From Bacteroidales bacterium (lineage in GTDB: Bacteria > Bacteroidota > Bacteroidia > Bacteroidales > JAIPAH01): 64,000 nt of DNA. Under the pieces are notes generated by a model. It worked only from the letters and a program-made list of their open reading frames with translations, was not told the origin of the DNA and ran no database searches. Positions 1-64,000 of the stretch are shown piece after piece. Every line of letters begins with the position of its first letter. Within the stretch, counting starts at the first letter, position 1. The stretch covers positions 2,395 through 66,394 of the forward strand of contig JAIPBX010000002.1 of NCBI GenBank assembly GCA_021738485.1, in the 5' to 3' direction. The translations under genes and the position numbers were made by a program.

Positions 1-1023
1 AGTATTATCATTTCTTTCGCCACCTCCTTAAAACTACCCCTGTCTACCACTTATGTCACTTTTATGGTAGCAATGGGCACTTCGCTGTCTGACAAAGCCT
101 GGGGGCGCGAAAGTGCTGTGTACAGAATTTCAGGGGTCATAACAGTCATCGGGGGCTGGTTCTTTACCGCTGTGATAGCTTTTACTGCCGCTTTTATTTT
201 TGCCATGATTATCAGCTTTGGTGACATGATTGCCATTGTCCTGCTGATTGCTGTGGCTATCTTTTTTATCATCAAAACTCATGCGCTGCATAAAAAGCGA
301 GAAACAGAGAAAGAAGAACGCGAAAAGCAAAGAGAATACGACTCAAGGCTTTCCAATCGCCAGAATATCCTCATTCAATGCAGCAGAACAATTCTCGGAA
401 CACTCTCCAGCATCTCCAAAATCTACCAGGATATTATTGAACATGTTTCCAACGAAGACCGGCAAAATCTGAAAGCTACCGGCCGCGAAATGGATACGCT
501 GCGTAAGAGTGCCAAAGAACAAAAAGAGAATTTGTACTTTACCGTAAACAAGCTGGAAGAACACGATATTGACAGCGGACATAATTATGTGCAGGTAGTG
601 GATTATCTCAGGGAGCTTACGCGTTCTATTCGTACAATTTACGATCAAAGCTTTACTCATGTGGATAACAATCATAAAACCTTCACCAAAGAGCAGAGGG
701 AAGAGCTAACGAATCTCGCTAATAAATTGTCCGATTATCTCTTTGAGATATCATCAAATATCAAAAACCATGACCACGGCGACCTGGATGTGGCCAGTGA
801 TAAGAATGAGGAGCTGATAGAGCTGGTCGAATCTATGCGTAAATACCAAATAAAGCGTATTAAAAAGCAGAATGACAGTACCAAGCGAAGTATGCTTTAC
901 CTGTCTATCTTATTTGAAACCAAAAATATTCTCAAAGATACCTGGCATATCCTGAAAATCCAGCAGCGGTTCATACAGAGCGTTGATTATTATAAGGAAC
1001 TGGCGAATAATCATAATTATTAA
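1..1023 (+). CDS. PiT-family inorganic phosphate transporter, C-terminal part (5' end lies off the window) with a long cytoplasmic helical tail
   Basis: Frame 1 is open from base 1 (SIIISFATSLKLPLSTTYVTFMVAMGTSL), matching the PiT signature around P-x-STT-x...G. TM helices follow, then a charged helical region of about 240 aa. Stop at 1021-1023. Confidence 0.6.
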   Translation, partial: SIIISFATSLKLPLSTTYVTFMVAMGTSLSDKAWGRESAVYRISGVITVIGGWFFTAVIAFTAAFIFAMIISFGDMIAIVLLIAVAIFFIIKTHALHKKRETEKEEREKQREYDSRLSNRQNILIQCSRTILGTLSSISKIYQDIIEHVSNEDRQNLKATGREMDTLRKSAKEQKENLYFTVNKLEEHDIDSGHNYVQVVDYLRELTRSIRTIYDQSFTHVDNNHKTFTKEQREELTNLANKLSDYLFEISSNIKNHDHGDLDVASDKNEELIELVESMRKYQIKRIKKQNDSTKRSMLYLSILFETKNILKDTWHILKIQQRFIQSVDYYKELANNHNY

Positions 1024-1028
1024 GGCAT

Positions 1029-2669
1029 TTATTTTTCATACACCTTAGCACCGCCGGAAAAGGTCTGTAATACTTCTGTGCCCGGAATCCGTTCCTCGTT
1101 CACTTTCATGATATCGCGGTCCAGTACAACAAAATCCGCTTTTTTGCCAGGTTCTATGCTTCCTTTTTCCTTTTCTTCAAAGCTTCCCTTCGCTGCCCAT
1201 AGGGTTATAGAACGAAGCGCATTTTTACGGCTAAGGGCGTTCTCCATTTGAAATCCATCTTCAGGATGCCCTTGCAAATTTTTTCTGACCACCGAAGTGT
1301 AAAATGTGTATACCGGGTTAATACCTTCTATGGGAAAATCGGTTCCATTCACCAGCCATCCGTTTTGTTTCATAAGCTCTTTAAGCGCATAGGCTCCCTG
1401 CATTCGCTTTTGGCCAATACGAGCGGGGGCCCATCCCATATCAGAGGTAGCATGCGTGGCTTGCATGGAAGGGATAATATTGTATTTCCCGAATTTATCG
1501 AAATCCTCCGGATGAACGATTTGGGCATGTTCGATACGCCAGCGGCGATCATTATCAGGCTTTAGATATTGGCTGTACTCATTGAGAAGAAATCGCACCG
1601 CCGAGTCACCAATGGCGTGGGTATTCACCTGGTAATTGTTGTTGTAAGCCAATTCAAACATATCACAATAGAAATCCGGTTTATTAACCAAAAGTCCATA
1701 GTTATCCGGGTCGTCTTCATAAGGCTCTAAAAGGCAAGCTCCCCTGGATCCCAAAGCTCCATCCGCATAGAGCTTTATCGAATGGATATGGAGCCGGGTG
1801 GTTTTGTAATGGCCTTTCTTCACGTACGCCTCAATATTCTCCTCGTTGGGGGTAAGCATCACATCCATGCGCATTTTGAGGTCACCGCCTTTTTGGAGGG
1901 AATCAATCACGTCTATCACAGGTTTTTCCAGTCCTGCATCCACCACCGAAGTGAGCCCCACGCTAAAACAATCGTTCTGAGCAGTAAGCAAAGCTTCTTC
2001 TTTTTCAGCCCTTTGCGGAGCGGGAATTTGATCCCGGAGACGATCGGCCGTTCCTTCGAGGAAAACACCGGTAAGTTTGCCGTCGTTGTAGATCGCTTCA
2101 TCTTTTGGAATATCACTTTCAGCCAGCTCCGCCCTTGCTATGGCTTCTTCATTAGCCACCACCGCATGTCCGTCTACCCTTGTCAGAACAACGGGGGTAT
2201 TCGGATACTGTTTATTCAGCTCCCGGTTGGTGGGGAAATCTTTAACGGGCCATTCATTCTGGTCCCACCCCCGACCCAAAAGCCATTCTGCCGGGTTATT
2301 TTTATGATGTTTCTGCAGAATATTCAATATCTCTTCGAAGGAGGAAGTACCTGTCAGATCGGCGTATCGCATTTTATTCACGCCATAGTGATAAAAATGA
2401 CAATGGCCGTCGATAAAGCCAGGATATACGGGTTTTCCTTCCATATCGATCACTTTGCCGGCGTGGTATCTTTGCTCTATCTCTTCATTTTTCCCGACTT
2501 CTATAAATCTGCCATCCTTGACGGCAAAGCTACTCTGGACAGAAAACCCGGCATCCACAGTATATATTCTGGCATTTTTTACAATTAAATCTGCTTTTTC
2601 CATTTTTTGACAAGATGTCGTTAATACAAAAACTACAAATAAGACATATAGCGGGTTCAATTTTTTCAT
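1029..2669 (-). CDS. Amidohydrolase-family (YtcJ-like, Amidohydro_3) metal-dependent hydrolase, lipoprotein
   Basis: 546-aa ORF. Lipoprotein-type signal (MKKLNPLYVLFVVFVLTTSC). GFIDGHCHF metal-binding His-x-His motif, later HAIGD and DGALGSRGA motifs typical of the family. Starts 11 nt after the upstream gene's stop. Confidence 0.8.
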   Translation of the reverse strand: MKKLNPLYVLFVVFVLTTSCQKMEKADLIVKNARIYTVDAGFSVQSSFAVKDGRFIEVGKNEEIEQRYHAGKVIDMEGKPVYPGFIDGHCHFYHYGVNKMRYADLTGTSSFEEILNILQKHHKNNPAEWLLGRGWDQNEWPVKDFPTNRELNKQYPNTPVVLTRVDGHAVVANEEAIARAELAESDIPKDEAIYNDGKLTGVFLEGTADRLRDQIPAPQRAEKEEALLTAQNDCFSVGLTSVVDAGLEKPVIDVIDSLQKGGDLKMRMDVMLTPNEENIEAYVKKGHYKTTRLHIHSIKLYADGALGSRGACLLEPYEDDPDNYGLLVNKPDFYCDMFELAYNNNYQVNTHAIGDSAVRFLLNEYSQYLKPDNDRRWRIEHAQIVHPEDFDKFGKYNIIPSMQATHATSDMGWAPARIGQKRMQGAYALKELMKQNGWLVNGTDFPIEGINPVYTFYTSVVRKNLQGHPEDGFQMENALSRKNALRSITLWAAKGSFEEKEKGSIEPGKKADFVVLDRDIMKVNEERIPGTEVLQTFSGGAKVYEK

Positions 2670-2680
2670 AGTATGAATAT

Positions 2681-4414
2681 TTAATTCATTACAATTACTT
2701 TTTTGTAAATATTTTTTCCGCTATCTGCAAGTGATAGTTGAACGATATAAATACCCCTCTCCCATTCTTTTGCGTCTAGTGAGTGTGTTTCTTTTTCAGG
2801 ATCAGGGTTTTCATTTTCAAAAATCAGTTTGCCACTTGAAGCTGAAAATACCCGTATGCTATCAACACGGGCTTCTCCTGTTTTAATGTGTAGAATATGC
2901 CTGACAGGATTAGGAAGTACCTTGAGAGAAGTTGTTTCTTCCTGCGGGGTTCCAATATTCCCTCTTATGCTGATATCCGTAACCTTCGGGAGATGGTCTG
3001 AAGCTTTACGGGTATCTTCAGCTACCAGGCCATACATATCAAGTCTTTGTTGTGACATGTTACCGGTTTCAAGAATAAAACTCTTTAGCACCTCACTTGA
3101 ACTGTTTGTCATAATCGAAAAATCAAGGCGGCCAGGCCAGTAGGAGCTTTCGTTATCCATCCAGGTCAAAGCATAAGGATTGTCGGAGTGGTATGAAATC
3201 ACATCTTTCAAAGCCGTGCCGTCCCAATCGGGGGCACCGCCTTCCCCAAAGGTAGAAGTGTTTATGATTTCACCGGTCAGCAGTGTTTCTAATTGCTGGG
3301 AGTCGCCAACAAGGTTCAGGTCGCCGGCAAGCATGATAGGCGTATCCTCCGGCAGTTCGATTCTTCCTCCCGTTTCCTTAGCTTCGTTAACAAATTCGAT
3401 AAAGGCATCGGCTTCCCGCTGACGGGCTTCATTTGCATCACAACAGCGAAAATGGGCGCCGGTTATCAGGAAATCATGCATAAAACGCTTATCAGGTAAA
3501 TCGATAAGTGCACCCGTCAGGCGCATATCATTATGAACATGCCAGCTATCACTGATGTCATATCGGGTGGTAATGATATTACCCTGATCCTTTTTTACAG
3601 CACTCCATCCCTCTTCATTGTCAAGGGGCAGGGCCTCATCCATAAATGATTCTACATCTGTAGCCTGTGTATCCCAGCATTCATTAAAAACAATCACATC
3701 CGGATTGATAGCCTGTAAAACACTTTCAATATGAGGTTGCTGAGCGGGTTTCATAATTCCGTCATGCAGAATATTGTAAGACATAACCCGCAGGTGGTTT
3801 TGCTCGGGCCGGCTAATATCAATGGGGTTAAAAGTATTGGTTAATTCGTCATCTATATGATAAGTAAAGGTCTCGCCCGCATTAGGAATAGCATCTTCGC
3901 CATTGTCACTTTTGAGTAAAAGGTTGAAATTGGCCCCTTCGAAAAGATCATCTGTTCCGTTGGGCTGGGCATCTCTCGAAATCATTACCTCAAATTCATC
4001 GGAGGCTACTGTCGGAAGGGCGCTAAAACCAATGTCATTGTGATAAATACGCTCTTTTGATTCGTTGTAATATCCATACCGGCTACCGAATTTCCAGCTC
4101 AATTCGGCTCCCAGATTTTCCACACTATAACCCGTCGAGGAATTTTGATCCGTATCGAGATAAAGTGTGAGGTCGTTGCCGCTATTTAAAAGCATTTCCT
4201 CTTCAAGGGTAAAATTGATATAGATATTGTTTTCGTCGTTGGTGACTTTCAGCGCTAACAATTCAATAGCTCCGCCGTCCTGCCGGGAGTCATCGATTTC
4301 TTCATAGTGTCTGTTCCAATCATCCGTTATTCCGTCAAAAAATATTGTATTCTCTTGTGCGAAACCTATTGCAGCCGAAGCTGCAAACAAAATGAGTAAA
4401 AATTTTTTTATCAT
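2681..4414 (-). CDS. Secreted endonuclease/exonuclease/phosphatase (EEP) family protein with N-terminal beta-sandwich-like region and T9SS C-terminal sorting domain
   Basis: Signal peptide. EEP motifs (VMSYNILHDG, VIVFNECW, LAGDLNLVGD, SDHLPKV). C-terminal LKVLPNPVRHILHIK...YIVQL...KKVIV resembles Por_Secre_tail. Its ATG overlaps the stop of the upstream ABC ATPase (ATGA at 4411-4414). Confidence 0.8.
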   Translation of the reverse strand: MIKKFLLILFAASAAIGFAQENTIFFDGITDDWNRHYEEIDDSRQDGGAIELLALKVTNDENNIYINFTLEEEMLLNSGNDLTLYLDTDQNSSTGYSVENLGAELSWKFGSRYGYYNESKERIYHNDIGFSALPTVASDEFEVMISRDAQPNGTDDLFEGANFNLLLKSDNGEDAIPNAGETFTYHIDDELTNTFNPIDISRPEQNHLRVMSYNILHDGIMKPAQQPHIESVLQAINPDVIVFNECWDTQATDVESFMDEALPLDNEEGWSAVKKDQGNIITTRYDISDSWHVHNDMRLTGALIDLPDKRFMHDFLITGAHFRCCDANEARQREADAFIEFVNEAKETGGRIELPEDTPIMLAGDLNLVGDSQQLETLLTGEIINTSTFGEGGAPDWDGTALKDVISYHSDNPYALTWMDNESSYWPGRLDFSIMTNSSSEVLKSFILETGNMSQQRLDMYGLVAEDTRKASDHLPKVTDISIRGNIGTPQEETTSLKVLPNPVRHILHIKTGEARVDSIRVFSASSGKLIFENENPDPEKETHSLDAKEWERGIYIVQLSLADSGKNIYKKVIVMN

Positions 4415-5415
4415 ACTTCGTTTTTTAAAAAGGATATCAGCGATTCGATACTGGTAAACTTAGTTTGCGTTTTATCCGGCAAAAGTAATAAAATATCATC
4501 TTTTGCCTTGATGACAACCCGGGGTTCCCCCACCCCTTTTTCTGTAGTGTTGAAACCGATACGGGATAAGGCTTTATTGAGCCAAAAAAGATACGGCTGG
4601 GGGCCATCAGTATATATCTCTGAACCGTTGCGGGTTTTTAACAGGAAAGTCCCGGTATATTTATCGAAATAAATATAATCTTTTTCAAAAAAATAATTCA
4701 AAACATTGTTAAGCACCAAATCTTCCGGCGAACCCGTATGTAGCTCCTTCCCTTTATCCATCAACCATATTTGATCGGCCACTTGCAGGGCCAGTTCCAC
4801 GTCATGCGTCGACATTAAAACGGATTTGCCCGTGTCTTTGGCAAGGCCTAATAAAATTTGCATTACTTCTATCTTGCTGGGAAAATCCAGGAAAGCGGTA
4901 GGTTCATCCAGGATGATTACCGGAGTATCCTGTGCCAGGGCCTTGGCAATCATTACTTTCTGTTTTTCACCGTCGGAAAGCTCATCAAAAAAGCGATGCT
5001 TCATCTCTTCAATTCCCACACGCTTCAGGGCTTGCACAACTATCTTCCGGTCATGCTGATCAAAACGGCCGATGATAGATGTGTAGGGATACCTGCCCAT
5101 ACCGACAATATCCAGGACGCGCGAATGGGGTATTTGAATACGATCAGTCAGCACCACACTCATCAGGTGCGAGAGTTTTTTAAAAGAGCGCTCCGTGCGG
5201 GGAGCGCCCATCAGGTATATTTCTCCTTCCAGGGCCTCCACAAATCCCGCCAGTGTTTTAATAAGCGTAGATTTCCCCGCTCCGTTGGGGCCGAGAATAC
5301 AATTCAGTTCCCCTTCGTGCAAAGCCAGGTGCAAACCCCGCTGAAGGTACTGGGGTTGCTTATTCGCTCGGTGGCCAATCGCCAGGTTTCTGGTTTGCAG
5401 CGTTGTGTTGTTCAT
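4411..5415 (-). CDS. ABC transporter ATP-binding protein, iron-siderophore/cobalamin (FecE/BtuD-like) type
   Basis: Walker A GPNGAGKST, signature LSDGEKQK, Walker B VIILDEPTAFLD, H-loop STHD. Has an extra C-terminal domain of about 90 aa. Overlaps the permease stop by 4 nt. Confidence 0.9.
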   Translation of the reverse strand: MNNTTLQTRNLAIGHRANKQPQYLQRGLHLALHEGELNCILGPNGAGKSTLIKTLAGFVEALEGEIYLMGAPRTERSFKKLSHLMSVVLTDRIQIPHSRVLDIVGMGRYPYTSIIGRFDQHDRKIVVQALKRVGIEEMKHRFFDELSDGEKQKVMIAKALAQDTPVIILDEPTAFLDFPSKIEVMQILLGLAKDTGKSVLMSTHDVELALQVADQIWLMDKGKELHTGSPEDLVLNNVLNYFFEKDYIYFDKYTGTFLLKTRNGSEIYTDGPQPYLFWLNKALSRIGFNTTEKGVGEPRVVIKAKDDILLLLPDKTQTKFTSIESLISFLKNEV

Positions 5416-6467
5416 ACCCCCCCTTTTTGTTTAAGAATTACCCATATCACTATGGGAGCCCCGATAATTGAGGTCACTGAATTGATAGGTAAAGCACCCT
5501 CAAATCCGGGCAACCGGGCAATGAAATTACACAGCAAAGCTACGGCTGCTCCGGTAAGAATCACTCCCGGCAATAATAACCTGTTATCCGAACTCATCAG
5601 CAGATTCCGGGTAATGTGAGGAACCGCCAGTCCCAGGAAGGCTATAGGTCCTGTGAAAGCGGTGGTTATCGCAACCAAAAACCCGGAGGCTAGAATCATC
5701 AGTACCCGGATCATTTTGACATTGGCACCCAGGTTCTGGGCATAGTTTTCTCCCAGCATATAGAGATTCATGGGTTTTATAAGAAAAAGCGACACAAGCA
5801 TCAGGAGCACCAGCGTCACAGCAAAGAAGGGTAATTCCGGCAGGGTGAGATTGGAAAAGCTACCCAATCCCCAAATGACATAGGATTTTAAATCGGCCGC
5901 AGTGCTATAGAATTTAAGAATCCCCACCAGCGAGGAACTTGCGTAGCCAATCATAATGCCGATGATAAGCAAAACGGTATTGCTTGACGTATAGCGTGCG
6001 GCCAGCATAATGAGTGCCAGCACACCCAGGGCACCTAAAAAGGCAGCTATGGTCACCCCTACATCCCCCAGTGCTCCGGAAGCTCCCATCGCAATCCCCG
6101 AGATACTGCTTACAATGAGCAATACCAGGGCTACTCCCAGGCTGGCCCCTGAGCTTATGCCCAGCACGGCCGGACCGGCAAGCGGATTTCGAAACAGGGT
6201 CTGCATTTGTAACCCGCTTACAGCCAAAGCCGATCCTGCAATAAGTGCGGTTATTGCCTGGGGAAGGCGTGATTTGATTACAATATTTTCCCAGGTGCTC
6301 ATTCCTGTCTCCCATCCCAGAAGGATTTTTCCTACTCCCTGAAAAGGTATACTAACGGAGCCGGTAGTCAGGTTAAGCAAAAACAGGAAGACGACCCCTA
6401 CCATTAGTATTGCCATCCACATGGCTGTGTGGGAACTTTTTTTTCTTTGCGCGGTAGCTATAGCCAT
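5412..6467 (-). CDS. FecCD/BtuC-family ABC permease
   Basis: Polytopic membrane protein with a FecCD-like sequence. I chose the start at MAIATAQRKK (6467), 5 nt downstream of the binding-protein stop. The longer ORF-track start (6659) would overlap the upstream gene by about 190 nt. Confidence 0.85.
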   Translation of the reverse strand: MAIATAQRKKSSHTAMWMAILMVGVVFLFLLNLTTGSVSIPFQGVGKILLGWETGMSTWENIVIKSRLPQAITALIAGSALAVSGLQMQTLFRNPLAGPAVLGISSGASLGVALVLLIVSSISGIAMGASGALGDVGVTIAAFLGALGVLALIMLAARYTSSNTVLLIIGIMIGYASSSLVGILKFYSTAADLKSYVIWGLGSFSNLTLPELPFFAVTLVLLMLVSLFLIKPMNLYMLGENYAQNLGANVKMIRVLMILASGFLVAITTAFTGPIAFLGLAVPHITRNLLMSSDNRLLLPGVILTGAAVALLCNFIARLPGFEGALPINSVTSIIGAPIVIWVILKQKGGV

Positions 6468-6471
6468 AGGA

Positions 6472-7602
6472 TTAATCCGATAAGGTTTTAAAATACTGCG
6501 GGTGATAGTCTTCCAGTAAATCTCCATGGAAGGCATGGATAAAATCAGCCAGAATAATGTCCGGTTCCAGGGCGCCCTTCTCGTAGTACGGAGTTTTGGT
6601 AACATTGCAGACCAGCACGTTTTTTTGTTGAAAGGCTTTAAAATCGCTGTATCTTTCATCTTCCGCTTTTAACTGGTCATAGCTGTATTTTTGCGGGCTT
6701 TTAACCAGTAATTTCCAGAAATCAGCCTCGGCAGCTTTGGAATACACCGTTTCAAAATCCAGGGAGAGGCTTGCCGTCGCGGTATTGTCTTCCCATAAAT
6801 AGCGGGCTCCTGCATCAGCAAAAAAATGCGCCATATAACTCTCCCCGCCGGGCATATGCCATGTTCCCCCGTAAGGTTTGGCCGAGAAAACCATTGGGCG
6901 GTCCTTAATGCTGTCTGTCAAAGCTTTAAGCTCCCGGTAATGGTTTTCCACCTTATGAAAATACTCCCATGCAATTTCCTGCTTATCATATAGAATGCCC
7001 ATAACTTTGATCCATTCGGCTCTACCCAGGGGATGTTGCTCCAAATAATCAGCATAGGGCAGAATAGTCATACCTAGGGCTTCCAGCTTTTCGTATGACT
7101 GACCTTTGAAGGGTGAAACCAAAATAATTTCAGGAGCCAGCTCAATGAGTATTTCATTGTAAAAATCACCATTACGCCCGACTTCCTTGACTTCACCTTT
7201 TTCCATTTTCGCCTTAAGGGTGGCATTATTCACCTGGTTTTTATTTCCTATCCCTTTAATAGAAGATAATTCCCGCAGCTTTTTTATTGAAGCGATTTGT
7301 GTGCCCGACATAGTAACCATTTCCCTGACGGGAGTCCTGATAATTTCGTAATCATCAACGGCTGAGGGAACTTCTTTATCGCGGGGTAGACATAACACTT
7401 TATGGTTTATTTTCTCCGGGCTCCAGGGATCGTGTAAGAAAATGACGGGATAATCTTTATATTGACCAAATGAGAACCGCGAAGCAAATTCAGGATAGTC
7501 TCGTTCAGTGAGAATTGAGGTTTGCTGATGCTCCTTTTTTCGGTTACACGCCAGCGAAAAAACGAGGAGAATCATTACTGCTGTAAAAATGTATCTTTTC
7601 AT
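6472..7602 (-). CDS. ABC transporter periplasmic substrate-binding lipoprotein (BtuF/Peripla_BP_2-like)
   Basis: I chose the start at MKRYIFTAVMILLVFSLAC (lipoprotein signal) at 7602. The ORF-track extension to 7779 runs through the riboswitch. First gene after a cobalamin riboswitch. Confidence 0.8.
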   Translation of the reverse strand: MKRYIFTAVMILLVFSLACNRKKEHQQTSILTERDYPEFASRFSFGQYKDYPVIFLHDPWSPEKINHKVLCLPRDKEVPSAVDDYEIIRTPVREMVTMSGTQIASIKKLRELSSIKGIGNKNQVNNATLKAKMEKGEVKEVGRNGDFYNEILIELAPEIILVSPFKGQSYEKLEALGMTILPYADYLEQHPLGRAEWIKVMGILYDKQEIAWEYFHKVENHYRELKALTDSIKDRPMVFSAKPYGGTWHMPGGESYMAHFFADAGARYLWEDNTATASLSLDFETVYSKAAEADFWKLLVKSPQKYSYDQLKAEDERYSDFKAFQQKNVLVCNVTKTPYYEKGALEPDIILADFIHAFHGDLLEDYHPQYFKTLSD

Positions 7603-7611
7603 AGTGTTTGC

Positions 7612-7770
7612 TTTTAGCCCGAAAGCATTAACACGCACCAGGTTTCCTGGCTTTCTCCTGCGCATTTTGCGCCTTCCTATAATAAGTGGCTTTATGCAAA
7701 ATACAGTAGCGGAGACTACAGTTGCGGGTACAGCTCCGGATTGACCGGATTCCCTATATGCGATGTTGCA
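7612..7770 (-). promoter_or_regulatory. Cobalamin (B12) riboswitch
   Basis: The minus strand reads ...ATAGGGAATCCGGTCAATCCGGAGCTGTACCCGCAACTGTAGTCTCC...AAGCCACTTATTATAGGAAGGCGCAAAATGCGC.... This contains the conserved core AGGGAA-n-GGT-n-AA-n-CC...CCCGCAACTGTA and the B12-box-like GCCACT...GGAAGGC. It sits directly 5' of the transporter operon. Confidence 0.85.
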
Positions 7771-7833
7771 AAATTGCAAATTCTTTTGTTCATAAACAAC
7801 GTCTTACGATTTAATTCTCTTATCAAAAAAGCC

Positions 7834-7852
7834 TAATTTTGTAATAATTTTG
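7834..7852 (+). promoter_or_regulatory. Two tandem Bacteroidota-type -7 boxes (TAATTTTG x2)
   Basis: TAATTTTG at 7834-7841 and at 7845-7852, both matching TAnnTTTG. They lie 17-28 nt upstream of the ATG at 7869. Confidence 0.45.
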
Positions 7853-7868
7853 TAGACCAAACCGATTA

Positions 7869-8129
7869 ATGCGAGGAACAATGAAACTAACTTTTTTTAA
7901 ATCGCAGGGTCCCCGGCAGTTTCATATTAAGCCCAGATACTACGACCCGGAAAAGGAAGCCCGCGAGCAGCGAAAATGGGAAAGAGAGCAACGGCTTTCG
8001 GGGTCGAGTGGATTGCGGGAGGAGATGGAGCGCAAATGGCATCGCAAAAGGCGAAAAAAATCGATGGGTGTAACTCTCGTCTATTTGGCACTCATTATTT
8101 TGCTATTGATGATTATTATCGGAAGTTAA
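7869..8129 (+). CDS. Small hypothetical protein: Arg/Lys/Glu-rich N-terminal part plus one C-terminal TM helix
   Basis: 86-aa ORF just downstream of promoter-like boxes. Ends in VTLVYLALIILLLMIIIGS. It stops 18 nt before the mutL start. No family recognised. Confidence 0.45.
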   Translation: MRGTMKLTFFKSQGPRQFHIKPRYYDPEKEAREQRKWEREQRLSGSSGLREEMERKWHRKRRKKSMGVTLVYLALIILLLMIIIGS

Positions 8130-8146
8130 ATCGAAAAAAAAGTACT

Positions 8147-9994
8147 ATGCCGGATATCATTCAGTTGCTGCCTGATAATGTAGCTAACCAGATAGCGGCT
8201 GGAGAAGTGATTCAACGACCCGCTTCGGTAGTAAAAGAATTGATGGAGAATGCGGTCGATTCAGGAGCCTCCGACATAAAACTAATTCTTAAAGATGCGG
8301 GAAAGACCCTGATAAAAGTAGTTGATAATGGCTGTGGAATGTCAGAAACTGATGCACGATTGAGCATCGAAAGGCATGCCACGTCCAAAATTTCACAAGC
8401 CGATGATCTTTTCTCCATCAAGACGATGGGATTTCGGGGGGAAGCGCTGGCATCTATTGCCGCCATTTCTCACATGGAAATCAAAACACGGCGGCGGGAA
8501 GAAGACTGGGGGGTGCGCCTCGTCATCGAAGGATCACATGTCAAAGAACAAGAACCTGACACGGTGAGCCAGGGGACTACCGTGAGCGTTAAAAACCTCT
8601 TCTTTAACGTTCCGGCGCGGAGAAATTTCCTGAAATCCGATAACGCCGAATATCGTCATATCATAGAACAATTTCAGCGGGTAGCTTTGGTTCATCCCCA
8701 ACTTCAATTCAGCCTTGTCAATAACGAAAGAACCATATATCAGCTCAATAAAGGCAATACCAAAAGCCGGATTGTGGAAATTTTCGGGGATTCATATAAA
8801 AAACGCCTCATCCCTGTAGAATCCGAAACCTCTTTAGCCAAAATCCATGGCTACATAGGCAAACCGGAATTTGCCAGGAAGAAGCGCGGGGAACAATATT
8901 TTTTTGTAAATGGCCGCTTTATTAAGCATCCATATTTTAACCATGCTATAATGGATGCTTTTGCCGACCTGCTGCCCGAAGGTTATTTTCCATCCTATTT
9001 TATTTATTTTGAACTTCCCTCAGAACGCATTGATGTAAATATTCATCCCACCAAAACTGAAGTAAAATTCAGGGATCAAAAAGCCCTCTACTCCATCATC
9101 GGTTCCATGGTAAAGCAAGGTATCGGGAAATTTAACCTATCCCCCAGTATCGACTTCGATGTGGACCCCTCGATGGATACGCGCCCCCCAAAAAATCCCT
9201 CTGAAGTCACTCCGCCCCAGATTCATATTGATCCGAATTACAACCCTTTCAAAAAACAAGGCACCCAACAGCAAATGGAGCAGCTAAAACATAAAAGAAA
9301 TGTTGAGAACTGGGATAAGCTGTATAAGCTCACACCCCGCGAGGGTGAGGAGCAGGAAAATTCCGCACAGCAACAGTCTGCTTTCACGGCCGGAAACATT
9401 ACTTCGGATATGGATAACCGCAACCAGCAGCAAAGCGGTTTTCTTCAGGCTATGGGCAAATTTATTATCTCCAACGTAAAATCAGGATTAATGGTCATTG
9501 ACCAGCATGCGGCCCATGAAAGAATCTTATATGAACGCTTCCTTCATCGCCTGGAGCGCAAGAAGCAAATAAGCCAACAACAATTATTTCCTAAGAATGT
9601 TACTTTTGCTGCCGGTGATGCGGAATTGGTACGGGAGCTTCTTAACGAATTACGCGCTGTGGGCTTTGATATAAAAAATTCAGCGGGAAATGAGTTTGTC
9701 ATTAACGGAATGCCCGCGGATATGGATAAAAACGAGGATGTGGAAGGCTTTCTCGATAGTATGATTGAGAGCTACCGGAACAATCAGATGAGAATCAAAA
9801 GCAGTAAAAACATTAATTTAGCCTTTGCAATGGCAAAAAATATGGCGGTACAACAAGGGAAAATGTTGACGCATGAGGAGATGCAAACAATTATTAACAG
9901 TTTGTTTGCTTGTGATGTTCCCGACTGGTCGCCTTCAGGAAAACTGATAGTCACTATAATAAAACCGGAAGAACTTGAGTCAAAATTTAAATAA
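8147..9994 (+). CDS. mutL: DNA mismatch repair protein MutL
   Basis: Starts MPDIIQLLPDNVANQIAAGEVIQRPASVVKELMENAVDSGA, the canonical MutL GHKL N-terminus. The C-terminal dimerisation region is present. The ORF-track start at 7976 is an upstream in-frame extension. Confidence 0.95.
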   Translation: MPDIIQLLPDNVANQIAAGEVIQRPASVVKELMENAVDSGASDIKLILKDAGKTLIKVVDNGCGMSETDARLSIERHATSKISQADDLFSIKTMGFRGEALASIAAISHMEIKTRRREEDWGVRLVIEGSHVKEQEPDTVSQGTTVSVKNLFFNVPARRNFLKSDNAEYRHIIEQFQRVALVHPQLQFSLVNNERTIYQLNKGNTKSRIVEIFGDSYKKRLIPVESETSLAKIHGYIGKPEFARKKRGEQYFFVNGRFIKHPYFNHAIMDAFADLLPEGYFPSYFIYFELPSERIDVNIHPTKTEVKFRDQKALYSIIGSMVKQGIGKFNLSPSIDFDVDPSMDTRPPKNPSEVTPPQIHIDPNYNPFKKQGTQQQMEQLKHKRNVENWDKLYKLTPREGEEQENSAQQQSAFTAGNITSDMDNRNQQQSGFLQAMGKFIISNVKSGLMVIDQHAAHERILYERFLHRLERKKQISQQQLFPKNVTFAAGDAELVRELLNELRAVGFDIKNSAGNEFVINGMPADMDKNEDVEGFLDSMIESYRNNQMRIKSSKNINLAFAMAKNMAVQQGKMLTHEEMQTIINSLFACDVPDWSPSGKLIVTIIKPEELESKFK

Positions 9995-10009
9995 AACATA
10001 AAATCTGGT

Positions 10010-10867
10010 ATGAACCAACAATCATTTCAGCCCGGTGGCTGGCGTATATTACCACCGGTTATTAAAAACTTGATAATAATTAATGTAATCTTCTTTCTGG
10101 CGACCATGACTTTTGAAGGAAGCTTTAACATTAATTTAACCGACCTGTTGGGGTTACATTATTTTGCCGCTGAAAAATTTCAACCTTATCAACTCATCAC
10201 TCACATGTTCATGCATGGGGGCTTTGCCCATATTCTCTTCAATATGTTTGCCCTGTGGATGTTAGGCCGCGTGCTGGAAAATGTGTGGGGGCCCCGGAAA
10301 TTTTTGTTGTACTACATTTTTACAGGCTTAGGGGCTGCCCTGGTTCATTATGTGGTATTTTATTTTCAAATGGCCCCGACGCTGGACCTGATGAATACGT
10401 TTTTGGATGATCCATCAATGAATACCCTTAACGCCCTGGTAAGTAACCATACTTTCCAAATCAACCAGTATTCGGGTGAGATATACCAGCAGTTCCAGGA
10501 ATTCCGCCAGAGCTATCAAACCCTGAAAGGGAATCCGGAAGATTTAGCAGCCATGCAAAATGCCATTGATTTTCTGACCCGGTATAAACAATATTATCTC
10601 AATCTGCCTAACGTGATCGGGGCTTCCGGCGCTGTATTCGGTGTGCTCCTGGCTTTTGGCATGCTCTTTCCCAATGCTGTATTGTATATTTATTTTGCAT
10701 TTCCGATTAAAGCGAAATATTTTGTCATTATTCTCGGTGCCATAGAACTTTTTTCGGGTTTTGTGAATACAGGCAGTAATGTGGCCCATTTTGCCCATTT
10801 AGGTGGAATGATATTTGGATTTTTGTTATTGAAATACTGGCAGATCAATAATAAATTGTACGTTTGA
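10010..10867 (+). CDS. Rhomboid-family intramembrane serine protease
   Basis: HILFNMFALW (H-x3-N), catalytic GASGAVFGVL, and catalytic His in AHFAHLGGMIFG. Confidence 0.9.
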   Translation: MNQQSFQPGGWRILPPVIKNLIIINVIFFLATMTFEGSFNINLTDLLGLHYFAAEKFQPYQLITHMFMHGGFAHILFNMFALWMLGRVLENVWGPRKFLLYYIFTGLGAALVHYVVFYFQMAPTLDLMNTFLDDPSMNTLNALVSNHTFQINQYSGEIYQQFQEFRQSYQTLKGNPEDLAAMQNAIDFLTRYKQYYLNLPNVIGASGAVFGVLLAFGMLFPNAVLYIYFAFPIKAKYFVIILGAIELFSGFVNTGSNVAHFAHLGGMIFGFLLLKYWQINNKLYV

Positions 10868-10868
10868 T

Positions 10869-11801
10869 ATGATGCATAGTTATAACAGATCACCACTTGA
10901 TAACGCTGCGGCTTTTTTTAAGAGTAATTCGCCGCTGGCCCGGCTTATTCTTATAAATGTTATCGTATTTGTGGCGATTAACATTATTAATCTTTTCCTG
11001 TGGCTTTTCGAAATTGACGGTCAGTCAAAGATAAGTGGTATCTCAATAGTGACAGAATGGCTTTCAGTCCCCTCTGATTTAGGACAATTATTCATCCGGC
11101 CATGGACATTGGTTACCTATATGTTTCTCCAGGAAGGATTTTTTCATATTCTATTTAATATGATAATCCTGTATTTTGGTGGAAGGATTTTTACGGAATA
11201 TCTGAGCAACAAAAAGTTAGTCAAAACCTATATTTTCGGAGGTTTGATAGGAGCTGCTTTTTTCATCCTGGCATTCAATATATTTCCGGTATTTTCGGAT
11301 GCTCAGTCACGAGCCCTGGCACTGGGATCATCTGCTTCGGTGTTAGCGGTCCTTATTGCCATTGCCACTTATATTCCGAATTATTCGGTGATGCTGATTT
11401 TTCTGGGACGTGTAAAACTCAAGTACATCGCTATTTTCTTTGTCGTAATAGATGTGTTCAGTATCCAACAGGGAAATGCCGGCGGACATATAGCTCACCT
11501 GGGAGGTGCTTTTTGGGGGTTCCTCTATGCTAATAATTTAAAAAAAGGACGCGAACTGGGCACATTCTTTGACCGGATAAAATGGCCCAATTTTTCAAGA
11601 AAATCAAAATCTTCCAAAAAAAGCCATTTTGAAGATGTGTATGTAAACAGCCGGCCCATGACTGACGAAGAATACAACGCCAAAAAACGGGAACGGCAAA
11701 AACAAATAGATAAAATATTGGATAAAATCTCCCGCTCGGGTTATGAAAGCCTGACGAAGGAAGAAAAAGAGATCCTGTTCAGAAATAGCAATAATGATTA
11801 A
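10869..11801 (+). CDS. Rhomboid-family protein (paralog) with charged C-terminal extension
   Basis: HILFNMIILY, Ser motif GSSASVLAVL (G-x-S-A rather than G-x-S-G), His in AHLGGAFWGF, and a hydrophilic tail of about 90 aa. Starts 1 nt after the previous stop. Confidence 0.85.
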   Translation: MMHSYNRSPLDNAAAFFKSNSPLARLILINVIVFVAINIINLFLWLFEIDGQSKISGISIVTEWLSVPSDLGQLFIRPWTLVTYMFLQEGFFHILFNMIILYFGGRIFTEYLSNKKLVKTYIFGGLIGAAFFILAFNIFPVFSDAQSRALALGSSASVLAVLIAIATYIPNYSVMLIFLGRVKLKYIAIFFVVIDVFSIQQGNAGGHIAHLGGAFWGFLYANNLKKGRELGTFFDRIKWPNFSRKSKSSKKSHFEDVYVNSRPMTDEEYNAKKRERQKQIDKILDKISRSGYESLTKEEKEILFRNSNND

Positions 11802-12950
11802 ATGAGGGTAAGAAGGTTGTATGAGTATAAAACCGAAGGCAATAGCTTTTGGATGAAGCTTCTGTTAGCTATCAATCTTGTTACATTGATAGCCTTGTTG
11901 TTTTCTTACCTTAGCTATCATACAAGTCCGGCAGAAATATTTCTTCCGGTAATTTTTGGCATTACTTATCCAATCTGGTTTTTGTTGAATTTCCTTTTTA
12001 TCTTGCTATGGCTTTTCCTTAAAAAATGGTGGCTGGTATTCTCCCTGGTGGCCATCGTACTGGGTTGGTCTCATGTGAGTACGGTCTATCAATCGGGCGA
12101 CAAGCAGGATTCTCCTGGAGACGGCTTGCAATTGATGAGCTATAATGTACGGTTTTTCGATGTTTATAACTCGAAAAAGGATACCACCCACGATAGTCAT
12201 CATAAAATATACAGATTTCTGGAAGAGCAAAAAGCCGATATACTTTGTTTTCAGGAATTTTATAATGAAGATACCCCGGATTTTGCCGTAATGGATTCAT
12301 TATTGGCCATTCAACCAGCCAAAAACTACCATATCGACTATTTCAAGACCCGTCATAAATACTACCACTGGGGGCTGGCTACATTCTCAAAATACCCCAT
12401 TATCAACCGCCAAAGACACCAGTTTCGCAATAGCTTCGGTAATTACTTTATCTATACCGATATAGTATACGGGCGGGATACAATGCGAGTATTTAATGTG
12501 CATCTTGAATCCTGGCATTTTGAGCAGGAGGATTATCACTTTATCAGTAATTTTTCTGATTCCACACAGCAGGAACAACCCATCAAAGCAGGACTGAAAA
12601 ACATCTACTGGAAAATGCGGAGTGCTTCTATGAAAAGAGCTGTTCAGGTAAAGGAATTACAAAACATTATAACATCCTCCCCTTATCCTGTATTGGTATG
12701 TGGGGATTTTAATTCACCCCCCGTCTCCTTTGTATATAATCAGATGACTACCATCCTGCAGGATGCCTTCACCCATAAGGGAAGCCATTTCGGGACTACT
12801 TATAATGGCCTTTTGCCGGGGGCTCGTATCGATTACATTTTTTATGATGAACATTTTCACGCCGAATCGTTTAAAACTTTCAAAAAGAATTATTCAGATC
12901 ATTATCCTATTACTGTAAATTTGAGTACCCATACCGATGGTAAAGAGTAA
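11802..12950 (+). CDS. Membrane-anchored endonuclease/exonuclease/phosphatase (EEP) family protein
   Basis: N-terminal TM helices followed by EEP motifs (LMSYNVRFFD, ILCFQEF, NVHLES, VCGDFNS, IDYIF, SDHYPI). The ATG directly abuts the rhomboid stop. An internal start at 11853 is also possible. Confidence 0.8.
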   Translation: MRVRRLYEYKTEGNSFWMKLLLAINLVTLIALLFSYLSYHTSPAEIFLPVIFGITYPIWFLLNFLFILLWLFLKKWWLVFSLVAIVLGWSHVSTVYQSGDKQDSPGDGLQLMSYNVRFFDVYNSKKDTTHDSHHKIYRFLEEQKADILCFQEFYNEDTPDFAVMDSLLAIQPAKNYHIDYFKTRHKYYHWGLATFSKYPIINRQRHQFRNSFGNYFIYTDIVYGRDTMRVFNVHLESWHFEQEDYHFISNFSDSTQQEQPIKAGLKNIYWKMRSASMKRAVQVKELQNIITSSPYPVLVCGDFNSPPVSFVYNQMTTILQDAFTHKGSHFGTTYNGLLPGARIDYIFYDEHFHAESFKTFKKNYSDHYPITVNLSTHTDGKE

Positions 12951-14010
12951 TAATAAGGTGAAAGATGAAATCGTAAAGCAAGTTTTGGTCGGAGTTAATA
13001 GCTTCTTTACCCTATTGCTGTTGATTAGCTACTTGGCTTACTATGTTCCTCCTTCACCCGGATGGTTTTTCGGAATCCCGGGACTCGCTTATCCGGTCTT
13101 TTTGGTAATAAATTTCTTGTTTTTAATCGTGTGGATTATCCTCAGGAGCAAGTATCTCATTATTTCTCTTTTTGGCATTCTAATAGGCTGGAATCATGTT
13201 GAAAGACATATAAGTATAAGCTCCGACAACCCTGAATCACCCCCGGAAGGGCTGAAAATTATAAGCTATAATATACAGACCAATAAATATACTCCTCAGA
13301 AAGAACAATTAATAGAGCGAGTGGCCGACTATCTGCAGGAAAAGCAACCCCGAATTGCTTGCCTGCAGGAATGTTTTCTTTCCAGGAAACAGCTTGACGA
13401 TTTTTCGAAGAAGTCAGGATTCAAGCTGCGAGAAGCCCCCACCCCTTCCCAGGCTCATGGGTTGTATACTTTCACTGATCTCCCCGTTATCAAAACGGGG
13501 ATACTTTCCAGTAACAACGCTAAATTTGCGGTCTATCATCAGGTGACGTATAATAGCGACACGGTGAGGATATATAACACGCAGCTTGCTTCCATCAAAC
13601 TGCAAAAAGAGAAAAATCTTTTCGATCAGGAAGAAAGAGATTGGAAGTCGCAAGAATCGCAGGAGCAAATTACTAGTATGTTCAAAAAATTCAATAAAGC
13701 TTACAATCAGCGCACTAATGAAGTCAGGCTGCTGAAAAAACATATCGCCGAATGTAAATATCCGGTAATTCTCTGCGGGGATTTTAACGACACACCCTTG
13801 TCTTATACCTACCAAAACCTCAATCAACATCTCACGGATCCTTTTCCCCAGTTTGGCAGGGGATTCGGAAACACTCACAACGAAAACCTCCCTCCCATTC
13901 GTATTGACTACATCCTGCATGATGACATGTATCAAACCCAATGGTATAAAATAGATGAGGCTGAATTTTCCGACCATTTTCCTGTCAGTGCTGTGATAAC
14001 GAAAAAATAG
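12937..14010 (+). CDS. Membrane-anchored EEP family protein (paralog of the previous gene)
   Basis: Same architecture as the previous gene: TM helices, IISYNIQ, IACLQEC, LCGDFNDTP, IDYIL, SDHFPV. Overlaps the previous gene by 14 nt. Confidence 0.8.
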   Translation: MVKSNNKVKDEIVKQVLVGVNSFFTLLLLISYLAYYVPPSPGWFFGIPGLAYPVFLVINFLFLIVWIILRSKYLIISLFGILIGWNHVERHISISSDNPESPPEGLKIISYNIQTNKYTPQKEQLIERVADYLQEKQPRIACLQECFLSRKQLDDFSKKSGFKLREAPTPSQAHGLYTFTDLPVIKTGILSSNNAKFAVYHQVTYNSDTVRIYNTQLASIKLQKEKNLFDQEERDWKSQESQEQITSMFKKFNKAYNQRTNEVRLLKKHIAECKYPVILCGDFNDTPLSYTYQNLNQHLTDPFPQFGRGFGNTHNENLPPIRIDYILHDDMYQTQWYKIDEAEFSDHFPVSAVITKK

Positions 14011-14088
14011 CTCTTATACAGGCACAATCAATTGTATCTGAATAAATATCAGGTTAATAAACCGTTTTGCAGGCGTTTAAATAAGCAT

Positions 14089-14096
14089 TAGTTTTG
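14089..14096 (+). promoter_or_regulatory. Candidate -7 promoter box (TAGTTTTG) for uvrB
   Basis: Matches TAnnTTTG, 27 nt upstream of the GTG start at 14124. Confidence 0.4.
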
Positions 14097-14123
14097 TAAA
14101 AGAATTTAAATGGGAGTGATACA

Positions 14124-16148
14124 GTGCAATTTCAACTTACTTCAGAATATAAACCCACCGGCGATCAGCCCGAAGCCATCCAACAACTTACGGAAGGGCT
14201 TGAAAGGGAAGATACGGCCCAAACACTTATGGGAGTCACGGGATCGGGTAAGACCTTTACCATTGCCAATGTTGTTCAAAATATCCAGCGCCCTGTTTTG
14301 GTGCTAAGTCATAACAAAACGCTTGCCGCTCAACTATACGGGGAATTCAAACAGTTTTTTCCCGACAATGCCGTAGAATATTTCGTATCCTACTATGATT
14401 ATTATCAACCGGAGGCTTATATTCCGGTGAGCGATACGTATATAGAAAAAGACCTCTCTATTAATGAAGAAATCGAGAAGCTGCGACTCAGTGCAAGCTC
14501 CTCACTTTTATCCGGACGAAGAGATGTCATTGTCGTTTCCTCGGTTTCATCGATTTACGGTATAGGTAATCCCGAGGATTTTACGAATAACGTATTAAAT
14601 CTTTCGATAGGCCAGTCTATTGGTCGAAACCAGTTGCTATACAGCTTGGTGGAAGGTCTTTATTCACGGACGGAAGGAGAATTCAACAGGGGAAATTTCC
14701 GGGTTCGGGGAGATACTATTGATGTCTTCCCCGCTTATGCGGATTTTGCTTTCCGCATTTCTATGTGGGGCGATGAAATTGAAACCATCGAGTCGATTGA
14801 CCCTGATACCGGAGATGTTATTGAGGAATATGAAGATATCAACATCTACCCCGCCAATATTTTTGTCACCTCGCAGGAAAAGATGCATGGAGCTATAAAA
14901 GAAATCCAGGACGATTTAAGAAAACAAATCGACTATTTTAAGGATATGGGCAAACACCTGGAGGCCAAGCGTCTTGAAGATCGCGTCACTTATGATATGG
15001 AGATGATGAAAGAGCTGGGCTATTGCTCCGGTATAGAGAATTATTCGCGGTATTTTGATGGTCGCAGTCCGGGTTCAAGACCGTTTTGCCTGTTGGATTA
15101 CTTCCCCGATGATTATCTGATTGTTATTGATGAGAGCCATGTGACCATTCCACAGATTCATGCCATGTATGGCGGGGACCGCTCGCGGAAGGTCAACCTG
15201 GTAGAGTATGGCTTCCGGTTGCCAAGCGCGCTGGATAATCGTCCGCTAAAATTCCATGAATTTGAAGCGCTTATCAACCAAATCATTTTTGTAAGTGCAA
15301 CACCGGCAGACTATGAGCTGAAGAAATCGGAAGGAGTAGTGGTGGAGCAGATCATTCGACCTACCGGTTTATTGGACCCGGAAATAGACGTGCGTCCCAG
15401 CCAGAATCAAATCGATGACTTACTGGAAGAAATCCGGGAACGCACCGGAAAAAATGAACGCATTCTTATCACCACCCTGACAAAACGCATGGCAGAAGAG
15501 CTTCAGAAATACCTGTCCAACATCAATATCAAATCCCAATACATTCATTCAGATATTGACACCCTGGAGCGTGTGGAAATCATGAGAAACTTGCGTACAG
15601 GAGTTATAGATGTGTTGGTGGGTGTCAACCTTCTGCGTGAAGGTCTTGACTTACCGGAAGTTTCGCTGGTAGCTATTCTCGACGCGGATAAGGAGGGTTT
15701 TCTGCGCTCCGAGCGTTCGCTTACACAAACAGCAGGGCGAGCTGCCAGAAACCTTAACAGTAAGGTTATTATGTATGCCGATAAGGTAACCGATTCTATG
15801 CAGCGTACTATCGATGAGACACATCGCCGCCGTGCTAAACAAATTGAATACAACCGTAAGCATAATATTACTCCGAAACAGATTATTAAATCGACGGACC
15901 AAATTATGGGACAAACCAGTGTGGCCGATTCCCGCCATCCAGAGGAGGGATACGCCTATGCGGGACCTGATGAAACCACAGCAGCCGCCGACCCGGTCGT
16001 GTCATACATGAGCAAAGAGCAAATAAAGCTAGCCCTGGAAAAATCGAAACAGGAAATGGAAAAAGCCGTAAAAGAATTGGATTTTATTAGTGCGGCGAAG
16101 TACCGGGATGAAATAATGGAGTATGAAAAATTACTGGAAAAGGAATAA
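14124..16148 (+). CDS. uvrB: Excinuclease ABC subunit B
   Basis: The sequence (M)[18 protein letters not shown]...[10 protein letters not shown] is the canonical UvrB N-terminus and Walker A. Helicase motifs are present, and the C-terminus has the UVR motif (AAKYRDEI). GTG start. Confidence 0.95.
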
Positions 16149-16264
16149 AAATCCGGATATGGTTTTGGGTTCTAATATATTTTGTATTTTTATCTATTCA
16201 TTTGTCCAGGATTTTGTATTAAGATACAATATAAGCATGGTAGCAGAATAAACCGGTAGATCAT

Positions 16265-16633
16265 ATGAAAAAGAAGATACTAGTTATTGATGATGAAAAA
16301 ACTATTCGTATTCTTTTGAAAAACTACCTTCAAAAAGATTATGAAGTAATCACCAAAGAAAACGGCGAGGAGGGAATGGCATGGCTACAGCAGGGAATCA
16401 TCCCCGATTTAATTGTTGTTGATATCCAGATGCCCGTTATGGACGGATATGAGTTTATAAAAAATATCCGGGCCAGTGGTTATTTCAAGGATATCCCTTT
16501 GATTATGCTTTCCGGTATCGAAAGCAGTTCAGATAAAGTCAAAGCATTGAAGATGGGAGCCAATGACTACATGGTTAAACCCTTTAACCCGGAAGAATTA
16601 GCTGTGAGAATTCAGTTACATCTGGCACGATAG
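16265..16633 (+). CDS. Stand-alone response-regulator receiver (CheY-like, no output domain)
   Basis: 122 aa. Has VIDDE acidic pocket, phospho-acceptor in LIVVDIQMPVMDG, LSG (T/S position) and MVKPF (conserved Lys). Confidence 0.9.
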   Translation: MKKKILVIDDEKTIRILLKNYLQKDYEVITKENGEEGMAWLQQGIIPDLIVVDIQMPVMDGYEFIKNIRASGYFKDIPLIMLSGIESSSDKVKALKMGANDYMVKPFNPEELAVRIQLHLAR

Positions 16634-16667
16634 TAGTAGGAAAGCAATAAATCACAGGAATTTAACT

Positions 16668-17855
16668 ATGCAGGACTCAAACGGCAACCAAAAAAAATTT
16701 CATATAATATATATTGGAGGGGATATTAAAACAATTAACCCTTTCAAAGAGAGCTCGTTATTTGAAATAACCGTCAAAGAAAACAGTTTATCGGCTATCA
16801 ATTTTTTGTCCCGGGATGAAAAAATCGATGCCATATTGTGTGAGATGCATATTCCGGGAATCAATGGCATAGAAATATATAAACTTCTCCAATCCAAAAA
16901 AATACATCCTCAAACTCCCTTTATTCTGATAACGCATTCCTTTGATCCGAAAACTATACAGGAAGCACTCCAGCATAAAATAGACGACGTTTACCCCACC
17001 CCCCTGGATTTGGAAAAAATATACCAGCGGATTCAATTCCTGAAACACTATAAAAAAGAATATGAAATAGCTATACGCCCCAAACATGATCCACAGGAGT
17101 ACAAAATGCCGTTTTTTAAACGAGCTTTTGATATCCTTTTTGCCTTGATTATCATCCTCATTCTCTCCCCTATTTTTCTGCTGACCGCAATAGCTATCAA
17201 ACTTGAATCGAGCGGCCCACTCGTTTATACCTCAAAACGGGTTGGAACAGGCTATCATGTATTTGATTTTTATAAATTCCGCTCCATGTTTACGGGGGCC
17301 GATCAAAAACTAAAAGACCTTAAACATTTAAATCAATATTCGGCCGACGAAAATGGCAACAGTAATGAACTGGACACGGATTGTCCCGAATGTAAACGTT
17401 TAGGGAAACCCTGTTCACCGATACTTTTCATAGAAGGAAAAGAAATATGCGAGAATCAATACTTGCGTCAGAAAAAAGAGAATCCTCAATCCGCTTTTGT
17501 AAAAATTAAGGATGATCCGCGGATCACCAAAGTAGGGGCATTTATTAGAAAGACAAGTATTGATGAGTTACCCCAGCTTTTCAATGTGTTGAAAGGTGAT
17601 ATGTCTATCGTAGGCAACCGCCCGCTGCCTTTGTATGAAGCCGAGCTGCTGACCTCGGATGGATGGAGTGAACGGTTTCTCGGACCGGCTGGGATTACAG
17701 GACTGTGGCAGGTGTATAAGCGCGGACGTAGTGAAATGTCGGATGAAGAAAGAAAAGCACTGGATAACCAGTATGCAAGAAATAACTCATTTTGGTTAGA
17801 TTTGAAAATTATTCTGAGGACAATTCCGGCTTTGTTTCAGAAAGAAAAAGTTTGA
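16668..17855 (+). CDS. Priming polyprenyl-phosphate sugar-phosphate transferase (bacterial sugar transferase, WbaP/EpsB-like C-terminal domain) fused to an N-terminal degenerate receiver domain
   Basis: The C-terminal half has a TM helix, YKFRSM, DDPRITKVGAFIRKTSIDELPQLFNVLKGDMSIVGNRP. The N-terminal ~125 aa has a receiver fold pattern but with ILCEMHIPGINGIE (Glu where the phospho-Asp sits) and YPTP in place of the K-P motif. Confidence 0.85.
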   Translation: MQDSNGNQKKFHIIYIGGDIKTINPFKESSLFEITVKENSLSAINFLSRDEKIDAILCEMHIPGINGIEIYKLLQSKKIHPQTPFILITHSFDPKTIQEALQHKIDDVYPTPLDLEKIYQRIQFLKHYKKEYEIAIRPKHDPQEYKMPFFKRAFDILFALIIILILSPIFLLTAIAIKLESSGPLVYTSKRVGTGYHVFDFYKFRSMFTGADQKLKDLKHLNQYSADENGNSNELDTDCPECKRLGKPCSPILFIEGKEICENQYLRQKKENPQSAFVKIKDDPRITKVGAFIRKTSIDELPQLFNVLKGDMSIVGNRPLPLYEAELLTSDGWSERFLGPAGITGLWQVYKRGRSEMSDEERKALDNQYARNNSFWLDLKIILRTIPALFQKEKV

Positions 17856-17884
17856 CACATTTTTCATATATTGAAAAATGTGTC
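17854..17884 (+). terminator. Perfect 13-bp stem hairpin overlapping the stop codon of the sugar transferase
   Basis: GACACATTTTTCA-tatat-TGAAAAATGTGTC. No clear downstream T-run. A 233-nt gap follows before the next gene. Confidence 0.4.
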
Positions 17885-18088
17885 CCGATCCCGGACAAAA
17901 AGGATCGTAATCAAATAGAATTAGAACAGAAAAAAAATTAAAGTCAAGGGAGGACAAAAAAACATGTTCATAACTTATGGAAAACTTTTGTTTTTGGGTT
18001 ATGACAGACCAAACAATGTTTTTTATTTTTCCGTTTAAATTCAGAAATTGGAATTAAGAACATCTGAACGACGAATGTAAATCATATT

Positions 18089-27925: not shown

Positions 27926-29076
27926 AAATAGGTATAGAAGGACAAAGACTTTTCAGAAAGAAAAAACACGGCATGGACATGGTCGCCCTGGAGCTCATAA
28001 GGAACCTTCAGCAAATAGATCATGAAAATGAATACGTGGTGTTTGTGAAACCCGACGAGGATGACCAGGTGCTTACTGAAAGTGAAAATCTCACCATTCA
28101 TCCCATCGCAGGCGGTCCCTACCCTATCTGGGAACAAGTAAAACTGCCCAAAGCTGCGGCTGAGGAACAATGCGATTTATTGCATTGCACTTCCAACACG
28201 GCTCCTACAAGTTCGAAAGTGCCTATAATGATTACCCTGCATGATATCATCTACCTTGAAAGTCTTAGCATCATAAAAAAAAGCGGCACCTGGTATCAAA
28301 AATTAGGGAATCTTTATAGACGCTGGAATGTGCCGAAGGTGGTTAAAAAAAGTAAACGCATTATCACCGTTTCCGAGTTTGAAAAGGAACGAATCCGGGA
28401 TTTCTTTGGGTTCGCGGACAATGACTCTCGTTTGGAGGCTGTTTACAATGGCGTAAGCGAACATTTTCAGCCGGTTAGGGACTCAGCAAAACTCGGGGAA
28501 GTAAAAAATAAATATGGTTTACCCGATGAGTTTTTGTTCTTCCTCGGGAATACCGACCCGAAAAAGAATACGGAAGGTGTTATGGAGGCTTACTCTCAAT
28601 ACGTAAAAGAAACAGAGCAGCCCTTGCCATTGGTATTGCTTGATTACGAGGAAAAATTACTGGACCAGTTACTTAGAAGCAAAGGTATTGAGGATATTAA
28701 ATCGCAGATTATCCTTCCGGGATATGTGGTCAATAAAGACCTTCCTGCTATCTATTCAATGAGTGTAATCTTCCTTTATCCCTCGCTCAGGGAAAGTTTT
28801 GGCATACCCATGCTGGAAGCCATGTCTTGCGGTACTCCGGTTATTACTTCCAATACTTCTTCAATGCCGGAGGTTTCGGGAGGAGCGGCAAAAATTGTGA
28901 ATCCCTACAGCATTGATGAAATAAAAGAGGCCATAAAAGAGCTGGCAACCAATGAAGAGAAAAGAAATGAGCTCATCGAACAGGGATACAATCAGGCGGC
29001 TAAATTTACCTGGAAATCAATGGCAGAAAAGGTGTTACAGATTTATAAAGACGTTGTAAACAATCAAAAAAAATAG
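27922..29076 (+). CDS. GT4 (GT-B fold) glycosyltransferase
   Basis: The C-terminal E-x7-E region ESFGIPMLEAMSCGTPVITS is typical of Glycos_transf_1. 4-nt overlap with the upstream gene. Confidence 0.85.
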   Translation: MKIGIEGQRLFRKKKHGMDMVALELIRNLQQIDHENEYVVFVKPDEDDQVLTESENLTIHPIAGGPYPIWEQVKLPKAAAEEQCDLLHCTSNTAPTSSKVPIMITLHDIIYLESLSIIKKSGTWYQKLGNLYRRWNVPKVVKKSKRIITVSEFEKERIRDFFGFADNDSRLEAVYNGVSEHFQPVRDSAKLGEVKNKYGLPDEFLFFLGNTDPKKNTEGVMEAYSQYVKETEQPLPLVLLDYEEKLLDQLLRSKGIEDIKSQIILPGYVVNKDLPAIYSMSVIFLYPSLRESFGIPMLEAMSCGTPVITSNTSSMPEVSGGAAKIVNPYSIDEIKEAIKELATNEEKRNELIEQGYNQAAKFTWKSMAEKVLQIYKDVVNNQKK

Positions 29077-29080
29077 GATC

Positions 29081-30298
29081 ATGATTGAAAACCGGGATAT
29101 AATTTGTTTTGGACTTCAGCCCTGGGATTTAGACATCGCTTTTACCTTAAAATATACGGCCATAGAAATGTCGAAGAAAAACAGGGTTCTATTCCTGAAT
29201 CCTCCGCTGCATCGCAGCGAATTGATTAAACAGCCGAATCATCCGCGTATCAAAGACCGCAAAGCTGTAATGACAGGGAAAAAACCGGATTTGTATCAAT
29301 ATAATGATAATTTATGGGTCTTTACCCCAAAATCTGTTAATGAATCCATTAATTGGATCCCCTTTTCCTGGCTCCATGATCAGCTCAATTATATGAATGA
29401 CCGCAGGTTTGCTAAAGAAATCAAACGCGCCATCAAAAATCTGGACTTTAAGGATTATATTCTTTTTGATGATAATTCTATGCTTGTGGGATTTCATCTT
29501 AAAGAACTGTTGAAGCCGCAGCTATCAGTGTATCTTTTGAGAGATGCTGTGACACTTGTTTCTTATCACGCCCGCCATGGTAAACGACTGGAACCCGAAT
29601 TGATCCGCAAAATGGATTTGATGGTGGCCAATAGCAATTTTTTTGCCGAATATGGAAAAAAATTTAACAAACACTCATACCTGGTAGGCCAGGGCTGTGA
29701 TTTAGAATTGTATAACGATAAAGATGATACTATTGAAATACCGGAAGAACTAAAAGCCATAGAGCAACGTCCAATTATCGGGTATGTGGGGGCACTGACT
29801 ACCATTCGCCTGGATATTGACCGGCTGGTTCAATTAGCTGAGCAGAAGCCAAACTGGACGCTGGTGCTGGTGGGGCCGGAGGATGAGAATTTTAAGGCTT
29901 CCCGCCTGCACCAACTGGATAATGTGATTTTTCTGGGACGAAAAGATCCATCGACGCTGCCCGGCTATATTAAAGGTTTTGACGTAGCTATTAATCCGCA
30001 GGTGGTTAATCCGATTACCGATGTGAATTATCCGCTAAAAATCGATGAATACCTGGCCCTGGGGAAACCCACCGTAGCTTCAAAAACAACTTTCATGGAC
30101 TATTTTAAGGATTACACGTATCTGGCTGATACGCACCAGGAGTTTATTGATAAAATTGAACAAGCTTTGCAGGAGGATAGTCCACAGCTTCACAGTCAGC
30201 GCATAGATTTTGCTTCGTCCCATACATGGGAGAATTTTGTTGCTAAAATCTATAACCATATTGAAGAGGTGGAACAGGAAAAAATGAACGAGGCATGA
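29081..30298 (+). CDS. GT-B fold glycosyltransferase (TuaH/GT4-like)
   Basis: GYVGALTTIRLDIDRL...LVLVGPED...FLGRKD...FDVAINPQ...KIDEYLALGKPTVAS. Confidence 0.7.
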   Translation: MIENRDIICFGLQPWDLDIAFTLKYTAIEMSKKNRVLFLNPPLHRSELIKQPNHPRIKDRKAVMTGKKPDLYQYNDNLWVFTPKSVNESINWIPFSWLHDQLNYMNDRRFAKEIKRAIKNLDFKDYILFDDNSMLVGFHLKELLKPQLSVYLLRDAVTLVSYHARHGKRLEPELIRKMDLMVANSNFFAEYGKKFNKHSYLVGQGCDLELYNDKDDTIEIPEELKAIEQRPIIGYVGALTTIRLDIDRLVQLAEQKPNWTLVLVGPEDENFKASRLHQLDNVIFLGRKDPSTLPGYIKGFDVAINPQVVNPITDVNYPLKIDEYLALGKPTVASKTTFMDYFKDYTYLADTHQEFIDKIEQALQEDSPQLHSQRIDFASSHTWENFVAKIYNHIEEVEQEKMNEA

Positions 30299-31488
30299 TT
30301 GAAAACCGGGATATAGTGATAACGGGTCTTCAGAATTTTTATGGCGAAGGGGGTAGCAACGCGGTAAATATTGCCCGAAAACTGGCCATGAAAAACAGGG
30401 TCTTGTATGTCAATTATCCCCTGGATCGCAGTACCGTTCTGCGTAAAAGAAAAGACCCTGATGTTTCAAAGCGGCTCCGCGATATTCATAAAAAAAACCT
30501 GCCACTACAGCAGTATGAGGAGAATCTTTGGGTTTTCAACCCTCCGACTATTATGGAATCAACGAGTAAGATTCCTTTCGCACCGGTTTTCAACATGTTG
30601 ATGCGTATCAATAACAAACGCTTAGCCAGGCAAATACAAAGGGCCATAGATGAGCTTGATTTCCGGGATTTTATTCTTTTCGAGGATGGGGATATTTATC
30701 GTACCCTGTATTTGAAAGAGCTGCTGCAGCCCGGCCTGTTCATCTATTACAGTCGCGACAACATCACAGCCACCCGGTTTTATCGTCACCACGGTAAGCG
30801 CATCGAAAGCCTTATGATGAAAAAAGCGGATGCCGTATTGTGTAATTCCCAATACCTGGCTGATCTGGCCCTGCCATATAACCCAAACAGTTTTAATGTA
30901 GGTCAGGGTGTGGATCTCTCGCTTTTCCGCGAGCAAAAGGTAGCTTCCGATTTGAAAACAGATGAGATGAAGGTAGTCATCGGATATGCCGGGGCTTTGA
31001 ATGCAAACAGGCTGGATATTGAGCTGATACGTTTTCTTGCCGAAAGCAAACCTCAATGGCATATCGTTTTGGTGGGTCCTGAAGATGAGATTTTTAAAAA
31101 GAGCGCATTACATCGTTTGTCGAATGTTGTTTTTACCGGAAAAAAACCGCTGGAAAAGCTTCCTGCTTACATTCAGGGTTTTGATGTGGCGATTAATCCG
31201 CAGCTTGTCAATGATATCACTATCGGCAATTACCCCCGTAAAATCGACGAATATCTTGCTATGGGGAAACCTGTGGTGGCAGTAGAAACGGAAACCATGA
31301 AAATGTTCTCGGAGGTGGTTTTTCTGGCTGAGGATTATCAGGCGTTCCTGAAAGGATGCGAGCAGGCGCTGAAGGAAAAAGAGGAGAATGTAAACCGTCG
31401 GAAAGCGGTAGCCCGCGAGCATACGTGGGATCAAAATATAGAAAATATATCTCGGATCTTCAACGAAATTGAAAAACAAAAAAGATGA
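30295..31488 (+). CDS. GT-B fold glycosyltransferase, tandem paralog of the previous gene
   Basis: Both proteins start MIENRDI, and the first ~20 nt are identical (ATGATTGAAAACCGGGATATA). GYAGALNANRLDIELI...IVLVGPED...FDVAINPQ...KIDEYLAMGKPVVAV. 4-nt overlap. Confidence 0.7.
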   Translation: MIENRDIVITGLQNFYGEGGSNAVNIARKLAMKNRVLYVNYPLDRSTVLRKRKDPDVSKRLRDIHKKNLPLQQYEENLWVFNPPTIMESTSKIPFAPVFNMLMRINNKRLARQIQRAIDELDFRDFILFEDGDIYRTLYLKELLQPGLFIYYSRDNITATRFYRHHGKRIESLMMKKADAVLCNSQYLADLALPYNPNSFNVGQGVDLSLFREQKVASDLKTDEMKVVIGYAGALNANRLDIELIRFLAESKPQWHIVLVGPEDEIFKKSALHRLSNVVFTGKKPLEKLPAYIQGFDVAINPQLVNDITIGNYPRKIDEYLAMGKPVVAVETETMKMFSEVVFLAEDYQAFLKGCEQALKEKEENVNRRKAVAREHTWDQNIENISRIFNEIEKQKR

Positions 31489-32102
31489 GCATAAAAGACA
31501 TTGTACGCGACAATCCAAAGTTAAAAAAGCTGGCCCTTCGGTTGATGATGCCCCGCAACCAGGCCAGGCCCAGGCTCTGGGTGAAGTGGTTTGTCAATCC
31601 GTTTAAGCATAAAAAGGGGAAAAGGGCCCTGATTCGGCGCCGCACACGAATGGATGTGATGCCGTGGAATCGTTTTGAGGTGGGTAAAGATTCTACTATT
31701 GAAGACTTTGCTACTATCAATAATGGTGTGGGAGATATCATTATCGGTGAGCGCACGCGCATCGGGCTGGGCAATACGCTGATTGGCCCGGTGCATGTCG
31801 GCAACGACATTATGTTCGCTCAGAATGTGGTGGCAAGCGGGCTGAATCATGGCTACGAGGATGTAACGAAACCTATTCATAACCAGCCTACATCTACCAA
31901 ACTCATCACTATTGAGGACGGAGCCTGGATAGCGGCTAACAGTGTGATTACCGCCGGAGTAACCGTAGGAAAAAATGCGGTGGTGGCGGCCGGAAGTATA
32001 GTGGTGCGCGATGTTGAGCCATTTACCATTGTGGCCGGGAATCCGGCGAAACCTGTGAAGCAATACAGTACGGAGACACAAAAATGGGAGAAAATAAAAT
32101 AG
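31485..32102 (+). CDS. Hexapeptide-repeat (LbH) O-acetyltransferase, WcaF-like
   Basis: Left-handed beta-helix repeats (IGERTRIGLGNTLIGPVHVGNDI...IEDGAWIAANSVITAGVTVGKNAVVAAGSIV). Confidence 0.8.
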   Translation: MSIKDIVRDNPKLKKLALRLMMPRNQARPRLWVKWFVNPFKHKKGKRALIRRRTRMDVMPWNRFEVGKDSTIEDFATINNGVGDIIIGERTRIGLGNTLIGPVHVGNDIMFAQNVVASGLNHGYEDVTKPIHNQPTSTKLITIEDGAWIAANSVITAGVTVGKNAVVAAGSIVVRDVEPFTIVAGNPAKPVKQYSTETQKWEKIK

Positions 32103-32136
32103 GATATCAAAACTTTATTAAATCAATTGATTTATT

Positions 32137-33327
32137 ATGGAGACACTTGCGATTATTTTCTGGGTTCTTTTGCTATTGGTCTTCTATAGCTATCTGGGCT
32201 ATGCTCTTGTTTTGTTTATCCTGGTGCGTCTGAAGCGCATGCTGAAAACACAAAAATCTTCCTATAGGGATATAGAATATGAACCCGAGGTAACCCTGTT
32301 TGTGGCTGCCTATAATGAGAAAGACTACCTCGACCGAAAAGTGAAGAATGGCTTTGAGCTGAATTATCCGAATGAAAAAATCAGGCAGGTGTGGGTGACC
32401 GACGGTTCTGACGATGGCACACCGGAGCTTCTAAGGCAATATGATGGCGTAGAAGTATACCACAAGGATGAGCGTGCCGGGAAAATTGCTGCCATGAACC
32501 GGGGTATGCAGTTTGTGGAAAGCCCGATTGTTATTTTTTCGGATGGAAATACTATTCTTGGAAAGGATTCGATAAGGGAAATTGTGAATTTGTTTAAAAA
32601 TCCCAAAGTGGGCTGTGTATCGGGTGAGAAACGTATTTTCACCAAGGAAGCCGATGGGGCTAGCAGTGCCGGAGAAGGAATTTACTGGAAATACGAATCC
32701 ACGCTAAAGAAATGGGATTTTGAACTTTATTCGGTGGTAGGTGCCGCCGGTGAACTGTTTGCGATACGGCGGGAACTGTTCGAAGAAGTGGAGCGTGATA
32801 CCCTGCTGGATGATTTTATTATATCTCTGCGGGTAGCCCAAAAGGGTTATCGTATTGGATATAACCCCAACGCCTATGCCATTGAAAGTGCTTCGGCCAA
32901 TGTCAGGGAAGAACTGAAACGGAAAGTGCGGATTGCAGCAGGCGGGTTTCAGTCGATCGTTAGACTGAAATCTCTGTTAAATCCATTGAAATACAAAACG
33001 CTAACCTTTCAGTATATTAGCCATCGCGTCTTGCGCTGGACGGTGGCTCCTTTTTCGCTGCCTGTGATTTTTATTCTGAATGGTATCCTGGCCTGGCACC
33101 AGGGGTTTTTTACCCTGCAGCTTTATCCGGTGCTGTTTGGATTGCAAATACTCTTCTACCTGGCAGCTTTAGTGGGATGGTTCCTGGAGGAGAAGCAGCT
33201 ACGGATAAAGGTGCTTTTTGTGCCCTATTATTTTTTAATTATGAATTATTCTGTTTATCTTGGTTTTTTACGATATCTAAAAGGAGGTCAAACGGTAAAA
33301 TGGGAAAGAGCCATACGAGGACAATAA
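32137..33327 (+). CDS. Membrane-embedded GT2 glycosyltransferase (synthase-like, degenerate QxxRW)
   Basis: N-terminal TM, VAAYNEKD, TDGSDDGT, FSDGNT (D-x-D-like), VVGAAGELF, KRKVRIAAGG in place of QxxRW, and C-terminal TM helices. Confidence 0.75.
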   Translation: METLAIIFWVLLLLVFYSYLGYALVLFILVRLKRMLKTQKSSYRDIEYEPEVTLFVAAYNEKDYLDRKVKNGFELNYPNEKIRQVWVTDGSDDGTPELLRQYDGVEVYHKDERAGKIAAMNRGMQFVESPIVIFSDGNTILGKDSIREIVNLFKNPKVGCVSGEKRIFTKEADGASSAGEGIYWKYESTLKKWDFELYSVVGAAGELFAIRRELFEEVERDTLLDDFIISLRVAQKGYRIGYNPNAYAIESASANVREELKRKVRIAAGGFQSIVRLKSLLNPLKYKTLTFQYISHRVLRWTVAPFSLPVIFILNGILAWHQGFFTLQLYPVLFGLQILFYLAALVGWFLEEKQLRIKVLFVPYYFLIMNYSVYLGFLRYLKGGQTVKWERAIRGQ

Positions 33328-34964
33328 CTTTTGTGATAGTTTTAGGTATGATGCTGCTAACCGGACTGGAAAGCCTGGGGCAGTGCGACATCACAATTCC
33401 TTCTGAAACGAATTTGGTTGACGGAAATGATTATGACTTTCAACCCGGGGATGTGATATGCCTGGAAGGTGGAGAAAAACCTTACCTGCTGCTCCGGAAT
33501 ATTGATCCTGAAGGGAACTTTAATCAGCCTGTGACATTTCGTAATCACAACGGGGAAGTGACTTTCGATACGGACCATTACTATGGCATCTCCATTTCGA
33601 ATTGTAACAATATCGTGCTGAGTGGTAATGGAGACGATGATTATACGTATGGAATAAAAATTTTAAGGGTGGCTAACGGAACAGGATTAAGTATAGGCGA
33701 TCTTAGTTCTAAGGTTGAAGTGCGGGGGATTGAAATCAGTAACACCAACTATGCCGGGTTGATATCCAAAACGGACCCGTTCTGCGAAAACGGACAGATC
33801 AAAGGAACACGGGAGGATTTTATCCAGGAGGATATTATTATCCATGATAATTATATCCATCATACCGGTACGGAAGGCATGTACATAGGGAGCTCAAAAT
33901 ATTTGCAGGGTTTTGATGTGGAATGTAATGGCGATACGCAGCATGTACTTCCCCATGTCAACTCGGGAGTGCAAGTGTATGACAATCGCGTTGAATATAC
34001 GGGTTGGGACGGAATACAGGTTTCCTCAGCGGTGGATAATTGTGATATTTATGGGAATGATATTGACCATGACAGCGAAGAGGCCGCTTATAATCAAATG
34101 AGCGGTATGCTCATCGGAACGGCCAGTGTATGTGATTGCTACAACAATAAAATCATCGACGGAAAAGGCGATGGAATGGATATTCTGGGTGCAGGAAATC
34201 AAAAAATCTACAATAATCTGATTGTCAACGCTGGTCAAAGATATGACGGAAGTGGCAATGATAACAAACATGGCATTTATTCCGCTCACCTTTATACTTT
34301 TGACGGGGCCTACATGTATTACTATAATAATACGATTATCAATCCCCGCACCTATGGGATTAGCCATCGAAACGATCAACTGGAGAGCAGCAGGGCATAT
34401 AATAATGTCGTTATCGATCCGGGAGCGTACGAGGATGAAGGGGATGAGGCTTATATTCATCTCTCTTCCGAATCCATTCCGATGGATATGAAAAACAATT
34501 ATTTTGGTCAGAACGTTAATACGGCAGGTTTTGACCAGCCGGAAAATAATAATTTCGACCTACAAGTGAATTCCTCGTTGGTTAATGCCGGACGATCAAT
34601 AGGCGGGATAAATTTTGATATTGAGAACCGAACCCGCCCTCATGCAGGAGGGATGGATATCGGGGCCTATGAATGTCATAAACCGGGCGTGGGAATAGAA
34701 GAATACGACAACAACAGCCAAGTGAAGGTGTTTCCCAACCCGGCGAGAACAAAATTGGCGATTGAAGTTTATTTGCCCCGACCTTCAGATTGTTCTTTGA
34801 CGATCTTTAATGTGATGGGCCAAACCGTATTTTCATCTACCATGCGACAGAAAAAAACAAAACATAAGTGGATGATTCCAGTACCCCAATGGGTTTCAGG
34901 CTCTTACTTTTATCAATTGGAATCATTGAATAAACAGTGGAGAGGAAAATTTTTTAAACATTAA
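33300..34964 (+). CDS. Secreted right-handed parallel beta-helix protein with T9SS C-terminal sorting domain (possible polysaccharide lyase, hydrolase or epimerase)
   Basis: I chose the start at MGKSHTRTITFVIVLGMMLLTG (33300). It has repeated N-x-I/V-x-G/N beta-helix rungs (ISISNCNNIVLSGN, IHDNYIHHTG, VYDNRVEYTG, IYGNDIDH, CYNNKIIDG, IYNNLIVNAG, YYNNTIINP, AYNNVVIDP). The C-terminus VKVFPNPARTKLAIEV...YFYQL is T9SS-like. Confidence 0.7.
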   Translation: MGKSHTRTITFVIVLGMMLLTGLESLGQCDITIPSETNLVDGNDYDFQPGDVICLEGGEKPYLLLRNIDPEGNFNQPVTFRNHNGEVTFDTDHYYGISISNCNNIVLSGNGDDDYTYGIKILRVANGTGLSIGDLSSKVEVRGIEISNTNYAGLISKTDPFCENGQIKGTREDFIQEDIIIHDNYIHHTGTEGMYIGSSKYLQGFDVECNGDTQHVLPHVNSGVQVYDNRVEYTGWDGIQVSSAVDNCDIYGNDIDHDSEEAAYNQMSGMLIGTASVCDCYNNKIIDGKGDGMDILGAGNQKIYNNLIVNAGQRYDGSGNDNKHGIYSAHLYTFDGAYMYYYNNTIINPRTYGISHRNDQLESSRAYNNVVIDPGAYEDEGDEAYIHLSSESIPMDMKNNYFGQNVNTAGFDQPENNNFDLQVNSSLVNAGRSIGGINFDIENRTRPHAGGMDIGAYECHKPGVGIEEYDNNSQVKVFPNPARTKLAIEVYLPRPSDCSLTIFNVMGQTVFSSTMRQKKTKHKWMIPVPQWVSGSYFYQLESLNKQWRGKFFKH

Positions 34965-34968
34965 AATT

Positions 34969-35787
34969 ATGAATATTAAGCCTGTACTAAAACGTGTTAT
35001 CCCTTTCCAGGTAGGTGTTAAACTAAGAGGAGGCTACCAAAAGTTTCTTAAAATAATATACCAGGGCAACAACTATTATTGCCCTTTTTGCGACAATTCG
35101 TTTCGCACGTTCCTGAAAGGAGGATATCCTAATCCGCTGGCGGAAAAGATGGAAATTATCGGTGCCGGGAAGCGTTCTAATATGTTATGCCCCCGATGCT
35201 ATTCGACAGATCGCGATAGGTTAATCTATCTGTATTTGAAAGAAAAGACGGATGTGTTTGATAAGTCTCAAAGAATTCTTCATATTGCCCCGACGGGAAG
35301 TCTGAAACATTTGCTGGAAAATATCCCCCACCTTCAATATGAAACGGGAGATAAATATGAAGAGGGATACAGAGGCTATTATTATGATAGGGACGTAATC
35401 CAGATGGATGTTACAGCACTGCCCTACGATGATGATCAGTTCGATATGGTCATCTGCAATCATGTGCTTGAGCATGTCAAGGAAGATATTGCTGCTATGA
35501 AAGAAATCAGGAGGGTGATGAAAAAACAGGGAAAAGCGATTCTGCAGGTACCTGTGGCAATGGCATTGCCCGAGACGGATGAAGATGACCCGGGAAATGC
35601 TCAGGAAAGGGAAAATAGGTTCGGACAGTTTGATCATGTACGTCTCTATGCCCGCGATTATAATGAACGTATGAAAAAAGCGGGCTTTACCGTGGAAGTA
35701 CATAATCCGGGAAATGACGGATGGGATAAGAAATATAAAAAATTGTCGATTAACCCATTGGAAAATGTATATGTGGGTATAAAATAA
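34969..35787 (+). CDS. Class I SAM-dependent methyltransferase with N-terminal Cys4 zinc-ribbon-like motif
   Basis: YYCPFCDNSF...CPRCYSTDRDR (CxxC...CxxC), then ILHIAPTG and FDMVICNHVLEHV (Methyltransf_11-like). Confidence 0.7.
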   Translation: MNIKPVLKRVIPFQVGVKLRGGYQKFLKIIYQGNNYYCPFCDNSFRTFLKGGYPNPLAEKMEIIGAGKRSNMLCPRCYSTDRDRLIYLYLKEKTDVFDKSQRILHIAPTGSLKHLLENIPHLQYETGDKYEEGYRGYYYDRDVIQMDVTALPYDDDQFDMVICNHVLEHVKEDIAAMKEIRRVMKKQGKAILQVPVAMALPETDEDDPGNAQERENRFGQFDHVRLYARDYNERMKKAGFTVEVHNPGNDGWDKKYKKLSINPLENVYVGIK

Positions 35788-35791
35788 GCTT

Positions 35792-38521
35792 ATGAAGTAT
35801 CGGTGGTTAATTGGTTATCTGCTTACTGCTCTTTTGCTTCTATGTGCCGGTATTATGGCGCGGGGTGCTGCCCTGCCTGATACCGGGACGGACAGTGCAA
35901 TAATGCAGGGGCTCCTGATTCCGGAGGATAACAGAAGTACGCTGTATAATCAACTATCGGTAACACATACAGGTGTTGAGCCTGACAGTGTCGGAAAACA
36001 AGGGGGTAAGGCCTCTCATAAAGCTTTCCGATGGATAGAATCGGGGAATTATTTTTTGCACAGGGGAATGGCGGATTCGGCAGTAACCTTGTATTTGAAA
36101 GCTAAAAATGTGTTTGAGAAGCAGAGTCACGGTCAGGGATTGATGCATAGCTTTAACAACCTGGGAGTTACCTATCATAAATATCAAGCCAGTGACATCG
36201 CTTTAAATCAATTAAAGCAAGCACTTGTCTTGAGTCGAAAGGCTGCCGTGCCTGCTCATGAAAAAGCCACGGTTTTCGCTAACCTGGCCACGGTTCACCA
36301 TTCGAAGAATCAGTCCCGGATAGCTTTTCAATATGTGGATTCGGCCACGCAGGTGATGAGCGGAAACCATACACCTGAAAGGAGGGCTACGGTGTATGCA
36401 AATCTGGCTATGTTTTTTACGTCCGTGGAACGTTTTGACAAGGCCCTGATCTATTTGCAAAAAGCCGGAGATTTGTTGGACCAAAAGGAAAACGGGCGGA
36501 TGAAAGCTTTTGTCTGGAATGATTTGGCCGCTGTGTACCGAAACATCTACAACTATGACAAAGCTTTAAATTACTACCAGAGAGCTTTTGACATTCAAAA
36601 ATCCATAGGAGATACAATTCGAATGGCTTTCCTAAACAACAGTATCGGACAAATCCAGCTTGAACGAAAAGCTTACGAAGAAGCCGGCAAACACTTTTCC
36701 AGGGCTGTGCTCTTAAATAGTAAACTTAGCGATGAGAAGGGAGTGCTGGAAAATATTCAATCCCTCTCCTCCACTCTTTTGAAACAAGGTAAACCTCTAA
36801 AGGCCAGAGATACTTTACACGCGTATCTTCCCCGTGCAGAAGCTTTGGGCGATTACGCCCTGCTCAGCGATTTTCACAGGCTGTTGGGTTTATCTTATAG
36901 CCTGAATAATCAGTATGCGCGGGCGCTGGAACATCAATCGCTTACAAAGACTTATACTGATTCGCTACATGATAAACAGCAGGATTTCCGTACTGAGTTT
37001 TTCACAACCCGGGGAAAGCTCAAACAACGCTGGCACTCCCTGCGCGTTAATAATTTACAGGAGCATCTTGAAAGGCAGGAAGCAGACCGCAGGGTTTCTT
37101 ATCCGGCAATAGGCGGAATAGCTCTTCTGGGAGGAATATTGGTATTTTGGTTGGTTGTTCGGAACAAAAGAATGAAAAAAGGTTTTCAGCAGCAACTCCA
37201 GGAAAAAAATCGGAAAATTAAGGAAACGCAAAAGCAACTGGAGGAATCGTCCACGGATATTGAAGCCAAGGTAAATGAAAGAACGAAAGAGCTTCAGAGA
37301 GAGATGGAGAAGTATAAGAAGAAGGACGTGGACCTGAAAAAGGCACTGAAGGATGCCGAGGAGGCCAATTATCTTAAAAATGCTTTTCTGTCGAATATGA
37401 GTCATGAAATACGGACTCCCCTTAATGGTATTATTGGTTTTTCAAGCCTCCTTGAGACGGAACTGTCGCTCATGGAAAATAAAGAGCTTTATGAATATGC
37501 CCAGGGCATACAAACTTCCGGCGAGCGGTTGCTACATCTGCTTAATAATATCATTGATATCAGCCGTATTGAGGCCAATGATTTGCAGGTTTCACTCCAG
37601 GAGACCAACATTCAGCAAATTATCGAAAAAAGCGCGGATTTGTTTAAGTTTAAGGCCAATGAAAAAGGGCTGAAATTCAATATGAAGCTGGAAGAAACGC
37701 CCATGGTATATGCCGATCCGACAAGTTTATCCAAAGTGGTATCAGATATTATTGATAATGCCGTAAAATATACTGAAAAAGGATTTGTGAATATAACCAG
37801 CGGATATGTTTCTGACAAGATGGAAGTATTTGTCAAAATCCGCGATACAGGGGTGGGGATAGATGAAAATTATCTGCCCCGAGTATTTGAGGCTTTTCGC
37901 CAGGAAAGCCTTGGCTATTCAAGGGCCTACCAGGGAGCAGGTTTGGGCTTGCCTCTTGCCAAAAGGCTCCTGGAACTTATGAATGGGCGGATTGAGCTTA
38001 ATTCTAAAAAAGACCAGGGAACGAATGTGATTATCTATATTCCGACAAAGGAAAAAGCCAGGGATAAGGGCTCTCAGCAACAGCATCCTTCTTCCGGGAA
38101 GAAGCCGGCCCCTGAGCTCATAAAACCGATGAATGAAATCACTATTCTGTTGGTGGAGGATGACCGTATGAACCGGCTGGTGATCAATAAAATGCTGGAG
38201 AATGACTGGAACGTGGTGGCTACAGAAGACGGTGATCAGACACTGGAAGAGGTCGGTAAAGCTCATAAAAAGGGACAGATTTTTGATTTGATGCTCTTTG
38301 ATATCAACTTGCCCAGCCCCTGGGATGGTATACAACTCATGCATCACCTGCGTAAAAAGTACCCCGAATACAAAGAGGTGCCTTTCATTGCCCAGACGGC
38401 ATACGCGATGCGTACGGACAGAAGGCGGCTTTTGGAAGAGGGTTTTGATGAATATATATCCAAGCCAATCAACCAACAGCGTCTTCTGACGATGATTTAT
38501 AATTTTTTAAGCCGGAAATAA
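35792..38521 (+). CDS. Hybrid sensor histidine kinase: signal peptide, TPR-repeat sensor region, one TM, coiled coil, HisKA, HATPase_c, receiver
   Basis: H-box NMSHEIRTPLNGIIGF, N-box VVSDIIDNAVKYT, DTGVGI, GAGLGLPLA. The receiver has LLVEDDRMN, LMLFDINLP and YISKP. Confidence 0.9.
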   Translation: MKYRWLIGYLLTALLLLCAGIMARGAALPDTGTDSAIMQGLLIPEDNRSTLYNQLSVTHTGVEPDSVGKQGGKASHKAFRWIESGNYFLHRGMADSAVTLYLKAKNVFEKQSHGQGLMHSFNNLGVTYHKYQASDIALNQLKQALVLSRKAAVPAHEKATVFANLATVHHSKNQSRIAFQYVDSATQVMSGNHTPERRATVYANLAMFFTSVERFDKALIYLQKAGDLLDQKENGRMKAFVWNDLAAVYRNIYNYDKALNYYQRAFDIQKSIGDTIRMAFLNNSIGQIQLERKAYEEAGKHFSRAVLLNSKLSDEKGVLENIQSLSSTLLKQGKPLKARDTLHAYLPRAEALGDYALLSDFHRLLGLSYSLNNQYARALEHQSLTKTYTDSLHDKQQDFRTEFFTTRGKLKQRWHSLRVNNLQEHLERQEADRRVSYPAIGGIALLGGILVFWLVVRNKRMKKGFQQQLQEKNRKIKETQKQLEESSTDIEAKVNERTKELQREMEKYKKKDVDLKKALKDAEEANYLKNAFLSNMSHEIRTPLNGIIGFSSLLETELSLMENKELYEYAQGIQTSGERLLHLLNNIIDISRIEANDLQVSLQETNIQQIIEKSADLFKFKANEKGLKFNMKLEETPMVYADPTSLSKVVSDIIDNAVKYTEKGFVNITSGYVSDKMEVFVKIRDTGVGIDENYLPRVFEAFRQESLGYSRAYQGAGLGLPLAKRLLELMNGRIELNSKKDQGTNVIIYIPTKEKARDKGSQQQHPSSGKKPAPELIKPMNEITILLVEDDRMNRLVINKMLENDWNVVATEDGDQTLEEVGKAHKKGQIFDLMLFDINLPSPWDGIQLMHHLRKKYPEYKEVPFIAQTAYAMRTDRRRLLEEGFDEYISKPINQQRLLTMIYNFLSRK

Positions 38522-38530
38522 GAGCACCTT

Positions 38531-39745
38531 ATGGGAGAACAAAAGTCGGATAGCCCGGAAAAAAGTCTTAAACAGAAAGAACAGGAAATTGCTGAGCTGG
38601 AAAAACATTTTCTCAGCGAGAAAAACAAGCTTTACCATAGCAATAAAATGGTGTTGCACAACCTTAGTTATGACTTGCGTATACCTATTAATGGTATCAT
38701 TAGCATGCTGGAGATGTTTGATACCAGCACCCTTACGCGTCAACAAAAAGATCAGCTTCGGGCTATCAAGTCTTCTGTAAAGAATTTGTCGCAAACTGTG
38801 GAAGATATGATGACGTTTTCGGCGTTGCTGAGCGATAGAGTGGAAATGAAAGAGGAGGCGTTTGACTTGCCGGCTTTTGTGGAGGAGTTAAAAAATCAGT
38901 TTGAACTTACTGCCAGCGGCAAAAATATTGGATGGAAAATCAGTCGCGAAGATGAGATGCCGCAGCAAGTGATCGGGGATAAGTATCATCTCAGGCAAAT
39001 CCTGGTGAATCTTTTGAGCAATGCCTTCAAAAATACCATCGAAGGAGAGGTGGTGCTTCATTGGCAAAAGCTGAACCAATCCGGGAAAAATATGCAGATA
39101 CGATGGAGTGTTTCGGATACGGGCACAGGCATGAGTCCGGAAAAACAGGAAAATATTCGCCAACATCTGCATCAAACCAAAGATCCGAGTTTTATTATTT
39201 CAGAAGAAGTGGGCCTTGGGCTGGCCCTGGTATACTATCTGTCGCAAAAACTGAATGGTTCGTTCAATTTTGAAAGCGATCCGGCTTCGGGAAGTCGCTT
39301 TTATGTCGATCTCCCTTTGAAAAAGCCAGAAGAAACAACCACTATCGAAAAGCATCCATACCATACGGCAAGCCCTAAACGCATTTTATTGGTGGAGGAT
39401 AACTACCTGAATCAGAAATTTGCTTCCGCAGCACTTCAAAAGGCGGGTCATAAACTGGATATTGCGGAGAATGGGAAAGTTGCCTATCAGAAATACCAAC
39501 AAAACGATTATCACCTGATTCTTATGGATATTGAGTTACCCCTGACCGACGGGATACAGGTCACCAAATCTATTCGCAGAGAAGAAAAGAAATACCATTA
39601 CCACTATACACCCATTATAGCGGTAACAGCCTATGCTATCGAGCATGACCGCACCAAATGCCTTAATGCGGGCATGGATGAGTATCTCACCAAACCGTTC
39701 AGACCGGAAGAGTTATTAGACCTTATAGAACGTATGGTTTCCTGA
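38531..39745 (+). CDS. Soluble hybrid histidine-kinase-like protein with degenerate H-box (Tyr at the phospho-His position) plus a canonical receiver
   Basis: The H-box region is VLHNLSYDLRIPINGIISM, with a TAT codon at 38669-38671 where His is expected. N-box ILVNLLSNAFKNT, DTGTGM and GLGLAL are intact. The receiver has LLVEDNYLN, LILMDIELP and YLTKPF. Confidence 0.8.
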   Translation: MGEQKSDSPEKSLKQKEQEIAELEKHFLSEKNKLYHSNKMVLHNLSYDLRIPINGIISMLEMFDTSTLTRQQKDQLRAIKSSVKNLSQTVEDMMTFSALLSDRVEMKEEAFDLPAFVEELKNQFELTASGKNIGWKISREDEMPQQVIGDKYHLRQILVNLLSNAFKNTIEGEVVLHWQKLNQSGKNMQIRWSVSDTGTGMSPEKQENIRQHLHQTKDPSFIISEEVGLGLALVYYLSQKLNGSFNFESDPASGSRFYVDLPLKKPEETTTIEKHPYHTASPKRILLVEDNYLNQKFASAALQKAGHKLDIAENGKVAYQKYQQNDYHLILMDIELPLTDGIQVTKSIRREEKKYHYHYTPIIAVTAYAIEHDRTKCLNAGMDEYLTKPFRPEELLDLIERMVS

Positions 39746-39785
39746 AACGCGCTTTGCACTGATATTATATTGTGTTCCGCTGGTT

Positions 39786-40331
39786 TTAAGGCCTATCCAG
39801 TTTCAACACATGAATATCATATACCAAAGTGGCTTTGGATGGAATTTCTTTTTTATCGCCGGCCATACCATGGGCCAGATAAGAAGGAATTATCACCTTG
39901 GCTTTATCGCCTTCCTGCAAATGGGGCATAATTTTGTGCAATCCCGAAACCACATCTCCTCCTTTCCCGATAATGAATCTCTTGGGTTTTCCCTTTTCCT
40001 GAGAGGAATAACATACATAGCCATTAAGCAATTGGATCGTGTAGTCAAGTGTTGCCCGCATACCTTTCCGGGCTTTTGTCCCCTGCCCTTCCTGGTATAC
40101 ACTGTAATAGATCCCCGAACCGGTTTTTTTCATATCCCACTTATGGCGTTGGATATAACGGCGGATCATGTACTTCTCCTCTGATATGGCCCGCTTATTG
40201 GCATCGATAAGAGCCTCTTCCAGCTTTTTATCGTTTTGCTGTTTTTTTTGATCGGGGTTTTGCGGACGATTGTTGCATGCGGCAAGCAATAGCATTGCAA
40301 AAAAAATACTTATAGCCCCTCGTAATAACAT
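39786..40331 (-). CDS. FKBP-type peptidyl-prolyl cis-trans isomerase, lipoprotein
   Basis: Lipoprotein signal (LLLAAC). FKBP_C pattern (TLDYTIQLLNGYV...FIIGKGGDVVSGL...GDKAKVIIPSYLAHG...TLVYDIHVLKL). Confidence 0.85.
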   Translation of the reverse strand: MLLRGAISIFFAMLLLAACNNRPQNPDQKKQQNDKKLEEALIDANKRAISEEKYMIRRYIQRHKWDMKKTGSGIYYSVYQEGQGTKARKGMRATLDYTIQLLNGYVCYSSQEKGKPKRFIIGKGGDVVSGLHKIMPHLQEGDKAKVIIPSYLAHGMAGDKKEIPSKATLVYDIHVLKLDRP

Positions 40332-40338
40332 AATTCCC

Positions 40339-41367
40339 TTATTCTTCTTTGATTGAAGTTAACTGTTCTTTGTATTGAGGTAATAACGATTCAAATTTCT
40401 TTATCGTATCCGAAAGACTCAGGTAGGAATTGGCCCCGGCTGCCTTTTCGTGTCCCCCTCCGTCAAAATGGTTGCGGGCAAACTGATTGACGGAAAAGCT
40501 TTCCTTGGAACGCATGGAGAGCCGTACGACACCCTGGTTCTCTTTCATGAGCACCGAGAAGTTTATCCCTTTAATAGAAAGTCCGTAATTGACGAGCCCT
40601 TCAGTATCGCCATCCTGGTAGTTAAAGTATTCCATATCCTTTCGGGTGAGATAAATGTAGGCTGTGGCGTATTCGTGGAATACTTTCATGCGATTGCTAA
40701 GGCTGTAGCCCAGTAAGCGTAGCCGGGATTCCGAATAGGTATCATAAATATTCCGGCTAATCTTTTCAGCATCAATGCCCAGGTGTATCAACCGCGCTAC
40801 GGTTTCGAAGAGTTCCGGTCGATTGACAGAATAGCTGAAAGCACCCGTATCGGTAACAATGCCGGCATACAAAGCAGTGGCTGCTGATTTATTAAATGTG
40901 TTTATGGACTCCAGAGAGCGACACAGCGTGTAGATAATTTCGGCCGTACTGGAAAACTCAGGCCAGGAATATATCAGATCAAATGCTTCTTTGTCGGGCT
41001 CGGGATGGTGATCAACCATCACTTTACGGGCTTTTGCCTTTTTTAGTTTCTTCTCCATCTGTTCGGTGCGGCTGAAATCATTGAAATCGAGCGCAAAGAT
41101 GAGATCGGCCCCGGCGATATATTTATCGGCGGTGGAGGCATGCTTTTCATATATCATAACATCATCGCTGCCTGGCAACCATTTTAAAAAGGAAGGGTAA
41201 TCGTCGGGAACGATTAAGTGAATATTGGCTCCCGTAACCCGAAGGAAATGATAAAGTCCCAGCATTGATCCGATAGCATCGCCATCGGGATGCCGGTGGG
41301 AGGTGATAACTACCTTCCCGGATTGCTGTATCCACTTTTTTAGTTTTTCAAGATTGTTAATATTCAA
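40339..41367 (-). CDS. DHH/DHHA1 phosphoesterase (NrnA-like oligoribonuclease / pAp phosphatase)
   Basis: HRHPDGDAIGS, VDHHP (DHH motif), GGGHEKAAGA (DHHA1). Confidence 0.85.
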   Translation of the reverse strand: MNINNLEKLKKWIQQSGKVVITSHRHPDGDAIGSMLGLYHFLRVTGANIHLIVPDDYPSFLKWLPGSDDVMIYEKHASTADKYIAGADLIFALDFNDFSRTEQMEKKLKKAKARKVMVDHHPEPDKEAFDLIYSWPEFSSTAEIIYTLCRSLESINTFNKSAATALYAGIVTDTGAFSYSVNRPELFETVARLIHLGIDAEKISRNIYDTYSESRLRLLGYSLSNRMKVFHEYATAYIYLTRKDMEYFNYQDGDTEGLVNYGLSIKGINFSVLMKENQGVVRLSMRSKESFSVNQFARNHFDGGGHEKAAGANSYLSLSDTIKKFESLLPQYKEQLTSIKEE

Positions 41368-41519
41368 TAATTTGTGCTTTTTGCTGTTGAGAAGGCTAAA
41401 TTACTAAAAATTGTATTCGCTAAGAAATAGAAGGATTTTAAACAAAAAGCAGTATTAATAGTTTAATTGGATTAGTTAAAAACGTATATTTAATAATTAA
41501 AATCCAAAACATAGAATTT

Positions 41520-41936
41520 ATGCCAAACAAAACGCTGATGCTCATTAAACCACGTGCCGTCAAAAGCAATTGCACCGGTATGATACTCAACACAGTGAAC
41601 GAAAATAATTTTCGCATTGCTGCCATGAAAATGCTTCAGATGACTGAAAAACAAGCCCGGGAATTCTACATCGTCCATAAAGACCGCTCTTTTTATGATA
41701 ACCTGGTGGATTTTATGACCTCCGGTGCGATTGTGGCCGTTTTGCTAGAAAAAGAAAATGCCGTGGAAGATTTCCGAAAACTGATTGGTCCGACAAATCC
41801 CGAAGAAGCCACGGAAGGAACAATCCGGTATGCATGCGGGCACGATATCCAGCAAAACGCTGTGCATGGGTCTGATAGTCCTGAAAATGCAGAGCGTGAA
41901 TGCAACTTCTTCTTTCCCTATGCGGAAAGGTTTTAA
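41520..41936 (+). CDS. ndk: Nucleoside diphosphate kinase
   Basis: 138 aa. TLMLIKPRAV, active-site NAVHGSDS, typical length. Confidence 0.9.
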   Translation: MPNKTLMLIKPRAVKSNCTGMILNTVNENNFRIAAMKMLQMTEKQAREFYIVHKDRSFYDNLVDFMTSGAIVAVLLEKENAVEDFRKLIGPTNPEEATEGTIRYACGHDIQQNAVHGSDSPENAERECNFFFPYAERF

Positions 41937-41965
41937 GGTTTTCTTTATTGGATAGTTTACATTTG

Positions 41966-42478
41966 TTAACTCTTCTGGTATTCCCGGAAAGTCCCATCAT
42001 TGTATAAAGCAACAATTGTTTGGATAGCCTTTGAAGGGGTACGGCGATAACCGTATTCAGGCGGATCTTCATCCGTAGCACCGATTTCTGACGAATTATC
42101 GCCGGCCGGAGAAGATACTTCCCTGGCCGGGGTGTTCGCTATCTCTTCTTTTTCCCGGTGCAACTTCTGGATGGTTTGTTGAAGCTGTTCATTTTGTTGC
42201 TTCAGCTCTTGATTTTCTTTTTTTACGGATTCCATAGCTTCTGATTGTTCCTGGTTGAAGAGATCATTGTCTCTTATCATGCTACCTCTCCCTAGTAGTA
42301 ACCAATCGGGATTAATATCCTTAAATCGTTTCAGTATGCGAAGCACGAAGTCCAGGCTGGCTTTATTTCGCCCATTCATAACATGTGACATGATACTGCG
42401 CTGTATCCCGGTTTCATCGGCTAATTGAGAGGCGCTTAGGTTCTTGGTCTGTAAAAGGTGCTCTAGTCGATCTACCAT
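41966..42478 (-). CDS. XRE-family helix-turn-helix protein with coiled-coil C-terminal half
   Basis: The N-terminal HTH_3-like region is LSASQLADETGIQRSIMSHVMNGRNKASLDFVLRILKRF...WLLLG. A coiled coil follows (KENQELKQQNEQLQQTIQKL). Confidence 0.75.
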   Translation of the reverse strand: MVDRLEHLLQTKNLSASQLADETGIQRSIMSHVMNGRNKASLDFVLRILKRFKDINPDWLLLGRGSMIRDNDLFNQEQSEAMESVKKENQELKQQNEQLQQTIQKLHREKEEIANTPAREVSSPAGDNSSEIGATDEDPPEYGYRRTPSKAIQTIVALYNDGTFREYQKS

Positions 42479-43172
42479 CTTTTTGGAATTTTTGTGTATT
42501 ACAAATGTAATAAGAATTCGGGGAAATGGAATGGAGTTTTGTAATTTACTTTTCTATACAAATTCACTTTCCTGAATTTTTTTATCCTTTTGTTAAATAA
42601 CTCGCATAAACTATTGGTTTTGATTGAAATAAGTTGGGTGTATTCACTATTGTAAACAACTAGGAATCATTGCGTATGGTTCAAGCGTTACTCTAAACAA
42701 ATGTTATAAAACATTCATTATCAAACTATAAAATACATTTTCTGGAAGATTATTGCAAAATTCACTTTTGTTGAGTGACTAAAGGGAAATTTTATAGACA
42801 ATACAATTGTAAACCTATAACCTTTTTAACTGATATAATACAAATGTAAATTATGTATTGCTTTGCTTCCCTCCTACCCTATACGTTATGGACACTCTAT
42901 TCTAAAAAATGATTGGTTAGCATCAATTAACTTAAATTGTCACAAAATATTTACTTACCTCAATAAGAAATCGGTTATAATAAGCTGTATCTGTGTATCA
43001 TTTTTCGAGAAATAGTCACCCCGTAGCACCGACACAGGCACTGGATTGACCGATGTTACTTTACACAAATAACACACCTAATAATTATAATCAATCAACC
43101 ATATATTAGAAAGGAGCCATTATTAAATGTCTGTTCCAGGAATTACTTGTTTACAAACAAACGCCAGTCATT

Positions 43173-43208
43173 AAAAAAGCCGGTGAAGCAACAATTCACC
43201 GGCTTTTT
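43173..43208. terminator. Bidirectional intrinsic terminator
   Basis: AAAAAA-GCCGGTGAA-gcaacaa-TTCACCGGC-TTTTT. It lies 35 nt downstream of the S8 peptidase stop (minus strand). Confidence 0.75.
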
Positions 43209-43242
43209 GGCCTCATCGAAAAGGCATTACTACCTTATGCGA

Positions 43243-44889
43243 CTACTTTTTGACAATTTTCTTTGAGGCGGTTTGGTTTTCAGTATGTATCCGTAAAACA
43301 TAAACTCCTTTGGGAAGTTTAGCTGTCAAATCAATTCGGAAAGCTTTCCGCGAAGGATAAAGAGTAGATCGCTTTACTACTTTTCCGCTTATAGCATGGA
43401 CTGAGTAGGTCACTTTCTCGTGATTTTTCTGCATCCTCACAAAAATATAATCTTCAAACGGATTCGGCCCTACCGAGAGAGAGATTTCCTCCCTGCGCTC
43501 AAGGAATGTACCGGTGGCATTTAAAACCGCGTTATAATCAGGAATTCCATACCCTAAAAGGGTATCCGGGTTCGAATATTGATGCGAATTCTCCTGGATC
43601 AGTTCAATGAGCTCCATGTTGGTCGTTTCAGGCATAGCCTGCCACACTGAGGCCACCATACCCGCCGTGATCGGGGAAGAAAAAGACGTACCGCTGGCAT
43701 AGGTGATCCCTCCCCATGAGGAAGCCACTGTAGCTCCTGAGCCTTTAGCGGCTACGTTCGGTTTCAACCTTCCATCGTAAGTAGGGCCTTTAGAACTGAA
43801 GGATACATAGTTGCTATCACCGTCCACTGCTCCGACAGCCATCACACTGTCTCCATCGGCCGGAGCGCCGATATAAAACCAGTCATCGGTCCCTGAATTC
43901 CCTGCGCTATTGACCACGAGGATACCTTTTTCCGCGGCGATATCGGCTCCTATGGTTACGGGAGCTGTATCGCCATTCATATCTTCGTAGGTGTGATTGT
44001 TGTCCGGATCATTAAAGCCATCGGTATAACCCAGCGAAGAGTTGATAATGTCGGCCCCTATGCTGTCGGCATATTCAGAGCCGTCGACCCAATAATACTC
44101 TTCCATGAGATACTCATCGGAAGCATCCTCCGTTCGCACCAGGTGATAATCGGCCTTAGGAGCCGTGCCTACCAATTCACCTGGAAGGTAGCCCCCCATG
44201 GTTGATAATACCATCATCCCGTGTGAACTAATCGTGGAGCTGAAGACGTCTTCATCATTCACATAATTTCTTGTGTCAATAATCTGATCGTTGGCCCACA
44301 GGCTGTCGAAGGCAGCTATCTCGTCAACTTCCATAAAACCGGCATCCAATACCGCAACGGTCATGCCTTCACCGTCATACCCCTGGTTGTGCACCATGTG
44401 TCCATTGAGCATAGCTATTTGGTTATAACCCTCTCCGTATTCATAAACGTTCTCATCGCGAAGGCCTTTCGTATGGACAGGCCCATCGGAGACTTTTTCA
44501 GCGGCGAAAAAGGGCTTTACATCCCCCTGCGGCTTTGGCCGGGGTACTGATTGGACACTTTTTACGAAGCTTAACCTTTCGAGAGCCTGTCGTCCCTGGC
44601 CTTCAACAATCAGTGTATTCAACCATTTTATACGGTTTGTTACCGTATATCCCATTTTTTGAATCCGGGATACATATTCGGGAGAGACCGGAAGATCCTT
44701 ATTATCAATGGCTATTCCATAGCGAGCGCGACGCTCCAGCGCCTTTTCGCTGAGGAAGGCTTCGGGTTGGCTTTTTGTATATGTATCGGTCTTTTTATCA
44801 GTGAGTTTCACGATATAACGAGACTGATCCTGGGCATTTAGTGCTGTGGCCAATACAATTCCTAATACAATAGTAATTACTTGTTTCAT
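43243..44889 (-). CDS. Subtilisin-like S8 serine peptidase with I9-like propeptide and T9SS C-terminal sorting domain
   Basis: Catalytic triad contexts VAVLDAGF (Asp), SSHGMMVLS (His) and SGTSFSSP (Ser). The C-terminus SLSVGPNPFEDYIFVRM...VYVLRI is T9SS-like. Confidence 0.9.
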   Translation of the reverse strand: MKQVITIVLGIVLATALNAQDQSRYIVKLTDKKTDTYTKSQPEAFLSEKALERRARYGIAIDNKDLPVSPEYVSRIQKMGYTVTNRIKWLNTLIVEGQGRQALERLSFVKSVQSVPRPKPQGDVKPFFAAEKVSDGPVHTKGLRDENVYEYGEGYNQIAMLNGHMVHNQGYDGEGMTVAVLDAGFMEVDEIAAFDSLWANDQIIDTRNYVNDEDVFSSTISSHGMMVLSTMGGYLPGELVGTAPKADYHLVRTEDASDEYLMEEYYWVDGSEYADSIGADIINSSLGYTDGFNDPDNNHTYEDMNGDTAPVTIGADIAAEKGILVVNSAGNSGTDDWFYIGAPADGDSVMAVGAVDGDSNYVSFSSKGPTYDGRLKPNVAAKGSGATVASSWGGITYASGTSFSSPITAGMVASVWQAMPETTNMELIELIQENSHQYSNPDTLLGYGIPDYNAVLNATGTFLERREEISLSVGPNPFEDYIFVRMQKNHEKVTYSVHAISGKVVKRSTLYPSRKAFRIDLTAKLPKGVYVLRIHTENQTASKKIVKK

Positions 44890-45060
44890 GATGGGTTTAT
44901 TTATCGTCTATTAATATTTACTCTTCAAAAAATCTTCAAACTTTATTTTATTATCTGCATAACAAAACATTATATATTCGCTGTCCGGCTTAGAATTTCA
45001 ACAGGTAAAAATAATGAAAAGTTTACTATTGGCGAAATTTTTAAAGGTTGGGATATTATG

Positions 45061-45068
45061 TAAATTTG
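45061..45068 (+). promoter_or_regulatory. Candidate -7 promoter box (TAAATTTG) for trmD
   Basis: Matches TAnnTTTG, 15 nt upstream of the ATG at 45084. Confidence 0.4.
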
Positions 45069-45083
45069 CAAAAAACCAGTACT

Positions 45084-45779
45084 ATGCGTATCGACATACT
45101 CACCATTTTCCCCGGTATGTTTGAAGGTCCTTTCAATGATTCGATTATTAAAAGGGCCCGTGAGCGAAATAAAGTAGCCATACACCTGCATGATATTCGT
45201 GAATATACCCGTGACAAACATCGCCGGGTAGATGACTATTCCTATGGAGGCGGAGCAGGCATGGTGATGATGGTTGAACCCATAGCCCGGTGCATCGAGA
45301 CCCTGAAAGCAGAGCGAACTTACGATGAAATCATCTATACAGCCCCTGATGGGGAACTCTTTGAGCAAAGCGAGGCCAACCGGCTTTCCACCCTTACAAA
45401 CATTATTATCCTTTGCGGAAGATACAAGGGCATTGATGAACGATTGCGGGAAAACTATATCACGAAGGAATTATCAATCGGCAACTATGTCCTGTCTGGA
45501 GGGGAATTACCGGCGGCAGTGATTAGCGACAGCATCATCCGTTTGCTTCCCGGGGTCCTCAACAACGAAACGTCTGCCCTCTCCGACAGCTTTCAAAGCA
45601 ACCTGGTTTCGCCCCCGGTCTATACCCGGCCCTACGATTATAAAGGCATGCGTGTTCCTGATGTTTTGCTGTCGGGGAATGATAAAAAAATTGACGAATG
45701 GCGCCTCGATCAAGCCATAAAGCGCACCAAAGAAAGACGCCCCGACCTGCTGCCGGATGAGGATAAGTTTTATCGATAG
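45084..45779 (+). CDS. trmD: tRNA (guanine37-N1)-methyltransferase
   Basis: The sequence [17 protein letters not shown]...[13 protein letters not shown]...[10 protein letters not shown]...[14 protein letters not shown] is the canonical TrmD pattern. The ORF-track start at 45048 is an upstream extension. Confidence 0.95.
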
Positions 45780-45842
45780 GCTATTAATAAAATTTTACTA
45801 TATAAATTGACGCAGGGGGTTTTTCATTTCAAAATAAACCTG

Positions 45843-45850
45843 TATCTTTG
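45843..45850 (+). promoter_or_regulatory. Candidate -7 promoter box (TATCTTTG) for rplS
   Basis: Matches TAnnTTTG, 38 nt upstream of the rplS ATG. Confidence 0.4.
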
Positions 45851-45888
45851 CAGCCATTTTAGGAATATAATATAAAAAACCGAGAATA

Positions 45889-46245
45889 ATGGGTAAGAAA
45901 GACTTAATCCAATATGTAGAGGACAACCTTGTGGAGAAGCACGATTTTCCAAAATTTTCTCCCGGTGATACTATCACGGTAAGGTACAAAATCCGTGAGG
46001 GTAATAAAGAAAGAATTCAGGCTTTCAGAGGTACAGTACTGCAAATCAGAGGCGACGGCGTTAACAAGAATTTTACTATCCGTAAGGTGTCGAGTGGCAT
46101 CGGAATCGAAAGAATTTTTCCCATAACTTCCCCTTTTATTGAGAGCATCCAGATTAATAAGAGAGGAAGCGTCAGAAGGTCCAGAATTTTCTTCCTTCGC
46201 GGCCGCACAGGAAAATCTGCCCGAATCAAAGAAAAAAGAGTTTAG
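45889..46245 (+). CDS. rplS: 50S ribosomal protein L19
   Basis: 118 aa. FSPGDTITVRYKIREGNKERIQAFRGTVL...RKVSSGIGIERIFPITSP is the canonical L19 sequence. Sits downstream of trmD as usual. Confidence 0.95.
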   Translation: MGKKDLIQYVEDNLVEKHDFPKFSPGDTITVRYKIREGNKERIQAFRGTVLQIRGDGVNKNFTIRKVSSGIGIERIFPITSPFIESIQINKRGSVRRSRIFFLRGRTGKSARIKEKRV

Positions 46246-46261
46246 TTCAATCATCGAACAA

Positions 46262-46299
46262 AAAAACCTGCTCCATCAAAAATGCGGCAGGTTTTTTTA
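46262..46299 (+). terminator. Intrinsic terminator after rplS
   Basis: AAAAAACCTGC-tccatcaaaaatgcg-GCAGGTTTTTTT. Confidence 0.7.
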
Positions 46300-46480
46300 T
46301 GTCTGTTGGTGACAAGTTATTTCCTGCGCATTTCGCTGCCTGGTTGGCCGCATTGATAAGCGGGTAAGCAGCAGATGAGGCCGTCAGCATTGGCTGTGTT
46401 CCGATTTGGGCTGTTTGCAGTGTGGGTATGTGTTTCAACCGCCGGTTTCGCATTCCCGAAAAAAATTCGCTGTGGGTTAG

Positions 46481-46780
46481 CCGTCTACCCCGAAACGGAA
46501 GAAACCAAGCGCTGTTTTACATAAATCTAATATTGATAATGCCCTCATCCTGGTACTTACTTTGCCCCACGCCGGGGATGTTAAAAGAATTACCCAAATT
46601 GCCCGAAGTATTAATCCCCAGGTCTATATCATCATTCGGGTCAGGTTTGTCAACGACATGAAAGCGCTTTATGAGACAGGAGCCGACGAGTTTATCCCGG
46701 AAGAATTTGAAACGTCTAGTGAAATCTTTTCACGGCTTAATGTGCGTAAAAAACAGTACTGTTTGCCAAATAAAGTTTAA
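46481..46780 (+). pseudogene. Remnant of the C-terminal end of an RCK/TrkA-N domain (CPA2 antiporter or K+ transport-type gene)
   Basis: The frame is open only from the stop at 46478. It translates to ...SAVLHKSNIDNALILVLTLPHAGDVKRITQIARSINPQVYIIIRVRFVNDMKALYETGADEFIPEEFETS, resembling the tail of a TrkA-N domain (A..lvia.pd....i...ar...p...iiaR.....L...GAd.vi.pe.e). There is no ATG, the upstream frames are broken, and no membrane domain is present. Confidence 0.4.
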
Positions 46781-48015
46781 GAGTGACGGTTCTTATACAC
46801 CTTTTGATACGGATAATCAAAAACTTGCGCCTCCTTCTTCTCAGCGATAGCCTCCAGAAAGTCGATATAGCTATCGTTAAACTGAAAAGCCTCCTGATTA
46901 TAATAGAATTGTGGAAGCGGGTAATTTCCTATTTCACTCAAATCCACCGCTTTGGTATTTTGCACCTCCAGGCGAGCTTCTTCGGATATTTCACTCAATA
47001 CCGGCATTTTACCATACTCCTCTCTCAGCAATAAGTCCTCAACCTTATCCGCCAATACACGGGTAAACTTCCTGTCAAAATCCCCGCAATTACCAGAGCG
47101 GGCATAAAAACCTGTCACCACACCTTTGGCAGGCAATCCTGTTTCTTTTTTAATATCGGCGGCCACCACTCCTGAAACGCCTCCGAAAGCCGGGTGCCCG
47201 AACTCATCCCGCTCCGAGCTGGCGTGAATATATACCGGCCGGTCATAATGCGGATCATACCACTGCGTTCCTTCCGCTACAGCCACCAGCAAATAGCCAT
47301 GCTCCGAAGCATGGTAGGCATCGGCAATTTTTTGGATAAAGGAAATTTTTTTCTCCTTTGTAACCGGAACTTCAGGAATCAGGGCGAAATCGGCCCCGGC
47401 AAGAGCCGCGGCCCCGGTAAGCCAACCCGTATTGCGGCCCATAACTTCCAGCACCAATACCCTTTCATGCGACTGCGCATAGGTTTTGATGCGGTGGGCA
47501 TAATCGATGATAGACTGCGCAGCAGTGGGAAACCCAGGGCATAAGGAGACCTCATGATTACCGCTATTATATTTATGTATGGTCCGGGTTCTAAGGTCAT
47601 TGTCAATGGTTTTGGGAAAGGCTATGACCGGGATACCTTCCTCCTGGTATAGTTTCCGGGCTGCTCCCAGCGTATCATCACCGCCAATGACTACCATAAC
47701 ATCAATCCCATAATCACTGATGTTCTTTAGCACCTCTTCTTTGCGTTTCTCATTCCCCGGAGCAAAGGGATTGGTCCGGCTTGAGCGTAATACTGTCCCG
47801 CCATACAACGGGTTGATGGGAGCAAAAGACATGTCTACCAGGTCGCCTTCGCCGAGGAGGCCATGCCATCCCCTTCTTATTCCGACCACATGGTATCCCA
47901 GCCCCACAGCGCGGTTCCGGACAGCCTCCATAGAAGCATTTAAAGCCTGTGTATCGCCTCCACCGGTGAGAATTGCCAGTGTTTTTCCTTTAAAACTACC
48001 TTCCTTCAGTGTCAT
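46777..48015 (-). CDS. 6-phosphofructokinase, probably pyrophosphate-dependent type
   Basis: LTGGGDTQALNA, VIGGDDTLGAA (GGDD rather than GGDG), FPKTIDNDL, VMGRNTGWL. I chose the start at MTLKEGSF (48015), which avoids overlap with the upstream gene's stop at 48036. Confidence 0.8.
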   Translation of the reverse strand: MTLKEGSFKGKTLAILTGGGDTQALNASMEAVRNRAVGLGYHVVGIRRGWHGLLGEGDLVDMSFAPINPLYGGTVLRSSRTNPFAPGNEKRKEEVLKNISDYGIDVMVVIGGDDTLGAARKLYQEEGIPVIAFPKTIDNDLRTRTIHKYNSGNHEVSLCPGFPTAAQSIIDYAHRIKTYAQSHERVLVLEVMGRNTGWLTGAAALAGADFALIPEVPVTKEKKISFIQKIADAYHASEHGYLLVAVAEGTQWYDPHYDRPVYIHASSERDEFGHPAFGGVSGVVAADIKKETGLPAKGVVTGFYARSGNCGDFDRKFTRVLADKVEDLLLREEYGKMPVLSEISEEARLEVQNTKAVDLSEIGNYPLPQFYYNQEAFQFNDSYIDFLEAIAEKKEAQVFDYPYQKVYKNRHS

Positions 48016-48035
48016 ATAATTTGCATAGGTTTTGT

Positions 48036-51000
48036 TTACCAATCCATTCCCTTGAGAAACAATCCGAAAACCCATTCTTTATCACTACGCTGGAAAGGAT
48101 GCGCTATATAGGGTTCTATGATAGCATAGCCAAACAGATTTATTCGCAACGCCACACCGGCGCTATAAACGACATTGTAACGATCGGGCCTGGGTTGCCA
48201 ATTCCAGTTAATCTGGTCATAGCTTTCCGTGGAAAAACCTCCATCGGCAAAAAGCACAAGGTCGGAATAAAAGAAACTGGATTGGATGACGGCTAATCGT
48301 TTAGGGCCTGAAAAAGGCAACCGCAATTCCGCATTAAAAAGAGCCATCTTGGAACCGGCAATAGAATTCGGATTAAGAGAACTTGAGGAAATCTGGGAAT
48401 TCTGATCAAACGAATTGTAATTATACCCCCTTATATAGTAATTATTTCCCAGGTAAAGCGGATACAGGTCCTGGGCATCCTGGCCATATCTCGCATAGTG
48501 CATCAGCCGAAAACCGAGACTGATAGGTTTATTAAAATAATATTTCCGCAGATCAGCCAGTGTGGTAAACTGTTGGATATCCTGGAAAGACTGGTCTATC
48601 TGAAGGCGGAAGCGGTATCCCTCCAGGGGTGAAGTGACACCAAAATCCACATCATCCCCTACGAAAGCGGTATATATCTTATGGATGTAATTGGGATCCG
48701 GGGCTTCTCCTTTTTGCTCTTTTCGACCCAGAAAAAACCCATTTTGATCATAGAAGTTCTTGATGGAGTCTATCCTGTAGCCATATCTTGTCAGGTATCC
48801 CCCGGCTTCCAGGCGAAGCTTTTTTGAAAACGGATACTGGCCGAAAACTGATATCCTGTCCTGAAAGATGCGGTTCTGAACAATCGTTAATGAATCTACC
48901 GATCCCGGATTAGTGTTATTAAAAGAGTTGTTGAATTTATAATAAGAATACCGATACGGAATATGATAAAATGATCCTCCCCAGTGCAGCCTTGATTCGC
49001 GATTCATATAGGTAGCGCCCCCACCGATATCATAGATTTCACCCTGCATCATCAAAGTAGCATAGAGTTGATGACGTTTCAGCACATCCCCAAAAATGGC
49101 ATTCACACCCCCGGAACCATAGGTGTTGTATGTACCCGTAGAAACTCCAACCCCGGAGCTTCCGATATATTCCAGCTCCAGTTTGGGATTGTATTTCGTC
49201 TGAGTAATGCTGCTATCATTGCTCTGAGGATGTTTTTCGAGGTTATGCTGTACTACATTCATAATACGCTCCCGGGGAGGTAATTTTTCAGGGACTGTGT
49301 TTAACAAATTCTTCGCAACTTCTTCTTCCTCAAAATCTTCTATGTTACTCACATACATGTGGTACCCGTCATCTTTATACAGTGTGTAAGCCATTTTCCC
49401 GGTTTCCCGGCTTAAACTGAAAGCCGGTGAAAGATCGGTAATGCCCGATATACCAGTGACAAACTCAGAAAGCTGGTATACCTTATCAGTATGGAAATCA
49501 TACCGGTAAAGATTGCGGTATCCATTGGCGTGGGAAAGGAAATACAATGACGAATCCCCGTTTGCATAATAAGGGCTGTAATTGTTGGCATTGGGAAATA
49601 AATCATGCATCACACTCACCGAGTCCTCCTCAAGATGATATTCCGTTATTCGATAATTACTGTAAATCTGGCGATCAAAATCCGTAGTTTTTCCCCGGTC
49701 TGAGATAAAAGCAATTTTTTCACCATCGGCAGACCAAGCAGGCTGAAGGGCCGAATAGCGATCATTCGTTAAGCGGTGAAGCTTTTCTTTAGCCAAGTCA
49801 TAGATATATAAATCGGAAGTGCCATTCTTCAGCCCTGAAAAAGCTATCTTATCACCTTTTGGTGACCATTCAGGATTATCAAAAGATTCCACTTCCTTGA
49901 TTTTATACTCCTTTTCAGTAATTTTATTCCCGCTAAGATCCATTACCAGCAGAAAATTCCTTCCTTTGGCGAAAGTCGTCACCACATATTTGTTCCCATC
50001 GGGCGACCAGGAACCGGCCGATTCGATATAATTATAATCATCAATATGCGATTGAGATAAAGAGCCGGTTAACTCCTTGACCACTTCCCCCGTTTCAATA
50101 TTAGCCATAAGCATATCAATCGAAATGACGTCTTTGTTGGAAAGGAAGGCTACATGCTTTCCATCCGGGCTAATCACCGGCGCAATATTCAAATCCCCAT
50201 ATTTTTTCTTACTGAAAGGCATTTCCCCTACCGGTGGTACACTGTCCTTAACAAAGGGAGAATACATCTCTTTTACTTTTTGCTGCCATTGACTCGACAA
50301 GCTGTCGCGGCTAATATTCAGGGTGCGTTTCGTGCCGCGGTCTAATCCTCTTCGGGCTATATTGTAAAGGTAGGGTCTGATAATGGCATCCCCCCATTTT
50401 CCGGTAACATAAGCCCAGAAGGCGTGACCATAGCGATACGGGAAATACTTATCCGGTCGCTTCGTCATTTGTTTCATGGTGGGGATGTCGTCTGTCATTA
50501 CTGCATCCCGCATCCACATAGCCGTCTGATTGTGTTGGGGACCGATAGACAGATATTCGGCCAAGCCTTCAATCATCCACAGCGGAACATTTTGCAGGTT
50601 TTTATAGCTAAGGCTGTCCTCCTGCTGGAACATATAATACTGAAACACGTGCACCATCTCATGGCCCAACACATGGTCTGTTTCTTTATTGGAATTCATA
50701 AATGGCATAATCACCCTGCGGCGCAATCCTTCGGTTACCCCGCCGGTACCCACACCGATATTCCCTGAAATAACATTCGTTTGTTTAAAATCCGCTTTGT
50801 TGTTGTAAAGAATGATAGGGTTTTTCGTGATGGTATCCCCGAAAATGGCTTTATGCCTAAGATACCACTTTTCGGATTGATTACTGATGGATTTTATTGC
50901 CGTATCGTTCTTCAGGTAATTATATATAACAAAGTGAGGGGTATGTGTTTTAACAAAATCAAATTTTTCATAATTTACTTTATTCTGACCAAAATATTGA

Positions 51001-51062
51001 CCAAAACCCGCAACAGAAACGAAAATAAGTAATGATGTAAAAAACCATTTTATTGCATCCAT
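48036..51062 (-). CDS. Large outer-membrane protein: N-terminal HExxH metallopeptidase-like module, TolB-like PD40 beta-propeller repeats, C-terminal Omp85/surface-antigen-like beta-barrel
   Basis: Signal sequence. VLGHEMVHVFQY and EGLAEY (MA-clan-like). PD40-like repeats (SPDGKHVAFLS, WSPDGNKYVV, EWSPKGDKIAFSG, AWSADGEKIAFISD). The aromatic-rich C-terminal beta-barrel pattern ends ...GLFLKGMDW. Confidence 0.65.
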   Translation of the reverse strand: MDAIKWFFTSLLIFVSVAGFGQYFGQNKVNYEKFDFVKTHTPHFVIYNYLKNDTAIKSISNQSEKWYLRHKAIFGDTITKNPIILYNNKADFKQTNVISGNIGVGTGGVTEGLRRRVIMPFMNSNKETDHVLGHEMVHVFQYYMFQQEDSLSYKNLQNVPLWMIEGLAEYLSIGPQHNQTAMWMRDAVMTDDIPTMKQMTKRPDKYFPYRYGHAFWAYVTGKWGDAIIRPYLYNIARRGLDRGTKRTLNISRDSLSSQWQQKVKEMYSPFVKDSVPPVGEMPFSKKKYGDLNIAPVISPDGKHVAFLSNKDVISIDMLMANIETGEVVKELTGSLSQSHIDDYNYIESAGSWSPDGNKYVVTTFAKGRNFLLVMDLSGNKITEKEYKIKEVESFDNPEWSPKGDKIAFSGLKNGTSDLYIYDLAKEKLHRLTNDRYSALQPAWSADGEKIAFISDRGKTTDFDRQIYSNYRITEYHLEEDSVSVMHDLFPNANNYSPYYANGDSSLYFLSHANGYRNLYRYDFHTDKVYQLSEFVTGISGITDLSPAFSLSRETGKMAYTLYKDDGYHMYVSNIEDFEEEEVAKNLLNTVPEKLPPRERIMNVVQHNLEKHPQSNDSSITQTKYNPKLELEYIGSSGVGVSTGTYNTYGSGGVNAIFGDVLKRHQLYATLMMQGEIYDIGGGATYMNRESRLHWGGSFYHIPYRYSYYKFNNSFNNTNPGSVDSLTIVQNRIFQDRISVFGQYPFSKKLRLEAGGYLTRYGYRIDSIKNFYDQNGFFLGRKEQKGEAPDPNYIHKIYTAFVGDDVDFGVTSPLEGYRFRLQIDQSFQDIQQFTTLADLRKYYFNKPISLGFRLMHYARYGQDAQDLYPLYLGNNYYIRGYNYNSFDQNSQISSSSLNPNSIAGSKMALFNAELRLPFSGPKRLAVIQSSFFYSDLVLFADGGFSTESYDQINWNWQPRPDRYNVVYSAGVALRINLFGYAIIEPYIAHPFQRSDKEWVFGLFLKGMDW

Positions 51063-51209
51063 ACTGACTCCTCTTTACGATCCATCCTTAAAATTTTCAA
51101 AATGCATACCAAAACTCATCAAACAGACAACCAGAGGAGGAACAATGTTTAATCCATATCCTTAAATTTGCGGACAAAAGCAAATACAGGAAGAAAAGCA
51201 AACTGCTCA

Positions 51210-53372
51210 TCATGTAGTGATGTCTTTAGGAATTGAAAAAGAAAATGTAGTTCCTTGATTTATAGTCGATTCAATATCCAATTGCCCCTGATGCTTGCTA
51301 AGGAAGCTCTTGACCAAAACCAGGCCCAAACCCGCACCTTTTTCCTTATTTGTTCCTTCCTTAGAAAAGGTATCCTCGCTGTATAGTATACGGTCTTTCT
51401 CCTCCTGGCTCATTCCCATACCATTATCTTCGATATATACTTTTACTTCATTATTCAGGTCTTCAGCGGAAATTCTCACATATCCATTTTCGGAAGTAAA
51501 TTTAACAGAATTAAAGATCAGGTTACGCATGATTGTGTTGAGCATGTTTACATCGGCCGTCACTGCAATGCTACGATCAATATTATTGATTACGTTCACT
51601 CCTTTTTGCTGCGCCATGTGATTCGCCAGGCTAACATTTTCATCCGCAATTTTGTGCATGCTAACATTTTCCGGTTTAAACTGGATTTTGCCCCGCTCGG
51701 AATTAGCCCATTCAAGGAGATTCTGTATCAGTTCAAAGAGTTGCATTGAAGATTTATAGATGTTTTCACTCATCATCTCTATAGATTCAAAATCTTTTCC
51801 GTGCCTGACTTCTTCGACTAACATTTCGGAAAAACCTAACAACGAATTAAAAGGACTTCGCAAGTCGTGCGAAATGATCGAAAAGAGCTGATTACGATCT
51901 TTATCCACTTCCTTCAACTTTTTCTGAGATTCATATAATTCTTCATTTTTCTTCGCCAACTCTTGTTGCTGGGTTTTAACCCTGATATTTTGATGTTTCA
52001 GTCGTTTATTCCAATTGCGTTGTTTAAAGAAGGCATAAATAACAAAAGAAATGATGATAACTGCCAGGATGACTACAATGATAAAGTATAAGCGCAGTTC
52101 CTGTTGCTTTTCCTTCAGCTTATTATACTGGGTCTGTTGTTCTTCTTCAGCATACAAATCATTCAAACTAGCAATTTTATCCTTGGTATCAGTGCTTAAT
52201 ATGCTATCTTCCAGTTTTTTGTGTCTTTTAAATAAATCCAAAGCCTTTTCAAAGGAATCGACCTTCATATAATATTTGTGCTTTGTATTATAAAAACTCG
52301 AAGTGATGCTTAAGGAGTTAAGTTTTTGATTGATCGTATGAGCCTTTTCCAGATAAAAGTTTGCACTATCCTGTTGTTCGGCTTTCAGTTTTAAATTTGC
52401 AATATTCAGATAAACATTAGCAATGCCCCGTTTATTACCTATTTTATCATAGTATTTATATGACTTCCGGTAAAATTGCCCGGCCTCATCAAATTGCTCT
52501 TTTCTCAAATAAACGGAAGCTATATTGTTATAATAAATTGCCAGAGACTCATAATCGTTCATTTTGTTGGCATAAGAAATCCCCATATTAAAATAATCAT
52601 GGGCGGATTCCGGATCGCCTTTCTCCATATAAATACTTCCCATATTGTTACTAATGAAACCTATAACTTCTACAAAACTTTTTTGGCGGGCAATGTCCAG
52701 CGCTTTTTTATAATTTTCAAGAGCTTCATCCAACTTACCGGAAGCTTGTAGATTGGAAGCAATATTATTCAATGCTAAGGCAATGCCTCGGGCATTATCA
52801 ATTTCGCGAGCTATTGAAAGTGAATTATAATAATGTTCGGAACTTTTATCATGATCATTTAAATAATAATAGACATTACCAATTTTGCGGGTAGTATTCA
52901 TTTCAATTTCCTTAAAGCCGTTCTTCTCAGCCAGTTGTTTACTCTGTAAATAATATTTCAGGGCCTTATGGTAAGAACTCATCGAATTAAAGTTATCCGC
53001 ATAATTCTTGTATATCAAAGCTTTTTTACGTTCACTGAATAACTGCGGTGTATCTTTCATGATTTTTATCGTCTCATGAAAATATTTGTCTGCTCTCTCG
53101 GTATTGCCTTGATTATTTTCTAATTTTCCCATTTCATAATAGGAAGAAGCAACCCCTTTACGATTATTATTGTTCTTGCTCAGGTTAAGTGCTTGACGCG
53201 CGAAGTTCATCTTCTGTGAGTGGTTTTTGGCTTTTTTTGCCGAATCCAGAAAGGCACGATAATCTTGTTGGGGAGCAGCTCTCACTGTCTGGATCGGTAA
53301 TACTATCACTATTAAAAAATGAATCCCGAGGCCAATTAGCCATATTCTTGAAAATCCGCTCAGTTTTTTCAC
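51210..53372 (-). CDS. Sensor histidine kinase with TPR-repeat sensor region, one TM, HisKA and HATPase_c
   Basis: Signal/TM, multiple TPR-like repeats (YYEMGKL, YKNYADNF, NNIASNL, NNMGSIY, NNIASVY, LNIANLK), TM YFIIVVILAVIIISFVIYAFF, H-box IISHDLRSPFNSLLGF, NLIFNSVKFT, DNGMGM, GAGLGLVL. Confidence 0.9.
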   Translation of the reverse strand: MKKLSGFSRIWLIGLGIHFLIVIVLPIQTVRAAPQQDYRAFLDSAKKAKNHSQKMNFARQALNLSKNNNNRKGVASSYYEMGKLENNQGNTERADKYFHETIKIMKDTPQLFSERKKALIYKNYADNFNSMSSYHKALKYYLQSKQLAEKNGFKEIEMNTTRKIGNVYYYLNDHDKSSEHYYNSLSIAREIDNARGIALALNNIASNLQASGKLDEALENYKKALDIARQKSFVEVIGFISNNMGSIYMEKGDPESAHDYFNMGISYANKMNDYESLAIYYNNIASVYLRKEQFDEAGQFYRKSYKYYDKIGNKRGIANVYLNIANLKLKAEQQDSANFYLEKAHTINQKLNSLSITSSFYNTKHKYYMKVDSFEKALDLFKRHKKLEDSILSTDTKDKIASLNDLYAEEEQQTQYNKLKEKQQELRLYFIIVVILAVIIISFVIYAFFKQRNWNKRLKHQNIRVKTQQQELAKKNEELYESQKKLKEVDKDRNQLFSIISHDLRSPFNSLLGFSEMLVEEVRHGKDFESIEMMSENIYKSSMQLFELIQNLLEWANSERGKIQFKPENVSMHKIADENVSLANHMAQQKGVNVINNIDRSIAVTADVNMLNTIMRNLIFNSVKFTSENGYVRISAEDLNNEVKVYIEDNGMGMSQEEKDRILYSEDTFSKEGTNKEKGAGLGLVLVKSFLSKHQGQLDIESTINQGTTFSFSIPKDITT

Positions 53373-53520
53373 GATAGTATGAATTTATGTATATACAAAT
53401 AAAAGGATTTTAATTGTATTATCAAAGCCCGAGAGGTTTTCTCAACCCACAATATTCACTCCTTTCGGGTATAATTAAAATATAACGTGTTTGCTAATAA
53501 GCCCACCTGCAAATCCATAT

Positions 53521-54420
53521 CTATTTCCACAAGTCATGAGGATAATAGCCTTCCTCCACCATAGCCCGGATGCTTTTCTCTACAGCCATTTTATCCTCCC
53601 GGTAAGTAACCCCAAACCACTGAGCGTCGGACTTTAGTACTTTGACTCTTTCCTGCCGGCTTTTTATCATTGAGTTAACCACCGTAGGTATAAAAAATTC
53701 GCTCTTTTGCTCATGTCCTGATACGTCAAGAAAATCAGATAATAGTTTATCAAGCCATCCAAAAAATGTAGGTTGAAAGCCCCAAAAATTCATGGATACC
53801 AAATAATTTGGGTCCATTTCTTCCTTGCGGTCCGCTTTATCATACATCACCTTATCCCCTGCAAGGTGGATTTTTGTATACTCGGTCACATCTTCCAGGT
53901 AACCCGCACTATCCTGTCGGCAGACCCCCCTTGACACCGAGCCATGAGGCGACAAGGTGTTCTTAAGGTAATAGGCTACCATATAGTGGTCCGGGCTTTT
54001 CCGCCCCAAAGCCTCAGCGAGCACAGTGTAGGCATCTTTACCATAAAAATCATCTGCATTAATTACAGCAAAGGGCTCGTCAATGAGGTTGCGTGCACAC
54101 CATACCGCGTGTGCTGTTCCCCATGGCTTTTGACGCCCTTCCGGTATAGTGTAGCCTTCCGGGAGACTATCCAGCTCCTGGTAGGCAAACTTATAGGGAA
54201 TACGATCTTGCAATATCGGATCAAAGCGCTGCCGAAAAGCATCTTCCAAATCACGACGAATAACAAAAACAACTTTTCCAAAACCCGCTTCAATAGCATC
54301 ATAAATGGAATAATCGATAATAGCTTCCCCGGATGGGCCGATTTGGTCAAGTTGTTTTAATCCTCCATAGCGGCTGCCTATGCCAGCAGCAAGAATAAGT
54401 AGAGTGGGTTTTTTTGCCAT
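53521..54420 (-). CDS. Sugar-phosphate nucleotidyltransferase (NTP_transferase family)
   Basis: The N-terminal LILAAGIGSRYGGLKQLD matches the G-x-G-x-R nucleotide-binding loop. INADDFYG is also present. Length is about 300 aa. Confidence 0.75.
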   Translation of the reverse strand: MAKKPTLLILAAGIGSRYGGLKQLDQIGPSGEAIIDYSIYDAIEAGFGKVVFVIRRDLEDAFRQRFDPILQDRIPYKFAYQELDSLPEGYTIPEGRQKPWGTAHAVWCARNLIDEPFAVINADDFYGKDAYTVLAEALGRKSPDHYMVAYYLKNTLSPHGSVSRGVCRQDSAGYLEDVTEYTKIHLAGDKVMYDKADRKEEMDPNYLVSMNFWGFQPTFFGWLDKLLSDFLDVSGHEQKSEFFIPTVVNSMIKSRQERVKVLKSDAQWFGVTYREDKMAVEKSIRAMVEEGYYPHDLWK

Positions 54421-54577
54421 CAGTTTGAATATTTTTGGATTTCAAATGTCAAAATTATAAAATTATCGTTTTCTACCTATCAATAAAAAGGAAAGAACTC
54501 CAGAGAGTATAATTTAGAAAGGAAAGTGTAAACCTTCTAAATAAAATGATGTTACCCTTTTTATAACAAAAGAATAT

Positions 54578-55234
54578 ATGCAGGAACTTACTAAACAGAC
54601 CAAACTTCTCAACTATGCGTTAATTCTCAGTTTTATAACTATCGGTTACAATGTTATCGAGGGAGTGATTAGCATATGGTTTGGAATGGAGGATGCGACT
54701 CTGGCCCTATTAGGCTTTGGGGTGGATAGCTTCGTAGAAGTCATTTCGGGTTTTGGTATAGCCCATATGATATTTCGTATGCGCTATACAAAAGTAGAAG
54801 CCCATGATACCTTCGAAAGGCAGGCCCTGCGGATTACAGGTTTCAGTTTTTACCTTCTTACGGCAGGCTTAGTAGCCGGAGCAGTTATTAACATATTTCA
54901 GAACAACCATCCGGAGACCACCATGGTAGGGGTTATCATCTCCTCAATCTCTATATTGACCATGTGGTGGCTGATGACAGCCAAAAAGCGGGTAGGAAAC
55001 AAATTAAACAGCGATGCCATTACGGCCGATGCCAACTGTACTAAAACCTGCTTTTACCTGTCGATTCTGCTTCTGGCCAGCAGCGGCCTGTATGAAATTT
55101 TCCAGATTGGCTGGATCGATGCAGCAGGGTCGCTGGGGATTGCCTGGTTTGCTTTTAGCGAAGGACGTGAGTCTTTTCAGAAAGCCAAATCCGAAGACCT
55201 CTCCTGCTGTTGTGGTGGGGATTGTCATTCCTAA
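54578..55234 (+). CDS. Cation-diffusion-facilitator-like membrane protein (TM domain only) with Cys-rich tail
   Basis: Six predicted TM helices. Acidic and His residues sit in TM2/TM5-like positions (GFGVDSFVEV, ADANCTKTCFYLS). Ends LSCCCGGDCHS. There is no cytoplasmic CDF C-terminal domain. Confidence 0.55.
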   Translation: MQELTKQTKLLNYALILSFITIGYNVIEGVISIWFGMEDATLALLGFGVDSFVEVISGFGIAHMIFRMRYTKVEAHDTFERQALRITGFSFYLLTAGLVAGAVINIFQNNHPETTMVGVIISSISILTMWWLMTAKKRVGNKLNSDAITADANCTKTCFYLSILLLASSGLYEIFQIGWIDAAGSLGIAWFAFSEGRESFQKAKSEDLSCCCGGDCHS

Positions 55235-55308
55235 AAACAAATTGCAGGAAAGGATAAAAAAGCCGTGGCGATGCCTTCCACAGCTTTTCTATTTCCTGGA
55301 AATGATTT

Positions 55309-55830
55309 TTACTGGCCGCCTTCCTGGCCACCCCCTCCGTGCTGTCCGGATGAGTAGGTTTTACTTCTTTCAATTGATTGCAACGCCAGGTAGTTATCGC
55401 CGTATTTATTCAAATTGTCCGACTCGAGGTCATACTGGTCAAAATGCCGCTCTTCATCATCGACAAGCTGCTCAAACAGGCGTCTGGATGCCGAGTCATT
55501 ATTATCGCTGCACTGACGTCCAAAATCATTGTACATTTCGTAACTCTTCTCTTCCATACCTTTTGCCATGTTCAGCATACCGGTTACTTCTTTTTCTTTT
55601 TCCACCTTCTCTCCTACTACCATTTCCACATCTCCGCCGAGGAAAAGGATTCTTTCAGAGAGTAATTCAACGTGTTGCATCTCTTCAATGGCCGTTTTTT
55701 TAAATAAATCGGCAAGAAGGTCATAGCCTTTGTCATCGCAGTGAAAGTGAAAATACATGTATTGATGCAATGCTCTCAATTCATCAGCGATTGCTTCGTT
55801 TAAAACTTTGATACTTTTTTCTTTATCCAT
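55309..55830 (-). CDS. bfr: Bacterioferritin with short Gly-rich C-terminal extension
   Basis: LNEAIADELRALHQYMYFHF...AIEEMQHVELLSERILFLGG. The ferroxidase-centre Glu/His pattern and the Met at the heme-ligand position are present. Tail is SGQHGGGGQEGGQ. Confidence 0.8.
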   Translation of the reverse strand: MDKEKSIKVLNEAIADELRALHQYMYFHFHCDDKGYDLLADLFKKTAIEEMQHVELLSERILFLGGDVEMVVGEKVEKEKEVTGMLNMAKGMEEKSYEMYNDFGRQCSDNNDSASRRLFEQLVDDEERHFDQYDLESDNLNKYGDNYLALQSIERSKTYSSGQHGGGGQEGGQ

Positions 55831-55972
55831 AATCTAATCGTTGGTTTTTATTTTGATGATAAAATTAAGAAAAAACTGTTAGTAATAAAACGGCGAACCA
55901 TGAATGATTCGCCATTTGAAATTTGTGCGTTGTCATTTTATTTTGTCAACTTCATATCATACAACCACAAAA

Positions 55973-56290
55973 TCATCCCTCCTCGCTATTTTCTCTCTTA
56001 TAGCCCCGTTTAAAATTTTGACTGATCTTGTCAAGCCGATCTCTGAATATTTTGGCCGATTGTTCGAAGGCTTCTTTTAATTCTTTGGCAGAACCTTCTG
56101 TAGCTTGTTGTAAATCGTTGTATTTGATTTGCAAATCATCCCGCAATTTTCGGGCTTCATCCATTTCCCTTTTTAATTCGAGCTTACGGGTTTCACTTGC
56201 ATTCTTAAATTTATCCTCCAGCGCTTCAAGTTTATCAAATAATGCGTCAATACGTTTTTTCGTATTCTCTCTTAGTTCCTGTTTATCCAT
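55973..56290 (-). CDS. Hypothetical small coiled-coil protein
   Basis: 105-aa ORF, highly charged with heptad-like periodicity, and no TM helix or signal. No family recognised. Confidence 0.5.
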   Translation of the reverse strand: MDKQELRENTKKRIDALFDKLEALEDKFKNASETRKLELKREMDEARKLRDDLQIKYNDLQQATEGSAKELKEAFEQSAKIFRDRLDKISQNFKRGYKRENSEEG

Positions 56291-56511
56291 GATAATATAT
56301 TTTTAATAAGTTTCCATTTAACAAACTCCTAATATACCTATTTTTTTCGGATTTTCAAAATTTCGTTTTTCTAAACTTACCTGCAACATATCCCTATTAA
56401 TGGGACACATAGAGACAACCTTAGCATGCTTGTTATAGTTATCTTTTAGATGTTTTTTTTGTTATAAATATATTTTCCTATTTTTAACGCCCTAACTACT
56501 AAAACTACTCT

Positions 56512-57903
56512 ATGGAAGAACTTTTACAAGCTATTGAAAACGGAATAAAGACCTATAATGAATATGTAGGTGGATATGCTTTATTGATCCTTTTAATTCC
56601 TACGGGTATTATTTTTGCCATAAAGTACAAATTCCTTCATCTTACGAAATTACGTCATTCTATCAATGTTATTCGAGGGAAATTTGACAACAAAAAAGAC
56701 CAGGGAGATGTCAACCATTTCGGCGCCTTAACCACGGCGCTTTCTGCTACGGTAGGTACCGGAAACATTGTTGGGGTAGCCTTAGCCATATACTGGGGCG
56801 GTCCGGGAGCTATATTCTGGATGTGGGTAACAGGCATTTTCGGTATGATGCTTAAATTCGTGGAATGTACACTATCTATGAAATTCCGGCATATAAATAA
56901 AGATGGTAGTGTTTCCGGGGGGCCAATGTATTATATGGAATACGGGCTTAAAAATAAACTCGGCAAATTTGCGAAGGTACTGGCGGTGGTCTTTGCAGCA
57001 GCCACCATGATATGCTCTCTCGGCACAGGCAATATGGCCCAGTCCAATTCTATTTCCGATGCACTGGTGACCAATTACGGAATACCGGTATGGTCCACCG
57101 GTTTAGTATTAACCGGTTTGGTGCTGCTGGTCATTGTCGGTGGAATAAAGCGGATTGCTGAGGTAACCATACGGTTGGTCCCATTTATGGCCATTGTTTA
57201 TTTGATCAGTTCACTGGCGGTTATTCTCTTCAATTACCAGGATGTGCCTCAGGCATTCGCCCTTATTTTCACCGATGCCTTTACAGGAACCGCTGCCACA
57301 GGAGGTTTTGCAGGCTCAACATTTATGCTGACATTGCTGTGGGGGGTTCGCCGTGGACTATTCTCCAATGAAGCCGGACAAGGCTCCGCCGCCATTGCTC
57401 ACGCTGCTGCCAGAACCAAACACCCCGTAAGAGAGGGCCTGGTGGCTTCCGTAGGGCCGCTGGTAGATACTCTTATCATATGTACCCTTACCGCTTTACT
57501 CATTGTCGTAACCGGTGCCTGGAAAGAGGACGCTCAAGGGGTGGAAATGACCATTATCGGGCTTTCCAAAGGGCTGACCAATATAGGTATTGCACATACA
57601 GGACGGCATATCATTGGTGCTGGACTTCTCCTTTTTGCTTTTTCCACCATGATTAGCTGGTCATACTATGGCTCAAGAGCAGCCAATTACCTGATGGGCG
57701 AAAAGGCCATTAAACCTTTTAGGTATGTTTTCGGGCTTTTTGTCTTCCTGGGAGCTATTGGTGAGATTGATATTGTCTGGCACTTTGTAGATATGGTGAT
57801 AACCTTTATGACCATTCCTAATCTTATTGCATTATTACTGTTGGCGCCGGTAGTTACGAAGGAGATTAAAAAATACTTTACCGAATTCAAAGAACTTGCC
57901 TGA
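56512..57903 (+). CDS. Alanine/glycine:cation symporter (AGCS family)
   Basis: GALTTALSATVGTGNIVGVALAI, GPGAIFWMW, FSNEAGQGSAAIAHAAA are canonical AGCS motifs. Confidence 0.9.
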   Translation: MEELLQAIENGIKTYNEYVGGYALLILLIPTGIIFAIKYKFLHLTKLRHSINVIRGKFDNKKDQGDVNHFGALTTALSATVGTGNIVGVALAIYWGGPGAIFWMWVTGIFGMMLKFVECTLSMKFRHINKDGSVSGGPMYYMEYGLKNKLGKFAKVLAVVFAAATMICSLGTGNMAQSNSISDALVTNYGIPVWSTGLVLTGLVLLVIVGGIKRIAEVTIRLVPFMAIVYLISSLAVILFNYQDVPQAFALIFTDAFTGTAATGGFAGSTFMLTLLWGVRRGLFSNEAGQGSAAIAHAAARTKHPVREGLVASVGPLVDTLIICTLTALLIVVTGAWKEDAQGVEMTIIGLSKGLTNIGIAHTGRHIIGAGLLLFAFSTMISWSYYGSRAANYLMGEKAIKPFRYVFGLFVFLGAIGEIDIVWHFVDMVITFMTIPNLIALLLLAPVVTKEIKKYFTEFKELA

Positions 57904-58057
57904 CAGGCTTAAAATTTTATGGTGATAATGCTTCCGGGAAATCCCGGAAGCATTATTTTTTTGACTAAAAAATTCAGGTACCTTATGCGTTTGAACATAA
58001 ATGGTTTATAAGTGTTTAAATAGTTGTTGAATTTATAAAACAAAAAAAGATAAAACC

Positions 58058-58444
58058 ATGAATTATTTTCATAACCGAGTTTACAACGACAATTTTGAAA
58101 ATACGGAAGCAAAAATTACTGAAGCTCTGAAAGAACGAGGTTTTGGTATTATCACTTCGGTAGATGTGACGAACACGTTTAAGGAGAAGCTTAACAAGGA
58201 TTTTAGAAAATATAAAATCCTGGGCGCCTGTAATCCTGAAAATGCCTACAAAGCAATTAATGCCGAGGACAAGATAGGCTTAATGTTGCCTTGCAATGTG
58301 ATTGTTCAGGAGAAAGATGAGAACCACACTGAAATTGCGGCTGTCGATCCGGTAGCTTCCATGCAGGCTGTTGAAAACAACAAGTTACAGCCTATAGCCG
58401 AAACTATAAGGGATTCATTGAAGGAAGCCATTGACGCCGCATAA
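58058..58444 (+). CDS. DUF302 domain protein
   Basis: 128 aa. GFGIITSVDVTNTFKEKL...YKILGACNP...LPCNVIV pattern. Confidence 0.7.
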   Translation: MNYFHNRVYNDNFENTEAKITEALKERGFGIITSVDVTNTFKEKLNKDFRKYKILGACNPENAYKAINAEDKIGLMLPCNVIVQEKDENHTEIAAVDPVASMQAVENNKLQPIAETIRDSLKEAIDAA

Positions 58445-58488
58445 CATCTTTTGGATGATTTTATAGCTAAGACTCTTTATTAGTAAAA

Positions 58489-58526
58489 TAAATGGGATGG
58501 CTGCTCTGCAGCGGTCCCATTTTTAT
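58489..58526 (+). terminator. Intrinsic terminator after the DUF302 gene
   Basis: AATGGGA-tg-GCTGC-tct-GCAGC-gg-TCCCATT followed by TTTTATTT. Confidence 0.65.
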
Positions 58527-58628
58527 TTGGAAACATATTCCCTTGGCCTTTTATCATCAAGTGTCAGCTTGGGATTTTTGATTTTGAAAATTCTACGTTT
58601 TAGAGAGTATTCAAAAAATAGCAGAATA

Positions 58629-59474
58629 TCACTTTAAGAATTTTTTATGATATTCAATCACCTCGTCTATTGGATCTTTAAGAATTTTATGCACCTTATA
58701 CCCATAGGATGCCGCTACATTTTTAAATACATCCCCGTGCAACCAGGCGATACTACCGGAAACTCCCAAATTAGTATATTCTTTTACAGAAACCCGGGCG
58801 ATGATATGATCAAAAAAAGCCTGAAACGATTTTTCCAGTAGCTGACCAATATAAGGTTCTTCCTTGTGTTTTGCGGCAAAGGGTCCAAAAGAAGCCAGCG
58901 TTTTACCGGATGGTTGTTTATGAATAAATGTGACAACTTCTGATTTATCCCCCGGCAAGCTATTGCTGAATTCCTCGCTCAGATTTTTCGGCATCCGCTC
59001 TTCCAGGTAATCCTTTAACAAAAGCTTCCCGATATGCGCTCCGCTGCCTTCATCTCCTAAAAGATACCCAAGGTTAACAGGTTGAAATTCCACCTTATGA
59101 TTGCTATAAAATCCCGCGTTGGAACCGGTGCCCAAAATAGCGACCACACCGTCTTGATCGCCCAGCATTGCTCTACCGGCACCTGTCAGGTCAGTATGCA
59201 GGTTAATAACCATTTCAGGAAAAAAATGATTGAGGTGCTTCTTCAAGTCACTGTGAATTACTTTGTTGGATACACCCGTGCTATAAAAATACATCTCTCC
59301 CTCGCGTTTGTCGGGGATTTGTTGCTGCGCCTGTCTTAGTGTATCTTGTATGGATTCATCGGCAGAATAGCGGGGACTAAACCCTTTCATTTCAAAATAA
59401 TCTTCACTGGCCTTCGCGGGGTCATAAAACCACCACCTCGACGTTGTGGCACCATGGTCTACCACAACAATCAT
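58629..59474 (-). CDS. BadF/BadG/BcrA/BcrD-type ATPase (N-acetylglucosamine kinase-like)
   Basis: MIVVVDHGATTSRW, AILGTGSNAG, GYLLGDEGSGAHIG. Overlaps the dgkA stop by 4 nt. Confidence 0.75.
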   Translation of the reverse strand: MIVVVDHGATTSRWWFYDPAKASEDYFEMKGFSPRYSADESIQDTLRQAQQQIPDKREGEMYFYSTGVSNKVIHSDLKKHLNHFFPEMVINLHTDLTGAGRAMLGDQDGVVAILGTGSNAGFYSNHKVEFQPVNLGYLLGDEGSGAHIGKLLLKDYLEERMPKNLSEEFSNSLPGDKSEVVTFIHKQPSGKTLASFGPFAAKHKEEPYIGQLLEKSFQAFFDHIIARVSVKEYTNLGVSGSIAWLHGDVFKNVAASYGYKVHKILKDPIDEVIEYHKKFLK

Positions 59475-59842
59475 AAAGCAGCAATTTTAGGCAGAAAAAT
59501 CACCAACCCCGTGATAAAGGCCGCAATGGCTGCTATAAGGACAGCTCCCGCTGCGATATCCTTAACCCTACCGATATTTTGATTATGCTCCGGGTAGTAA
59601 GAATCCAAAAATGTCTCCAATGCAGTATTTACAACCTCCAAAGCCAATACCAGTCCGGAAACGCCGATGATGGCCAGCCATTCAAAACGGCTGATACATA
59701 AAACAAATCCCAATGCCACAGCAATACCCATTAATGCAAGCTGAATCCACAAATTATGTTGCGTTCTTAAAGCAAAGAATAATCCTTTGAAAGCATTCCC
59801 AAAGCTTCTAAAACGTTTGTTTAGTGAAAATCTTTGGTTCAT
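59471..59842 (-). CDS. dgkA: Prokaryotic diacylglycerol kinase / undecaprenol kinase family
   Basis: 123 aa, three TM helices. The sequence FRSFGNAFKGL...EVVNTALETFLD...KDIAAGAVL is the typical DAGK_prokar pattern. Confidence 0.8.
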   Translation of the reverse strand: MNQRFSLNKRFRSFGNAFKGLFFALRTQHNLWIQLALMGIAVALGFVLCISRFEWLAIIGVSGLVLALEVVNTALETFLDSYYPEHNQNIGRVKDIAAGAVLIAAIAAFITGLVIFLPKIAAL

Positions 59843-62280
59843 CAGCCTGTATTTTGATTATTAAAAACTTGTTCGTAATCCAAATAATAAAGGATTTTCA
59901 GAGAGAAGGAATTCGTATAAGGAGATGTAATGGTACGTTCAAAATTTTCGAAATAATTTGATACAGATTCATCACTTTCTTTGTATATGGCATTTTTCCA
60001 TACGAAAGTCATTTCGCTTCCCGGAGCAAACCGCCACGAATAGGTCATATCCAGGTTAAAGATGTTCGTTGTAAAATCTTCATTTTCGTTATGATTTGAA
60101 TTCTCCAGGGTTCCGTCTTTCTGCAGGGTGTAAAAATCATTATAGTCCACCTGCAGCCAATAATGTCTTACCCTTAAATCCAGGGCAATTTTATTGGTAA
60201 AGATGTAGCTGGTGTTTAAGGTGTTGGTGATATTCTTTCGGTTCCTTTTCCCGAATGTAATTTGCAAATCCTCCCCTTCCATTCCATTATCCGTCACATA
60301 ACCAATCTCATTTTTGGCCAGATTAAATTCAAAGTTATGCTGCATTGTAAAATGATCATTAAACCGCAGGCGAGGACCTAATTCCAAATAAAAATTCTTT
60401 CTTTCATATTTTGCCCCATATCCATATTGCGCTGAAACATCGACCAAAAAGCTTTGACGGTAATCCGGTGAAAACCTGAAACCATAATCGGCATATTCAT
60501 AGGTTTTCACTTTCCAGCCTTCATTACGCGGCTCAAAATAATCATAACCGGGAACCGGCTTTATCCATGTATCAATACTAATGTAGTTATGATTTCGTGT
60601 GGTAGTTCTTGATCGCACCCACATGCTAAATTCAGTAAATTCGCGGGGTTTATATAACTGATTATAGTAAAACTGAACATCGTTATACCAATGTAAAAAC
60701 CGGCTAAAAGATTCATAAACATCATAATCAAAAGCCAAAGAATTGCTAAACTCATTGTTATTCCGCAGAAATCCCATGTCATTCGGGTCGTAATCATCCC
60801 CTTCTACATTCTGAATAACCCTGAATTTAAAATTGCCGCTCACTTTGCCGAGTTCCAGTCTGTATTTATGCCCAAAATCATTTTTATCGTCAAAAATGTA
60901 TTTTTGGCTCAAGCTTCCCTTTCCGGCAATAGAATAAAGGTTGTTCTTATCCGTCAGCCTGAAATCAAGAGCGCTCACATTGGCCGTGTAATAGTCTGTC
61001 CCACGGTAAACATTCGTATTAGAAAAACTAACAAAGGAATTTTCATTCAAACCCTGGTCAACCAAAACCATGTTATAGTTGGTAAAGGGAGCTGTTTCCA
61101 CATGTCTTTTCTCTCCGGTTAGCGTATCCTTCAGGGTTGCTTCGGTATGGGCTGTCATAGCATTGAGAAATCCCAGGCCCAGGCCGTTGGAAGTTTTCCC
61201 GGATATTTTGGAAGCATTAATCAGTTGGGGTTTATCGGGATTCTCCACCACCTTTTCATGCTGATGGGTTTTATCATCCACCTCATCATAACCTATCGGC
61301 TCATCGCCAATCCGCCGGCTATAAAAGATACCGCTTTTATTGAAAAGCTCGGTCCCTTCCTTAAAAAAGGGTCGCTTTTCCGAATAATGTGTTTCAAAAG
61401 GTGAGAGATTCACGATTTTATCGTCCGATTGCACCTGTCCGAAGTCGGGAATGAGGATCATGTCGAGGGTAAAACTCTCATTAATACCAATTTTTAAATC
61501 CATACCTCCTTTGTAACTGTATTCCCAGGCATTCTCCTCTGAAAAATAATCGGCATATCCCGAAACATAGGGCATGACAGACAACCGTAGCGGAGGTTCG
61601 ATATTTTTTATTCCCTCCAGCTTACCGAATTGGTTGTTCCTTCCGGAGGTTTCCGGATTCATATGATTCCATACCGTCATTTCCCTATGCCGACGGATAA
61701 GACGGTAAAACTGAAGCCCCCAGGTTTGCACCTCTTTGTTGGGGATTCTCAATGCGGAATAAGGGATACGAAATTCAGCTACCCATCCCTCATTGTCTAT
61801 ATTTACTGCGCTTTTCCACACAGCATCCCATGTCCTGTCTTCCCCGCTGTCTTTGATCGACTTTTTATCCACCTGCACTCCGGAAGCGGTCACAAAAAAG
61901 CCATAGGCATTTTTTGCGTCATTATAAGGGTCGAGATATATTCCGCAGTAAGAGGTATTTTTGATATTGTCTCTTTTACTTAGTTCGGTAAGAATAGAAT
62001 CAGGATAAGGATCATGCATACGAGCGCCAATATATATGGCGTTATCCGTGTATACATATTTTACAGTGGTACGGAACCTTGCATCCGATCCTCCTTCATA
62101 AGGACTATACTGAAAAAAATCTTTGCTTTCCGGGGCTTTCTCCCATACTTCTTCATCGAGTTTCCCGTCTATTGCTGGTTGTTGTTCGGTTTTTATGGCT
62201 TTTGCTGTCTTTTTCTCCTGTGAATATGCTGTTTGTATAATTAACAGTACTAATATTAATACAAAAAATCTTCTGTACAT
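59842..62280 (-). CDS. Large secreted or outer-membrane protein: CBM9-like N-terminal domain plus beta-rich DUF5916-like region
   Basis: Signal peptide. AIDGKLDEEVWEKAPESKDFFQYSPYEG is the CBM9-like start. The rest is aromatic-rich with alternating beta-strand character. Confidence 0.6.
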   Translation of the reverse strand: MYRRFFVLILVLLIIQTAYSQEKKTAKAIKTEQQPAIDGKLDEEVWEKAPESKDFFQYSPYEGGSDARFRTTVKYVYTDNAIYIGARMHDPYPDSILTELSKRDNIKNTSYCGIYLDPYNDAKNAYGFFVTASGVQVDKKSIKDSGEDRTWDAVWKSAVNIDNEGWVAEFRIPYSALRIPNKEVQTWGLQFYRLIRRHREMTVWNHMNPETSGRNNQFGKLEGIKNIEPPLRLSVMPYVSGYADYFSEENAWEYSYKGGMDLKIGINESFTLDMILIPDFGQVQSDDKIVNLSPFETHYSEKRPFFKEGTELFNKSGIFYSRRIGDEPIGYDEVDDKTHQHEKVVENPDKPQLINASKISGKTSNGLGLGFLNAMTAHTEATLKDTLTGEKRHVETAPFTNYNMVLVDQGLNENSFVSFSNTNVYRGTDYYTANVSALDFRLTDKNNLYSIAGKGSLSQKYIFDDKNDFGHKYRLELGKVSGNFKFRVIQNVEGDDYDPNDMGFLRNNNEFSNSLAFDYDVYESFSRFLHWYNDVQFYYNQLYKPREFTEFSMWVRSRTTTRNHNYISIDTWIKPVPGYDYFEPRNEGWKVKTYEYADYGFRFSPDYRQSFLVDVSAQYGYGAKYERKNFYLELGPRLRFNDHFTMQHNFEFNLAKNEIGYVTDNGMEGEDLQITFGKRNRKNITNTLNTSYIFTNKIALDLRVRHYWLQVDYNDFYTLQKDGTLENSNHNENEDFTTNIFNLDMTYSWRFAPGSEMTFVWKNAIYKESDESVSNYFENFERTITSPYTNSFSLKILYYLDYEQVFNNQNTG

Positions 62281-62297
62281 CTCTTTCTTTTAATCCG

Positions 62298-62804
62298 TTA
62301 CTCCTTCAATAAATCCTTGTAAATCGTATAATTCTCCTCATCAAAACAGACAAAAAACAATTTCTCTAAATTAGTTTCATGATGTTCCTGATATTCTTTA
62401 ACTGCTTTCAGAGCAATTTCAGCGGCTTTTCGCTTAGGAAAGCCATAGACGCCGGTACTGATATTGGGGAAGGCTACGGAAGATAACCGGAGTTCATTGG
62501 CTTTTTTCAGGCTTTCGTGATAGCATGCAGCCAGCAGTTGTTCTTCATTTTGCGTACCGCCTTTCCAAACCGGCCCAACGGTATGGATAACAAAATCAGC
62601 AGGGAGCTTATATCCTTTCGTTACTTTCGCCTGGCCGGTAGGACATCCGTCAAGCGTTTTACATTCCTCTTTCAATTCAGGCCCTGCAGCACGATGGATA
62701 GCACCGTCTACTCCTCCTCCACCGAGAAGCGATTCGTTAGCTGCATTCACTATGGCATCGACCTTTTGTTTGGTGATATCGTCGCGAATCACTGAAACTT
62801 TCAT
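62298..62804 (-). CDS. Macro domain protein (O-acetyl-ADP-ribose deacetylase, YmdB-like)
   Basis: DAIVNAANESLLGGGGVDGAIHRAAG, VIHTVGPVW, SVAFPNISTGVYGFP. Confidence 0.9.
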   Translation of the reverse strand: MKVSVIRDDITKQKVDAIVNAANESLLGGGGVDGAIHRAAGPELKEECKTLDGCPTGQAKVTKGYKLPADFVIHTVGPVWKGGTQNEEQLLAACYHESLKKANELRLSSVAFPNISTGVYGFPKRKAAEIALKAVKEYQEHHETNLEKLFFVCFDEENYTIYKDLLKE

Positions 62805-62864
62805 AGAACCAAATTTTGCTTCAAAGGTAATATAAAATTAACAATTTGTTAGCATTTGCAGGCA

Positions 62865-64000
62865 TCAGGCGTCTCTCCTGTCTTCTACGGTAATACCCAT
62901 TCGTTTCATCAAAAAGGTAGCATTCAAATTTCTGGCTACACCTTTTCTAAGTTTATAATCAAAATGGAGGGCCTTTTCGTCAATTTCAATTTCAAAACAA
63001 TAATTCTGAATAAACTCTGGAAATTCGCCGGCCAGGCCGCCCACAGCCAGGTCATGGGTGGCTATGGCCCCGGAGGTTTTATATCGCAGCAGTTGCCGTA
63101 ACAAAGCCAGGCTCCCTTTTCGCTTATCTTCCGAGTTGGTCCCCTTCAGAATTTCGTCCAGAAGAAGGAATAACTTTTCCCCGCTTTCAAGCCGCTGAAT
63201 AATATCTCTTAATTTCTTTAATTCTGCATAAAACAAGCTTTCGTTTTCCTGCAAAGAGTCATCACTGCGTATGCTTGTTACCAGGGTCATAGGTGAAAAC
63301 CGGAAAGAACCGGCACAAACCGGATTACCGGACATTGCCAGGATAAGGTTAATACCAATGGTACGAAGATACGTACTTTTTCCGGCCATATTCCCTCCTG
63401 TAATCACTTTAAATTCTCCCCAGGCGGTGTAATCCACCGGGTTATCGACTCTCTTCCGGGAATTGATAAAAGGATGACCTGCATTGGTGGCCTGTATCAG
63501 CACTTGCTCCGTAGGTTCGGGGAAGGCATAACCGGGATGGTTGTAATAAAAAGTGGCTTGCGAAACGATGACTTCCACTTCGTTGATAACGTGGAGGTAC
63601 CTTTCTACCTGGGCGGCATGTTGTTCTTTCCAGAACTCAAGTTTTCTGACCATTCGAATATCCCATAAAAACAAAACATTCATAATAATGCCGGCAATCA
63701 GGTTCAACCGGTAATCAATCTGTTCAAGAATCGCACTCAGACTCTGAATCGTGACAGAGGCTTTTTTTCCACCGGATTGTGTACTGTGCTGGAATTGTTG
63801 CATTTGTTCCGATTTCCACTTCTCAGTTTCCAGGTATTCCAGTAGCATGCGGTACTGTTGAAGCTTTTTTGTCTGCTTACCCAATTTATTATGAATCAGT
63901 GTGATAGTGTTTAAATACATGGCTGTAACCCCAATAGGAAATACCAGGACATAGAGCACAAAAAGACTGAAGCTAACGATACCGGCAACAGTCAAAGCAA
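62865..64000 (-). CDS. MutS-related ATPase (MutS domain V) with membrane-spanning N-terminal part; 5' end lies off the window
   Basis: Walker A GGNMAGKSTYLRTIG, LLDEILKGTNSEDK, ATHD. TM-like segments sit near the window edge. The frame remains open to base 64000, and the TTG start in the ORF track is an artefact. Confidence 0.8.
   Translation of the reverse strand, partial: ALTVAGIVSFSLFVLYVLVFPIGVTAMYLNTITLIHNKLGKQTKKLQQYRMLLEYLETEKWKSEQMQQFQHSTQSGGKKASVTIQSLSAILEQIDYRLNLIAGIIMNVLFLWDIRMVRKLEFWKEQHAAQVERYLHVINEVEVIVSQATFYYNHPGYAFPEPTEQVLIQATNAGHPFINSRKRVDNPVDYTAWGEFKVITGGNMAGKSTYLRTIGINLILAMSGNPVCAGSFRFSPMTLVTSIRSDDSLQENESLFYAELKKLRDIIQRLESGEKLFLLLDEILKGTNSEDKRKGSLALLRQLLRYKTSGAIATHDLAVGGLAGEFPEFIQNYCFEIEIDEKALHFDYKLRKGVARNLNATFLMKRMGITVEDRRDA

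What the first reader, a model, noticed from the sequence alone, without database searches (positions are those of the whole stretch)
1029..7770. B12-riboswitch operon extends beyond BtuFCD into a T9SS-secreted EEP enzyme and a lipoprotein amidohydrolase
A clear cobalamin riboswitch precedes genes for a binding protein, a permease and an ATPase. The ATPase stop then overlaps the start of an EEP-fold phosphoesterase (ATGA at 4411-4414) that has a signal peptide and a T9SS sorting domain. Eleven nt further on is a lipoprotein Amidohydro_3 hydrolase. I saw no terminator-like hairpin between these genes. Corrinoid remodelling requires cleaving an amide bond (the CbiZ reaction) and the phosphodiester of the nucleotide loop. 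An amidohydrolase and a phosphoesterase under B12 control, both exported, could therefore be a cell-surface salvage or remodelling module, non-homologous to CbiZ, that converts foreign corrinoids before uptake. No BtuB-type TonB-dependent receptor is present in the operon.
Basis: inference. Interest (0 to 1): 0.68.

Follow-up and report, generated by a model that had tools for sequence, protein, structure and literature searches.

The report
B12 importer operon with passenger hydrolases
A vitamin-B12-sensing RNA switch controls an ordinary B12 import operon that, in one group of uncultured Bacteroidales, runs on into a secreted phosphoesterase and a lipoprotein amidohydrolase; comparison with about 170 related loci suggests these two genes are neighbours by descent, not a B12-remodelling machine.

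Summary
On the minus strand there is a cobalamin riboswitch (7793-7620), followed by btuF, btuC and btuD. The btuD stop overlaps the start (ATGA) of a gene for a T9SS-secreted EEP phosphoesterase, and a YtcJ-type lipoprotein amidohydrolase starts 11 nt after that gene ends. There is no room for a terminator, so co-transcription is likely.

The arrangement riboswitch-btuFCD-EEP is conserved in one clade of uncultured Bacteroidales (9 loci with the riboswitch). The mutL block next door is conserved in the same loci, so this is inherited synteny.

Outside that clade the links break down:
- 49 EEP-family loci with at least 3 kb of upstream sequence have no btuFCD, and none of the other 72 EEP-anchored loci has a riboswitch.
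- Orthologues of the amidohydrolase (about 55% identity) stand alone, divergent from the same mutL block, in other Bacteroidota.
- EEP-amidohydrolase pairs occur without btuFCD or a riboswitch.
- Related riboswitch-controlled btuFCD operons are followed by canonical cobamide genes instead.
- Neither enzyme resembles CbiZ or CbiR, and their catalytic residues are the same in linked and unlinked members.

The operon extension is real. The corrinoid-remodelling interpretation has no support. No RNA data exist to test co-regulation.

The parts
7620..7793 (-). Cobalamin riboswitch aptamer (RF00174)
   Evidence: 61.9 bits, E 6.4e-13, model positions 1-189; found again with my own model R1.
7603..7619 (-). 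17-nt linker between the aptamer and the btuF start codon. It is too short for an intrinsic terminator, which implies control of translation initiation or Rho-dependent control.
   Evidence: Sequence read; folding 7645-7585 gives no notable hairpin (z-score -0.08); the ATGCTTTCGGG element just before the start codon is invariant in 6 loci.
6472..7602 (-). btuF-like periplasmic corrinoid-binding lipoprotein (376 aa)
   Evidence: Peripla_BP_2, 82 bits; lipobox SLAC.
5412..6467 (-). btuC-like FecCD permease (351 aa)
   Evidence: FecCD, 234 bits; the best NCBIfam model is BtuC (202 bits, below the equivalog cut-off of 334).
4411..5415 (-). btuD-like ABC ATPase (334 aa) with a conserved C-terminal extension of about 80 aa
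   Evidence: ABC_tran, 102 bits; the extension is conserved in alignment A4.
4411..4414 (-). ATGA overlap of the btuD stop codon and the EEP start codon
   Evidence: sequence read. The same 4-nt overlap occurs in L002, L005 and L006, L001 and L167.
4480..4487 (-). TACTTTTG, a match to the Bacteroidota -7 promoter consensus TAnnTTTG, 66 nt upstream of the EEP start. It is a candidate internal promoter only.
   Evidence: The motif count in the window is no higher than chance (62 found, 65 expected).
4358..4414 (-). EEP protein: Sec signal peptide (aa 1-19, cleavage before Q20)
   Evidence: sequence. Q20 is nearly invariant in 90 homologues.
3800..4357 (-). EEP protein: N-terminal CBM9/DOMON-like beta-sandwich (aa 20-205)
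   Evidence: model pLDDT 91; the best fold matches are the ethylbenzene dehydrogenase gamma subunit (2ivf_C) and CBM9 (1i82), both weak (E about 1e-3, TM about 0.4).
2960..3799 (-). EEP protein: endonuclease/exonuclease/phosphatase catalytic domain (aa 206-485)
   Evidence: PF03372; model pLDDT 92.7; fold matches to CNOT6L, nocturnin, TDP2, sphingomyelinase and DNase I. N214, E245, H321, D365, N367, D431, D473 and H474 are invariant.
2681..2923 (-). EEP protein: T9SS type A C-terminal sorting domain (aa 498-577) plus the stop codon
   Evidence: PF18962, 33.4 bits (cut-off 27). TIGR04183, 26.3 bits (cut-off 23).
2670..2680 (-). 11-nt spacer between the EEP stop codon and the amidohydrolase start codon
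1029..2669 (-). YtcJ-type Amidohydro_3 lipoprotein (546 aa)
   Evidence: PF07969, 286 bits; the nearest solved structures are 3IGH and 3ICJ, both uncharacterised; the lipoprotein signal is conserved in orthologues.
7976..14010 (+). Divergent syntenic block (context, not part of the operon): mutL, two rhomboid genes and two EEP paralogues
   Evidence: The same block flanks the amidohydrolase orthologue in distant Bacteroidota.

Best explanation
This is a cobalamin-riboswitch-controlled btuFCD operon, encoding the inner-membrane corrinoid importer. In one clade of uncultured Bacteroidales it lies head-to-tail with two genes unrelated to B12: a T9SS-secreted CBM9-like/EEP phosphoesterase and a YtcJ-type lipoprotein amidohydrolase.

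How it probably works. When B12 is bound, the aptamer ends only 17 nt before the btuF start codon, so it probably blocks translation initiation; this is inferred, and no terminator is present. The downstream genes are linked by overlapping or nearly abutting stop and start codons. Read-through and translational coupling therefore probably carry some B12-dependent repression into the EEP and amidohydrolase genes (inferred, not shown).

Why the two distal genes are there. They are neighbours by descent, not by function. The amidohydrolase is the long-standing neighbour of the mutL block in Bacteroidota. The riboswitch-btuFCD unit, with the EEP, occupies the space between mutL and the amidohydrolase in this lineage.

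The substrates of both enzymes remain unknown. Their conserved catalytic sets are the same in B12-linked and B12-unlinked members, which points to a general extracytoplasmic hydrolytic role rather than corrinoid remodelling.
For: Shown:
- Anatomy of the operon.
- The clade with riboswitch-btuFCD-EEP comprises the window, L001, L002, L005, L006, L008, L167, L168 and L169. All have mutL divergent upstream. In a neighbour-joining tree of the EEP family these loci form a single clade.
- 49 other EEP loci with at least 3 kb upstream have no btuFCD. Their neighbours are variable housekeeping genes. The covariance-model search finds riboswitches only in L001, L002, L005, L006 and L008 among the 80 EEP-anchored loci.
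- Amidohydrolase orthologues (55-58% identity) lie divergent from DUF6580 - 100-aa gene - mutL - rhomboid - rhomboid - EEP paralogue in L081, L082, L083/84, L170 and L171. No btuFCD, EEP or riboswitch is present there.
- Variants of the same locus exist. L086/L089 have btuFCD-amidohydrolase without an EEP. L153, L157, L158 and L164 have an Omp28-like T9SS protein in place of the EEP. L147 has an IS element between btuD and the amidohydrolase. L072, L075 and L079 have EEP-amidohydrolase without btuFCD.
- Related btuFCD loci with riboswitches are followed by PduO-type adenosyltransferase, CbiC/methylase, CbiK or aminotransferase genes.
- The invariant residues of the EEP family are shared by linked and unlinked members.
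Against: - Within the clade the btuD-EEP junction is kept very tight: a 4-nt overlap in the window, L001, L002, L005, L006 and L167, and a gap of at most 20 nt in L004, L168 and L169. It persists even where the amidohydrolase has been lost and the downstream context has changed. Selection for co-expression could explain this.
- Two unrelated T9SS cargo proteins occupy the same slot behind btuD in different lineages.
- Accessory genes of unknown function in Bacteroides B12 loci have repeatedly turned out to be B12-related (PMC8941943, PMC12751083).
- Lack of a detectable riboswitch does not prove lack of B12 regulation. B. thetaiotaomicron operon 4 has no identifiable riboswitch but is regulated like the riboswitch-controlled operons (PMC12751083).
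- There are no expression data.
Confidence: 0.65

Rival explanations
1. The EEP cleaves the phosphodiester of the nucleotide loop and the amidohydrolase cleaves the aminopropanol amide of foreign cobamides outside the cytoplasm. The resulting cobinamide or cobyric acid is then imported by BtuFCD. This would be an exported analogue of CbiR and CbiZ that is not homologous to either.
For: - The genes are arranged for co-transcription behind a real riboswitch.
- Both proteins carry export signals.
- The arrangement is conserved in a clade.
- There is a precedent for a phosphodiesterase (CbiR) and an amidohydrolase (CbiZ) initiating remodelling, and for such genes lying next to transporters (PMC7733943).
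Against: - Both families occur mostly without any B12 context.
- The amidohydrolase is dispensable in the operon (absent in L004 and L169).
- EEP-amidohydrolase pairs exist without btuFCD or a riboswitch.
- Linked members show no clade-specific change in catalytic residues.
- CbiZ and CbiR act in the cytoplasm, where the rebuilding enzymes are (PMC7733943).
- The window contains no cobamide salvage genes, though 64 kb says little about the whole genome.
- The amidohydrolase is probably periplasmic, not surface-exposed (inference from its sequence).
Confidence: 0.07
2. An accessory role in B12 acquisition that is not remodelling. The T9SS-secreted protein encoded behind btuD (the EEP here, an Omp28-like protein in rumen-type relatives) helps to capture or release corrinoids at the cell surface. 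It would be analogous to the surface binders BtuG, BtuH, BtuJ and BtuK of Bacteroides. The amidohydrolase is a bystander.
For: - The btuD-EEP junction is tightly conserved, even where the amidohydrolase is lost.
- Two unrelated T9SS cargo proteins occupy the same slot.
- The N-domain is a ligand-binding CBM9/DOMON-like fold; some DOMON relatives bind haem.
- Bacteroides B12 loci hold many surface binders that were first annotated as unknown (PMC8941943, PMC12751083).
Against: - The same EEP architecture, with the same invariant residues, is found in about 270 genomes without B12 linkage.
- The invariant residues of the N-domain are acidic (D27, D42, D87, D89, E142, D174) plus W33. They look like a Ca2+ or carbohydrate site, and no invariant His, Met or Lys is present.
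- The fold match is weak (TM about 0.4).
- The Omp28-like variant loci have no detectable riboswitch.
Confidence: 0.13
3. The distal genes form their own transcription unit. An internal promoter in the 3' end of btuD drives the EEP and amidohydrolase genes, and they are essentially not B12-regulated. On this reading the 'operon extension' is only apparent.
For: - A TAnnTTTG match lies 66 nt upstream of the EEP start codon.
- In L072, L075 and L079 the EEP-amidohydrolase pair starts its own unit behind a divergent gene.
- In the standalone arrangement (amidohydrolase divergent from the mutL block) the amidohydrolase has its own promoter region.
- Internal promoters are documented in B. thetaiotaomicron B12 operons (PMC12751083).
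- The riboswitch appears to act on btuF translation, which need not silence distal genes.
Against: - The promoter motif occurs no more often than chance.
- The ATGA overlap and the lack of any intergenic space or terminator make read-through from the upstream promoter very likely as well.
- An internal promoter and read-through are not mutually exclusive.
Confidence: 0.15

Closest known systems
Cobalamin-riboswitch-controlled btuFCD operons of Bacteroidota (for example the B. thetaiotaomicron B12 uptake operons)
   Same: An RF00174 aptamer lies directly upstream of Peripla_BP_2, FecCD and ABC ATPase genes. Extra genes of unknown function are attached. Internal promoters are possible.
   Different: There is no btuB or btuG in the operon, and none of the known accessory binders (BtuG, BtuH/DUF4465, BtuJ, BtuK). 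The attached genes are two hydrolases, one of them a T9SS cargo protein.
CbiZ (adenosylcobinamide amidohydrolase) and CbiR (cobamide phosphodiesterase, AP endonuclease 2 superfamily), PMC7733943
   Same: Some cbiZ and cbiR genes lie next to transporter genes.
   Different: There is no homology. The window proteins are Amidohydro_3 (YtcJ-type) and EEP fold, not the CbiZ family or the TIM-barrel AP endonuclease 2 fold. CbiZ and CbiR are cytoplasmic and 80% of cbiR homologues are adjacent to cobamide biosynthesis genes. The window proteins are exported and their families mostly lack any B12 context.
YtcJ-like metal-dependent amidohydrolases (Pfam PF07969; PDB 3IGH and 3ICJ, uncharacterised)
   Same: Full-length Amidohydro_3 match (286 bits), an HxH motif (GHCHF), and 55-58% identity to orthologues across Bacteroidota.
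   Different: The window protein carries a lipoprotein signal peptide. Here it sits at the end of a riboswitch-controlled operon, whereas most orthologues examined stand alone.
EEP superfamily enzymes (DNase I, sphingomyelinase C, CCR4/nocturnin, TDP2)
   Same: Same fold and the full catalytic set (Asn, Glu, His, Asp/Asn, Asp, Asp-His).
   Different: No subfamily is clearly closest: TM-scores normalised to the target length are 0.5-0.69 and identity is 12-17%. The protein has an N-terminal CBM9/DOMON-like domain, a conserved HFRCC motif and a T9SS sorting domain.

Membership tests
Cobalamin riboswitch (Rfam RF00174) | Covariance-model score above the curated gathering score over the full model | tested here: met
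   61.9 bits against a cut-off of 31.5, model positions 1-189, E 6.4e-13.
Cobalamin riboswitch (Rfam RF00174) | Located in the 5' leader of a B12-related gene | tested here: met
   the aptamer ends 17 nt before the btuF-like start codon.
Cobalamin riboswitch (Rfam RF00174) | Corrinoid binding and ligand-dependent repression | not testable with these tools
   No RNA runs are available.
BtuFCD type II ABC corrinoid importer | Peripla_BP_2 binding protein, FecCD permease and ABC ATPase encoded together | tested here: met
BtuFCD type II ABC corrinoid importer | Corrinoid specificity rather than siderophore or haem specificity | tested here: inconclusive
   The best NCBIfam model for the permease is BtuC, but the score is below the equivalog cut-off (202 vs 334 bits). 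Support for B12 comes from the riboswitch, and from riboswitches and cobamide genes next to relatives.
CbiZ (adenosylcobinamide amidohydrolase) | Membership of the CbiZ protein family | tested here: not met
   The Pfam scan of the amidohydrolase returns only Amidohydro_3 and Amidohydro_1. NCBIfam gives no CbiZ hit.
CbiR (cobamide phosphodiesterase) | AP endonuclease 2 / xylose-isomerase-like TIM barrel (PMC7733943) | tested here: not met
   The EEP protein matches PF03372 and folds as an EEP alpha/beta sandwich.
CbiZ/CbiR-type remodelling genes | Genomic association with cobamide biosynthesis or salvage genes across lineages (80% of cbiR homologues, PMC7733943) | tested here: not met
   The EEP and amidohydrolase families are mostly in unrelated contexts.
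EEP superfamily (PF03372) | Pfam match above cut-off, the fold, and the conserved catalytic residues | tested here: met
   38.9 bits, cut-off 24.5; fold; invariant N214, E245, H321, D365, N367, D431, D473, H474.
T9SS type A cargo | N-terminal Sec signal peptide plus a C-terminal Por_Secre_tail domain | tested here: met
   Two more T9SS cargo genes lie in the window.
YtcJ-like Amidohydro_3 | Full-length PF07969 match and the metal-binding HxH motif | tested here: met
   (286 bits, profile positions 1-472 of 472). GHCHF is visible in the sequence.
Bacteroides surface B12-binding accessory proteins (BtuG, BtuH/DUF4465, BtuJ, BtuK) | Homology to one of these families | tested here: not met
   The EEP protein has no Pfam match other than EEP and the C-terminal sorting domain. 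The fold search of the N-domain returns weak CBM9/DOMON-like hits only.
Bacteroides surface B12-binding accessory proteins (BtuG, BtuH/DUF4465, BtuJ, BtuK) | Direct B12 binding | not testable with these tools
   Needs a binding assay.

The most novel reading that the evidence does not exclude
In this clade of uncultured Bacteroidales a T9SS-secreted CBM9/DOMON-like EEP phosphoesterase has been recruited into the B12 limitation response, with or without the periplasmic amidohydrolase. It would act on corrinoids or corrinoid-carrying material outside the cytoplasm, which would make it the first enzymatic (rather than binding) accessory component of a Bacteroidota B12 uptake locus. In sister lineages the slot behind btuD is filled by an unrelated T9SS cargo protein (Omp28-like), which would then mark a general 'secreted helper' position in these operons.
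Probability: 0.12. Interest if true: 0.7.

Novelty: new variant of a known kind. Interest (0 to 1): 0.3.

Why it matters
If the two hydrolases really processed corrinoids outside the cell, this would be a third, non-homologous route of cobamide remodelling and the first extracytoplasmic one. That would matter for how B12 analogues are exchanged in microbial communities. The comparative evidence instead points to a riboswitch-controlled transporter operon lying next to older resident genes. The practical lesson is that sitting behind a riboswitch does not by itself mean sharing its function. If read-through occurs, these genes may still become B12-repressed as a side effect.

Tried and rejected
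- RNA evidence. Only DNA metagenome runs hold this sequence (lake water, brine), and no RNA run could be listed. Co-transcription could not be tested.
- Refining the EEP function by fold. The hits are spread evenly over CCR4/nocturnin, TDP2, sphingomyelinase and DNase I, so no subfamily could be assigned. The pentatricopeptide-repeat hits from the PDB profile search have no aligned stretch passing the threshold and were ignored as artefacts.
- Refining the amidohydrolase function. The nearest solved structures are uncharacterised. All NCBIfam hits are partial and far below their cut-offs.
- DUF6580. This membrane protein occupies the btuFCD position in distant genomes, and I asked whether it is a hidden B12 transporter of the BtuM or ECF S-component type. 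It has no PDB match by sequence or profile, no NCBIfam hit, no riboswitch and no literature. The question stays open.
- Riboswitches in L044, L086, L140, L153 and L004. None was found with Rfam at the gathering score, with a permissive Rfam scan of the L086 leader, or with my own model at E up to 10. In L004 only 360 nt upstream are available.
- Sigma-70-type promoter scan. It is not informative for Bacteroidota. The TAnnTTTG scan is not above chance.
- Literature link between Omp28 and B12: none found.

Full report
**1. What is in the sequence**

Everything lies on the minus strand. Rfam finds a single family in the whole 64 kb window: a full-length cobalamin riboswitch aptamer at 7793..7620 (61.9 bits, gathering score 31.5, E 6.4e-13). 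The btuF-like gene starts 17 nt after the aptamer ends.

| Gene | Coordinates (minus strand) | Length | Main evidence |
|---|---|---|---|
| btuF-like lipoprotein | 7602..6472 | 376 aa | Peripla_BP_2, lipobox SLAC |
| FecCD permease | 6467..5412 | 351 aa | FecCD, 234 bits |
| ABC ATPase | 5415..4411 | 334 aa | ABC_tran, 102 bits |
| EEP protein | 4414..2681 | 577 aa | Sec signal peptide, unassigned N-domain, Exo_endo_phos, Por_Secre_tail |
| Amidohydrolase | 2669..1029 | 546 aa | Amidohydro_3, 286 bits, lipoprotein signal |

The btuD stop and the EEP start overlap as ATGA (4414-4411). The EEP stop and the amidohydrolase start are 11 nt apart. btuC and btuD also overlap by 4 nt, and btuF and btuC are 4 nt apart.

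No terminator-like site lies at any junction; the weak candidates on this strand are all inside coding sequence. The unit ends against a convergent membrane-protein gene (64..1023 +). Upstream, transcribed divergently, lie mutL, two rhomboid genes and two more EEP paralogues, followed by uvrB.

No TonB-dependent receptor and no cobamide salvage gene was found among the 40 window proteins scanned, which are all but eight short ORFs of the 48 called. The only adjustment is that the aptamer starts at 7793, not 7770.

**2. How the switch probably acts**

The 17-nt linker leaves no room for an intrinsic terminator, and folding the region shows nothing unusual (z-score -0.08). The element ATGCTTTCGGG just before the start codon is invariant in six related loci. 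I infer control of btuF translation initiation, or Rho-dependent polarity. Any effect on the distal genes would spread by translational coupling and read-through. This is inference. No RNA data exist for this sequence: only DNA metagenomes from lake water and brine hold it.

**3. The two distal proteins**

The EEP protein.
- The full-length model is confident (pLDDT 92.7).
- The catalytic domain matches CNOT6L, nocturnin, TDP2, sphingomyelinase C and DNase I about equally (TM-score normalised to the target 0.5-0.69, identity 12-17%). The fold says 'active EEP phosphoesterase' but does not point to a substrate.
- N214, E245, H321, D365, N367, D431, D473 and H474 are invariant in 90 homologues.
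- The N-domain (aa 20-205, pLDDT 91) is a beta-sandwich. Its best, weak matches are the haem-binding gamma subunit of ethylbenzene dehydrogenase and CBM9 (E about 1e-3, TM about 0.4).
- The invariant residues of the N-domain are acidic plus one Trp, with no invariant His, Met or Lys. That looks more like a Ca2+ or carbohydrate site than a tetrapyrrole site (inference).

The amidohydrolase.
- It is a YtcJ-type enzyme with the HxH motif.
- The nearest solved structures (3IGH, 3ICJ) are uncharacterised.
- More than 8000 database proteins match it, and many Bacteroidota proteins are about 55% identical over the full length.
- Its lipoprotein signal is conserved in orthologues whatever their genomic context.
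- The residues after the lipid-modified Cys (QKMEKAD) are not the acidic export signal known for surface lipoproteins of Bacteroidota. A periplasmic location is therefore more likely than the cell surface (inference from general knowledge).

Neither protein belongs to the CbiZ family or to the AP endonuclease 2 superfamily of CbiR, the two known initiators of cobamide remodelling (PMC7733943).

**4. Is the arrangement conserved?**

*Anchoring on the EEP family.* A scan of one genome per species found 278 loci; the best 80 were fetched, and three further loci (L167-L169) came from metagenome contigs.

- btuF, btuC and btuD lie directly upstream of the EEP in L001, L002, L004-L006, L008, L044 and L167-L169. 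L003 is cut off by the contig end. L140 was found through the ATPase search.
- A riboswitch is present in the window, L001, L002, L005, L006, L008, L167, L168 and L169.
- These nine loci form one clade in an EEP tree, with EEP identity down to 43%. All also have mutL divergent upstream.
- The amidohydrolase follows the EEP in eight of the nine. It is absent in L169, and also in L004.
- The btuD-EEP junction is a 4-nt overlap in the window, L001, L002, L005, L006 and L167.
- In contrast, 49 other EEP loci with at least 3 kb of upstream sequence have no btuFCD.
- Neighbours of the EEP in those other lineages differ from lineage to lineage: ArsC-like, alpha/beta-hydrolase, LpxB, amidase, GldC, RsmB and others.
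- My covariance model finds no riboswitch in any of the other 72 EEP-anchored loci, apart from one chance-level hit far from the gene.

*Anchoring on the amidohydrolase.* Seven distant orthologue contexts were examined.

- In five (L081, L082, L083/84, L170, L171) the gene stands alone. It is divergent from the block DUF6580 - 100-aa gene - mutL - rhomboid - rhomboid - EEP paralogue - (uvrB). That is the same block that flanks the riboswitch in the window. No riboswitch is present there.
- One context (L085) is unrelated.
- One (L086) has mutL | btuFCD - amidohydrolase with no EEP and no detectable riboswitch.

*Anchoring on the ATPase.* 80 metagenome loci with 35-51% identity were fetched.

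- Many have riboswitch hits beside btuFCD, so the transporter family is genuinely B12-related.
- The genes that follow the ATPase in these loci are a PduO-type adenosyltransferase, CbiC/methylase, CbiK, an aminotransferase or radical-SAM genes.
- The amidohydrolase appears only in loci that share the mutL synteny (L089, L140, L153, L157, L158, L164) and in L147, where an IS element separates it from btuD.
- In L153, L157, L158 and L164 the slot between btuD and the amidohydrolase is filled by a different T9SS cargo protein, Omp28-like.
- L044 and L140 have btuFCD-EEP-amidohydrolase but no detectable riboswitch.
- L072, L075 and L079 have EEP-amidohydrolase followed by two further genes, behind a divergent gene, with no btuFCD and no riboswitch.

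**5. Interpretation**

The simplest account of these variants is a single old chromosomal neighbourhood. Its fixed points are the mutL block and the amidohydrolase, and the space between them has been remodelled over time:

| Content between the mutL block and the amidohydrolase | Loci |
|---|---|
| DUF6580 | L081, L082, L083/84, L170, L171 |
| btuFCD | L086/L089 |
| btuFCD plus the EEP | window clade, L044, L140 |
| btuFCD plus an Omp28-like T9SS protein | L153, L157, L158, L164 |

The riboswitch is detectable only in the window's clade.

- The amidohydrolase is therefore downstream of a B12 riboswitch because of where it has always been. It is equally conserved (51-58% identity) whether linked to btuFCD or not.
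- The EEP is a widespread secreted enzyme whose link to btuFCD is confined to this neighbourhood. Its catalytic and N-domain signatures do not differ between linked and unlinked members.
- The five genes are very probably co-transcribed, so the distal two may well be partly B12-repressed. Nothing indicates that they act on corrinoids.

**6. What keeps the question slightly open**

- The btuD-EEP junction is kept tight even where the amidohydrolase was lost and the downstream genes changed (L004, L169).
- Two unrelated T9SS cargo proteins occupy the same position.
- Bacteroides B12 loci have a record of 'unknown' accessory genes turning out to be surface B12 binders (PMC8941943, PMC12751083, PMC13616437). 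None of those known so far is an enzyme.
- One B. thetaiotaomicron B12 operon lacks a recognisable riboswitch yet is regulated like the riboswitch-controlled operons, and internal promoters occur in these operons (PMC12751083). A negative riboswitch search, or a tight junction, is therefore not decisive in either direction.

I put about 0.12 on a genuine accessory role in B12 acquisition for the secreted protein, and less (0.07) on the specific two-enzyme remodelling scheme.

**7. Verdict**

The corrinoid-remodelling function is not supported and several lines of evidence count against it.

In terms of novelty this is a known kind of system, a riboswitch-controlled btuFCD operon, in a variant arrangement with two passenger hydrolases. 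Interest is modest. The useful experiments are transcript mapping with and without B12, and simple substrate and binding assays on the two proteins.

Noticed in passing
window 4411-4650 (-), aa about 255-334 of the ATPase: The BtuD-like ATPase has a conserved C-terminal extension of about 80 aa with no Pfam match. It is shared by relatives in L001-L008, L044 and L086, and by many ATPase-anchored loci of 335-350 aa. It is absent from the rumen-type relatives L153, L157, L158 and L164 (247-253 aa).
   Followed up: partly
L153:8740-10398 (+); also L157, L158, L164: A different T9SS cargo protein (Omp28-like PF11551 plus Por_Secre_tail, about 550 aa) sits between btuD and the amidohydrolase, exactly where the EEP sits in the window. 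The junctions are 3-45 nt and no riboswitch is detectable.
   Followed up: partly
L171:5322-5876 (-), L081:6327-6881 (-), L083, L170: In distant Bacteroidota a DUF6580 membrane protein (184 aa, motif IPHWPNFTPIAAMALFGG) occupies the position between mutL and the amidohydrolase that riboswitch-btuFCD-EEP occupies in the window. It has no PDB, NCBIfam or literature match and no riboswitch.
   Followed up: partly
window 11802-12950 (+) and 12937-14010 (+): Two tandem EEP paralogues (382 and 357 aa) follow mutL and the two rhomboid genes. One such EEP (annotated DUF8431 plus Exo_endo_phos) is part of the conserved mutL block in distant Bacteroidota.
   Followed up: no
window 43243-44889 (-) and 33177-34964 (+): Two more T9SS cargo genes: a subtilase S8 and a beta-helix protein, both with Por_Secre_tail. 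The organism therefore clearly uses a T9SS.
   Followed up: no
window 1029-2669 (-): Public gene calls start this amidohydrolase at Met23 (524 aa, P0121). That start removes the lipoprotein signal peptide, which is conserved in orthologues.
   Followed up: yes
L147:9374-10132 (-): An IS element (rve integrase) is inserted between btuD and the amidohydrolase. This is direct evidence that the intergenic slot is a site of rearrangement.
   Followed up: no
L124:9020-11511 (+); L118:2586-3611 (+): In other btuFCD loci, one with a riboswitch hit nearby (L124), the ATPase is followed by a CN_hydrolase (489 aa) plus a radical-SAM protein, or by the radical-SAM protein alone. These hydrolase and radical-SAM genes may be better candidates for new cobamide-related enzymes than the genes in the window.
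   Followed up: no
window 16668-32102 (+): A large polysaccharide biosynthesis cluster: a sugar transferase fused to a receiver domain, Wzy-like protein, several GT2 and GT4 glycosyltransferases and an acetyltransferase.
   Followed up: no

What the first reader, a model, noticed from the sequence alone, without database searches (positions are those of the whole stretch)
16265..39745. 18-gene same-strand Wzx/Wzy exopolysaccharide locus bracketed by a phosphorelay with no Hpt domain and no DNA-binding output
Every gene from 16265 to 39745 is on the + strand. Most junctions are overlaps or gaps of 36 nt or less; the exceptions are gaps of 233, 59 and 100 nt after 17855, 24725 and 26622. The locus begins with a stand-alone receiver and a receiver-like domain fused to the priming transferase, and it ends with two hybrid kinases 9 nt apart. 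Four proteins carry receiver-type domains, but none carries a recognisable DNA-binding or Hpt domain. This suggests signalling may act post-translationally on the first committed enzyme of polymer synthesis rather than on transcription. The locus also has no recognisable nucleotide-sugar synthesis gene and no Wza/OPX exporter.
Basis: partly seen in the sequence, partly recalled or inferred. Interest (0 to 1): 0.78.

Follow-up and report, generated by a model that had tools for sequence, protein, structure and literature searches.

The report
Receiver-controlled sugar-priming enzyme in polysaccharide locus
This is a real 18-gene exopolysaccharide locus of an uncultured Bacteroidales bacterium whose first enzyme carries a dead receiver domain and is always paired with a live single-domain receiver, which fits signalling that acts directly on the enzyme, an idea shown only once before and in a different form (Myxococcus EpsW-EpsZ).

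Summary
There are 18 + strand genes at 16265-39745, with the stated gaps and domains. No Hpt, HTH, nucleotide-sugar or Wza/OPX gene was found. Three corrections apply. (1) The second "hybrid kinase" (38531-39745) has Tyr in place of the phospho-accepting His, so it is probably a pseudokinase with an intact receiver. (2) A conserved half-size TolC-like outer-membrane protein (18089-18832) sits beside the co-polymerase and is the likely exporter. (3) The same-strand run starts upstream, at mutL (7976).

The core is a two-gene module: a phosphorylatable stand-alone receiver followed by a pseudo-receiver fused to a PglC-like phosphoglycosyl transferase. This pairing occurs in 72 of 77 homologous loci across Bacteroidota. 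The two kinases are syntenic at the 3' end in all four Bacteroidales relatives examined. In other lineages the same module lies next to HK-REC-Hpt kinases, stand-alone Hpt proteins or sigma-54/LytTR regulators. The missing Hpt and DNA-binding output are therefore real here but specific to this lineage.

Post-translational control of the priming enzyme is the best reading. It has a 2025 precedent (EpsW-EpsZ) and remains untested here. I rate this a new variant of a known kind, of moderate interest.

The parts
16265..16633 (+). Stand-alone receiver (122 aa), competent for phosphorylation: D9-D10, D53, S83, K105. Closest to OmpR/PhoB-type receivers.
   Evidence: Pfam REC 101 bits. NCBIfam best hits are RpaB and PhoB; the EpsW model scores 73 bits against a cut-off of 200. 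The key residues are conserved in 69-73 of 73 orthologues.
16668..17855 (+). Pseudo-receiver (about residues 10-130) fused to a small monotopic phosphoglycosyl transferase (PglC-like), with a Cys4 insertion (C239, C242, C249, C261).
   Evidence: Pfam Bac_transf 201 bits and REC 44 bits. The AF2 REC fold has pLDDT about 90. Foldseek finds PglC 8e37 and REC domains. E59 is invariant in 72 close homologues, with GG replacing the acidic pair and no Lys.
17854..17884 (.). 13-bp perfect hairpin immediately after the PGT stop codon, at the start of the 233-nt gap. No T-tail on the + strand.
   Evidence: region z-score -2.5.
18089..18832 (+). Half-size TolC/OMF-like outer-membrane protein (247 aa) with a signal peptide and a single OEP repeat. 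Candidate exporter replacing Wza/OPX.
   Evidence: Pfam OEP 51 bits. NCBIfam TolC positions 6-199 of 414. The AF2 model shows a beta-hairpin and a 72-residue helix. Foldseek finds CusC, OprM and TolC with TMq about 0.5 and TMt about 0.3. It lies next to the PCP in 30 of 69 loci.
18832..21747 (+). Polysaccharide co-polymerase (971 aa) with two periplasmic LysM domains and a C-terminal cytoplasmic domain carrying a Walker-A-like PEAGKT motif.
   Evidence: Pfam LysM 97 bits; Wzz and GNVR are below their cut-offs. NCBIfam chain-length-determinant models reach E 2e-17. PslE and Wzc in the PDB match at E 0.004-0.006.
21757..23238 (+). Divergent Wzx (MOP) flippase.
   Evidence: NCBIfam MOP flippase E 3e-7. 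11 of 13 orthologues hit Polysacc_synt_3 or Polysacc_synt.
23226..24725 (+). Wzy-type polymerase.
   Evidence: Pfam Wzy_C 49.5 bits, cut-off 31.7.
24785..33327 (+). Eight genes for repeat-unit assembly and modification: GT2, GT2, GT2, GT4, two TuaH-like GT4, a hexapeptide acetyltransferase and a PgaC-like GT2.
   Evidence: Orthologues occur in loci across the phylum, with E down to 1e-176.
33300..34964 (+). Secreted right-handed beta-helix protein with a T9SS C-terminal sorting domain. Probably modifies or cleaves the polymer. The ORF opens at 33177.
   Evidence: Pfam Beta_helix and Por_Secre_tail. Start codons and signal peptide. Syntenic in L087-L090.
34969..35787 (+). SAM-dependent methyltransferase.
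   Evidence: Pfam Methyltransf_11 and _23. Syntenic.
35792..38521 (+). HK1: hybrid sensor kinase. The TPR domain lies between a signal/TM segment and a second TM segment, so it is extracytoplasmic. It is followed by HisKA (SHEIRTP), HATPase and an intact REC.
   Evidence: The H-box is conserved in orthologues.
38531..39745 (+). HK2: soluble HisKA-like, HATPase and REC protein without the phospho-accepting His (Y47, NLSYDLRIP) and without the E/DxxT/N phosphatase motif. The ATP-binding boxes and the REC are intact.
   Evidence: In the alignment, close relatives have Y, Q, G or H at this site, while more distant ones have canonical SHEIRTP.

Best explanation
The region is a conserved Bacteroidota Wzx/Wzy-type exopolysaccharide locus, and polymer initiation is the point at which it is regulated.

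Shown. The priming enzyme is a PglC-like small monotopic PGT. Its N-terminus is a receiver-fold domain that cannot be phosphorylated. A genuine phosphorylatable single-domain receiver is encoded immediately upstream almost everywhere. In this lineage a TPR-sensor hybrid kinase (HK1) and a His-less kinase-like protein with an intact receiver (HK2) close the locus.

Inferred. HK1 senses an envelope or extracytoplasmic cue and phosphorylates the stand-alone receiver. It does so either directly or through an Hpt encoded elsewhere. The phosphorylated receiver then binds the PGT, most likely through its pseudo-receiver, and switches its activity. This gates use of undecaprenyl phosphate without new transcription. 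HK2 modulates the flow, acting as a phosphate sink, a scaffold or a partner of HK1.

The lipid-linked repeat unit is flipped by Wzx and polymerised by Wzy with the PCP. The polymer probably leaves through the half-size TolC-like protein. It is trimmed or modified by the beta-helix protein that is secreted through the T9SS.
For: - All 120 listed homologues of the PGT fusion (top 120 of 8000 scored) match along the full length, and 119 carry both REC and Bac_transf. There are 596 hits among GTDB species representatives.
- A stand-alone REC lies upstream in 72 of 77 loci. The median spacing is 10 nt, and the two genes overlap in 24 of 73 cases.
- The stand-alone REC keeps its acidic pair, phospho-Asp, Ser/Thr and Lys in 69-73 of 73 orthologues. 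The PGT domain lacks the acidic pair and the Lys everywhere, although the REC fold is predicted at pLDDT about 90.
- P84, D107, Y/F109, R121 and L125 on the alpha4-beta5-alpha5 side of the pseudo-receiver are conserved, while its alpha1 region is not.
- HK1 and HK2 are syntenic in L087-L090. In L089, which lies on the same contig as L005, they sit about 22 kb from the PGT.
- Hybrid kinases abut the module in 9 of 70 loci from other classes.
- Hpt-containing relays lie directly beside the stand-alone REC in sister loci. This marks that REC as a relay end-point.
- Precedent: EpsW~P stimulates the PGT EpsZ post-translationally, and receiver fusions to small monoPGTs have been noted in the literature (PMC12802240).
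Against: - There is no direct evidence of contact between the receiver and the PGT, and no evidence for the sign of any effect.
- The test for reciprocal OmpR-type salt bridges (g01 D101/R115 against g02 R121/D107) showed no supporting covariation. Some clades have T/E at these g01 positions.
- The pseudo-receiver is no closer to g01 (23% identity) than to other receivers.
- Small monoPGTs are monomers, so the dimerisation logic of EpsZ may not transfer (PMC12802240).
- Sister loci carry sigma-54 regulators (9 of 80) or LytTR regulators (6 of 80), so a transcriptional branch is common in the family.
- Only 64 kb of this genome is visible. An Hpt or a DNA-binding regulator may lie elsewhere.
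Confidence: 0.55

Rival explanations
1. The main output is transcriptional. The hybrid kinases feed an unlinked Hpt and a DNA-binding regulator (for example an NtrC-type sigma-54 activator) that controls eps transcription. On this view the stand-alone receiver is a phosphate sink or side branch, and the pseudo-receiver on the PGT is a structural or localisation domain.
For: Sister loci place NtrC-type regulators next to the module in 9 of 80 cases and LytTR regulators in 6 of 80. Hpt domains occur in 18 of 80. The receivers of HK1 and HK2 carry a PFxxxTAY / TAY segment that resembles the FATGUY-like motif of intermediary receivers (PMC9981736). Only 64 kb of the genome is visible.
Against: No Hpt or DNA-binding regulator occurs in the window or in the flanks of nine Bacteroidales relatives. 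This view does not explain why a live REC is coupled to the PGT gene in 72 of 77 loci, nor why the PGT keeps a folded receiver domain. The two outputs are not mutually exclusive.
Confidence: 0.22
2. The pseudo-receiver docks the PGT onto the kinases. It would mimic a response regulator at the DHp domain of HK1 or His-less HK2. The kinase complex would then regulate or localise the PGT directly, and the stand-alone receiver would compete for the same site.
For: HK2 keeps a DHp-like domain and an ATP-binding domain but has lost both the kinase motif and the phosphatase motif. This recalls DivL, which reads the state of a single-domain regulator (PMC4211667). The kinases and the PGT are co-inherited.
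Against: The alpha1 region of the pseudo-receiver, which is the usual face that contacts DHp, is poorly conserved. The REC-PGT module persists in many loci that have no adjacent kinase. HK2 has a canonical His in more distant syntenic loci.
Confidence: 0.1
3. The regulatory genes are merely neighbours of an ordinary EPS operon and control something else.
For: Two-component genes are abundant in Bacteroidota. The + strand run also includes unrelated housekeeping genes.
Against: The REC and PGT genes are adjacent in 72 of 77 loci across several classes, often with overlapping stop and start codons. The kinase pair is conserved at the locus end at 36-79% identity. Kinases abut the module in differing arrangements.
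Confidence: 0.03

Closest known systems
Myxococcus xanthus EpsW-EpsZ (a single-domain response regulator that activates the initiating PGT; PMC12802240)
   Same: A phosphorylatable receiver-only protein is encoded with Wzx/Wzy EPS genes. Regulation is proposed at the first membrane-committed step and is post-translational. No DNA-binding output is involved.
   Different: EpsZ is a large WbaP-type monoPGT with a TMH bundle and a DUF, and EpsW is thought to promote its dimerisation. Here the PGT is a small PglC-type enzyme with a pseudo-receiver fused in cis. The receiver is not an EpsW equivalog (73 bits against a cut-off of 200). The kinase is a TPR hybrid HK, not the CheA-type DifE.
Receiver-domain fusions to small monoPGTs catalogued by sequence-similarity networks (O'Toole et al. 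2021, as cited in PMC12802240)
   Same: The domain architecture is the same: REC plus Bac_transf.
   Different: I could only read the mBio paper's summary of that work (the paper is not held). That summary does not mention that the fused receiver is degenerate, that it is paired with a live stand-alone receiver, or the conserved EPS and kinase context found here.
Unorthodox HK-REC-Hpt phosphorelays (ArcB/BarA/TorS type) and the Rcs relay that controls colanic acid
   Same: HK1 and HK2 score best against the TorS, BarA and ArcB models. Sister loci of this module do use HK-REC-Hpt kinases or stand-alone Hpt proteins. Rcs also controls a Wzx/Wzy capsule.
   Different: There is no Hpt in this locus or window. 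The terminal receiver has no DNA-binding domain, whereas Rcs ends in the transcription factor RcsB.
Caulobacter DivL (a kinase homologue with Tyr in place of the phospho-His; PMC4211667)
   Same: HK2 has Tyr at the H-box His position and keeps a kinase-like fold. A single-domain regulator is part of the same pathway.
   Different: HK2 has a C-terminal receiver and no PAS domains. The loss of His is recent and patchy: Y, Q, G or H in close relatives and canonical His further out.
Staphylococcus aureus CapB-CapM (tyrosine phosphorylation of a small monoPGT; cited in PMC12802240)
   Same: A small monoPGT is controlled post-translationally. The co-polymerase here also has a C-terminal P-loop-like domain.
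   Different: The signal here is His-Asp signalling through receiver domains. No BY-kinase family match or Tyr-rich tail was detected in the co-polymerase.

Membership tests
Wzx/Wzy-dependent polysaccharide pathway | Initiating polyprenyl-phosphate phosphoglycosyl transferase | tested here: met
   Bac_transf 201 bits. Foldseek finds PglC. The KRxxD...SP re-entrant helix and the D299-E300 dyad are invariant.
Wzx/Wzy-dependent polysaccharide pathway | Wzx (MOP) flippase | tested here: met
   The protein itself scores only 29.6 bits against the NCBIfam MOP flippase model. 11 of 13 orthologues hit Polysacc_synt_3 or Polysacc_synt.
Wzx/Wzy-dependent polysaccharide pathway | Wzy polymerase | tested here: met
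   Wzy_C 49.5 bits, above the 31.7 cut-off.
Wzx/Wzy-dependent polysaccharide pathway | Polysaccharide co-polymerase (Wzz/Wzc type) | tested here: inconclusive
   Wzz (21.7 bits) and GNVR (21.6 bits) are below the Pfam cut-offs. NCBIfam chain-length models reach E 2e-17 but are below their cut-offs. PslE and Wzc match at E about 0.005. The two-TM topology with a periplasmic coiled coil fits.
Wzx/Wzy-dependent polysaccharide pathway | OPX (Wza, Poly_export) outer-membrane exporter | tested here: not met
   No Poly_export hit in any ORF of the window. A half-size OEP protein occupies the position beside the PCP.
EpsW-EpsZ type regulator-activated PGT | Phosphorylatable single-domain receiver encoded with the EPS genes | tested here: met
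EpsW-EpsZ type regulator-activated PGT | The receiver is an EpsW equivalog | tested here: not met
   NF041866 scores 73 bits against a cut-off of 200. Generic OmpR/PhoB receivers score higher.
EpsW-EpsZ type regulator-activated PGT | The PGT is a large monoPGT (four-TMH bundle plus a cytoplasmic DUF lacking the beta-hairpin) | tested here: not met
   The protein is 395 aa and consists of a pseudo-REC and the catalytic domain only. The EpsZ model scores 153 bits against a cut-off of 800.
EpsW-EpsZ type regulator-activated PGT | The phosphorylated receiver binds the PGT and stimulates it | not testable with these tools
   This needs multimer modelling, binding assays and enzyme assays.
Canonical receiver domain (for the PGT N-terminus) | (beta-alpha)5 CheY-like fold | tested here: met
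   AF2 pLDDT is about 90 over residues 10-130. Foldseek finds PorX, CheY and CpxR receivers.
Canonical receiver domain (for the PGT N-terminus) | Acidic pair, phospho-accepting Asp and conserved Lys | tested here: not met
   GG/Gx replaces the acidic pair. E59 is invariant in close homologues; across the phylum the position is E34/D14/N8/Q7. There is no Lys.
Multistep His-Asp-His-Asp phosphorelay | Hybrid kinase with an H-box His and a receiver | tested here: met
   HK1 has SHEIRTP, DD, D, T and K. HK2 lacks the His.
Multistep His-Asp-His-Asp phosphorelay | Hpt domain or protein | tested here: not met
   None by Pfam in any large ORF. None by a custom Hpt HMM in six frames. Hpt is present in 18 of 80 homologous loci. 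The rest of the genome was not visible.
TolC / outer-membrane factor family (for 18089-18832) | OEP repeat with a beta-hairpin and long periplasmic helices | tested here: met
   OEP 51 bits, above the 22 cut-off. AF2 model and Foldseek hits to CusC, OprM and TolC. The beta-hairpin is modelled at low confidence.
TolC / outer-membrane factor family (for 18089-18832) | Two tandem repeats per protomer (about 430-500 aa), forming a trimer | tested here: not met
   The protein is 247 aa and covers TolC model positions 6-199 of 414. Orthologues are 217-303 aa.
DivL-type pseudokinase (for HK2) | The phospho-accepting His is replaced while the kinase fold is kept | tested here: met
   Y47. The N, G1 and G2 boxes are invariant.
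DivL-type pseudokinase (for HK2) | Reads the phosphorylation state of a single-domain regulator through its DHp domain | not testable with these tools
   This needs binding assays.

The most novel reading that the evidence does not exclude
Across Bacteroidota, a monomeric small PGT is switched on or off when a phosphorylated stand-alone receiver pairs with a dead receiver fused to the enzyme. This would be a receiver/pseudo-receiver heterodimer acting as an allosteric switch on the first step of glycan synthesis. In the same reading, the polymer leaves through a half-size TolC-like channel, perhaps a hexamer, rather than through an OPX protein. That would be a further outer-membrane route for Wzx/Wzy polymers.
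Probability: 0.3. Interest if true: 0.75.

Novelty: new variant of a known kind. Interest (0 to 1): 0.55.

Why it matters
How bacteria ration undecaprenyl phosphate among competing glycan pathways is poorly understood. The only demonstrated case of a response regulator acting on a priming transferase is Myxococcus EpsW-EpsZ (2025). Its authors left open how receiver domains regulate small, monomeric PGTs.

This locus family offers a widespread, genetically compact test case. It is found in at least 596 species representatives, including cultivable Flavobacterium, Pedobacter, Mucilaginibacter, Marinifilum and Cyclobacterium. It consists of one live receiver, one dead receiver fused to the enzyme, and an identifiable kinase input.

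The family also shows one output module wired to different relay designs: with a fused Hpt, with a separate Hpt, or with none. It further suggests a TolC-like alternative to Wza for polysaccharide export.

Tried and rejected
- A metagenome scan with HK2 alone returned only six distant loci and gave no synteny information. I used exact-protein look-ups instead.
- A covariation test of the proposed reciprocal beta5/alpha5 salt bridges between the stand-alone REC and the pseudo-REC gave no support. The one significant association (p = 0.001) is negative and follows clades. The specific OmpR-style interface is therefore not claimed.
- I tested whether the pseudo-REC arose by tandem duplication of the neighbouring REC. 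This is not supported: 23% identity, lower than the 27-32% between that REC and the two kinase RECs.
- The sigma-70 promoter and terminator scan of 15900-18300 was no better than shuffled sequence, and the consensus does not suit Bacteroidota. Transcription units remain undefined.
- PDB sequence searches for the flippase found nothing.
- No NCBIfam model reached its cut-off for any of the 18 proteins.
- Literature searches found no description of this Bacteroidota locus. The O'Toole 2021 paper is not held.
- I considered a 'shifted His' (H43, four residues before Y47) as an alternative phospho-site in HK2. I rejected it as a general explanation because P0137 and P0140 have no His at either position.
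- A cryptic Hpt or HTH domain inside the four signalling proteins is ruled out by residue bookkeeping and Pfam. The only unassigned stretches are TM and coiled-coil linkers of 70 aa or less.


Full report
OBSERVATION

The three larger gaps are 233, 59 and 100 nt. The two kinase genes are 9 nt apart. All other junctions are overlaps or gaps of 34 nt or less. The longest ORF of gene 15 (33177) overlaps gene 14. An ATG at 33300 or 33348 precedes a signal peptide and matches the length of the orthologues.

The + strand run actually starts at 7976 with mutL, two rhomboid genes, two EEP-family genes and uvrB. The locus is therefore delimited by gene function, not by strand. It ends against a convergent FKBP gene.

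None of the following is present: an Hpt, a DNA-binding domain, a Poly_export (Wza) domain, or a nucleotide-sugar enzyme. I extended the Pfam scan to all other large ORFs of the window. I also built an Hpt HMM from Hpt domains found in homologous loci and ran it on all six frames. Nothing scored better than E 0.63. In the four signalling proteins, every stretch long enough to hold a hidden domain is already assigned.

WHAT THE PARTS ARE

Gene 1 is a receiver-only protein with the complete phosphorylation pocket: D9, D10, D53, S83 and K105. It is closest to OmpR/PhoB-type receivers.

Gene 2 has a PglC-like catalytic domain. Bac_transf scores 201 bits. The re-entrant-helix KRxxD...SP motif and the D299-E300 dyad are invariant. 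Foldseek's top hits are PglC structures. Before the catalytic domain lies a domain that AlphaFold2 models confidently as a (beta-alpha)5 receiver, with pLDDT about 90. That domain has GG in place of the acidic pair, Glu59 in place of the phospho-Asp, and no conserved Lys. It is a pseudo-receiver.

Gene 3 is a signal-peptide protein of 247 aa with a single OEP repeat. Its model has one long beta-hairpin (low confidence) and a 72-residue helix. It matches CusC, OprM and TolC over half of their length.

Gene 4 is a co-polymerase with two periplasmic LysM domains. It shows weak similarity to PslE and Wzc.

Gene 5 is a divergent Wzx; 11 of its 13 orthologues hit the Wzx Pfam families. Gene 6 is Wzy. 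Next come eight glycosyltransferase and acetyltransferase genes, a beta-helix protein secreted by the T9SS, and a methyltransferase.

HK1 has a TPR region between an N-terminal hydrophobic segment and a second transmembrane segment, so the TPR region is extracytoplasmic. It also has a canonical H-box (SHEIRTP), an ATPase domain and an intact receiver.

HK2 has the same kinase-plus-receiver architecture, but its H-box reads NLSYDLRIP. Tyr replaces the phospho-accepting His, and the E/DxxT/N phosphatase motif is also lost. In an alignment of relatives, this position is Y, Q, G or H in the closest clade (41-80% identity) and a canonical His further out. The ATP-binding boxes and the receiver stay highly conserved throughout. 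HK2 is therefore best called a pseudokinase with a live receiver.

COMPARATIVE EVIDENCE

The PGT fusion has many full-length homologues. All 120 listed hits (the top 120 of 8000 scored) match along the full length, and 119 carry both Pfam domains. The best 80 loci span Bacteroidales, Flavobacteriales, Sphingobacteriales, Cytophagales and Chitinophagales.

I called ORFs in these loci and searched them with the 18 window proteins. The results were:
- A receiver-only gene lies immediately upstream of the PGT in 72 of 77 loci that have upstream sequence. The median spacing is 10 nt, and the two genes overlap in 24 of 73 cases.
- These receivers keep the acidic pair, Asp, Ser/Thr and Lys in 69-73 of 73 cases.
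- The PGT-borne domain never has the acidic pair or the Lys. Its position 59 is E, D, N or Q.
- Residues on the alpha4-beta5-alpha5 side of the pseudo-receiver (P84, D107, Y/F109, R121, L125) are conserved. Its alpha1 region is not.
- The OEP-like gene and the co-polymerase follow the PGT in about half of the loci.
- Many glycosyltransferases are clear orthologues, with E down to 1e-176. This suggests a conserved polymer.

The kinase end lies outside the 10-kb flanks of that scan, so I looked up HK2 relatives by exact sequence. Four of four Bacteroidales contigs end the same way: GT4, GT4, acetyltransferase, sometimes an extra methyltransferase, GT2, beta-helix, methyltransferase, HK1, HK2. 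In three of the four the same downstream neighbours follow. This holds at 79%, 41% and about 36% HK2 identity. One of these contigs is also the contig of locus L005, which puts HK2 about 22 kb from the PGT, as in the window. In other classes a hybrid kinase lies within 700 nt of the module in 9 of 70 loci, in varying orientations.

A FINDING THAT CHANGES THE INTERPRETATION

Those adjacent kinases in other classes are unorthodox HK-REC-Hpt proteins (L020, L021, L045, L052, L075 by Pfam; L025, L028, L058 by HMM). In L016, L029, L042 and L077 a stand-alone Hpt protein of 112-128 aa lies immediately upstream of the stand-alone receiver. L015 has a REC-Hpt protein. In total, 18 of 80 loci carry an Hpt domain. 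Ten of these 18 loci supplied the Hpt sequences the custom HMM was built from, so they match it by construction; nine of those ten (all but L077) also pass Pfam's own Hpt cut-off.

NtrC-type sigma-54 activators sit beside the module in 9 of 80 loci. LytTR regulators occur in 6, and REC-PP2C proteins in 3.

Two conclusions follow. First, the stand-alone receiver is the end-point of a phosphorelay in this family. This strengthens the link between signalling and the PGT. Second, the absence of Hpt and of a DNA-binding regulator is real for this Bacteroidales clade. None was found in the window or in the flanks of nine relatives. It is not, however, a general feature of the system. An Hpt or a transcriptional branch elsewhere in this genome cannot be excluded from 64 kb of sequence.

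MECHANISM

The following is shown:
- the domain make-up of the proteins;
- the dead pocket of the PGT receiver;
- the live pocket of its partner;
- the module's conservation across the phylum;
- the synteny of the kinases.

The following is inferred. HK1 responds to an envelope cue and phosphorylates the stand-alone receiver, directly or through an unlinked Hpt. The phosphorylated receiver then binds the PGT and changes its activity.

The precedent is M. xanthus EpsW~P, which acts post-translationally on the PGT EpsZ. The authors of that study note that small monoPGTs can carry receiver domains whose role is unknown (PMC12802240).

I tested one concrete interface model, OmpR-type reciprocal Asp-Arg bridges (PMC9981736). 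I found no supporting covariation, and some clades have incompatible residues. The contact surface is therefore open. The sign of regulation is unknown.

The role of HK2 is uncertain. It may be a phosphate sink, a scaffold, or a DivL-like reader of the receiver's state (PMC4211667).

COMPARISON AND NOVELTY

This locus works like EpsW-EpsZ but is not a member of that family. The receiver is not an EpsW equivalog, the PGT is of the small type and not the large type, and the kinase type differs. The REC-PGT architecture itself has been catalogued before.

Four things appear new. I found no description of them in the literature:
- the fused receiver is a pseudo-receiver throughout the family and is obligately paired with a live receiver;
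- the module is conserved across the phylum within a complete EPS machinery;
- the module is wired to relay designs with a fused Hpt, a separate Hpt, or no Hpt;
- in this clade there is a His-less HK2, and a half-size TolC-like protein stands where an OPX exporter would be expected.

I rate this a new variant of a known kind, with interest 0.55.

Noticed in passing
window 18089-18832: A half-size TolC-like protein (one OEP repeat, 247 aa, with a signal peptide) is conserved next to the co-polymerase in about half of the homologous loci. No Wza/OPX gene is present. It may form a channel of six subunits rather than three.
   Followed up: partly
window 38531-39745 (residue Y47): The second kinase has Tyr at the phospho-accepting His position. 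Close relatives have Y, Q, G or H there. Several of those without the His carry a His four residues earlier. The ATP-binding boxes and the receiver remain conserved.
   Followed up: partly
window 17382-17450 (PGT residues C239, C242, C249, C261): The PGT catalytic domain carries an insertion of about 60 residues with four conserved cysteines (CPxC...C...C). It is present in 39 of 80 family members and may bind zinc. It is modelled at low to moderate confidence.
   Followed up: partly
window 19420-19725 (co-polymerase residues about 197-298): Two LysM peptidoglycan-binding domains are inserted in the periplasmic part of the co-polymerase. Orthologues outside the Bacteroidales subclade lack this segment of about 220 residues.
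   Followed up: partly
window 17854-17884: A perfect 13-bp hairpin lies directly after the PGT stop codon, at the head of the 233-nt gap. It has no T-run on the + strand. It may separate the REC-PGT pair from the export genes, or it may stabilise the transcript.
   Followed up: partly
window 51210-53372 (-): A third kinase has the same TPR sensor design as HK1 but no receiver domain. It lies 11.5 kb downstream of the locus, next to a weak NTP_transferase-like gene (53521-54420).
   Followed up: no
window 7620-7793 (-): A cobalamin riboswitch (Rfam RF00174, 62 bits) lies at the head of a periplasmic-binding-protein, FecCD permease and ABC ATPase operon (4411-7779). This is presumably a B12 uptake system.
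   Followed up: no
L002 7253-9921: In a related Bacteroidales MAG, the stand-alone receiver gene is split by an insertion of about 2.1 kb. The insertion carries three ORFs arranged like an IS66-family element. This is a natural knock-out of the regulator.
   Followed up: partly
L015 6697-9406; L029 7915-9617; L016 9193-9531; L020 6456-9245: Homologous loci in other lineages place Hpt proteins, HK-REC-Hpt kinases with HNOBA or PAS sensors, and NtrC-type sigma-54 regulators directly beside the receiver-PGT module.
   Followed up: yes
L020 14962-16098; L028 15142-16281; L030 14684-15829: In Mucilaginibacter versions of the locus, a receiver fused to a PP2C (SpoIIE) phosphatase is embedded among the EPS genes. 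This is another output that does not bind DNA.
   Followed up: no
window 2681-4414 (-), 33300-34964 (+), 43243-44889 (-): Three proteins in the window carry T9SS C-terminal sorting domains: an EEP-family nuclease/phosphatase, the beta-helix protein of the locus, and an S8 peptidase.
   Followed up: no
window 10010-14010: Two tandem rhomboid-family genes are followed by two tandem EEP-family genes, between mutL and uvrB.
   Followed up: no

What the first reader, a model, noticed from the sequence alone, without database searches (positions are those of the whole stretch)
16668..17855. Priming sugar transferase fused to a pseudo-receiver with Glu at the phospho-acceptor site and a Cys-rich insertion
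The N-terminal ~125 aa follows the receiver (beta-alpha)5 pattern. The acceptor Asp is Glu (ILCEMHIPGING, GAG codon at 16842-16844), the acidic pair is reduced to GGD, and the conserved Lys-Pro is Thr-Pro (YPTP). Glu at this position is a classical phosphomimetic substitution. The domain may therefore be a locked-state module or a docking site for the adjacent genuine receiver or the kinases. In addition, the catalytic domain has an insertion between KFRSM and DPRIT that looks about 45 aa longer than I expect for this family. The insertion contains CPEC-x6-C-x12-C, a possible metal site.
Basis: seen in the sequence. Interest (0 to 1): 0.7.

Follow-up and report, generated by a model that had tools for sequence, protein, structure and literature searches.

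The report
Pseudo-receiver sugar-priming enzyme with partner regulator
This gene encodes the enzyme that starts synthesis of a surface polysaccharide, fused to a signalling domain that can no longer be phosphorylated and always encoded next to a small intact signalling protein, so it probably shows how many Bacteroidota switch polysaccharide production on and off at the first step.

Summary
ORF 16668-17855 (395 aa) is an N-terminal receiver-fold domain joined to a small monotopic phosphoglycosyl transferase (PGT). Glu59 (GAG, 16842-16844) aligns with CheY Asp57, Gly-Gly replaces the acidic pair, and Thr111 replaces the conserved Lys. The catalytic domain has a 45-aa insert relative to WbaP (about 62 aa relative to PglC) containing CxxC-x6-C-x11-C (x11, not x12).

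This is a family trait. Among 120 close homologues, Glu59 is kept in 118 and each Cys in 118. Across Bacteroidota the acceptor residue varies (E, D, N and others), Lys is mostly lost, and the best-conserved non-core receiver residues are Gly17, Asp107 and Arg121. Asp107 and Arg121 match the PhoB D101/R115 salt bridge of the α4-β5-α5 dimer face.

A canonical single-domain response regulator lies directly upstream in 52 of 52 full-length loci. It is absent from 0 of 3 receiver-less paralogue loci and 0 of 22 loci from other phyla, and from both canonical-receiver relatives whose context could be read.

The insert lies in the region equivalent to the PglC mobile loop that closes over the UDP-sugar. 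Its cysteines are all-or-none (4 or 0), which suggests a structural metal site.

Best explanation: the pseudo-receiver docks the phosphorylated partner regulator and so gates the first step of polysaccharide synthesis. The interaction is inferred, not shown. I rate it a new variant of known kinds.

The parts
16265..16633 (+). Stand-alone single-domain response regulator (122 aa), canonical (D9 D10, D53, S83, K105-P106), PhoB-like alpha4-beta5-alpha5 face (D101, R115). Proposed phosphorylatable partner of the pseudo-receiver.
   Evidence: Pfam Response_reg 101 bits. Collinear with PhoB over residues 1-119. Canonical in 45 of 47 orthologous loci. Directly upstream of the PGT in 52 of 52 loci. 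863 homologue clusters; all 120 listed are receiver-only proteins of 122-157 aa, mostly 123.
16668..17855 (+). Whole gene: pseudo-receiver fused to a small monotopic phosphoglycosyl transferase (395 aa plus stop).
16698..17075 (+). Pseudo-receiver domain (residues 11-136), (beta-alpha)5 fold with a long alpha5 helix (115-136). G17-G18 replace the acidic pair, E59 (16842-16844) sits at the acceptor site, T89 is retained, and T111 (16998-17000) replaces Lys. D107 (16986-16988) and R121 (17028-17030) are conserved on the beta5/alpha5 face.
17112..17210 (+). Predicted re-entrant membrane helix of the PGT (residues 149-181) with the K151-R152 start and the S167-P168 break.
   Evidence: AF2 helix 149-181. 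K151, R152, D155 and P168 are invariant. Aligned with the WbaP and PglC N-terminal helix.
17280..17528 (+). Region equivalent to the PglC 'mobile loop' (PglC 61-81), here 83 residues (205-287), bracketed by M207 (KFRSM) and R285 (DPR).
   Evidence: alignment. PMC12550135 for the role of the loop, Met63 and Arg79.
17343..17492 (+). Insert relative to WbaP (residues 226-275): a disordered acidic linker, the Cys4 unit, and a helix.
   Evidence: No Pfam or PDB sequence match.
17382..17450 (+). Cys4 unit C239-x2-C242-x6-C249-x11-C261 (short helix 240-245, hairpin 252-255/258-261), followed by the invariant E262. Candidate structural metal (Zn) site.
   Evidence: Each Cys in 118 of 120. All-or-none pattern: 61 representatives with 4 Cys, 47 with 0, 6 with 1-3. 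pLDDT about 79-85.
17562..17567 (+). Catalytic Asp-Glu dyad D299-E300 (PglC D93-E94).
   Evidence: Invariant. Aligned. Active-site residues listed in PMC9262359.
17610..17624 (+). Clade signature V315-G-N317-R-P319 (VGNRP) in place of the usual VGPRP.
   Evidence: N317 invariant. VGNRP in 146 of 151 representatives. WbaP has VGPRP.
18089..21747 (+). Conserved downstream partners: a 247-aa OEP-like protein and a 971-aa Wzz/GNVR-type protein with two LysM domains. Wzx-like, Wzy, eight glycosyltransferases, an acetyltransferase, a T9SS beta-helix protein and a methyltransferase follow, up to 35787.
35792..39745 (+). Two hybrid histidine kinases closing the locus (TPR-HisKA-HATPase-REC, and HisKA-HATPase-REC). 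Candidate phosphodonors for the stand-alone RR.
   Evidence: Kinases are also near the gene pair in many other loci.

Best explanation
The protein is the initiating enzyme of a Wzx/Wzy-type exopolysaccharide locus. It is a small monotopic PGT with an intact catalytic core. Its N-terminal receiver domain has lost the phosphotransfer chemistry: Glu replaces the acceptor Asp, and there is no metal-binding acidic pair and no Lys. That domain probably works as a docking and dimerisation module. The canonical single-domain response regulator encoded directly upstream (16265-16633) is phosphorylated by the locus kinases, directly or through a relay. In its phosphorylated form it binds the pseudo-receiver, most plausibly as a receiver:pseudo-receiver heterodimer through the alpha4-beta5-alpha5 faces. 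This changes PGT activity and so gates the first committed step of polysaccharide synthesis. The 45-aa insert is a separate feature of this PGT clade. It enlarges the mobile loop that closes over the UDP-sugar into a small lid module, stapled in most members by a four-Cys (probably Zn) site. Shown here: folds, residue identities, conservation, synteny and co-occurrence. Inferred: which kinase acts, the physical RR-pseudo-receiver contact and its surface, the direction of regulation, and metal binding.
For: Receiver fold with a non-catalytic active site. The trait is fixed in the clade. The catalytic core is intact: K151/R152, S167-P168, K203, D299-E300 and R318 are invariant. The context is a complete polysaccharide locus with kinases. 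A receiver-only ORF lies directly upstream on the same strand in 52 of 52 full-length receiver-PGT loci spanning six Bacteroidota orders, overlapping or within 20 nt in 37 of them. It is canonical in 45 of 47. The reciprocal check holds: RR homologues are followed by the PGT. Controls: 0 of 3 receiver-less paralogue loci and 0 of 22 loci from other phyla have it. Distribution is complementary: relatives with a fully canonical fused receiver (P0219, P0215) lack the separate RR, while degenerate ones (P0178, P0171) have it. Across 144 diverse representatives the only conserved non-core receiver residues are G17, D107 (D/E 90%) and R121 (K/R 78%). D107 and R121 align with RR D101 and R115, invariant in all 147 rows, and these equal PhoB D101 and R115, the charge pair of the alpha4-beta5-alpha5 dimer shown by compensatory mutation (PMC4511772). 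Precedents: phosphorylated single-domain EpsW binds and activates the PGT EpsZ (PMC12802240), and pseudo-receiver:receiver heterodimers such as WhiI/BldM (PMC12632262). For the insert: it lies between M207 and R285, equivalent to the PglC mobile loop 61-81, and its cysteines are all-or-none.
Against: No direct evidence of contact. A paired test of the predicted cross salt bridges showed no covariation, and the Flavobacteriales partner RRs carry Leu or Val at position 115 while the PGT keeps D107. D107 and R121 would equally serve homodimerisation of the pseudo-receiver. The complementary-distribution argument rests on only two canonical-receiver loci. No Hpt protein was found in the window, although both kinases are hybrid. 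Small monoPGTs are reported to act as monomers (PMC12802240 discussion), so the EpsZ dimer-promotion mechanism may not transfer. Operon adjacency alone does not prove a physical interaction.
Confidence: 0.55

Rival explanations
1. Locked-on module. Glu59 mimics phospho-Asp, so the pseudo-receiver sits permanently in an active-like conformation and drives constitutive homodimerisation or activation of the PGT through its own alpha4-beta5-alpha5 face. The upstream RR acts elsewhere, for example on the Wzz/LysM protein, or as a phosphate sink for the hybrid kinases.
For: Glu is 118 of 120 in the clade. It is the commonest replacement at the acceptor site of pseudo-receivers and can partly activate receivers (PMC12632262). 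T89 is retained. D107 and R121 are conserved and would equally fit a homodimer. Some relatives combine Glu with an intact Lys-Pro and a partial acidic site (P0125, P0139, P0166), as expected for a recent Asp-to-Glu 'locking' step.
Against: Across the family the position is not constrained to Glu (E 54, D 48, N 12, others 30). The Lys thought to help Glu mimic the phosphoryl group is absent here. The idea does not explain the 52 of 52 adjacency of a canonical RR or its absence where the fused receiver is canonical. The review notes that the phosphomimetic idea has been disproved for some pseudo-receivers.
Confidence: 0.2
2. Decayed remnant. The receiver domain is an evolutionary relic that now serves only as a folding, stability or membrane-positioning scaffold with no signalling role. 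Regulation by the RR and kinases is transcriptional or acts on other proteins, and the adjacency reflects inherited operon structure.
For: Active-site residues have drifted in many directions across lineages. The Pfam score is low (44 bits). No covariation with the partner was detected.
Against: The domain has been retained at full length with a confident fold in all the orders sampled. Specific surface residues D107 and R121 are conserved while the active site drifts. The partner RR has no DNA-binding domain, so a transcriptional route is not obvious. Receiver-less paralogues exist, showing that the catalytic domain does not need the domain to fold.
Confidence: 0.12
3. The Cys4 unit is a sensor, not a structural staple. 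It would be a redox-sensitive zinc or iron-sulfur site that tunes lid closure, and hence polysaccharide initiation, to oxidative or metal status; or it is a docking knob for the next glycosyltransferase.
For: Four conserved Cys lie in the loop that controls access to the UDP-sugar site. Cys-free variants keep the hairpin, so the metal site is an add-on and not essential to the fold.
Against: The motif occurs in aerobes (Flavobacterium, Winogradskyella) as well as in likely anaerobes (Bacteroidales MAGs). The CxxC + C + C spacing with a short hairpin is typical of small structural Zn sites (my own knowledge). There is no sequence match to any known Fe-S or redox module.
Confidence: 0.1

Closest known systems
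EpsW / EpsZ of Myxococcus xanthus (single-domain response regulator activating the initiating PGT; PMC12802240)
   Same: A phosphorylatable single-domain response regulator is paired with the initiating monotopic PGT of a Wzx/Wzy exopolysaccharide pathway, and control is post-translational at the first committed step. NCBIfam also scores the window's RR against the EpsW model at 73 bits, below that model's cut-off of 200.
   Different: EpsZ is a large monoPGT with a transmembrane bundle and a cytoplasmic DUF that EpsW is modelled to bind, promoting dimerisation. Here the enzyme is a small monoPGT whose N-terminus is itself a receiver-fold domain, so the proposed contact is receiver-to-pseudo-receiver. 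The phosphodonor there is a chemosensory kinase (DifE); here it would be hybrid histidine kinases.
Small monotopic PGTs (PglC of Campylobacter; PDB 8G1N, 8E37, 5W7L)
   Same: The catalytic fold matches (Foldseek TM 0.74-0.77). So do the re-entrant helix with its Ser-Pro break, the KFRxM motif, the Asp-Glu dyad, and a mobile loop bracketed by Met and Arg.
   Different: An N-terminal receiver-fold domain of about 140 aa; a mobile loop of 83 residues rather than 21, carrying a Cys4 unit; VGNRP in place of VGPRP; best family scores to hexose-1-P transferases (EPS_sugtrans, WcaJ, WbaP) and not to diNAcBac enzymes.
Receiver-domain fusions of small monoPGTs noted in the O'Toole, Imperiali and Allen 2021 network analysis (cited in PMC12802240; the paper itself is not held)
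   Same: The same domain architecture class (receiver plus Bac_transf).
   Different: As far as I could read (only the citing sentence), that work lists the fusion as a regulatory-domain architecture. I found no description of the pseudo-receiver nature, the obligatory partner RR or the Cys4 loop insert. I could not check the original paper.
Bacterial pseudo-receivers / aspartate-less receivers (Bourret et al. 2025, PMC12632262; Maule et al. 2015, PMC4395418), e.g. WhiI/BldM, CmrT/CmrR, plant PRRs
   Same: A receiver fold lacking the phosphotransfer residues, with Glu at the 'D' position (the commonest replacement). It is encoded in an operon with a canonical receiver, and a receiver:pseudo-receiver heterodimer is a recognised hypothesis.
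   Different: Most studied cases are transcription factors. Here the output is a membrane enzyme, and the partner is a single-domain receiver conserved across a whole phylum.
OmpR/PhoB-family receiver dimers (PhoB D101-R115 across alpha4-beta5-alpha5)
   Same: The stand-alone RR is collinear with the PhoB receiver and keeps D101 and R115. The pseudo-receiver keeps the aligned D107 and R121.
   Different: Neither protein has a DNA-binding domain. Heterodimerisation is inferred only, and the Flavobacteriales partner RRs lack R115.

Membership tests
Response regulator receiver domain (PF00072), catalytically competent | (beta-alpha)5 flavodoxin-like fold | tested here: met
   Pfam 44.3 bits against a cut-off of 30.2; AF2 secondary structure; Foldseek TM up to 0.84 to receivers.
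Response regulator receiver domain (PF00072), catalytically competent | Phospho-acceptor Asp at the end of beta3 | tested here: not met
   Glu59 aligns with CheY D57 and Spo0F D54. Glu in 118 of 120 homologues.
Response regulator receiver domain (PF00072), catalytically competent | Acidic pair after beta1 (metal binding) | tested here: not met
   G17-G18 occupy these positions. G17 is invariant in the clade, and D19 follows in only 70 of 120.
Response regulator receiver domain (PF00072), catalytically competent | Conserved Lys (followed by cis-Pro) after beta5 | tested here: not met
   T111-P112. The position is T, I, V or G in the clade, and Lys in only 25 of 144 representatives.
Response regulator receiver domain (PF00072), catalytically competent | Thr/Ser at the end of beta4 | tested here: met
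   T89; S or T in 82 of 120.
Pseudo-receiver (PsR) / aspartate-less receiver | Recognised computationally as a receiver but lacking key phosphotransfer residues | tested here: met
   The rows above; definition from PMC12632262.
Pseudo-receiver (PsR) / aspartate-less receiver | Not phosphorylated by kinases or small phosphodonors | not testable with these tools
   Needs phosphotransfer or Phos-tag assays.
Small monotopic phosphoglycosyl transferase (Bac_transf PF02397, PglC-like) | Bac_transf catalytic domain and fold | tested here: met
   201 bits; PglC TM 0.74-0.77; WbaP and PglC sequence hits at 1e-38 to 1e-30.
Small monotopic phosphoglycosyl transferase (Bac_transf PF02397, PglC-like) | Catalytic Asp-Glu dyad and Lys/Arg phosphate ligands (PglC K59, D93, E94, R112) | tested here: met
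   K203, D299, E300 and R318 are invariant and aligned. The residue list comes from PMC9262359.
Small monotopic phosphoglycosyl transferase (Bac_transf PF02397, PglC-like) | Single re-entrant membrane helix with a Ser-Pro break; no transmembrane bundle or DUF as in large monoPGTs | tested here: met
   Helix 149-181 with S167-P168 (P168 invariant). The N-terminal 140 aa are a soluble receiver fold. The membrane topology itself was not measured.
Small monotopic phosphoglycosyl transferase (Bac_transf PF02397, PglC-like) | Transfer of a sugar-1-phosphate from an NDP-sugar to undecaprenyl phosphate; identity of the sugar | not testable with these tools
   Best NCBIfam models are EPS_sugtrans, WcaJ and WbaP, all below their cut-offs. 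The substrate is unknown.
EpsW/EpsZ-type regulation (RR~P activates the initiating PGT) | Single-domain canonical RR genetically linked to the PGT | tested here: met
   52 of 52 loci; canonical residues in 45 of 47.
EpsW/EpsZ-type regulation (RR~P activates the initiating PGT) | Target is a large monoPGT whose cytoplasmic DUF lacks the beta-hairpin | tested here: not met
   The enzyme is a small monoPGT with a receiver-fold N-terminus.
EpsW/EpsZ-type regulation (RR~P activates the initiating PGT) | Direct, phosphorylation-enhanced RR-PGT interaction that raises activity | not testable with these tools
Classical zinc ribbon / zinc finger modules | Two CxxC knuckles, or a match to a known Zn-module family | tested here: not met
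   The motif is CxxC + C + C. No Pfam or PDB sequence match for the insert. Metal binding itself was not tested.

The most novel reading that the evidence does not exclude
Bacteroidota widely use a split two-receiver switch. A phosphorylated single-domain regulator heterodimerises with a phosphorylation-dead receiver that is built into the priming enzyme, and this contact controls closure of an enlarged, zinc-stapled lid over the UDP-sugar site. It would be the first defined mechanism by which a bacterial pseudo-receiver is regulated and regulates an enzyme, and a second, structurally different solution to RR control of polysaccharide initiation after EpsW/EpsZ.
Probability: 0.3. Interest if true: 0.78.

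Novelty: new variant of a known kind. Interest (0 to 1): 0.6.

Why it matters
Two recent lines of work meet here. The first is the 2025 finding that a single-domain response regulator can switch on a polysaccharide pathway by binding its initiating PGT. The second is the open question, stated in a 2025 survey, of how bacterial pseudo-receivers are activated and inactivated. This gene pair offers a compact, phylum-wide system, also present in cultured genera such as Flavobacterium, Pedobacter, Mucilaginibacter and Chitinophaga, in which both questions become testable with ordinary binding and enzyme assays. It also flags an undescribed, probably metal-stapled elaboration of the PGT mobile loop that may bear on substrate choice. 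On the practical side, the partner regulator is widely mis-annotated as a transcription factor.

Tried and rejected
1. Linked-chain AlphaFold prediction of RR + linker + PGT. MAFFT mis-placed the pseudo-receiver of the homologues onto the RR part, and the tools refuse any concatenated sequence, so this was abandoned.

2. Paired covariation of the predicted cross salt bridges (PGT R121 with RR D101; PGT D107 with RR R115) in 47 gene pairs. It was inconclusive, because both pairs are mostly conserved and the Flavobacteriales RRs have L or V at position 115.

3. Search for a natural RR-receiver-PGT triple fusion among the longer family members. None was found: P0262 is an acyltransferase fusion and the others are start-site or insert variants.

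4. Search for an Hpt protein in the window, using phmmer with the Hpt of L085. None was found, but this is a weak method.

5. Sequence match of the insert to Pfam or PDB. Nothing meaningful came back: a chance 0.07 hit to an uncharacterised protein and Sec66 at 0.03.

6. Reading the O'Toole 2021 PNAS paper and its companion review. Neither is held, so prior description of the fusion rests on one citing sentence.

7. I considered and rejected the idea that Glu59 is a sequencing error. It is present in 118 of 120 independent homologues.

8. I considered and rejected the idea that the insert is linked to the receiver fusion. Receiver-less paralogues carry it.

9. The Prevotella intermedia paper on 'additional loops' in PGTs could not be tied to this family.
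Full report
**1. What is in the sequence**

- Pfam finds a weak but significant Response_reg match at residues 29-123 (44.3 bits, cut-off 30.2). It also finds a strong Bac_transf match at 151-390 (201 bits), in which 240 residues are spread over 178 profile positions.
- By sequence, the nearest solved structures are the monotopic phosphoglycosyl transferases WbaP and PglC for the C-terminal part, and PorX and other receivers for the N-terminal part.
- An AlphaFold2 model built on 120 homologues (mean pLDDT 77.7) gives a textbook (beta-alpha)5 domain for residues 11-136: strands 11-16, 32-37, 55-59, 85-89 and 107-110, with a long alpha5 helix at 115-136.
- The model continues with a low-confidence linker, a long helix at 149-181, and the catalytic domain.
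- Foldseek matches PglC with TM 0.74-0.77 and many stand-alone receivers with TM up to 0.84.

**2. The receiver active site**

I aligned the domain with CheY, Spo0F and the window's three genuine receivers.
- Glu59 falls on CheY Asp57 and Spo0F Asp54.
- Thr111-Pro112 falls on Lys109-Pro110.
- Gly17-Gly18 falls on the acidic pair.
- The Thr/Ser position is kept (Thr89).

The codon at 16842-16844 is GAG.

**3. The insert**

A construct lacking residues 226-275 aligns end to end with WbaP, which is only five residues longer at that point. The insert is therefore 45 aa relative to WbaP, exactly as estimated, and about 62 aa relative to PglC.
- The cysteine motif is C239-x2-C242-x6-C249-x11-C261, so x11 and not x12.
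- In the model the unit is a short helix (240-245) plus a hairpin (252-255/258-261) at pLDDT about 79-85. A disordered acidic linker precedes it and a helix (262-271) follows it.
- The insert lies between Met207 of KFRSM and Arg285 of DPR. In C. concisus PglC, the segment between the equivalent Met63 and Arg79 (residues 61-81) is the substrate-specific mobile loop that closes over the UDP-sugar (PMC12550135).
- The insert is thus an enlargement of that lid, from 21 to 83 residues.
- It has no Pfam or PDB sequence match.

**4. A family trait**

The 120 best database homologues (55-88% identity, mostly Bacteroidales MAGs) all have the same architecture.
- Glu59 is present in 118 of 120, with Asp in the other 2.
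- Each of the four Cys is present in 118 of 120.
- Gly17, Asp107, Arg121 and Asn317 are invariant.

A scan of reference genomes shows the family across Bacteroidota: Bacteroidales, Flavobacteriales, Sphingobacteriales, Cytophagales, Chitinophagales and Saprospiraceae. A profile search of 1.8 billion representatives returned 150 diverse members, essentially all with the signature VGNRP in place of the usual VGPRP.

At this depth the picture changes in three ways.
- **Acceptor site.** The acceptor column reads E 54, D 48, N 12 and others 30, and the Lys column is Lys in only 25 of 144. Three members (P0210, P0215, P0219) still have fully canonical receivers scoring 75-92 bits. The family therefore descends from a genuine response-regulator-PGT fusion whose active site has decayed along several routes. 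Glu is the state fixed in the window's clade.
- **Insert.** It comes in three forms: Cys4, an acidic Cys-free form that keeps the hairpin (Prevotella, Draconibacterium), and absent (Pedobacter, Saprospiraceae, Chitinophaga). Among representatives with a long insert the cysteine count is bimodal: 61 have four, 47 have none, and only 6 have one to three. That all-or-none pattern fits a tetra-coordinate metal site, and the location is cytoplasmic. Metal binding itself is not shown.
- **Receiver-less paralogues.** Proteins of about 268 aa (L023, L029, L031) keep VGNRP and the Cys4 insert. The insert therefore belongs to the catalytic-domain clade and not to the signalling fusion.

**5. Context and the partner regulator**

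The gene opens a complete Wzx/Wzy-type polysaccharide locus. In order it contains:
- an OEP-like protein;
- a Wzz/GNVR protein with two LysM domains;
- a Wzx-like protein and Wzy;
- eight glycosyltransferases and an acetyltransferase;
- a T9SS-sorted beta-helix protein and a methyltransferase;
- two hybrid histidine kinases.

Directly upstream (16265-16633, a 34-nt gap) lies a canonical 122-aa single-domain response regulator (101 bits). It has DD, D53, S83 and K105-P106, and it is collinear with the PhoB receiver over residues 1-119.

Evidence that this pairing is conserved and specific:
- In 52 of 52 full-length receiver-PGT loci from the genome scan, a receiver-only ORF lies directly upstream on the same strand. 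In 37 of them it overlaps the PGT gene or ends within 20 nt of it.
- It has the canonical residues in 45 of 47 evaluable cases.
- From the other side, RR homologues picked from other lineages are followed by the PGT, a protein of 250-300 aa and the LysM protein.
- Controls are clean: 0 of 3 receiver-less paralogue loci and 0 of 22 PGT loci from other phyla have an adjacent receiver.
- The two relatives with a canonical fused receiver whose context could be read (P0219, P0215) lack the separate RR. The two degenerate ones looked up (P0178, P0171) have it, and P0178 also has an Hpt gene. This complementary pattern is suggestive, but it rests on very few canonical cases.

**6. Which surface is conserved**

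Across 144 diverse representatives, the receiver domain's conserved positions are hydrophobic core residues plus three others:
- Gly17 (78%);
- Asp107 (74%; D/E 90%);
- Arg121 (70%; K/R 78%).

When RR homologues, PGT homologues and a linked query were aligned together, the only two invariant columns in 147 rows were RR Asp101 and Arg115, which coincide with PGT Asp107 and Arg121. By collinearity these are PhoB Asp101 and Arg115. The R115D defect in PhoB is partly rescued by D101R, which marks them as the intermolecular charge pair of the alpha4-beta5-alpha5 dimer (PMC4511772).

The pseudo-receiver has thus lost its phosphochemistry but kept the hallmark residues of the receiver dimer face, and so has its partner.

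**7. Most likely mechanism**

I propose the following, with steps marked as inferred where they are.
- The fused domain is a docking module.
- The upstream RR is phosphorylated by the locus kinases, possibly through a relay (inferred).
- RR~P binds the pseudo-receiver, most simply as a heterodimer through alpha4-beta5-alpha5 (inferred).
- Binding alters PGT activity, perhaps through the long alpha5 helix leading to the membrane helix, or through the enlarged lid (inferred).

There are two precedents. Phosphorylated EpsW binds and activates the large monoPGT EpsZ in Myxococcus; the authors of that study themselves note that receiver fusions of small monoPGTs might be regulated differently (PMC12802240). 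Receiver:pseudo-receiver heterodimers such as WhiI/BldM are the second, discussed as an open class of mechanism (PMC12632262).

**8. Weaknesses**

- There is no direct evidence for the contact.
- A paired test of the predicted salt bridges showed no covariation, and the Flavobacteriales partner RRs lack Arg115.
- Asp107 and Arg121 would serve a pseudo-receiver homodimer equally well.
- Both kinases are hybrid, and I found no Hpt in the window.

**9. Rival explanations**

- *A Glu-locked, constitutively active homodimerising module.* Glu is the commonest pseudo-receiver substitution and can partly mimic phospho-Asp. However, the position is not constrained across the family, the cooperating Lys is missing, and the rival leaves the universal partner RR unexplained.
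- *A decayed scaffold without a signalling role.* The conserved surface pair and the existence of receiver-less paralogues argue against it.
- *The Cys4 site as a redox, metal or protein-docking sensor, as opposed to a structural staple.* This remains possible.

**10. Comparison and novelty**

- The catalytic domain is a member of the small monoPGT family; all sequence-level defining features are met. It carries a clade-specific VGNRP signature and an enlarged lid.
- The N-terminal domain is a member of the receiver fold but fails three of the four catalytic-residue tests, which places it among the pseudo-receivers.
- The system works like EpsW/EpsZ but is not a member of that arrangement, because the target is not a large monoPGT.
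- Receiver-PGT fusions were listed in a 2021 network analysis that I could not read.
- In the held literature I found no description of the pseudo-receiver state, the obligatory partner regulator or the Cys4 lid.

I rate the finding a new variant of known kinds, of moderate to good interest. It gives a simple, widespread and culturable test bed for how a bacterial pseudo-receiver is controlled, and for a second mode of response-regulator control over polysaccharide initiation.

Noticed in passing
window 18832-21747 (+): A 971-aa polysaccharide co-polymerase-like protein (Wzz N-terminus, GNVR) carries two LysM peptidoglycan-binding domains. It is conserved just downstream of the PGT in most Bacteroidota loci. 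The C-terminal 250 aa or so have no Pfam match.
   Followed up: partly
window 18089-18832 (+): A 247-aa 'half-size' OEP/TolC-like protein always sits between the PGT and the LysM/Wzz protein. It may be the outer-membrane export component of this locus type.
   Followed up: partly
window 33177-34964 (+): A right-handed beta-helix protein with a T9SS C-terminal sorting domain lies inside the polysaccharide locus and may be a secreted glycanase or lyase. The listed ORF overlaps the preceding GT2 gene (32137-33327) by 150 nt, so the true start is probably further downstream.
   Followed up: no
window 35792-38521 and 38531-39745 (+): Two adjacent hybrid histidine kinases close the locus. The first has TPR repeats; the second has no sensor domain. 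No Hpt protein was detected in the window, whereas a related locus (L085 3162-3512) has an Hpt gene next to the stand-alone RR.
   Followed up: partly
window 16265-16633 (+) and homologues P0272-P0390: The stand-alone receiver family (863 clusters, mostly 123 aa) is often annotated in public records as 'response regulator transcription factor' or 'OmpR family DNA-binding regulator', although it has no DNA-binding domain. This is probably because its receiver resembles PhoB.
   Followed up: yes
window 17610-17624 (+); representatives P0121-P0270: VGNRP (N317) replaces the VGPRP motif of WbaP and PglC in 146 of 151 representatives of this clade. The consequence for catalysis or substrate is unknown.
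   Followed up: partly
L023 9962-10771, L029 9944-10783, L031 9989-10795: Receiver-less paralogues of about 268 aa carry the same Cys4 lid and VGNRP, sit outside polysaccharide loci, and have no adjacent receiver.
   Followed up: yes
P0262 (615 aa): A member of the same PGT clade is fused to an N-terminal Acyl_transf_3 membrane acyltransferase in place of a receiver.
   Followed up: no
window 10010-14010 (+): Two tandem rhomboid-family genes (10010-10867, 10869-11801) are followed by two tandem membrane-anchored Exo_endo_phos family genes (11802-12950, 12937-14010), upstream of uvrB.
   Followed up: no
L001 9622-9921 and 7253-7531: In the closest reference-genome locus the upstream receiver appears as fragments (56 and 117 bits). 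This may be a frameshift, a pseudogene or an assembly error.
   Followed up: no

What the first reader, a model, noticed from the sequence alone, without database searches (positions are those of the whole stretch)
38531..39745. Hybrid kinase-like protein whose H-box histidine is replaced by tyrosine
The DHp H-box reads NLSYDLRIPINGI, against NMSHEIRTPLNGI in the kinase immediately upstream. A single TAT codon (38669-38671) occupies the position of the expected CAT/CAC. The ATP-binding boxes (N, G1 DTGTGM, G2 GLGLAL) and the receiver Asp (LILMDIELP) look intact. The protein has no TM helix or sensor domain and starts 9 nt after the upstream hybrid kinase. It may act as a pseudokinase partner, for example through heterodimerisation or trans-phosphorylation, or as a phosphate sink or phosphatase. 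Alternatively it may use the nearby His three residues upstream (VLHNLSY).
Basis: seen in the sequence. Interest (0 to 1): 0.62.

Follow-up and report, generated by a model that had tools for sequence, protein, structure and literature searches.

The report
Histidine-less partner kinase beside sensor kinase
A small soluble kinase-like protein encoded just after a membrane sensor kinase really has tyrosine where the phosphate-accepting histidine should be, but its relatives show it is a degenerate "pseudokinase" with a working receiver domain, which is a recognised class rather than a new principle.

Summary
ORF 38531-39745 encodes a 404-aa DHp-CA-receiver protein ("HK2") with no TM helix or sensor. 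Codon TAT 38669-38671 (Tyr47) sits at the H-box histidine position. HK2 starts 9 nt after a canonical TPR hybrid kinase ("HK1").

It is not a sequencing error, because two other assemblies (79-80% identical) also carry Tyr. It is not tyrosine-specific either. Positional orthologues in the same genus carry His, Gln or Gly, and one congener has lost the gene.

The whole genus clade has also lost:
- the phosphatase Thr/Asn at H+4
- the F-box
- the RKYGGT part of the ATP lid

It keeps the N-box Asn, G1 and GLGL, and every catalytic receiver residue.

HK2's DHp is 24-31% identical across the genus, against 91-99% for HK1's DHp. HK2 is still under purifying selection (dN/dS 0.09-0.18).

The HK1-HK2 pair closes a Bacteroidota cassette found in all 21 loci examined: GT2, beta-helix, methyltransferase, HK1, HK2. 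In two related loci HK1 has lost its His instead, and no pair has lost both.

Best reading: HK2 is a pseudokinase whose receiver is fed by HK1. It resembles RetS, DivL and PsmA. Interest is moderate.

The parts
32137..33327 (+). GT2 glycosyltransferase, first gene of the conserved cassette
   Evidence: ORF. GT2 homologues (64-79% identity) occupy the same position upstream of the kinase pair in L024, L026, L028, L030, L031 and L032. GT2 Pfam families are called at that position in L111-L114 and L116.
33177..34964 (+). Beta-helix protein with a Por/T9SS secretion tail (start codon uncertain)
   Evidence: ORF. Homologues with Beta_helix plus Por_Secre_tail sit in the same position in other lineages.
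34969..35787 (+). Class I SAM methyltransferase directly upstream of HK1
   Evidence: ORF. A methyltransferase (45-56% identity) precedes HK1 in every cassette locus whose upstream DNA is held.
35792..38521 (+). HK1: signal/TM, TPR array, TM, then a canonical hybrid histidine kinase (909 aa)
   Evidence: Pfam finds TPR_12, HisKA (69.4 bits), HATPase_c (84 bits) and Response_reg. Hydrophobic windows lie near residues 3-25 and about 438-458. Its DHp is 91-99% identical across the genus.
37403..37405 (+). HK1 phospho-acceptor His538 (CAT) in NMSHEIRTP
38300..38302 (+). HK1 receiver Asp837 (LMLFDINLP)
38522..38530 (+). 9-nt spacer between the HK1 stop (TAA) and the HK2 ATG
   Evidence: No promoter-like or terminator-like site was listed in the spacer between the two genes, and site counts in the region are near those of shuffled sequence. 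In congeners the two genes abut or overlap by 1 nt.
38531..39745 (+). HK2: soluble 404-aa DHp-CA-receiver protein with a histidine-less H-box
   Evidence: The AlphaFold2 model has mean pLDDT 85.1. The best structural matches are ShkA, GacS, RetS and DivL.
38555..38719 (+). Long N-terminal helix (residues 9-63). It starts as a coiled-coil-like stalk and continues into DHp helix alpha-1.
   Evidence: DSSP on the model
38651..38824 (+). DHp (HisKA) domain, residues 41-98
   Evidence: PF00512 scores 37.7 bits against a cut-off of 26.9. For the more distant orthologues P0004-P0018, no HisKA hit is on record.
38657..38659 (+). His43 (CAC), one helical turn N-terminal of Tyr47. It is a candidate alternative acceptor.
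   Evidence: His at -4 is present in the Y and G lineages and in part of the Q lineage. It is Gln in the H lineage and in P0011/P0017.
38669..38671 (+). Tyr47 (TAT) at the phospho-acceptor position
   Evidence: Orthologue codons are TAT (L002), CAT (L003, L004) and CAG (L005, L006).
38681..38683 (+). Ile51 (ATA) at H+4, where HisKA kinases carry the Thr/Asn needed for phosphatase activity
   Evidence: The role of this residue is from PMC3510030.
38975..39322 (+). CA (HATPase_c) domain, residues 149-264
   Evidence: PF02518 scores 64.8 bits.
39020..39022 (+). N-box Asn164, invariant
39116..39130 (+). G1 box D196-T-G-T-G200, invariant DxGxG
39176..39238 (+). Degenerate F-box and ATP lid / G2 region (residues 216-236, TKDPSFIISEEVGLGLALVYY)
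   Evidence: Canonical relatives read IDSSTTRKYGGTGLGLAISKH in the same alignment columns.
39383..39727 (+). Receiver domain, residues 285-399. E289, D290, D333, T366 and K388 are all intact.
   Evidence: PF00072 scores 93.2 bits. Invariant and near-invariant columns are listed. It is 68-88% identical across the genus and dN/dS is 0.02-0.07.
39527..39529 (+). Receiver phospho-acceptor Asp333 (GAT) in LILMDIELP
39786..40331 (-). Convergent FKBP-type isomerase gene. It marks the conserved downstream border.
40339..41367 (-). DHH/DHHA1 phosphoesterase gene, a conserved downstream neighbour

Best explanation
HK2 is a degenerate hybrid histidine kinase, that is, a pseudo-histidine kinase. Its DHp-CA module no longer autophosphorylates or dephosphorylates in the canonical way. 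Its receiver domain remains a working phospho-acceptor.

**Proposed mechanism (inferred, not shown)**
1. The membrane TPR sensor HK1 autophosphorylates on His538.
2. HK1 passes the phosphoryl group to its own receiver (Asp837) and to the HK2 receiver (Asp333).
3. HK2 therefore acts as a second receiver branch, or as a phosphate sink or modulator, of the HK1 pathway.
4. The retained dimeric DHp-CA body of HK2 serves as a scaffold or effector surface.

**Origin of the tyrosine**
Tyr47 arose by a single CAT-to-TAT transition. This happened after the kinase core had already been disabled in the ancestor of the genus. It is one of several interchangeable replacements (Tyr, Gln, Gly), not a tyrosine-specific adaptation.

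**Likely role**
The pair probably controls the adjacent polysaccharide-type cassette (GT2, beta-helix, methyltransferase).
For: **Shown here**
1. Tyr at the acceptor position is real and fixed in three distinct sequences.
2. Positional orthologues share the same gene order: methyltransferase (and, where more upstream DNA is held, GT2 and beta-helix), then HK1, then HK2; in the window's genus and in L027/L114 convergent FKBP and DHH genes follow. They carry Y, H, Q or G at this site. A maximum-likelihood tree gives the genus clade 100/100 support, and parsimony requires three losses inside it. Gln and Glu occur in other lineages.
3. The syntenic orthologue in another family (L007) is fully canonical (SHEIRTP, F-box, RKYGGTGLGL). 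The degeneration is therefore derived.
4. The whole genus clade lacks Thr/Asn at H+4, the F-box and the RKYGGT lid.
5. HK2's DHp is 24-31% identical across the genus, against 91-99% for HK1's DHp. The receivers of both are about 70% identical.
6. dN/dS is 0.09-0.18 for HK2's DHp+CA and 0.02-0.07 for its receiver. The gene is maintained, and the receiver most strongly.
7. All receiver catalytic residues are invariant.
8. One congener (G003) has cleanly lost HK2 while keeping HK1, as expected for an accessory partner.
9. The closest solved structures include the pseudokinases RetS and DivL.

**From the literature**
- The acidic residue at H+1 is needed for kinase activity and Thr/Asn at H+4 for phosphatase activity (PMC3510030).
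- RetS, DivL and PsmA are precedents (PMC8498467, PMC4211667, PMC12963549).
Against: - No biochemical data exist, and phosphotransfer from HK1 to HK2 Asp333 is inferred only.
- The N-box Asn, G1 DxGxG and GLGL of G2 are invariant even in the His-less lineages. This suggests that nucleotide binding is still selected, which a pure scaffold would not need.
- A His-bearing subclade (P0004-P0008, P0015) has kept His across considerable divergence. Some acceptor function may therefore persist there.
- No pair has lost His in both partners. That also fits a heteromeric kinase.
- No HPt or output domain is encoded in the cassette. The output of the phosphorylated receiver is unknown.
Confidence: 0.6

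Rival explanations
1. Division-of-labour heteromer. HK1 and HK2 form a mixed DHp dimer or a higher complex. HK2's CA domain still binds ATP and phosphorylates HK1 His538 in trans. Only one acceptor His per pair is then needed. This would resemble FasB/FasC or a split kinase.
For: - The N-box, G1 and GLGL are invariant in His-less HK2s.
- In L030 and L112 it is HK1 that lost its His (Ser) while keeping N, G1 and G2, and HK2 is canonical. This His-less HK1 is under purifying selection (dN 0.15, dS saturated).
- No pair among 21 loci lacks His in both partners.
- The genes are 9 nt apart or overlapping.
- Precedents exist in FasB/FasC (PMC12675982) and in GacS trans-autophosphorylation (PMC8498467).
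Against: - HK2's F-box and half of its ATP lid/G2 are lost.
- HK2's DHp diverges to 24-31% identity while HK1's DHp is nearly invariant. A shared four-helix bundle would be expected to constrain both.
- A congener has dispensed with HK2 altogether.
- Independent loss events are few, so the 'never both' pattern is not statistically strong.
Confidence: 0.2
2. Register-shifted acceptor. His43 lies one helical turn above Tyr47 on the same face of alpha-1. It has taken over as the phosphorylatable or relay histidine, so the DHp would act like an HPt/ChpT-type relay.
For: - His at -4 is present in the Y, G and most Q lineages and is Gln where position 0 is His. As a result, 18 of 20 rows of the genus clade carry exactly one His at the two positions.
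- Canonical relatives have Ala, Ser or Thr at -4.
Against: - The positional orthologue P0017 (and its close relative P0011) has Gln at both positions.
- The other His-less lineages (P0020 type, P0031) have Arg at -4.
- His43 is followed by Asn, not by the acidic residue required for autophosphorylation (PMC3510030).
- Few independent lineages are available.
Confidence: 0.08
3. Tyr47 is itself phosphorylated, so HK2 is a tyrosine-autophosphorylating kinase, as DivL's 'tyrosine kinase' name (PDB 4q20 title; original claim recalled from memory) implies.
For: Tyr occupies exactly the acceptor position. G1 and the N-box are intact.
Against: - Tyr is confined to one shallow clade, and sister orthologues have Gln, Gly or His.
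- Even for DivL, kinase activity is not needed and no autophosphorylation was observed (PMC4211667).
- The ATP lid is degenerate.
Confidence: 0.03
4. Artefact: a sequencing or assembly error, or a decaying pseudogene.
For: The genome is a fragmented MAG (156 contigs, 78% complete). Reads could not be inspected.
Against: - The same TAT codon is present in a different species' assembly, and Tyr in a third.
- The frame is open throughout.
- dN/dS is 0.16 against the closest orthologue, at dS of about 0.7.
Confidence: 0.02

Closest known systems
RetS of Pseudomonas aeruginosa (PDB 6DK7, 6DK8, 7N0E)
   Same: - It is a hybrid kinase-like protein whose HK region does not act as an autokinase.
- It modulates a bona fide partner kinase (GacS), and its receiver siphons phosphate (PMC8498467).
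- It is among the best sequence and fold matches.
- Its ATP lid region is similarly degenerate in the alignment.
   Different: - RetS keeps the H-box His but has lost ATP binding, and its G1 is degenerate.
- RetS has a 7TM/periplasmic sensor and two receivers.
- Its gene is not adjacent to the partner's.
- HK2 has lost the His, keeps G1 and the N-box, is soluble, and sits 9 nt downstream of HK1, with no separate promoter or terminator signal found.
DivL of Caulobacter crescentus (PDB 4Q20)
   Same: - Tyr replaces the phospho-acceptor His in a HisKA-type DHp.
- The HK fold is retained.
- It acts without kinase or phosphatase activity, as a sensor of a phosphorylated receiver (PMC4211667).
- It is a structural match.
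   Different: - DivL's Tyr is conserved across alphaproteobacterial orthologues, and all H, N, G1, F and G2 boxes are retained. Here Tyr is one of several replacements, and the F-box, lid and H+4 Thr are lost.
- DivL has PAS domains and no fused receiver.
PsmA of Streptomyces venezuelae
   Same: It is a hybrid-kinase-like pseudokinase that lacks the H-box His and the E/DxxT/N phosphatase motif and has a fused receiver (PMC12963549).
   Different: - PsmA has PAS domains and binds DivIVA.
- Its receiver Asp is dispensable, and it lacks key ATP-binding residues.
- HK2's receiver is its most conserved part, and its N-box and G1 are intact.
FasB/FasC of group A Streptococcus, and split or complementary tandem kinases
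   Same: These are adjacent kinase genes whose products heterodimerise and divide the acceptor-His and kinase-domain functions between them (PMC12675982).
   Different: - They are not hybrid kinases and they feed a DNA-binding regulator.
- Which half is dispensable differs from the case here.
- No interaction data exist for HK1 and HK2.
EspA/EspC hybrid kinase pair of Myxococcus xanthus (from memory; NCBIfam NF052574 hit far below cut-off)
   Same: There are two hybrid kinases. One kinase phosphorylates the receiver of the other, whose own kinase region is inactive.
   Different: - It belongs to a different phylum and has different sensor domains.
- It is not linked to a GT2-methyltransferase cassette.
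- The similarity is only at the generic domain level (72.9 bits against a cut-off of 1200).

Membership tests
HisKA-family (class I) histidine kinase | DHp domain matching the HisKA profile | tested here: met
   PF00512 scores 37.7 bits against a cut-off of 26.9, over residues 41-98.
HisKA-family (class I) histidine kinase | Phosphorylatable His in the H-box | tested here: not met
   Tyr47 (TAT 38669-38671) aligns with the His of 104 of 120 relatives.
HisKA-family (class I) histidine kinase | Acidic residue at H+1 (needed for kinase activity) | tested here: met
   Asp48 is conserved in the whole genus clade.
HisKA-family (class I) histidine kinase | Thr/Asn at H+4 (needed for phosphatase activity) | tested here: not met
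   The residue is Ile51 here, and Ile or Met in all genus orthologues. The requirement is from PMC3510030.
HisKA-family (class I) histidine kinase | CA domain with N, G1, F and G2 boxes | tested here: inconclusive
   N164 and D196xGxG200 are invariant. The F-box phenylalanines are absent. G2 is reduced from GGTGLGL to EEVGLGL. Nucleotide binding was not tested.
HisKA-family (class I) histidine kinase | ATP-dependent autophosphorylation | not testable with these tools
   This needs a biochemical assay.
Hybrid histidine kinase (fused receiver) | C-terminal receiver with the acidic pair, phospho-Asp, Thr and Lys | tested here: met
   PF00072 scores 93.2 bits. E289, D290, D333, T366 and K388 are invariant or nearly so.
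Pseudo-histidine kinases (DivL, RetS, PsmA class) | HK fold retained while an essential catalytic element is missing | tested here: met
   The AF2 model has pLDDT 85 and top matches to ShkA, GacS, RetS and DivL. The His, H+4 Thr, F-box and lid are lost.
Pseudo-histidine kinases (DivL, RetS, PsmA class) | Maintained by selection (not a decaying gene) | tested here: met
   dN/dS is 0.09-0.18 for DHp+CA in three orthologue pairs.
Pseudo-histidine kinases (DivL, RetS, PsmA class) | Demonstrated lack of autokinase activity | not testable with these tools
   This needs a biochemical assay.
DivL orthologue group | Tyr conserved at the acceptor site across orthologues; PAS domains; no receiver | tested here: not met
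   Orthologues carry Y, H, Q or G. No PAS domain is present and a receiver is fused.
HK-like histidine phosphotransferases (ChpT / Spo0B type) | DHp-like bundle with a relay His and a CA-like domain without ATP binding | tested here: inconclusive
   There is no His at the canonical position. His43 at -4 is a possible substitute but is absent from orthologues P0011/P0017. N and G1 are retained, unlike a dead CA domain.

The most novel reading that the evidence does not exclude
HK1 and HK2 are an obligate two-kinase unit that closes a widespread Bacteroidota polysaccharide cassette (GT2, beta-helix, methyltransferase). In this unit a single acceptor histidine is enough. Different lineages have therefore disabled different partners: HK2 became Y, Q, G or E, and HK1 became S. 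The His-less partner would keep its ATP site to phosphorylate the other in trans. The two receivers, with no HPt or DNA-binding output, would regulate the synthase machinery directly at the protein level.
Probability: 0.18. Interest if true: 0.62.

Novelty: new member of a known kind. Interest (0 to 1): 0.4.

Why it matters
Pseudo-histidine kinases are a recognised but still thinly characterised class.

This case offers a compact natural series within one genus. Positional orthologues of the same gene carry His, Tyr, Gln, Gly, or no gene at all. All sit next to an almost invariant partner kinase, and a fully canonical orthologue exists in a neighbouring family.

That makes it a convenient system for two questions:
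- In what order does a kinase core decay?
- What keeps the remnant under selection?

It also flags a five-gene cassette, found in all 21 loci examined, as a likely regulated polysaccharide module in uncultured Bacteroidales: GT2, beta-helix, methyltransferase and two hybrid kinases.

It does not reveal a new signalling principle.

Tried and rejected
- **Profile search of 1.84 billion representatives with the HK2 alignment**. The top 150 hits were large multi-domain hybrid kinases with summed multi-stretch scores. This was useless for sampling HK2 orthologues.
- **The search for related loci in genome contigs**. The receiver-derived patterns hit hybrid kinases of many phyla. Only L031 and L032 carried the cassette.
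- **Promoter and terminator scan of 34800-40400**. Counts were near those of shuffled sequence and nothing was found between HK1 and HK2. This is uninformative for Bacteroidota promoters.
Side-chain exposure of H43 and Y47, and receiver-DHp docking, could not be measured.
- **An in-frame read-through fusion of HK1 and HK2 as a surrogate complex prediction** was considered and not run. A forced fusion would pack the two DHp hairpins together regardless of the biology.
- **Rejected readings:** tyrosine-specific function (orthologues vary), canonical phosphatase (H+4 Thr/Asn lost), and sequencing error or pseudogene (conserved codon, low dN/dS).
Full report
**1. The observation**

The window carries an open frame at 38531-39745 (+) encoding 404 residues. 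The sequence shows TAT at 38669-38671, which is codon 47, within NLS-Y-DLRIPINGI. Pfam places three domains in the protein, all above the curated cut-offs:
- HisKA at residues 41-98 (37.7 bits)
- HATPase_c at 149-264 (64.8 bits)
- Response_reg at 285-399 (93.2 bits)

The gene upstream (35792-38521, here HK1) has this layout: signal or TM segment, TPR array, TM helix, HisKA, HATPase_c, receiver. Its H-box is canonical (NMSHEIRTP, His538 = CAT 37403-37405). It stops at TAA, 9 nt before the ATG of the 404-aa protein (here HK2). HK2 has no hydrophobic segment, and only three more codons are open upstream, so it has no sensor or membrane part.

An HMM built from the DHp region of 120 relatives was run over all open frames of the genome. 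It found 28 H-boxes with His, one with Tyr (HK2) and one with Thr.

Two details need correction:
- The neighbouring histidine is His43, four residues upstream.
- The ATP boxes are only partly intact (see section 3).

**2. The Tyr is real but not conserved as Tyr**

A search of 5.8 billion clustered proteins found two close relatives (79-80% identity), both with NLSYDLRIP. One of them is the orthologue in a congeneric genome (G005, locus L002), and its codon is also TAT. Even so, three independent assemblies make a sequencing error very unlikely.

The next relatives (41-47% identity) come from other species of the same genus. They are positional orthologues. In L002-L006 the gene lies between the HK1 orthologue and convergent FKBP and DHH genes. 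Their acceptor residue is:

| Genome / locus | Residue | Codon |
|---|---|---|
| G006, G007 | His | CAT |
| G002, G004 | Gln | CAG |
| P0018 | Gly | not read |
| P0017 | Gln | not read |

The contexts of P0018 and P0017 show the same neighbourhood (GT2, beta-helix, methyltransferase, TPR hybrid kinase, then this gene). They are therefore orthologues too.

A maximum-likelihood tree gives the genus clade 100/100 support with the topology (Y, (G, (Q, H))). With canonical His outgroups, parsimony requires three independent losses of His inside the genus. Outside it, a Gln lineage (P0020 type) and a Glu sequence (P0031) add one or two more.

In one congener (G003) the gene is cleanly absent. There the HK1 orthologue is followed, after 23 nt, by the convergent FKBP and DHH genes.

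**3. The whole kinase core is degenerate, not just the His**

The syntenic orthologue in another family of the order (G030, L007) is fully canonical. It has SHEIRTP, the F-box (KLFKAFSQ) and the lid TTRKYGGTGLGLAI.

In every member of the window's genus clade, three elements have changed:
- Thr at H+4 has become Ile or Met (Ile51 here).
- The F-box phenylalanines are gone.
- The lid reads xxISE[ED][VI]GLGL.

According to Willett and Kirby (PMC3510030), the acidic residue at H+1 is needed for kinase activity and Thr/Asn at H+4 for phosphatase activity. HK2 keeps Asp48 but lacks both the His and the Thr/Asn. Neither canonical reaction is expected at this site.

On the other hand, N164 (N-box), D196-x-G-x-G200 (G1) and G228-x-G230-L (the end of G2) are invariant across all 35 aligned sequences, including the His-less ones. 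Nucleotide binding therefore cannot be excluded.

The AlphaFold2 model is confident (mean pLDDT 85.1). It shows a long helix (residues 9-63) that runs from an N-terminal stalk into DHp alpha-1. The best structural matches are ShkA, GacS, RetS and DivL. RetS is also among the best sequence matches.

**4. What is conserved**

Identity to the window protein across the genus, by domain:

| Protein | DHp | CA | Receiver |
|---|---|---|---|
| HK2 | 24-31% | 37-44% | 68-73% |
| HK1 | 91-95% | 74-76% | 68-70% |

In HK1 the DHp is the most conserved domain, whereas in HK2 it is the least conserved.

Nei-Gojobori dN/dS was computed for three close orthologue pairs. It is 0.09-0.18 for HK2's DHp+CA and 0.02-0.07 for its receiver. 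The protein is under purifying selection throughout, and the receiver most strongly. The receiver keeps E289, D290, D333, T366 and K388.

**5. The pair belongs to a conserved cassette, and either partner can lose the His**

Contexts were retrieved for eleven HK2-family proteins from different lineages, and the genome-contig scan added two more cassette loci (L031, L032). Wherever the contig or locus reaches far enough upstream, they show the order GT2, beta-helix/T9SS-tail protein (missing in L028/L029/L032), methyltransferase, HK1, HK2. HK1 is either long (TPR plus TM) or short (about 470 aa). HK2 is always 400-440 aa. No HPt or DNA-binding regulator is encoded in the cassette. Elsewhere the genome has one hybrid protein with an HPt domain and two small HPt proteins.

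H-box states of the 21 loci read, written as HK1 | HK2:

| State (HK1 \| HK2) | Loci |
|---|---|
| H \| Y | 2 |
| H \| H | 9 |
| H \| Q | 5 |
| H \| G | 1 |
| H \| E | 1 |
| S \| H | 2 |

The S | H loci are L030 and L112. An extra HK1 paralogue in L027 carries Gln. The Ser-bearing HK1 keeps N, G1 and G2 and is under purifying selection (77% identity between L030 and L112, dN 0.15, dS saturated). No pair lacks His in both partners. The number of independent events is small, so this pattern is suggestive rather than proven.

**6. Interpretation**

The most economical reading is as follows. The ancestral cassette had two active hybrid kinases. In the ancestor of this genus, HK2's kinase and phosphatase chemistry was disabled (lid, F-box, H+4). 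After that, the acceptor codon was free to change: CAT to TAT here, CAT to CAG elsewhere, to Gly in another lineage, and the whole gene was lost in one species.

What selection still maintains is, above all, the receiver. The almost invariant DHp of HK1 is the obvious phosphodonor for it. HK2 would then be a second receiver branch, or a sink or modulator, of HK1, carried on a dimeric pseudokinase body.

This works like RetS, whose receiver siphons phosphate and whose HK region modulates GacS (PMC8498467). It also resembles the pseudokinases DivL (PMC4211667) and PsmA (PMC12963549). These steps are inferred, not shown. I give this reading a confidence of 0.6.

**7. Rivals**

- **(a) Division-of-labour heteromer (0.2).** HK2's CA would phosphorylate HK1's His in trans, as proposed for FasB/FasC (PMC12675982). 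The invariant N/G1/GLGL, the reciprocal loss in L030/L112 and the tight gene coupling support this. The degenerate lid, the very fast-evolving HK2 DHp next to an invariant HK1 DHp, and the loss of HK2 in G003 argue against it.
- **(b) His43 as a register-shifted acceptor (0.08).** Of the 20 rows in the genus clade, 18 have exactly one His at positions -4 and 0. However, the positional orthologue P0017 (and its close relative P0011) has Gln at both. Other His-less lineages have Arg at -4, and His43 lacks an adjacent acidic residue.
- **(c) Phosphorylation of Tyr47 (0.03).** Tyr is confined to one shallow clade.
- **(d) Artefact (0.02).** The codon is conserved between species and dN/dS is low.

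**8. Comparison with known systems and novelty**

HK2 passes the profile tests for HisKA, HATPase_c and receiver. It fails two defining catalytic features of HisKA kinases: the acceptor His and the H+4 Thr/Asn. It should therefore not be filed as a histidine kinase, but as a pseudo-histidine kinase with an intact receiver.

It is not a DivL orthologue. Its Tyr is not conserved, it has no PAS domains, and it has a fused receiver.

Earlier notes of this scan list several other pseudo-histidine kinases, including tandem complementary pairs. This agrees with the class being recognised.

The new elements here are the within-genus series of acceptor-site states in positional orthologues, the reciprocal loss in HK1 elsewhere, and the linkage to the same GT2/beta-helix/methyltransferase cassette in the loci examined. 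I rate it a new member of a known kind, with interest 0.4.

Noticed in passing
L030:4581-5996 and L112:4582-5997 (HK1 of the P0095/P0075 lineage): Here the upstream kinase HK1 has lost its acceptor His (FLSNVS-S-EIRTP) while keeping N, G1 and G2. HK2 is fully canonical. This is the mirror image of the window's situation. The Ser form is maintained by selection (dN 0.15, dS saturated).
   Followed up: partly
L117 (G003:C5), 917-4095: A congener has cleanly lost the HK2 gene. HK1 (867 aa, His intact) is followed after 23 nt by the convergent FKBP and DHH genes.
   Followed up: yes
L027:631-3258: This lineage has three tandem kinases. An extra TPR hybrid kinase paralogue upstream of HK1 carries Gln at the acceptor position (FLANMS-Q-EIRTP).
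   Followed up: no
window 32137-39745 and loci L024, L026-L032, L111-L116: A five-gene cassette recurs with the same order in all Bacteroidota lineages examined where enough upstream DNA is held: GT2 synthase-like enzyme, beta-helix protein with a T9SS tail, SAM methyltransferase, HK1, HK2. No HPt or DNA-binding regulator lies inside it.
   Followed up: partly
own genome, contig C7:688-2838 (+), outside the window: A second kinase-like protein of this genome (717-aa open frame) has a non-His H-box (LIDYLS-T-DIREPFNA).
   Followed up: no
window 35792-39745: HK1 and HK2 are in the same reading frame, separated only by TAA plus 9 nt. The same is true in L024 but not in L003 or L026, so it is probably a coincidence rather than a read-through design.
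   Followed up: partly
G000:C66:21347-21921 (loci L022, L023), outside the window: Two small stand-alone HPt-domain open frames (130 and 155 aa) lie side by side. They are the only free HPt candidates that could relay phosphate from the many hybrid kinases of this genome.
   Followed up: no
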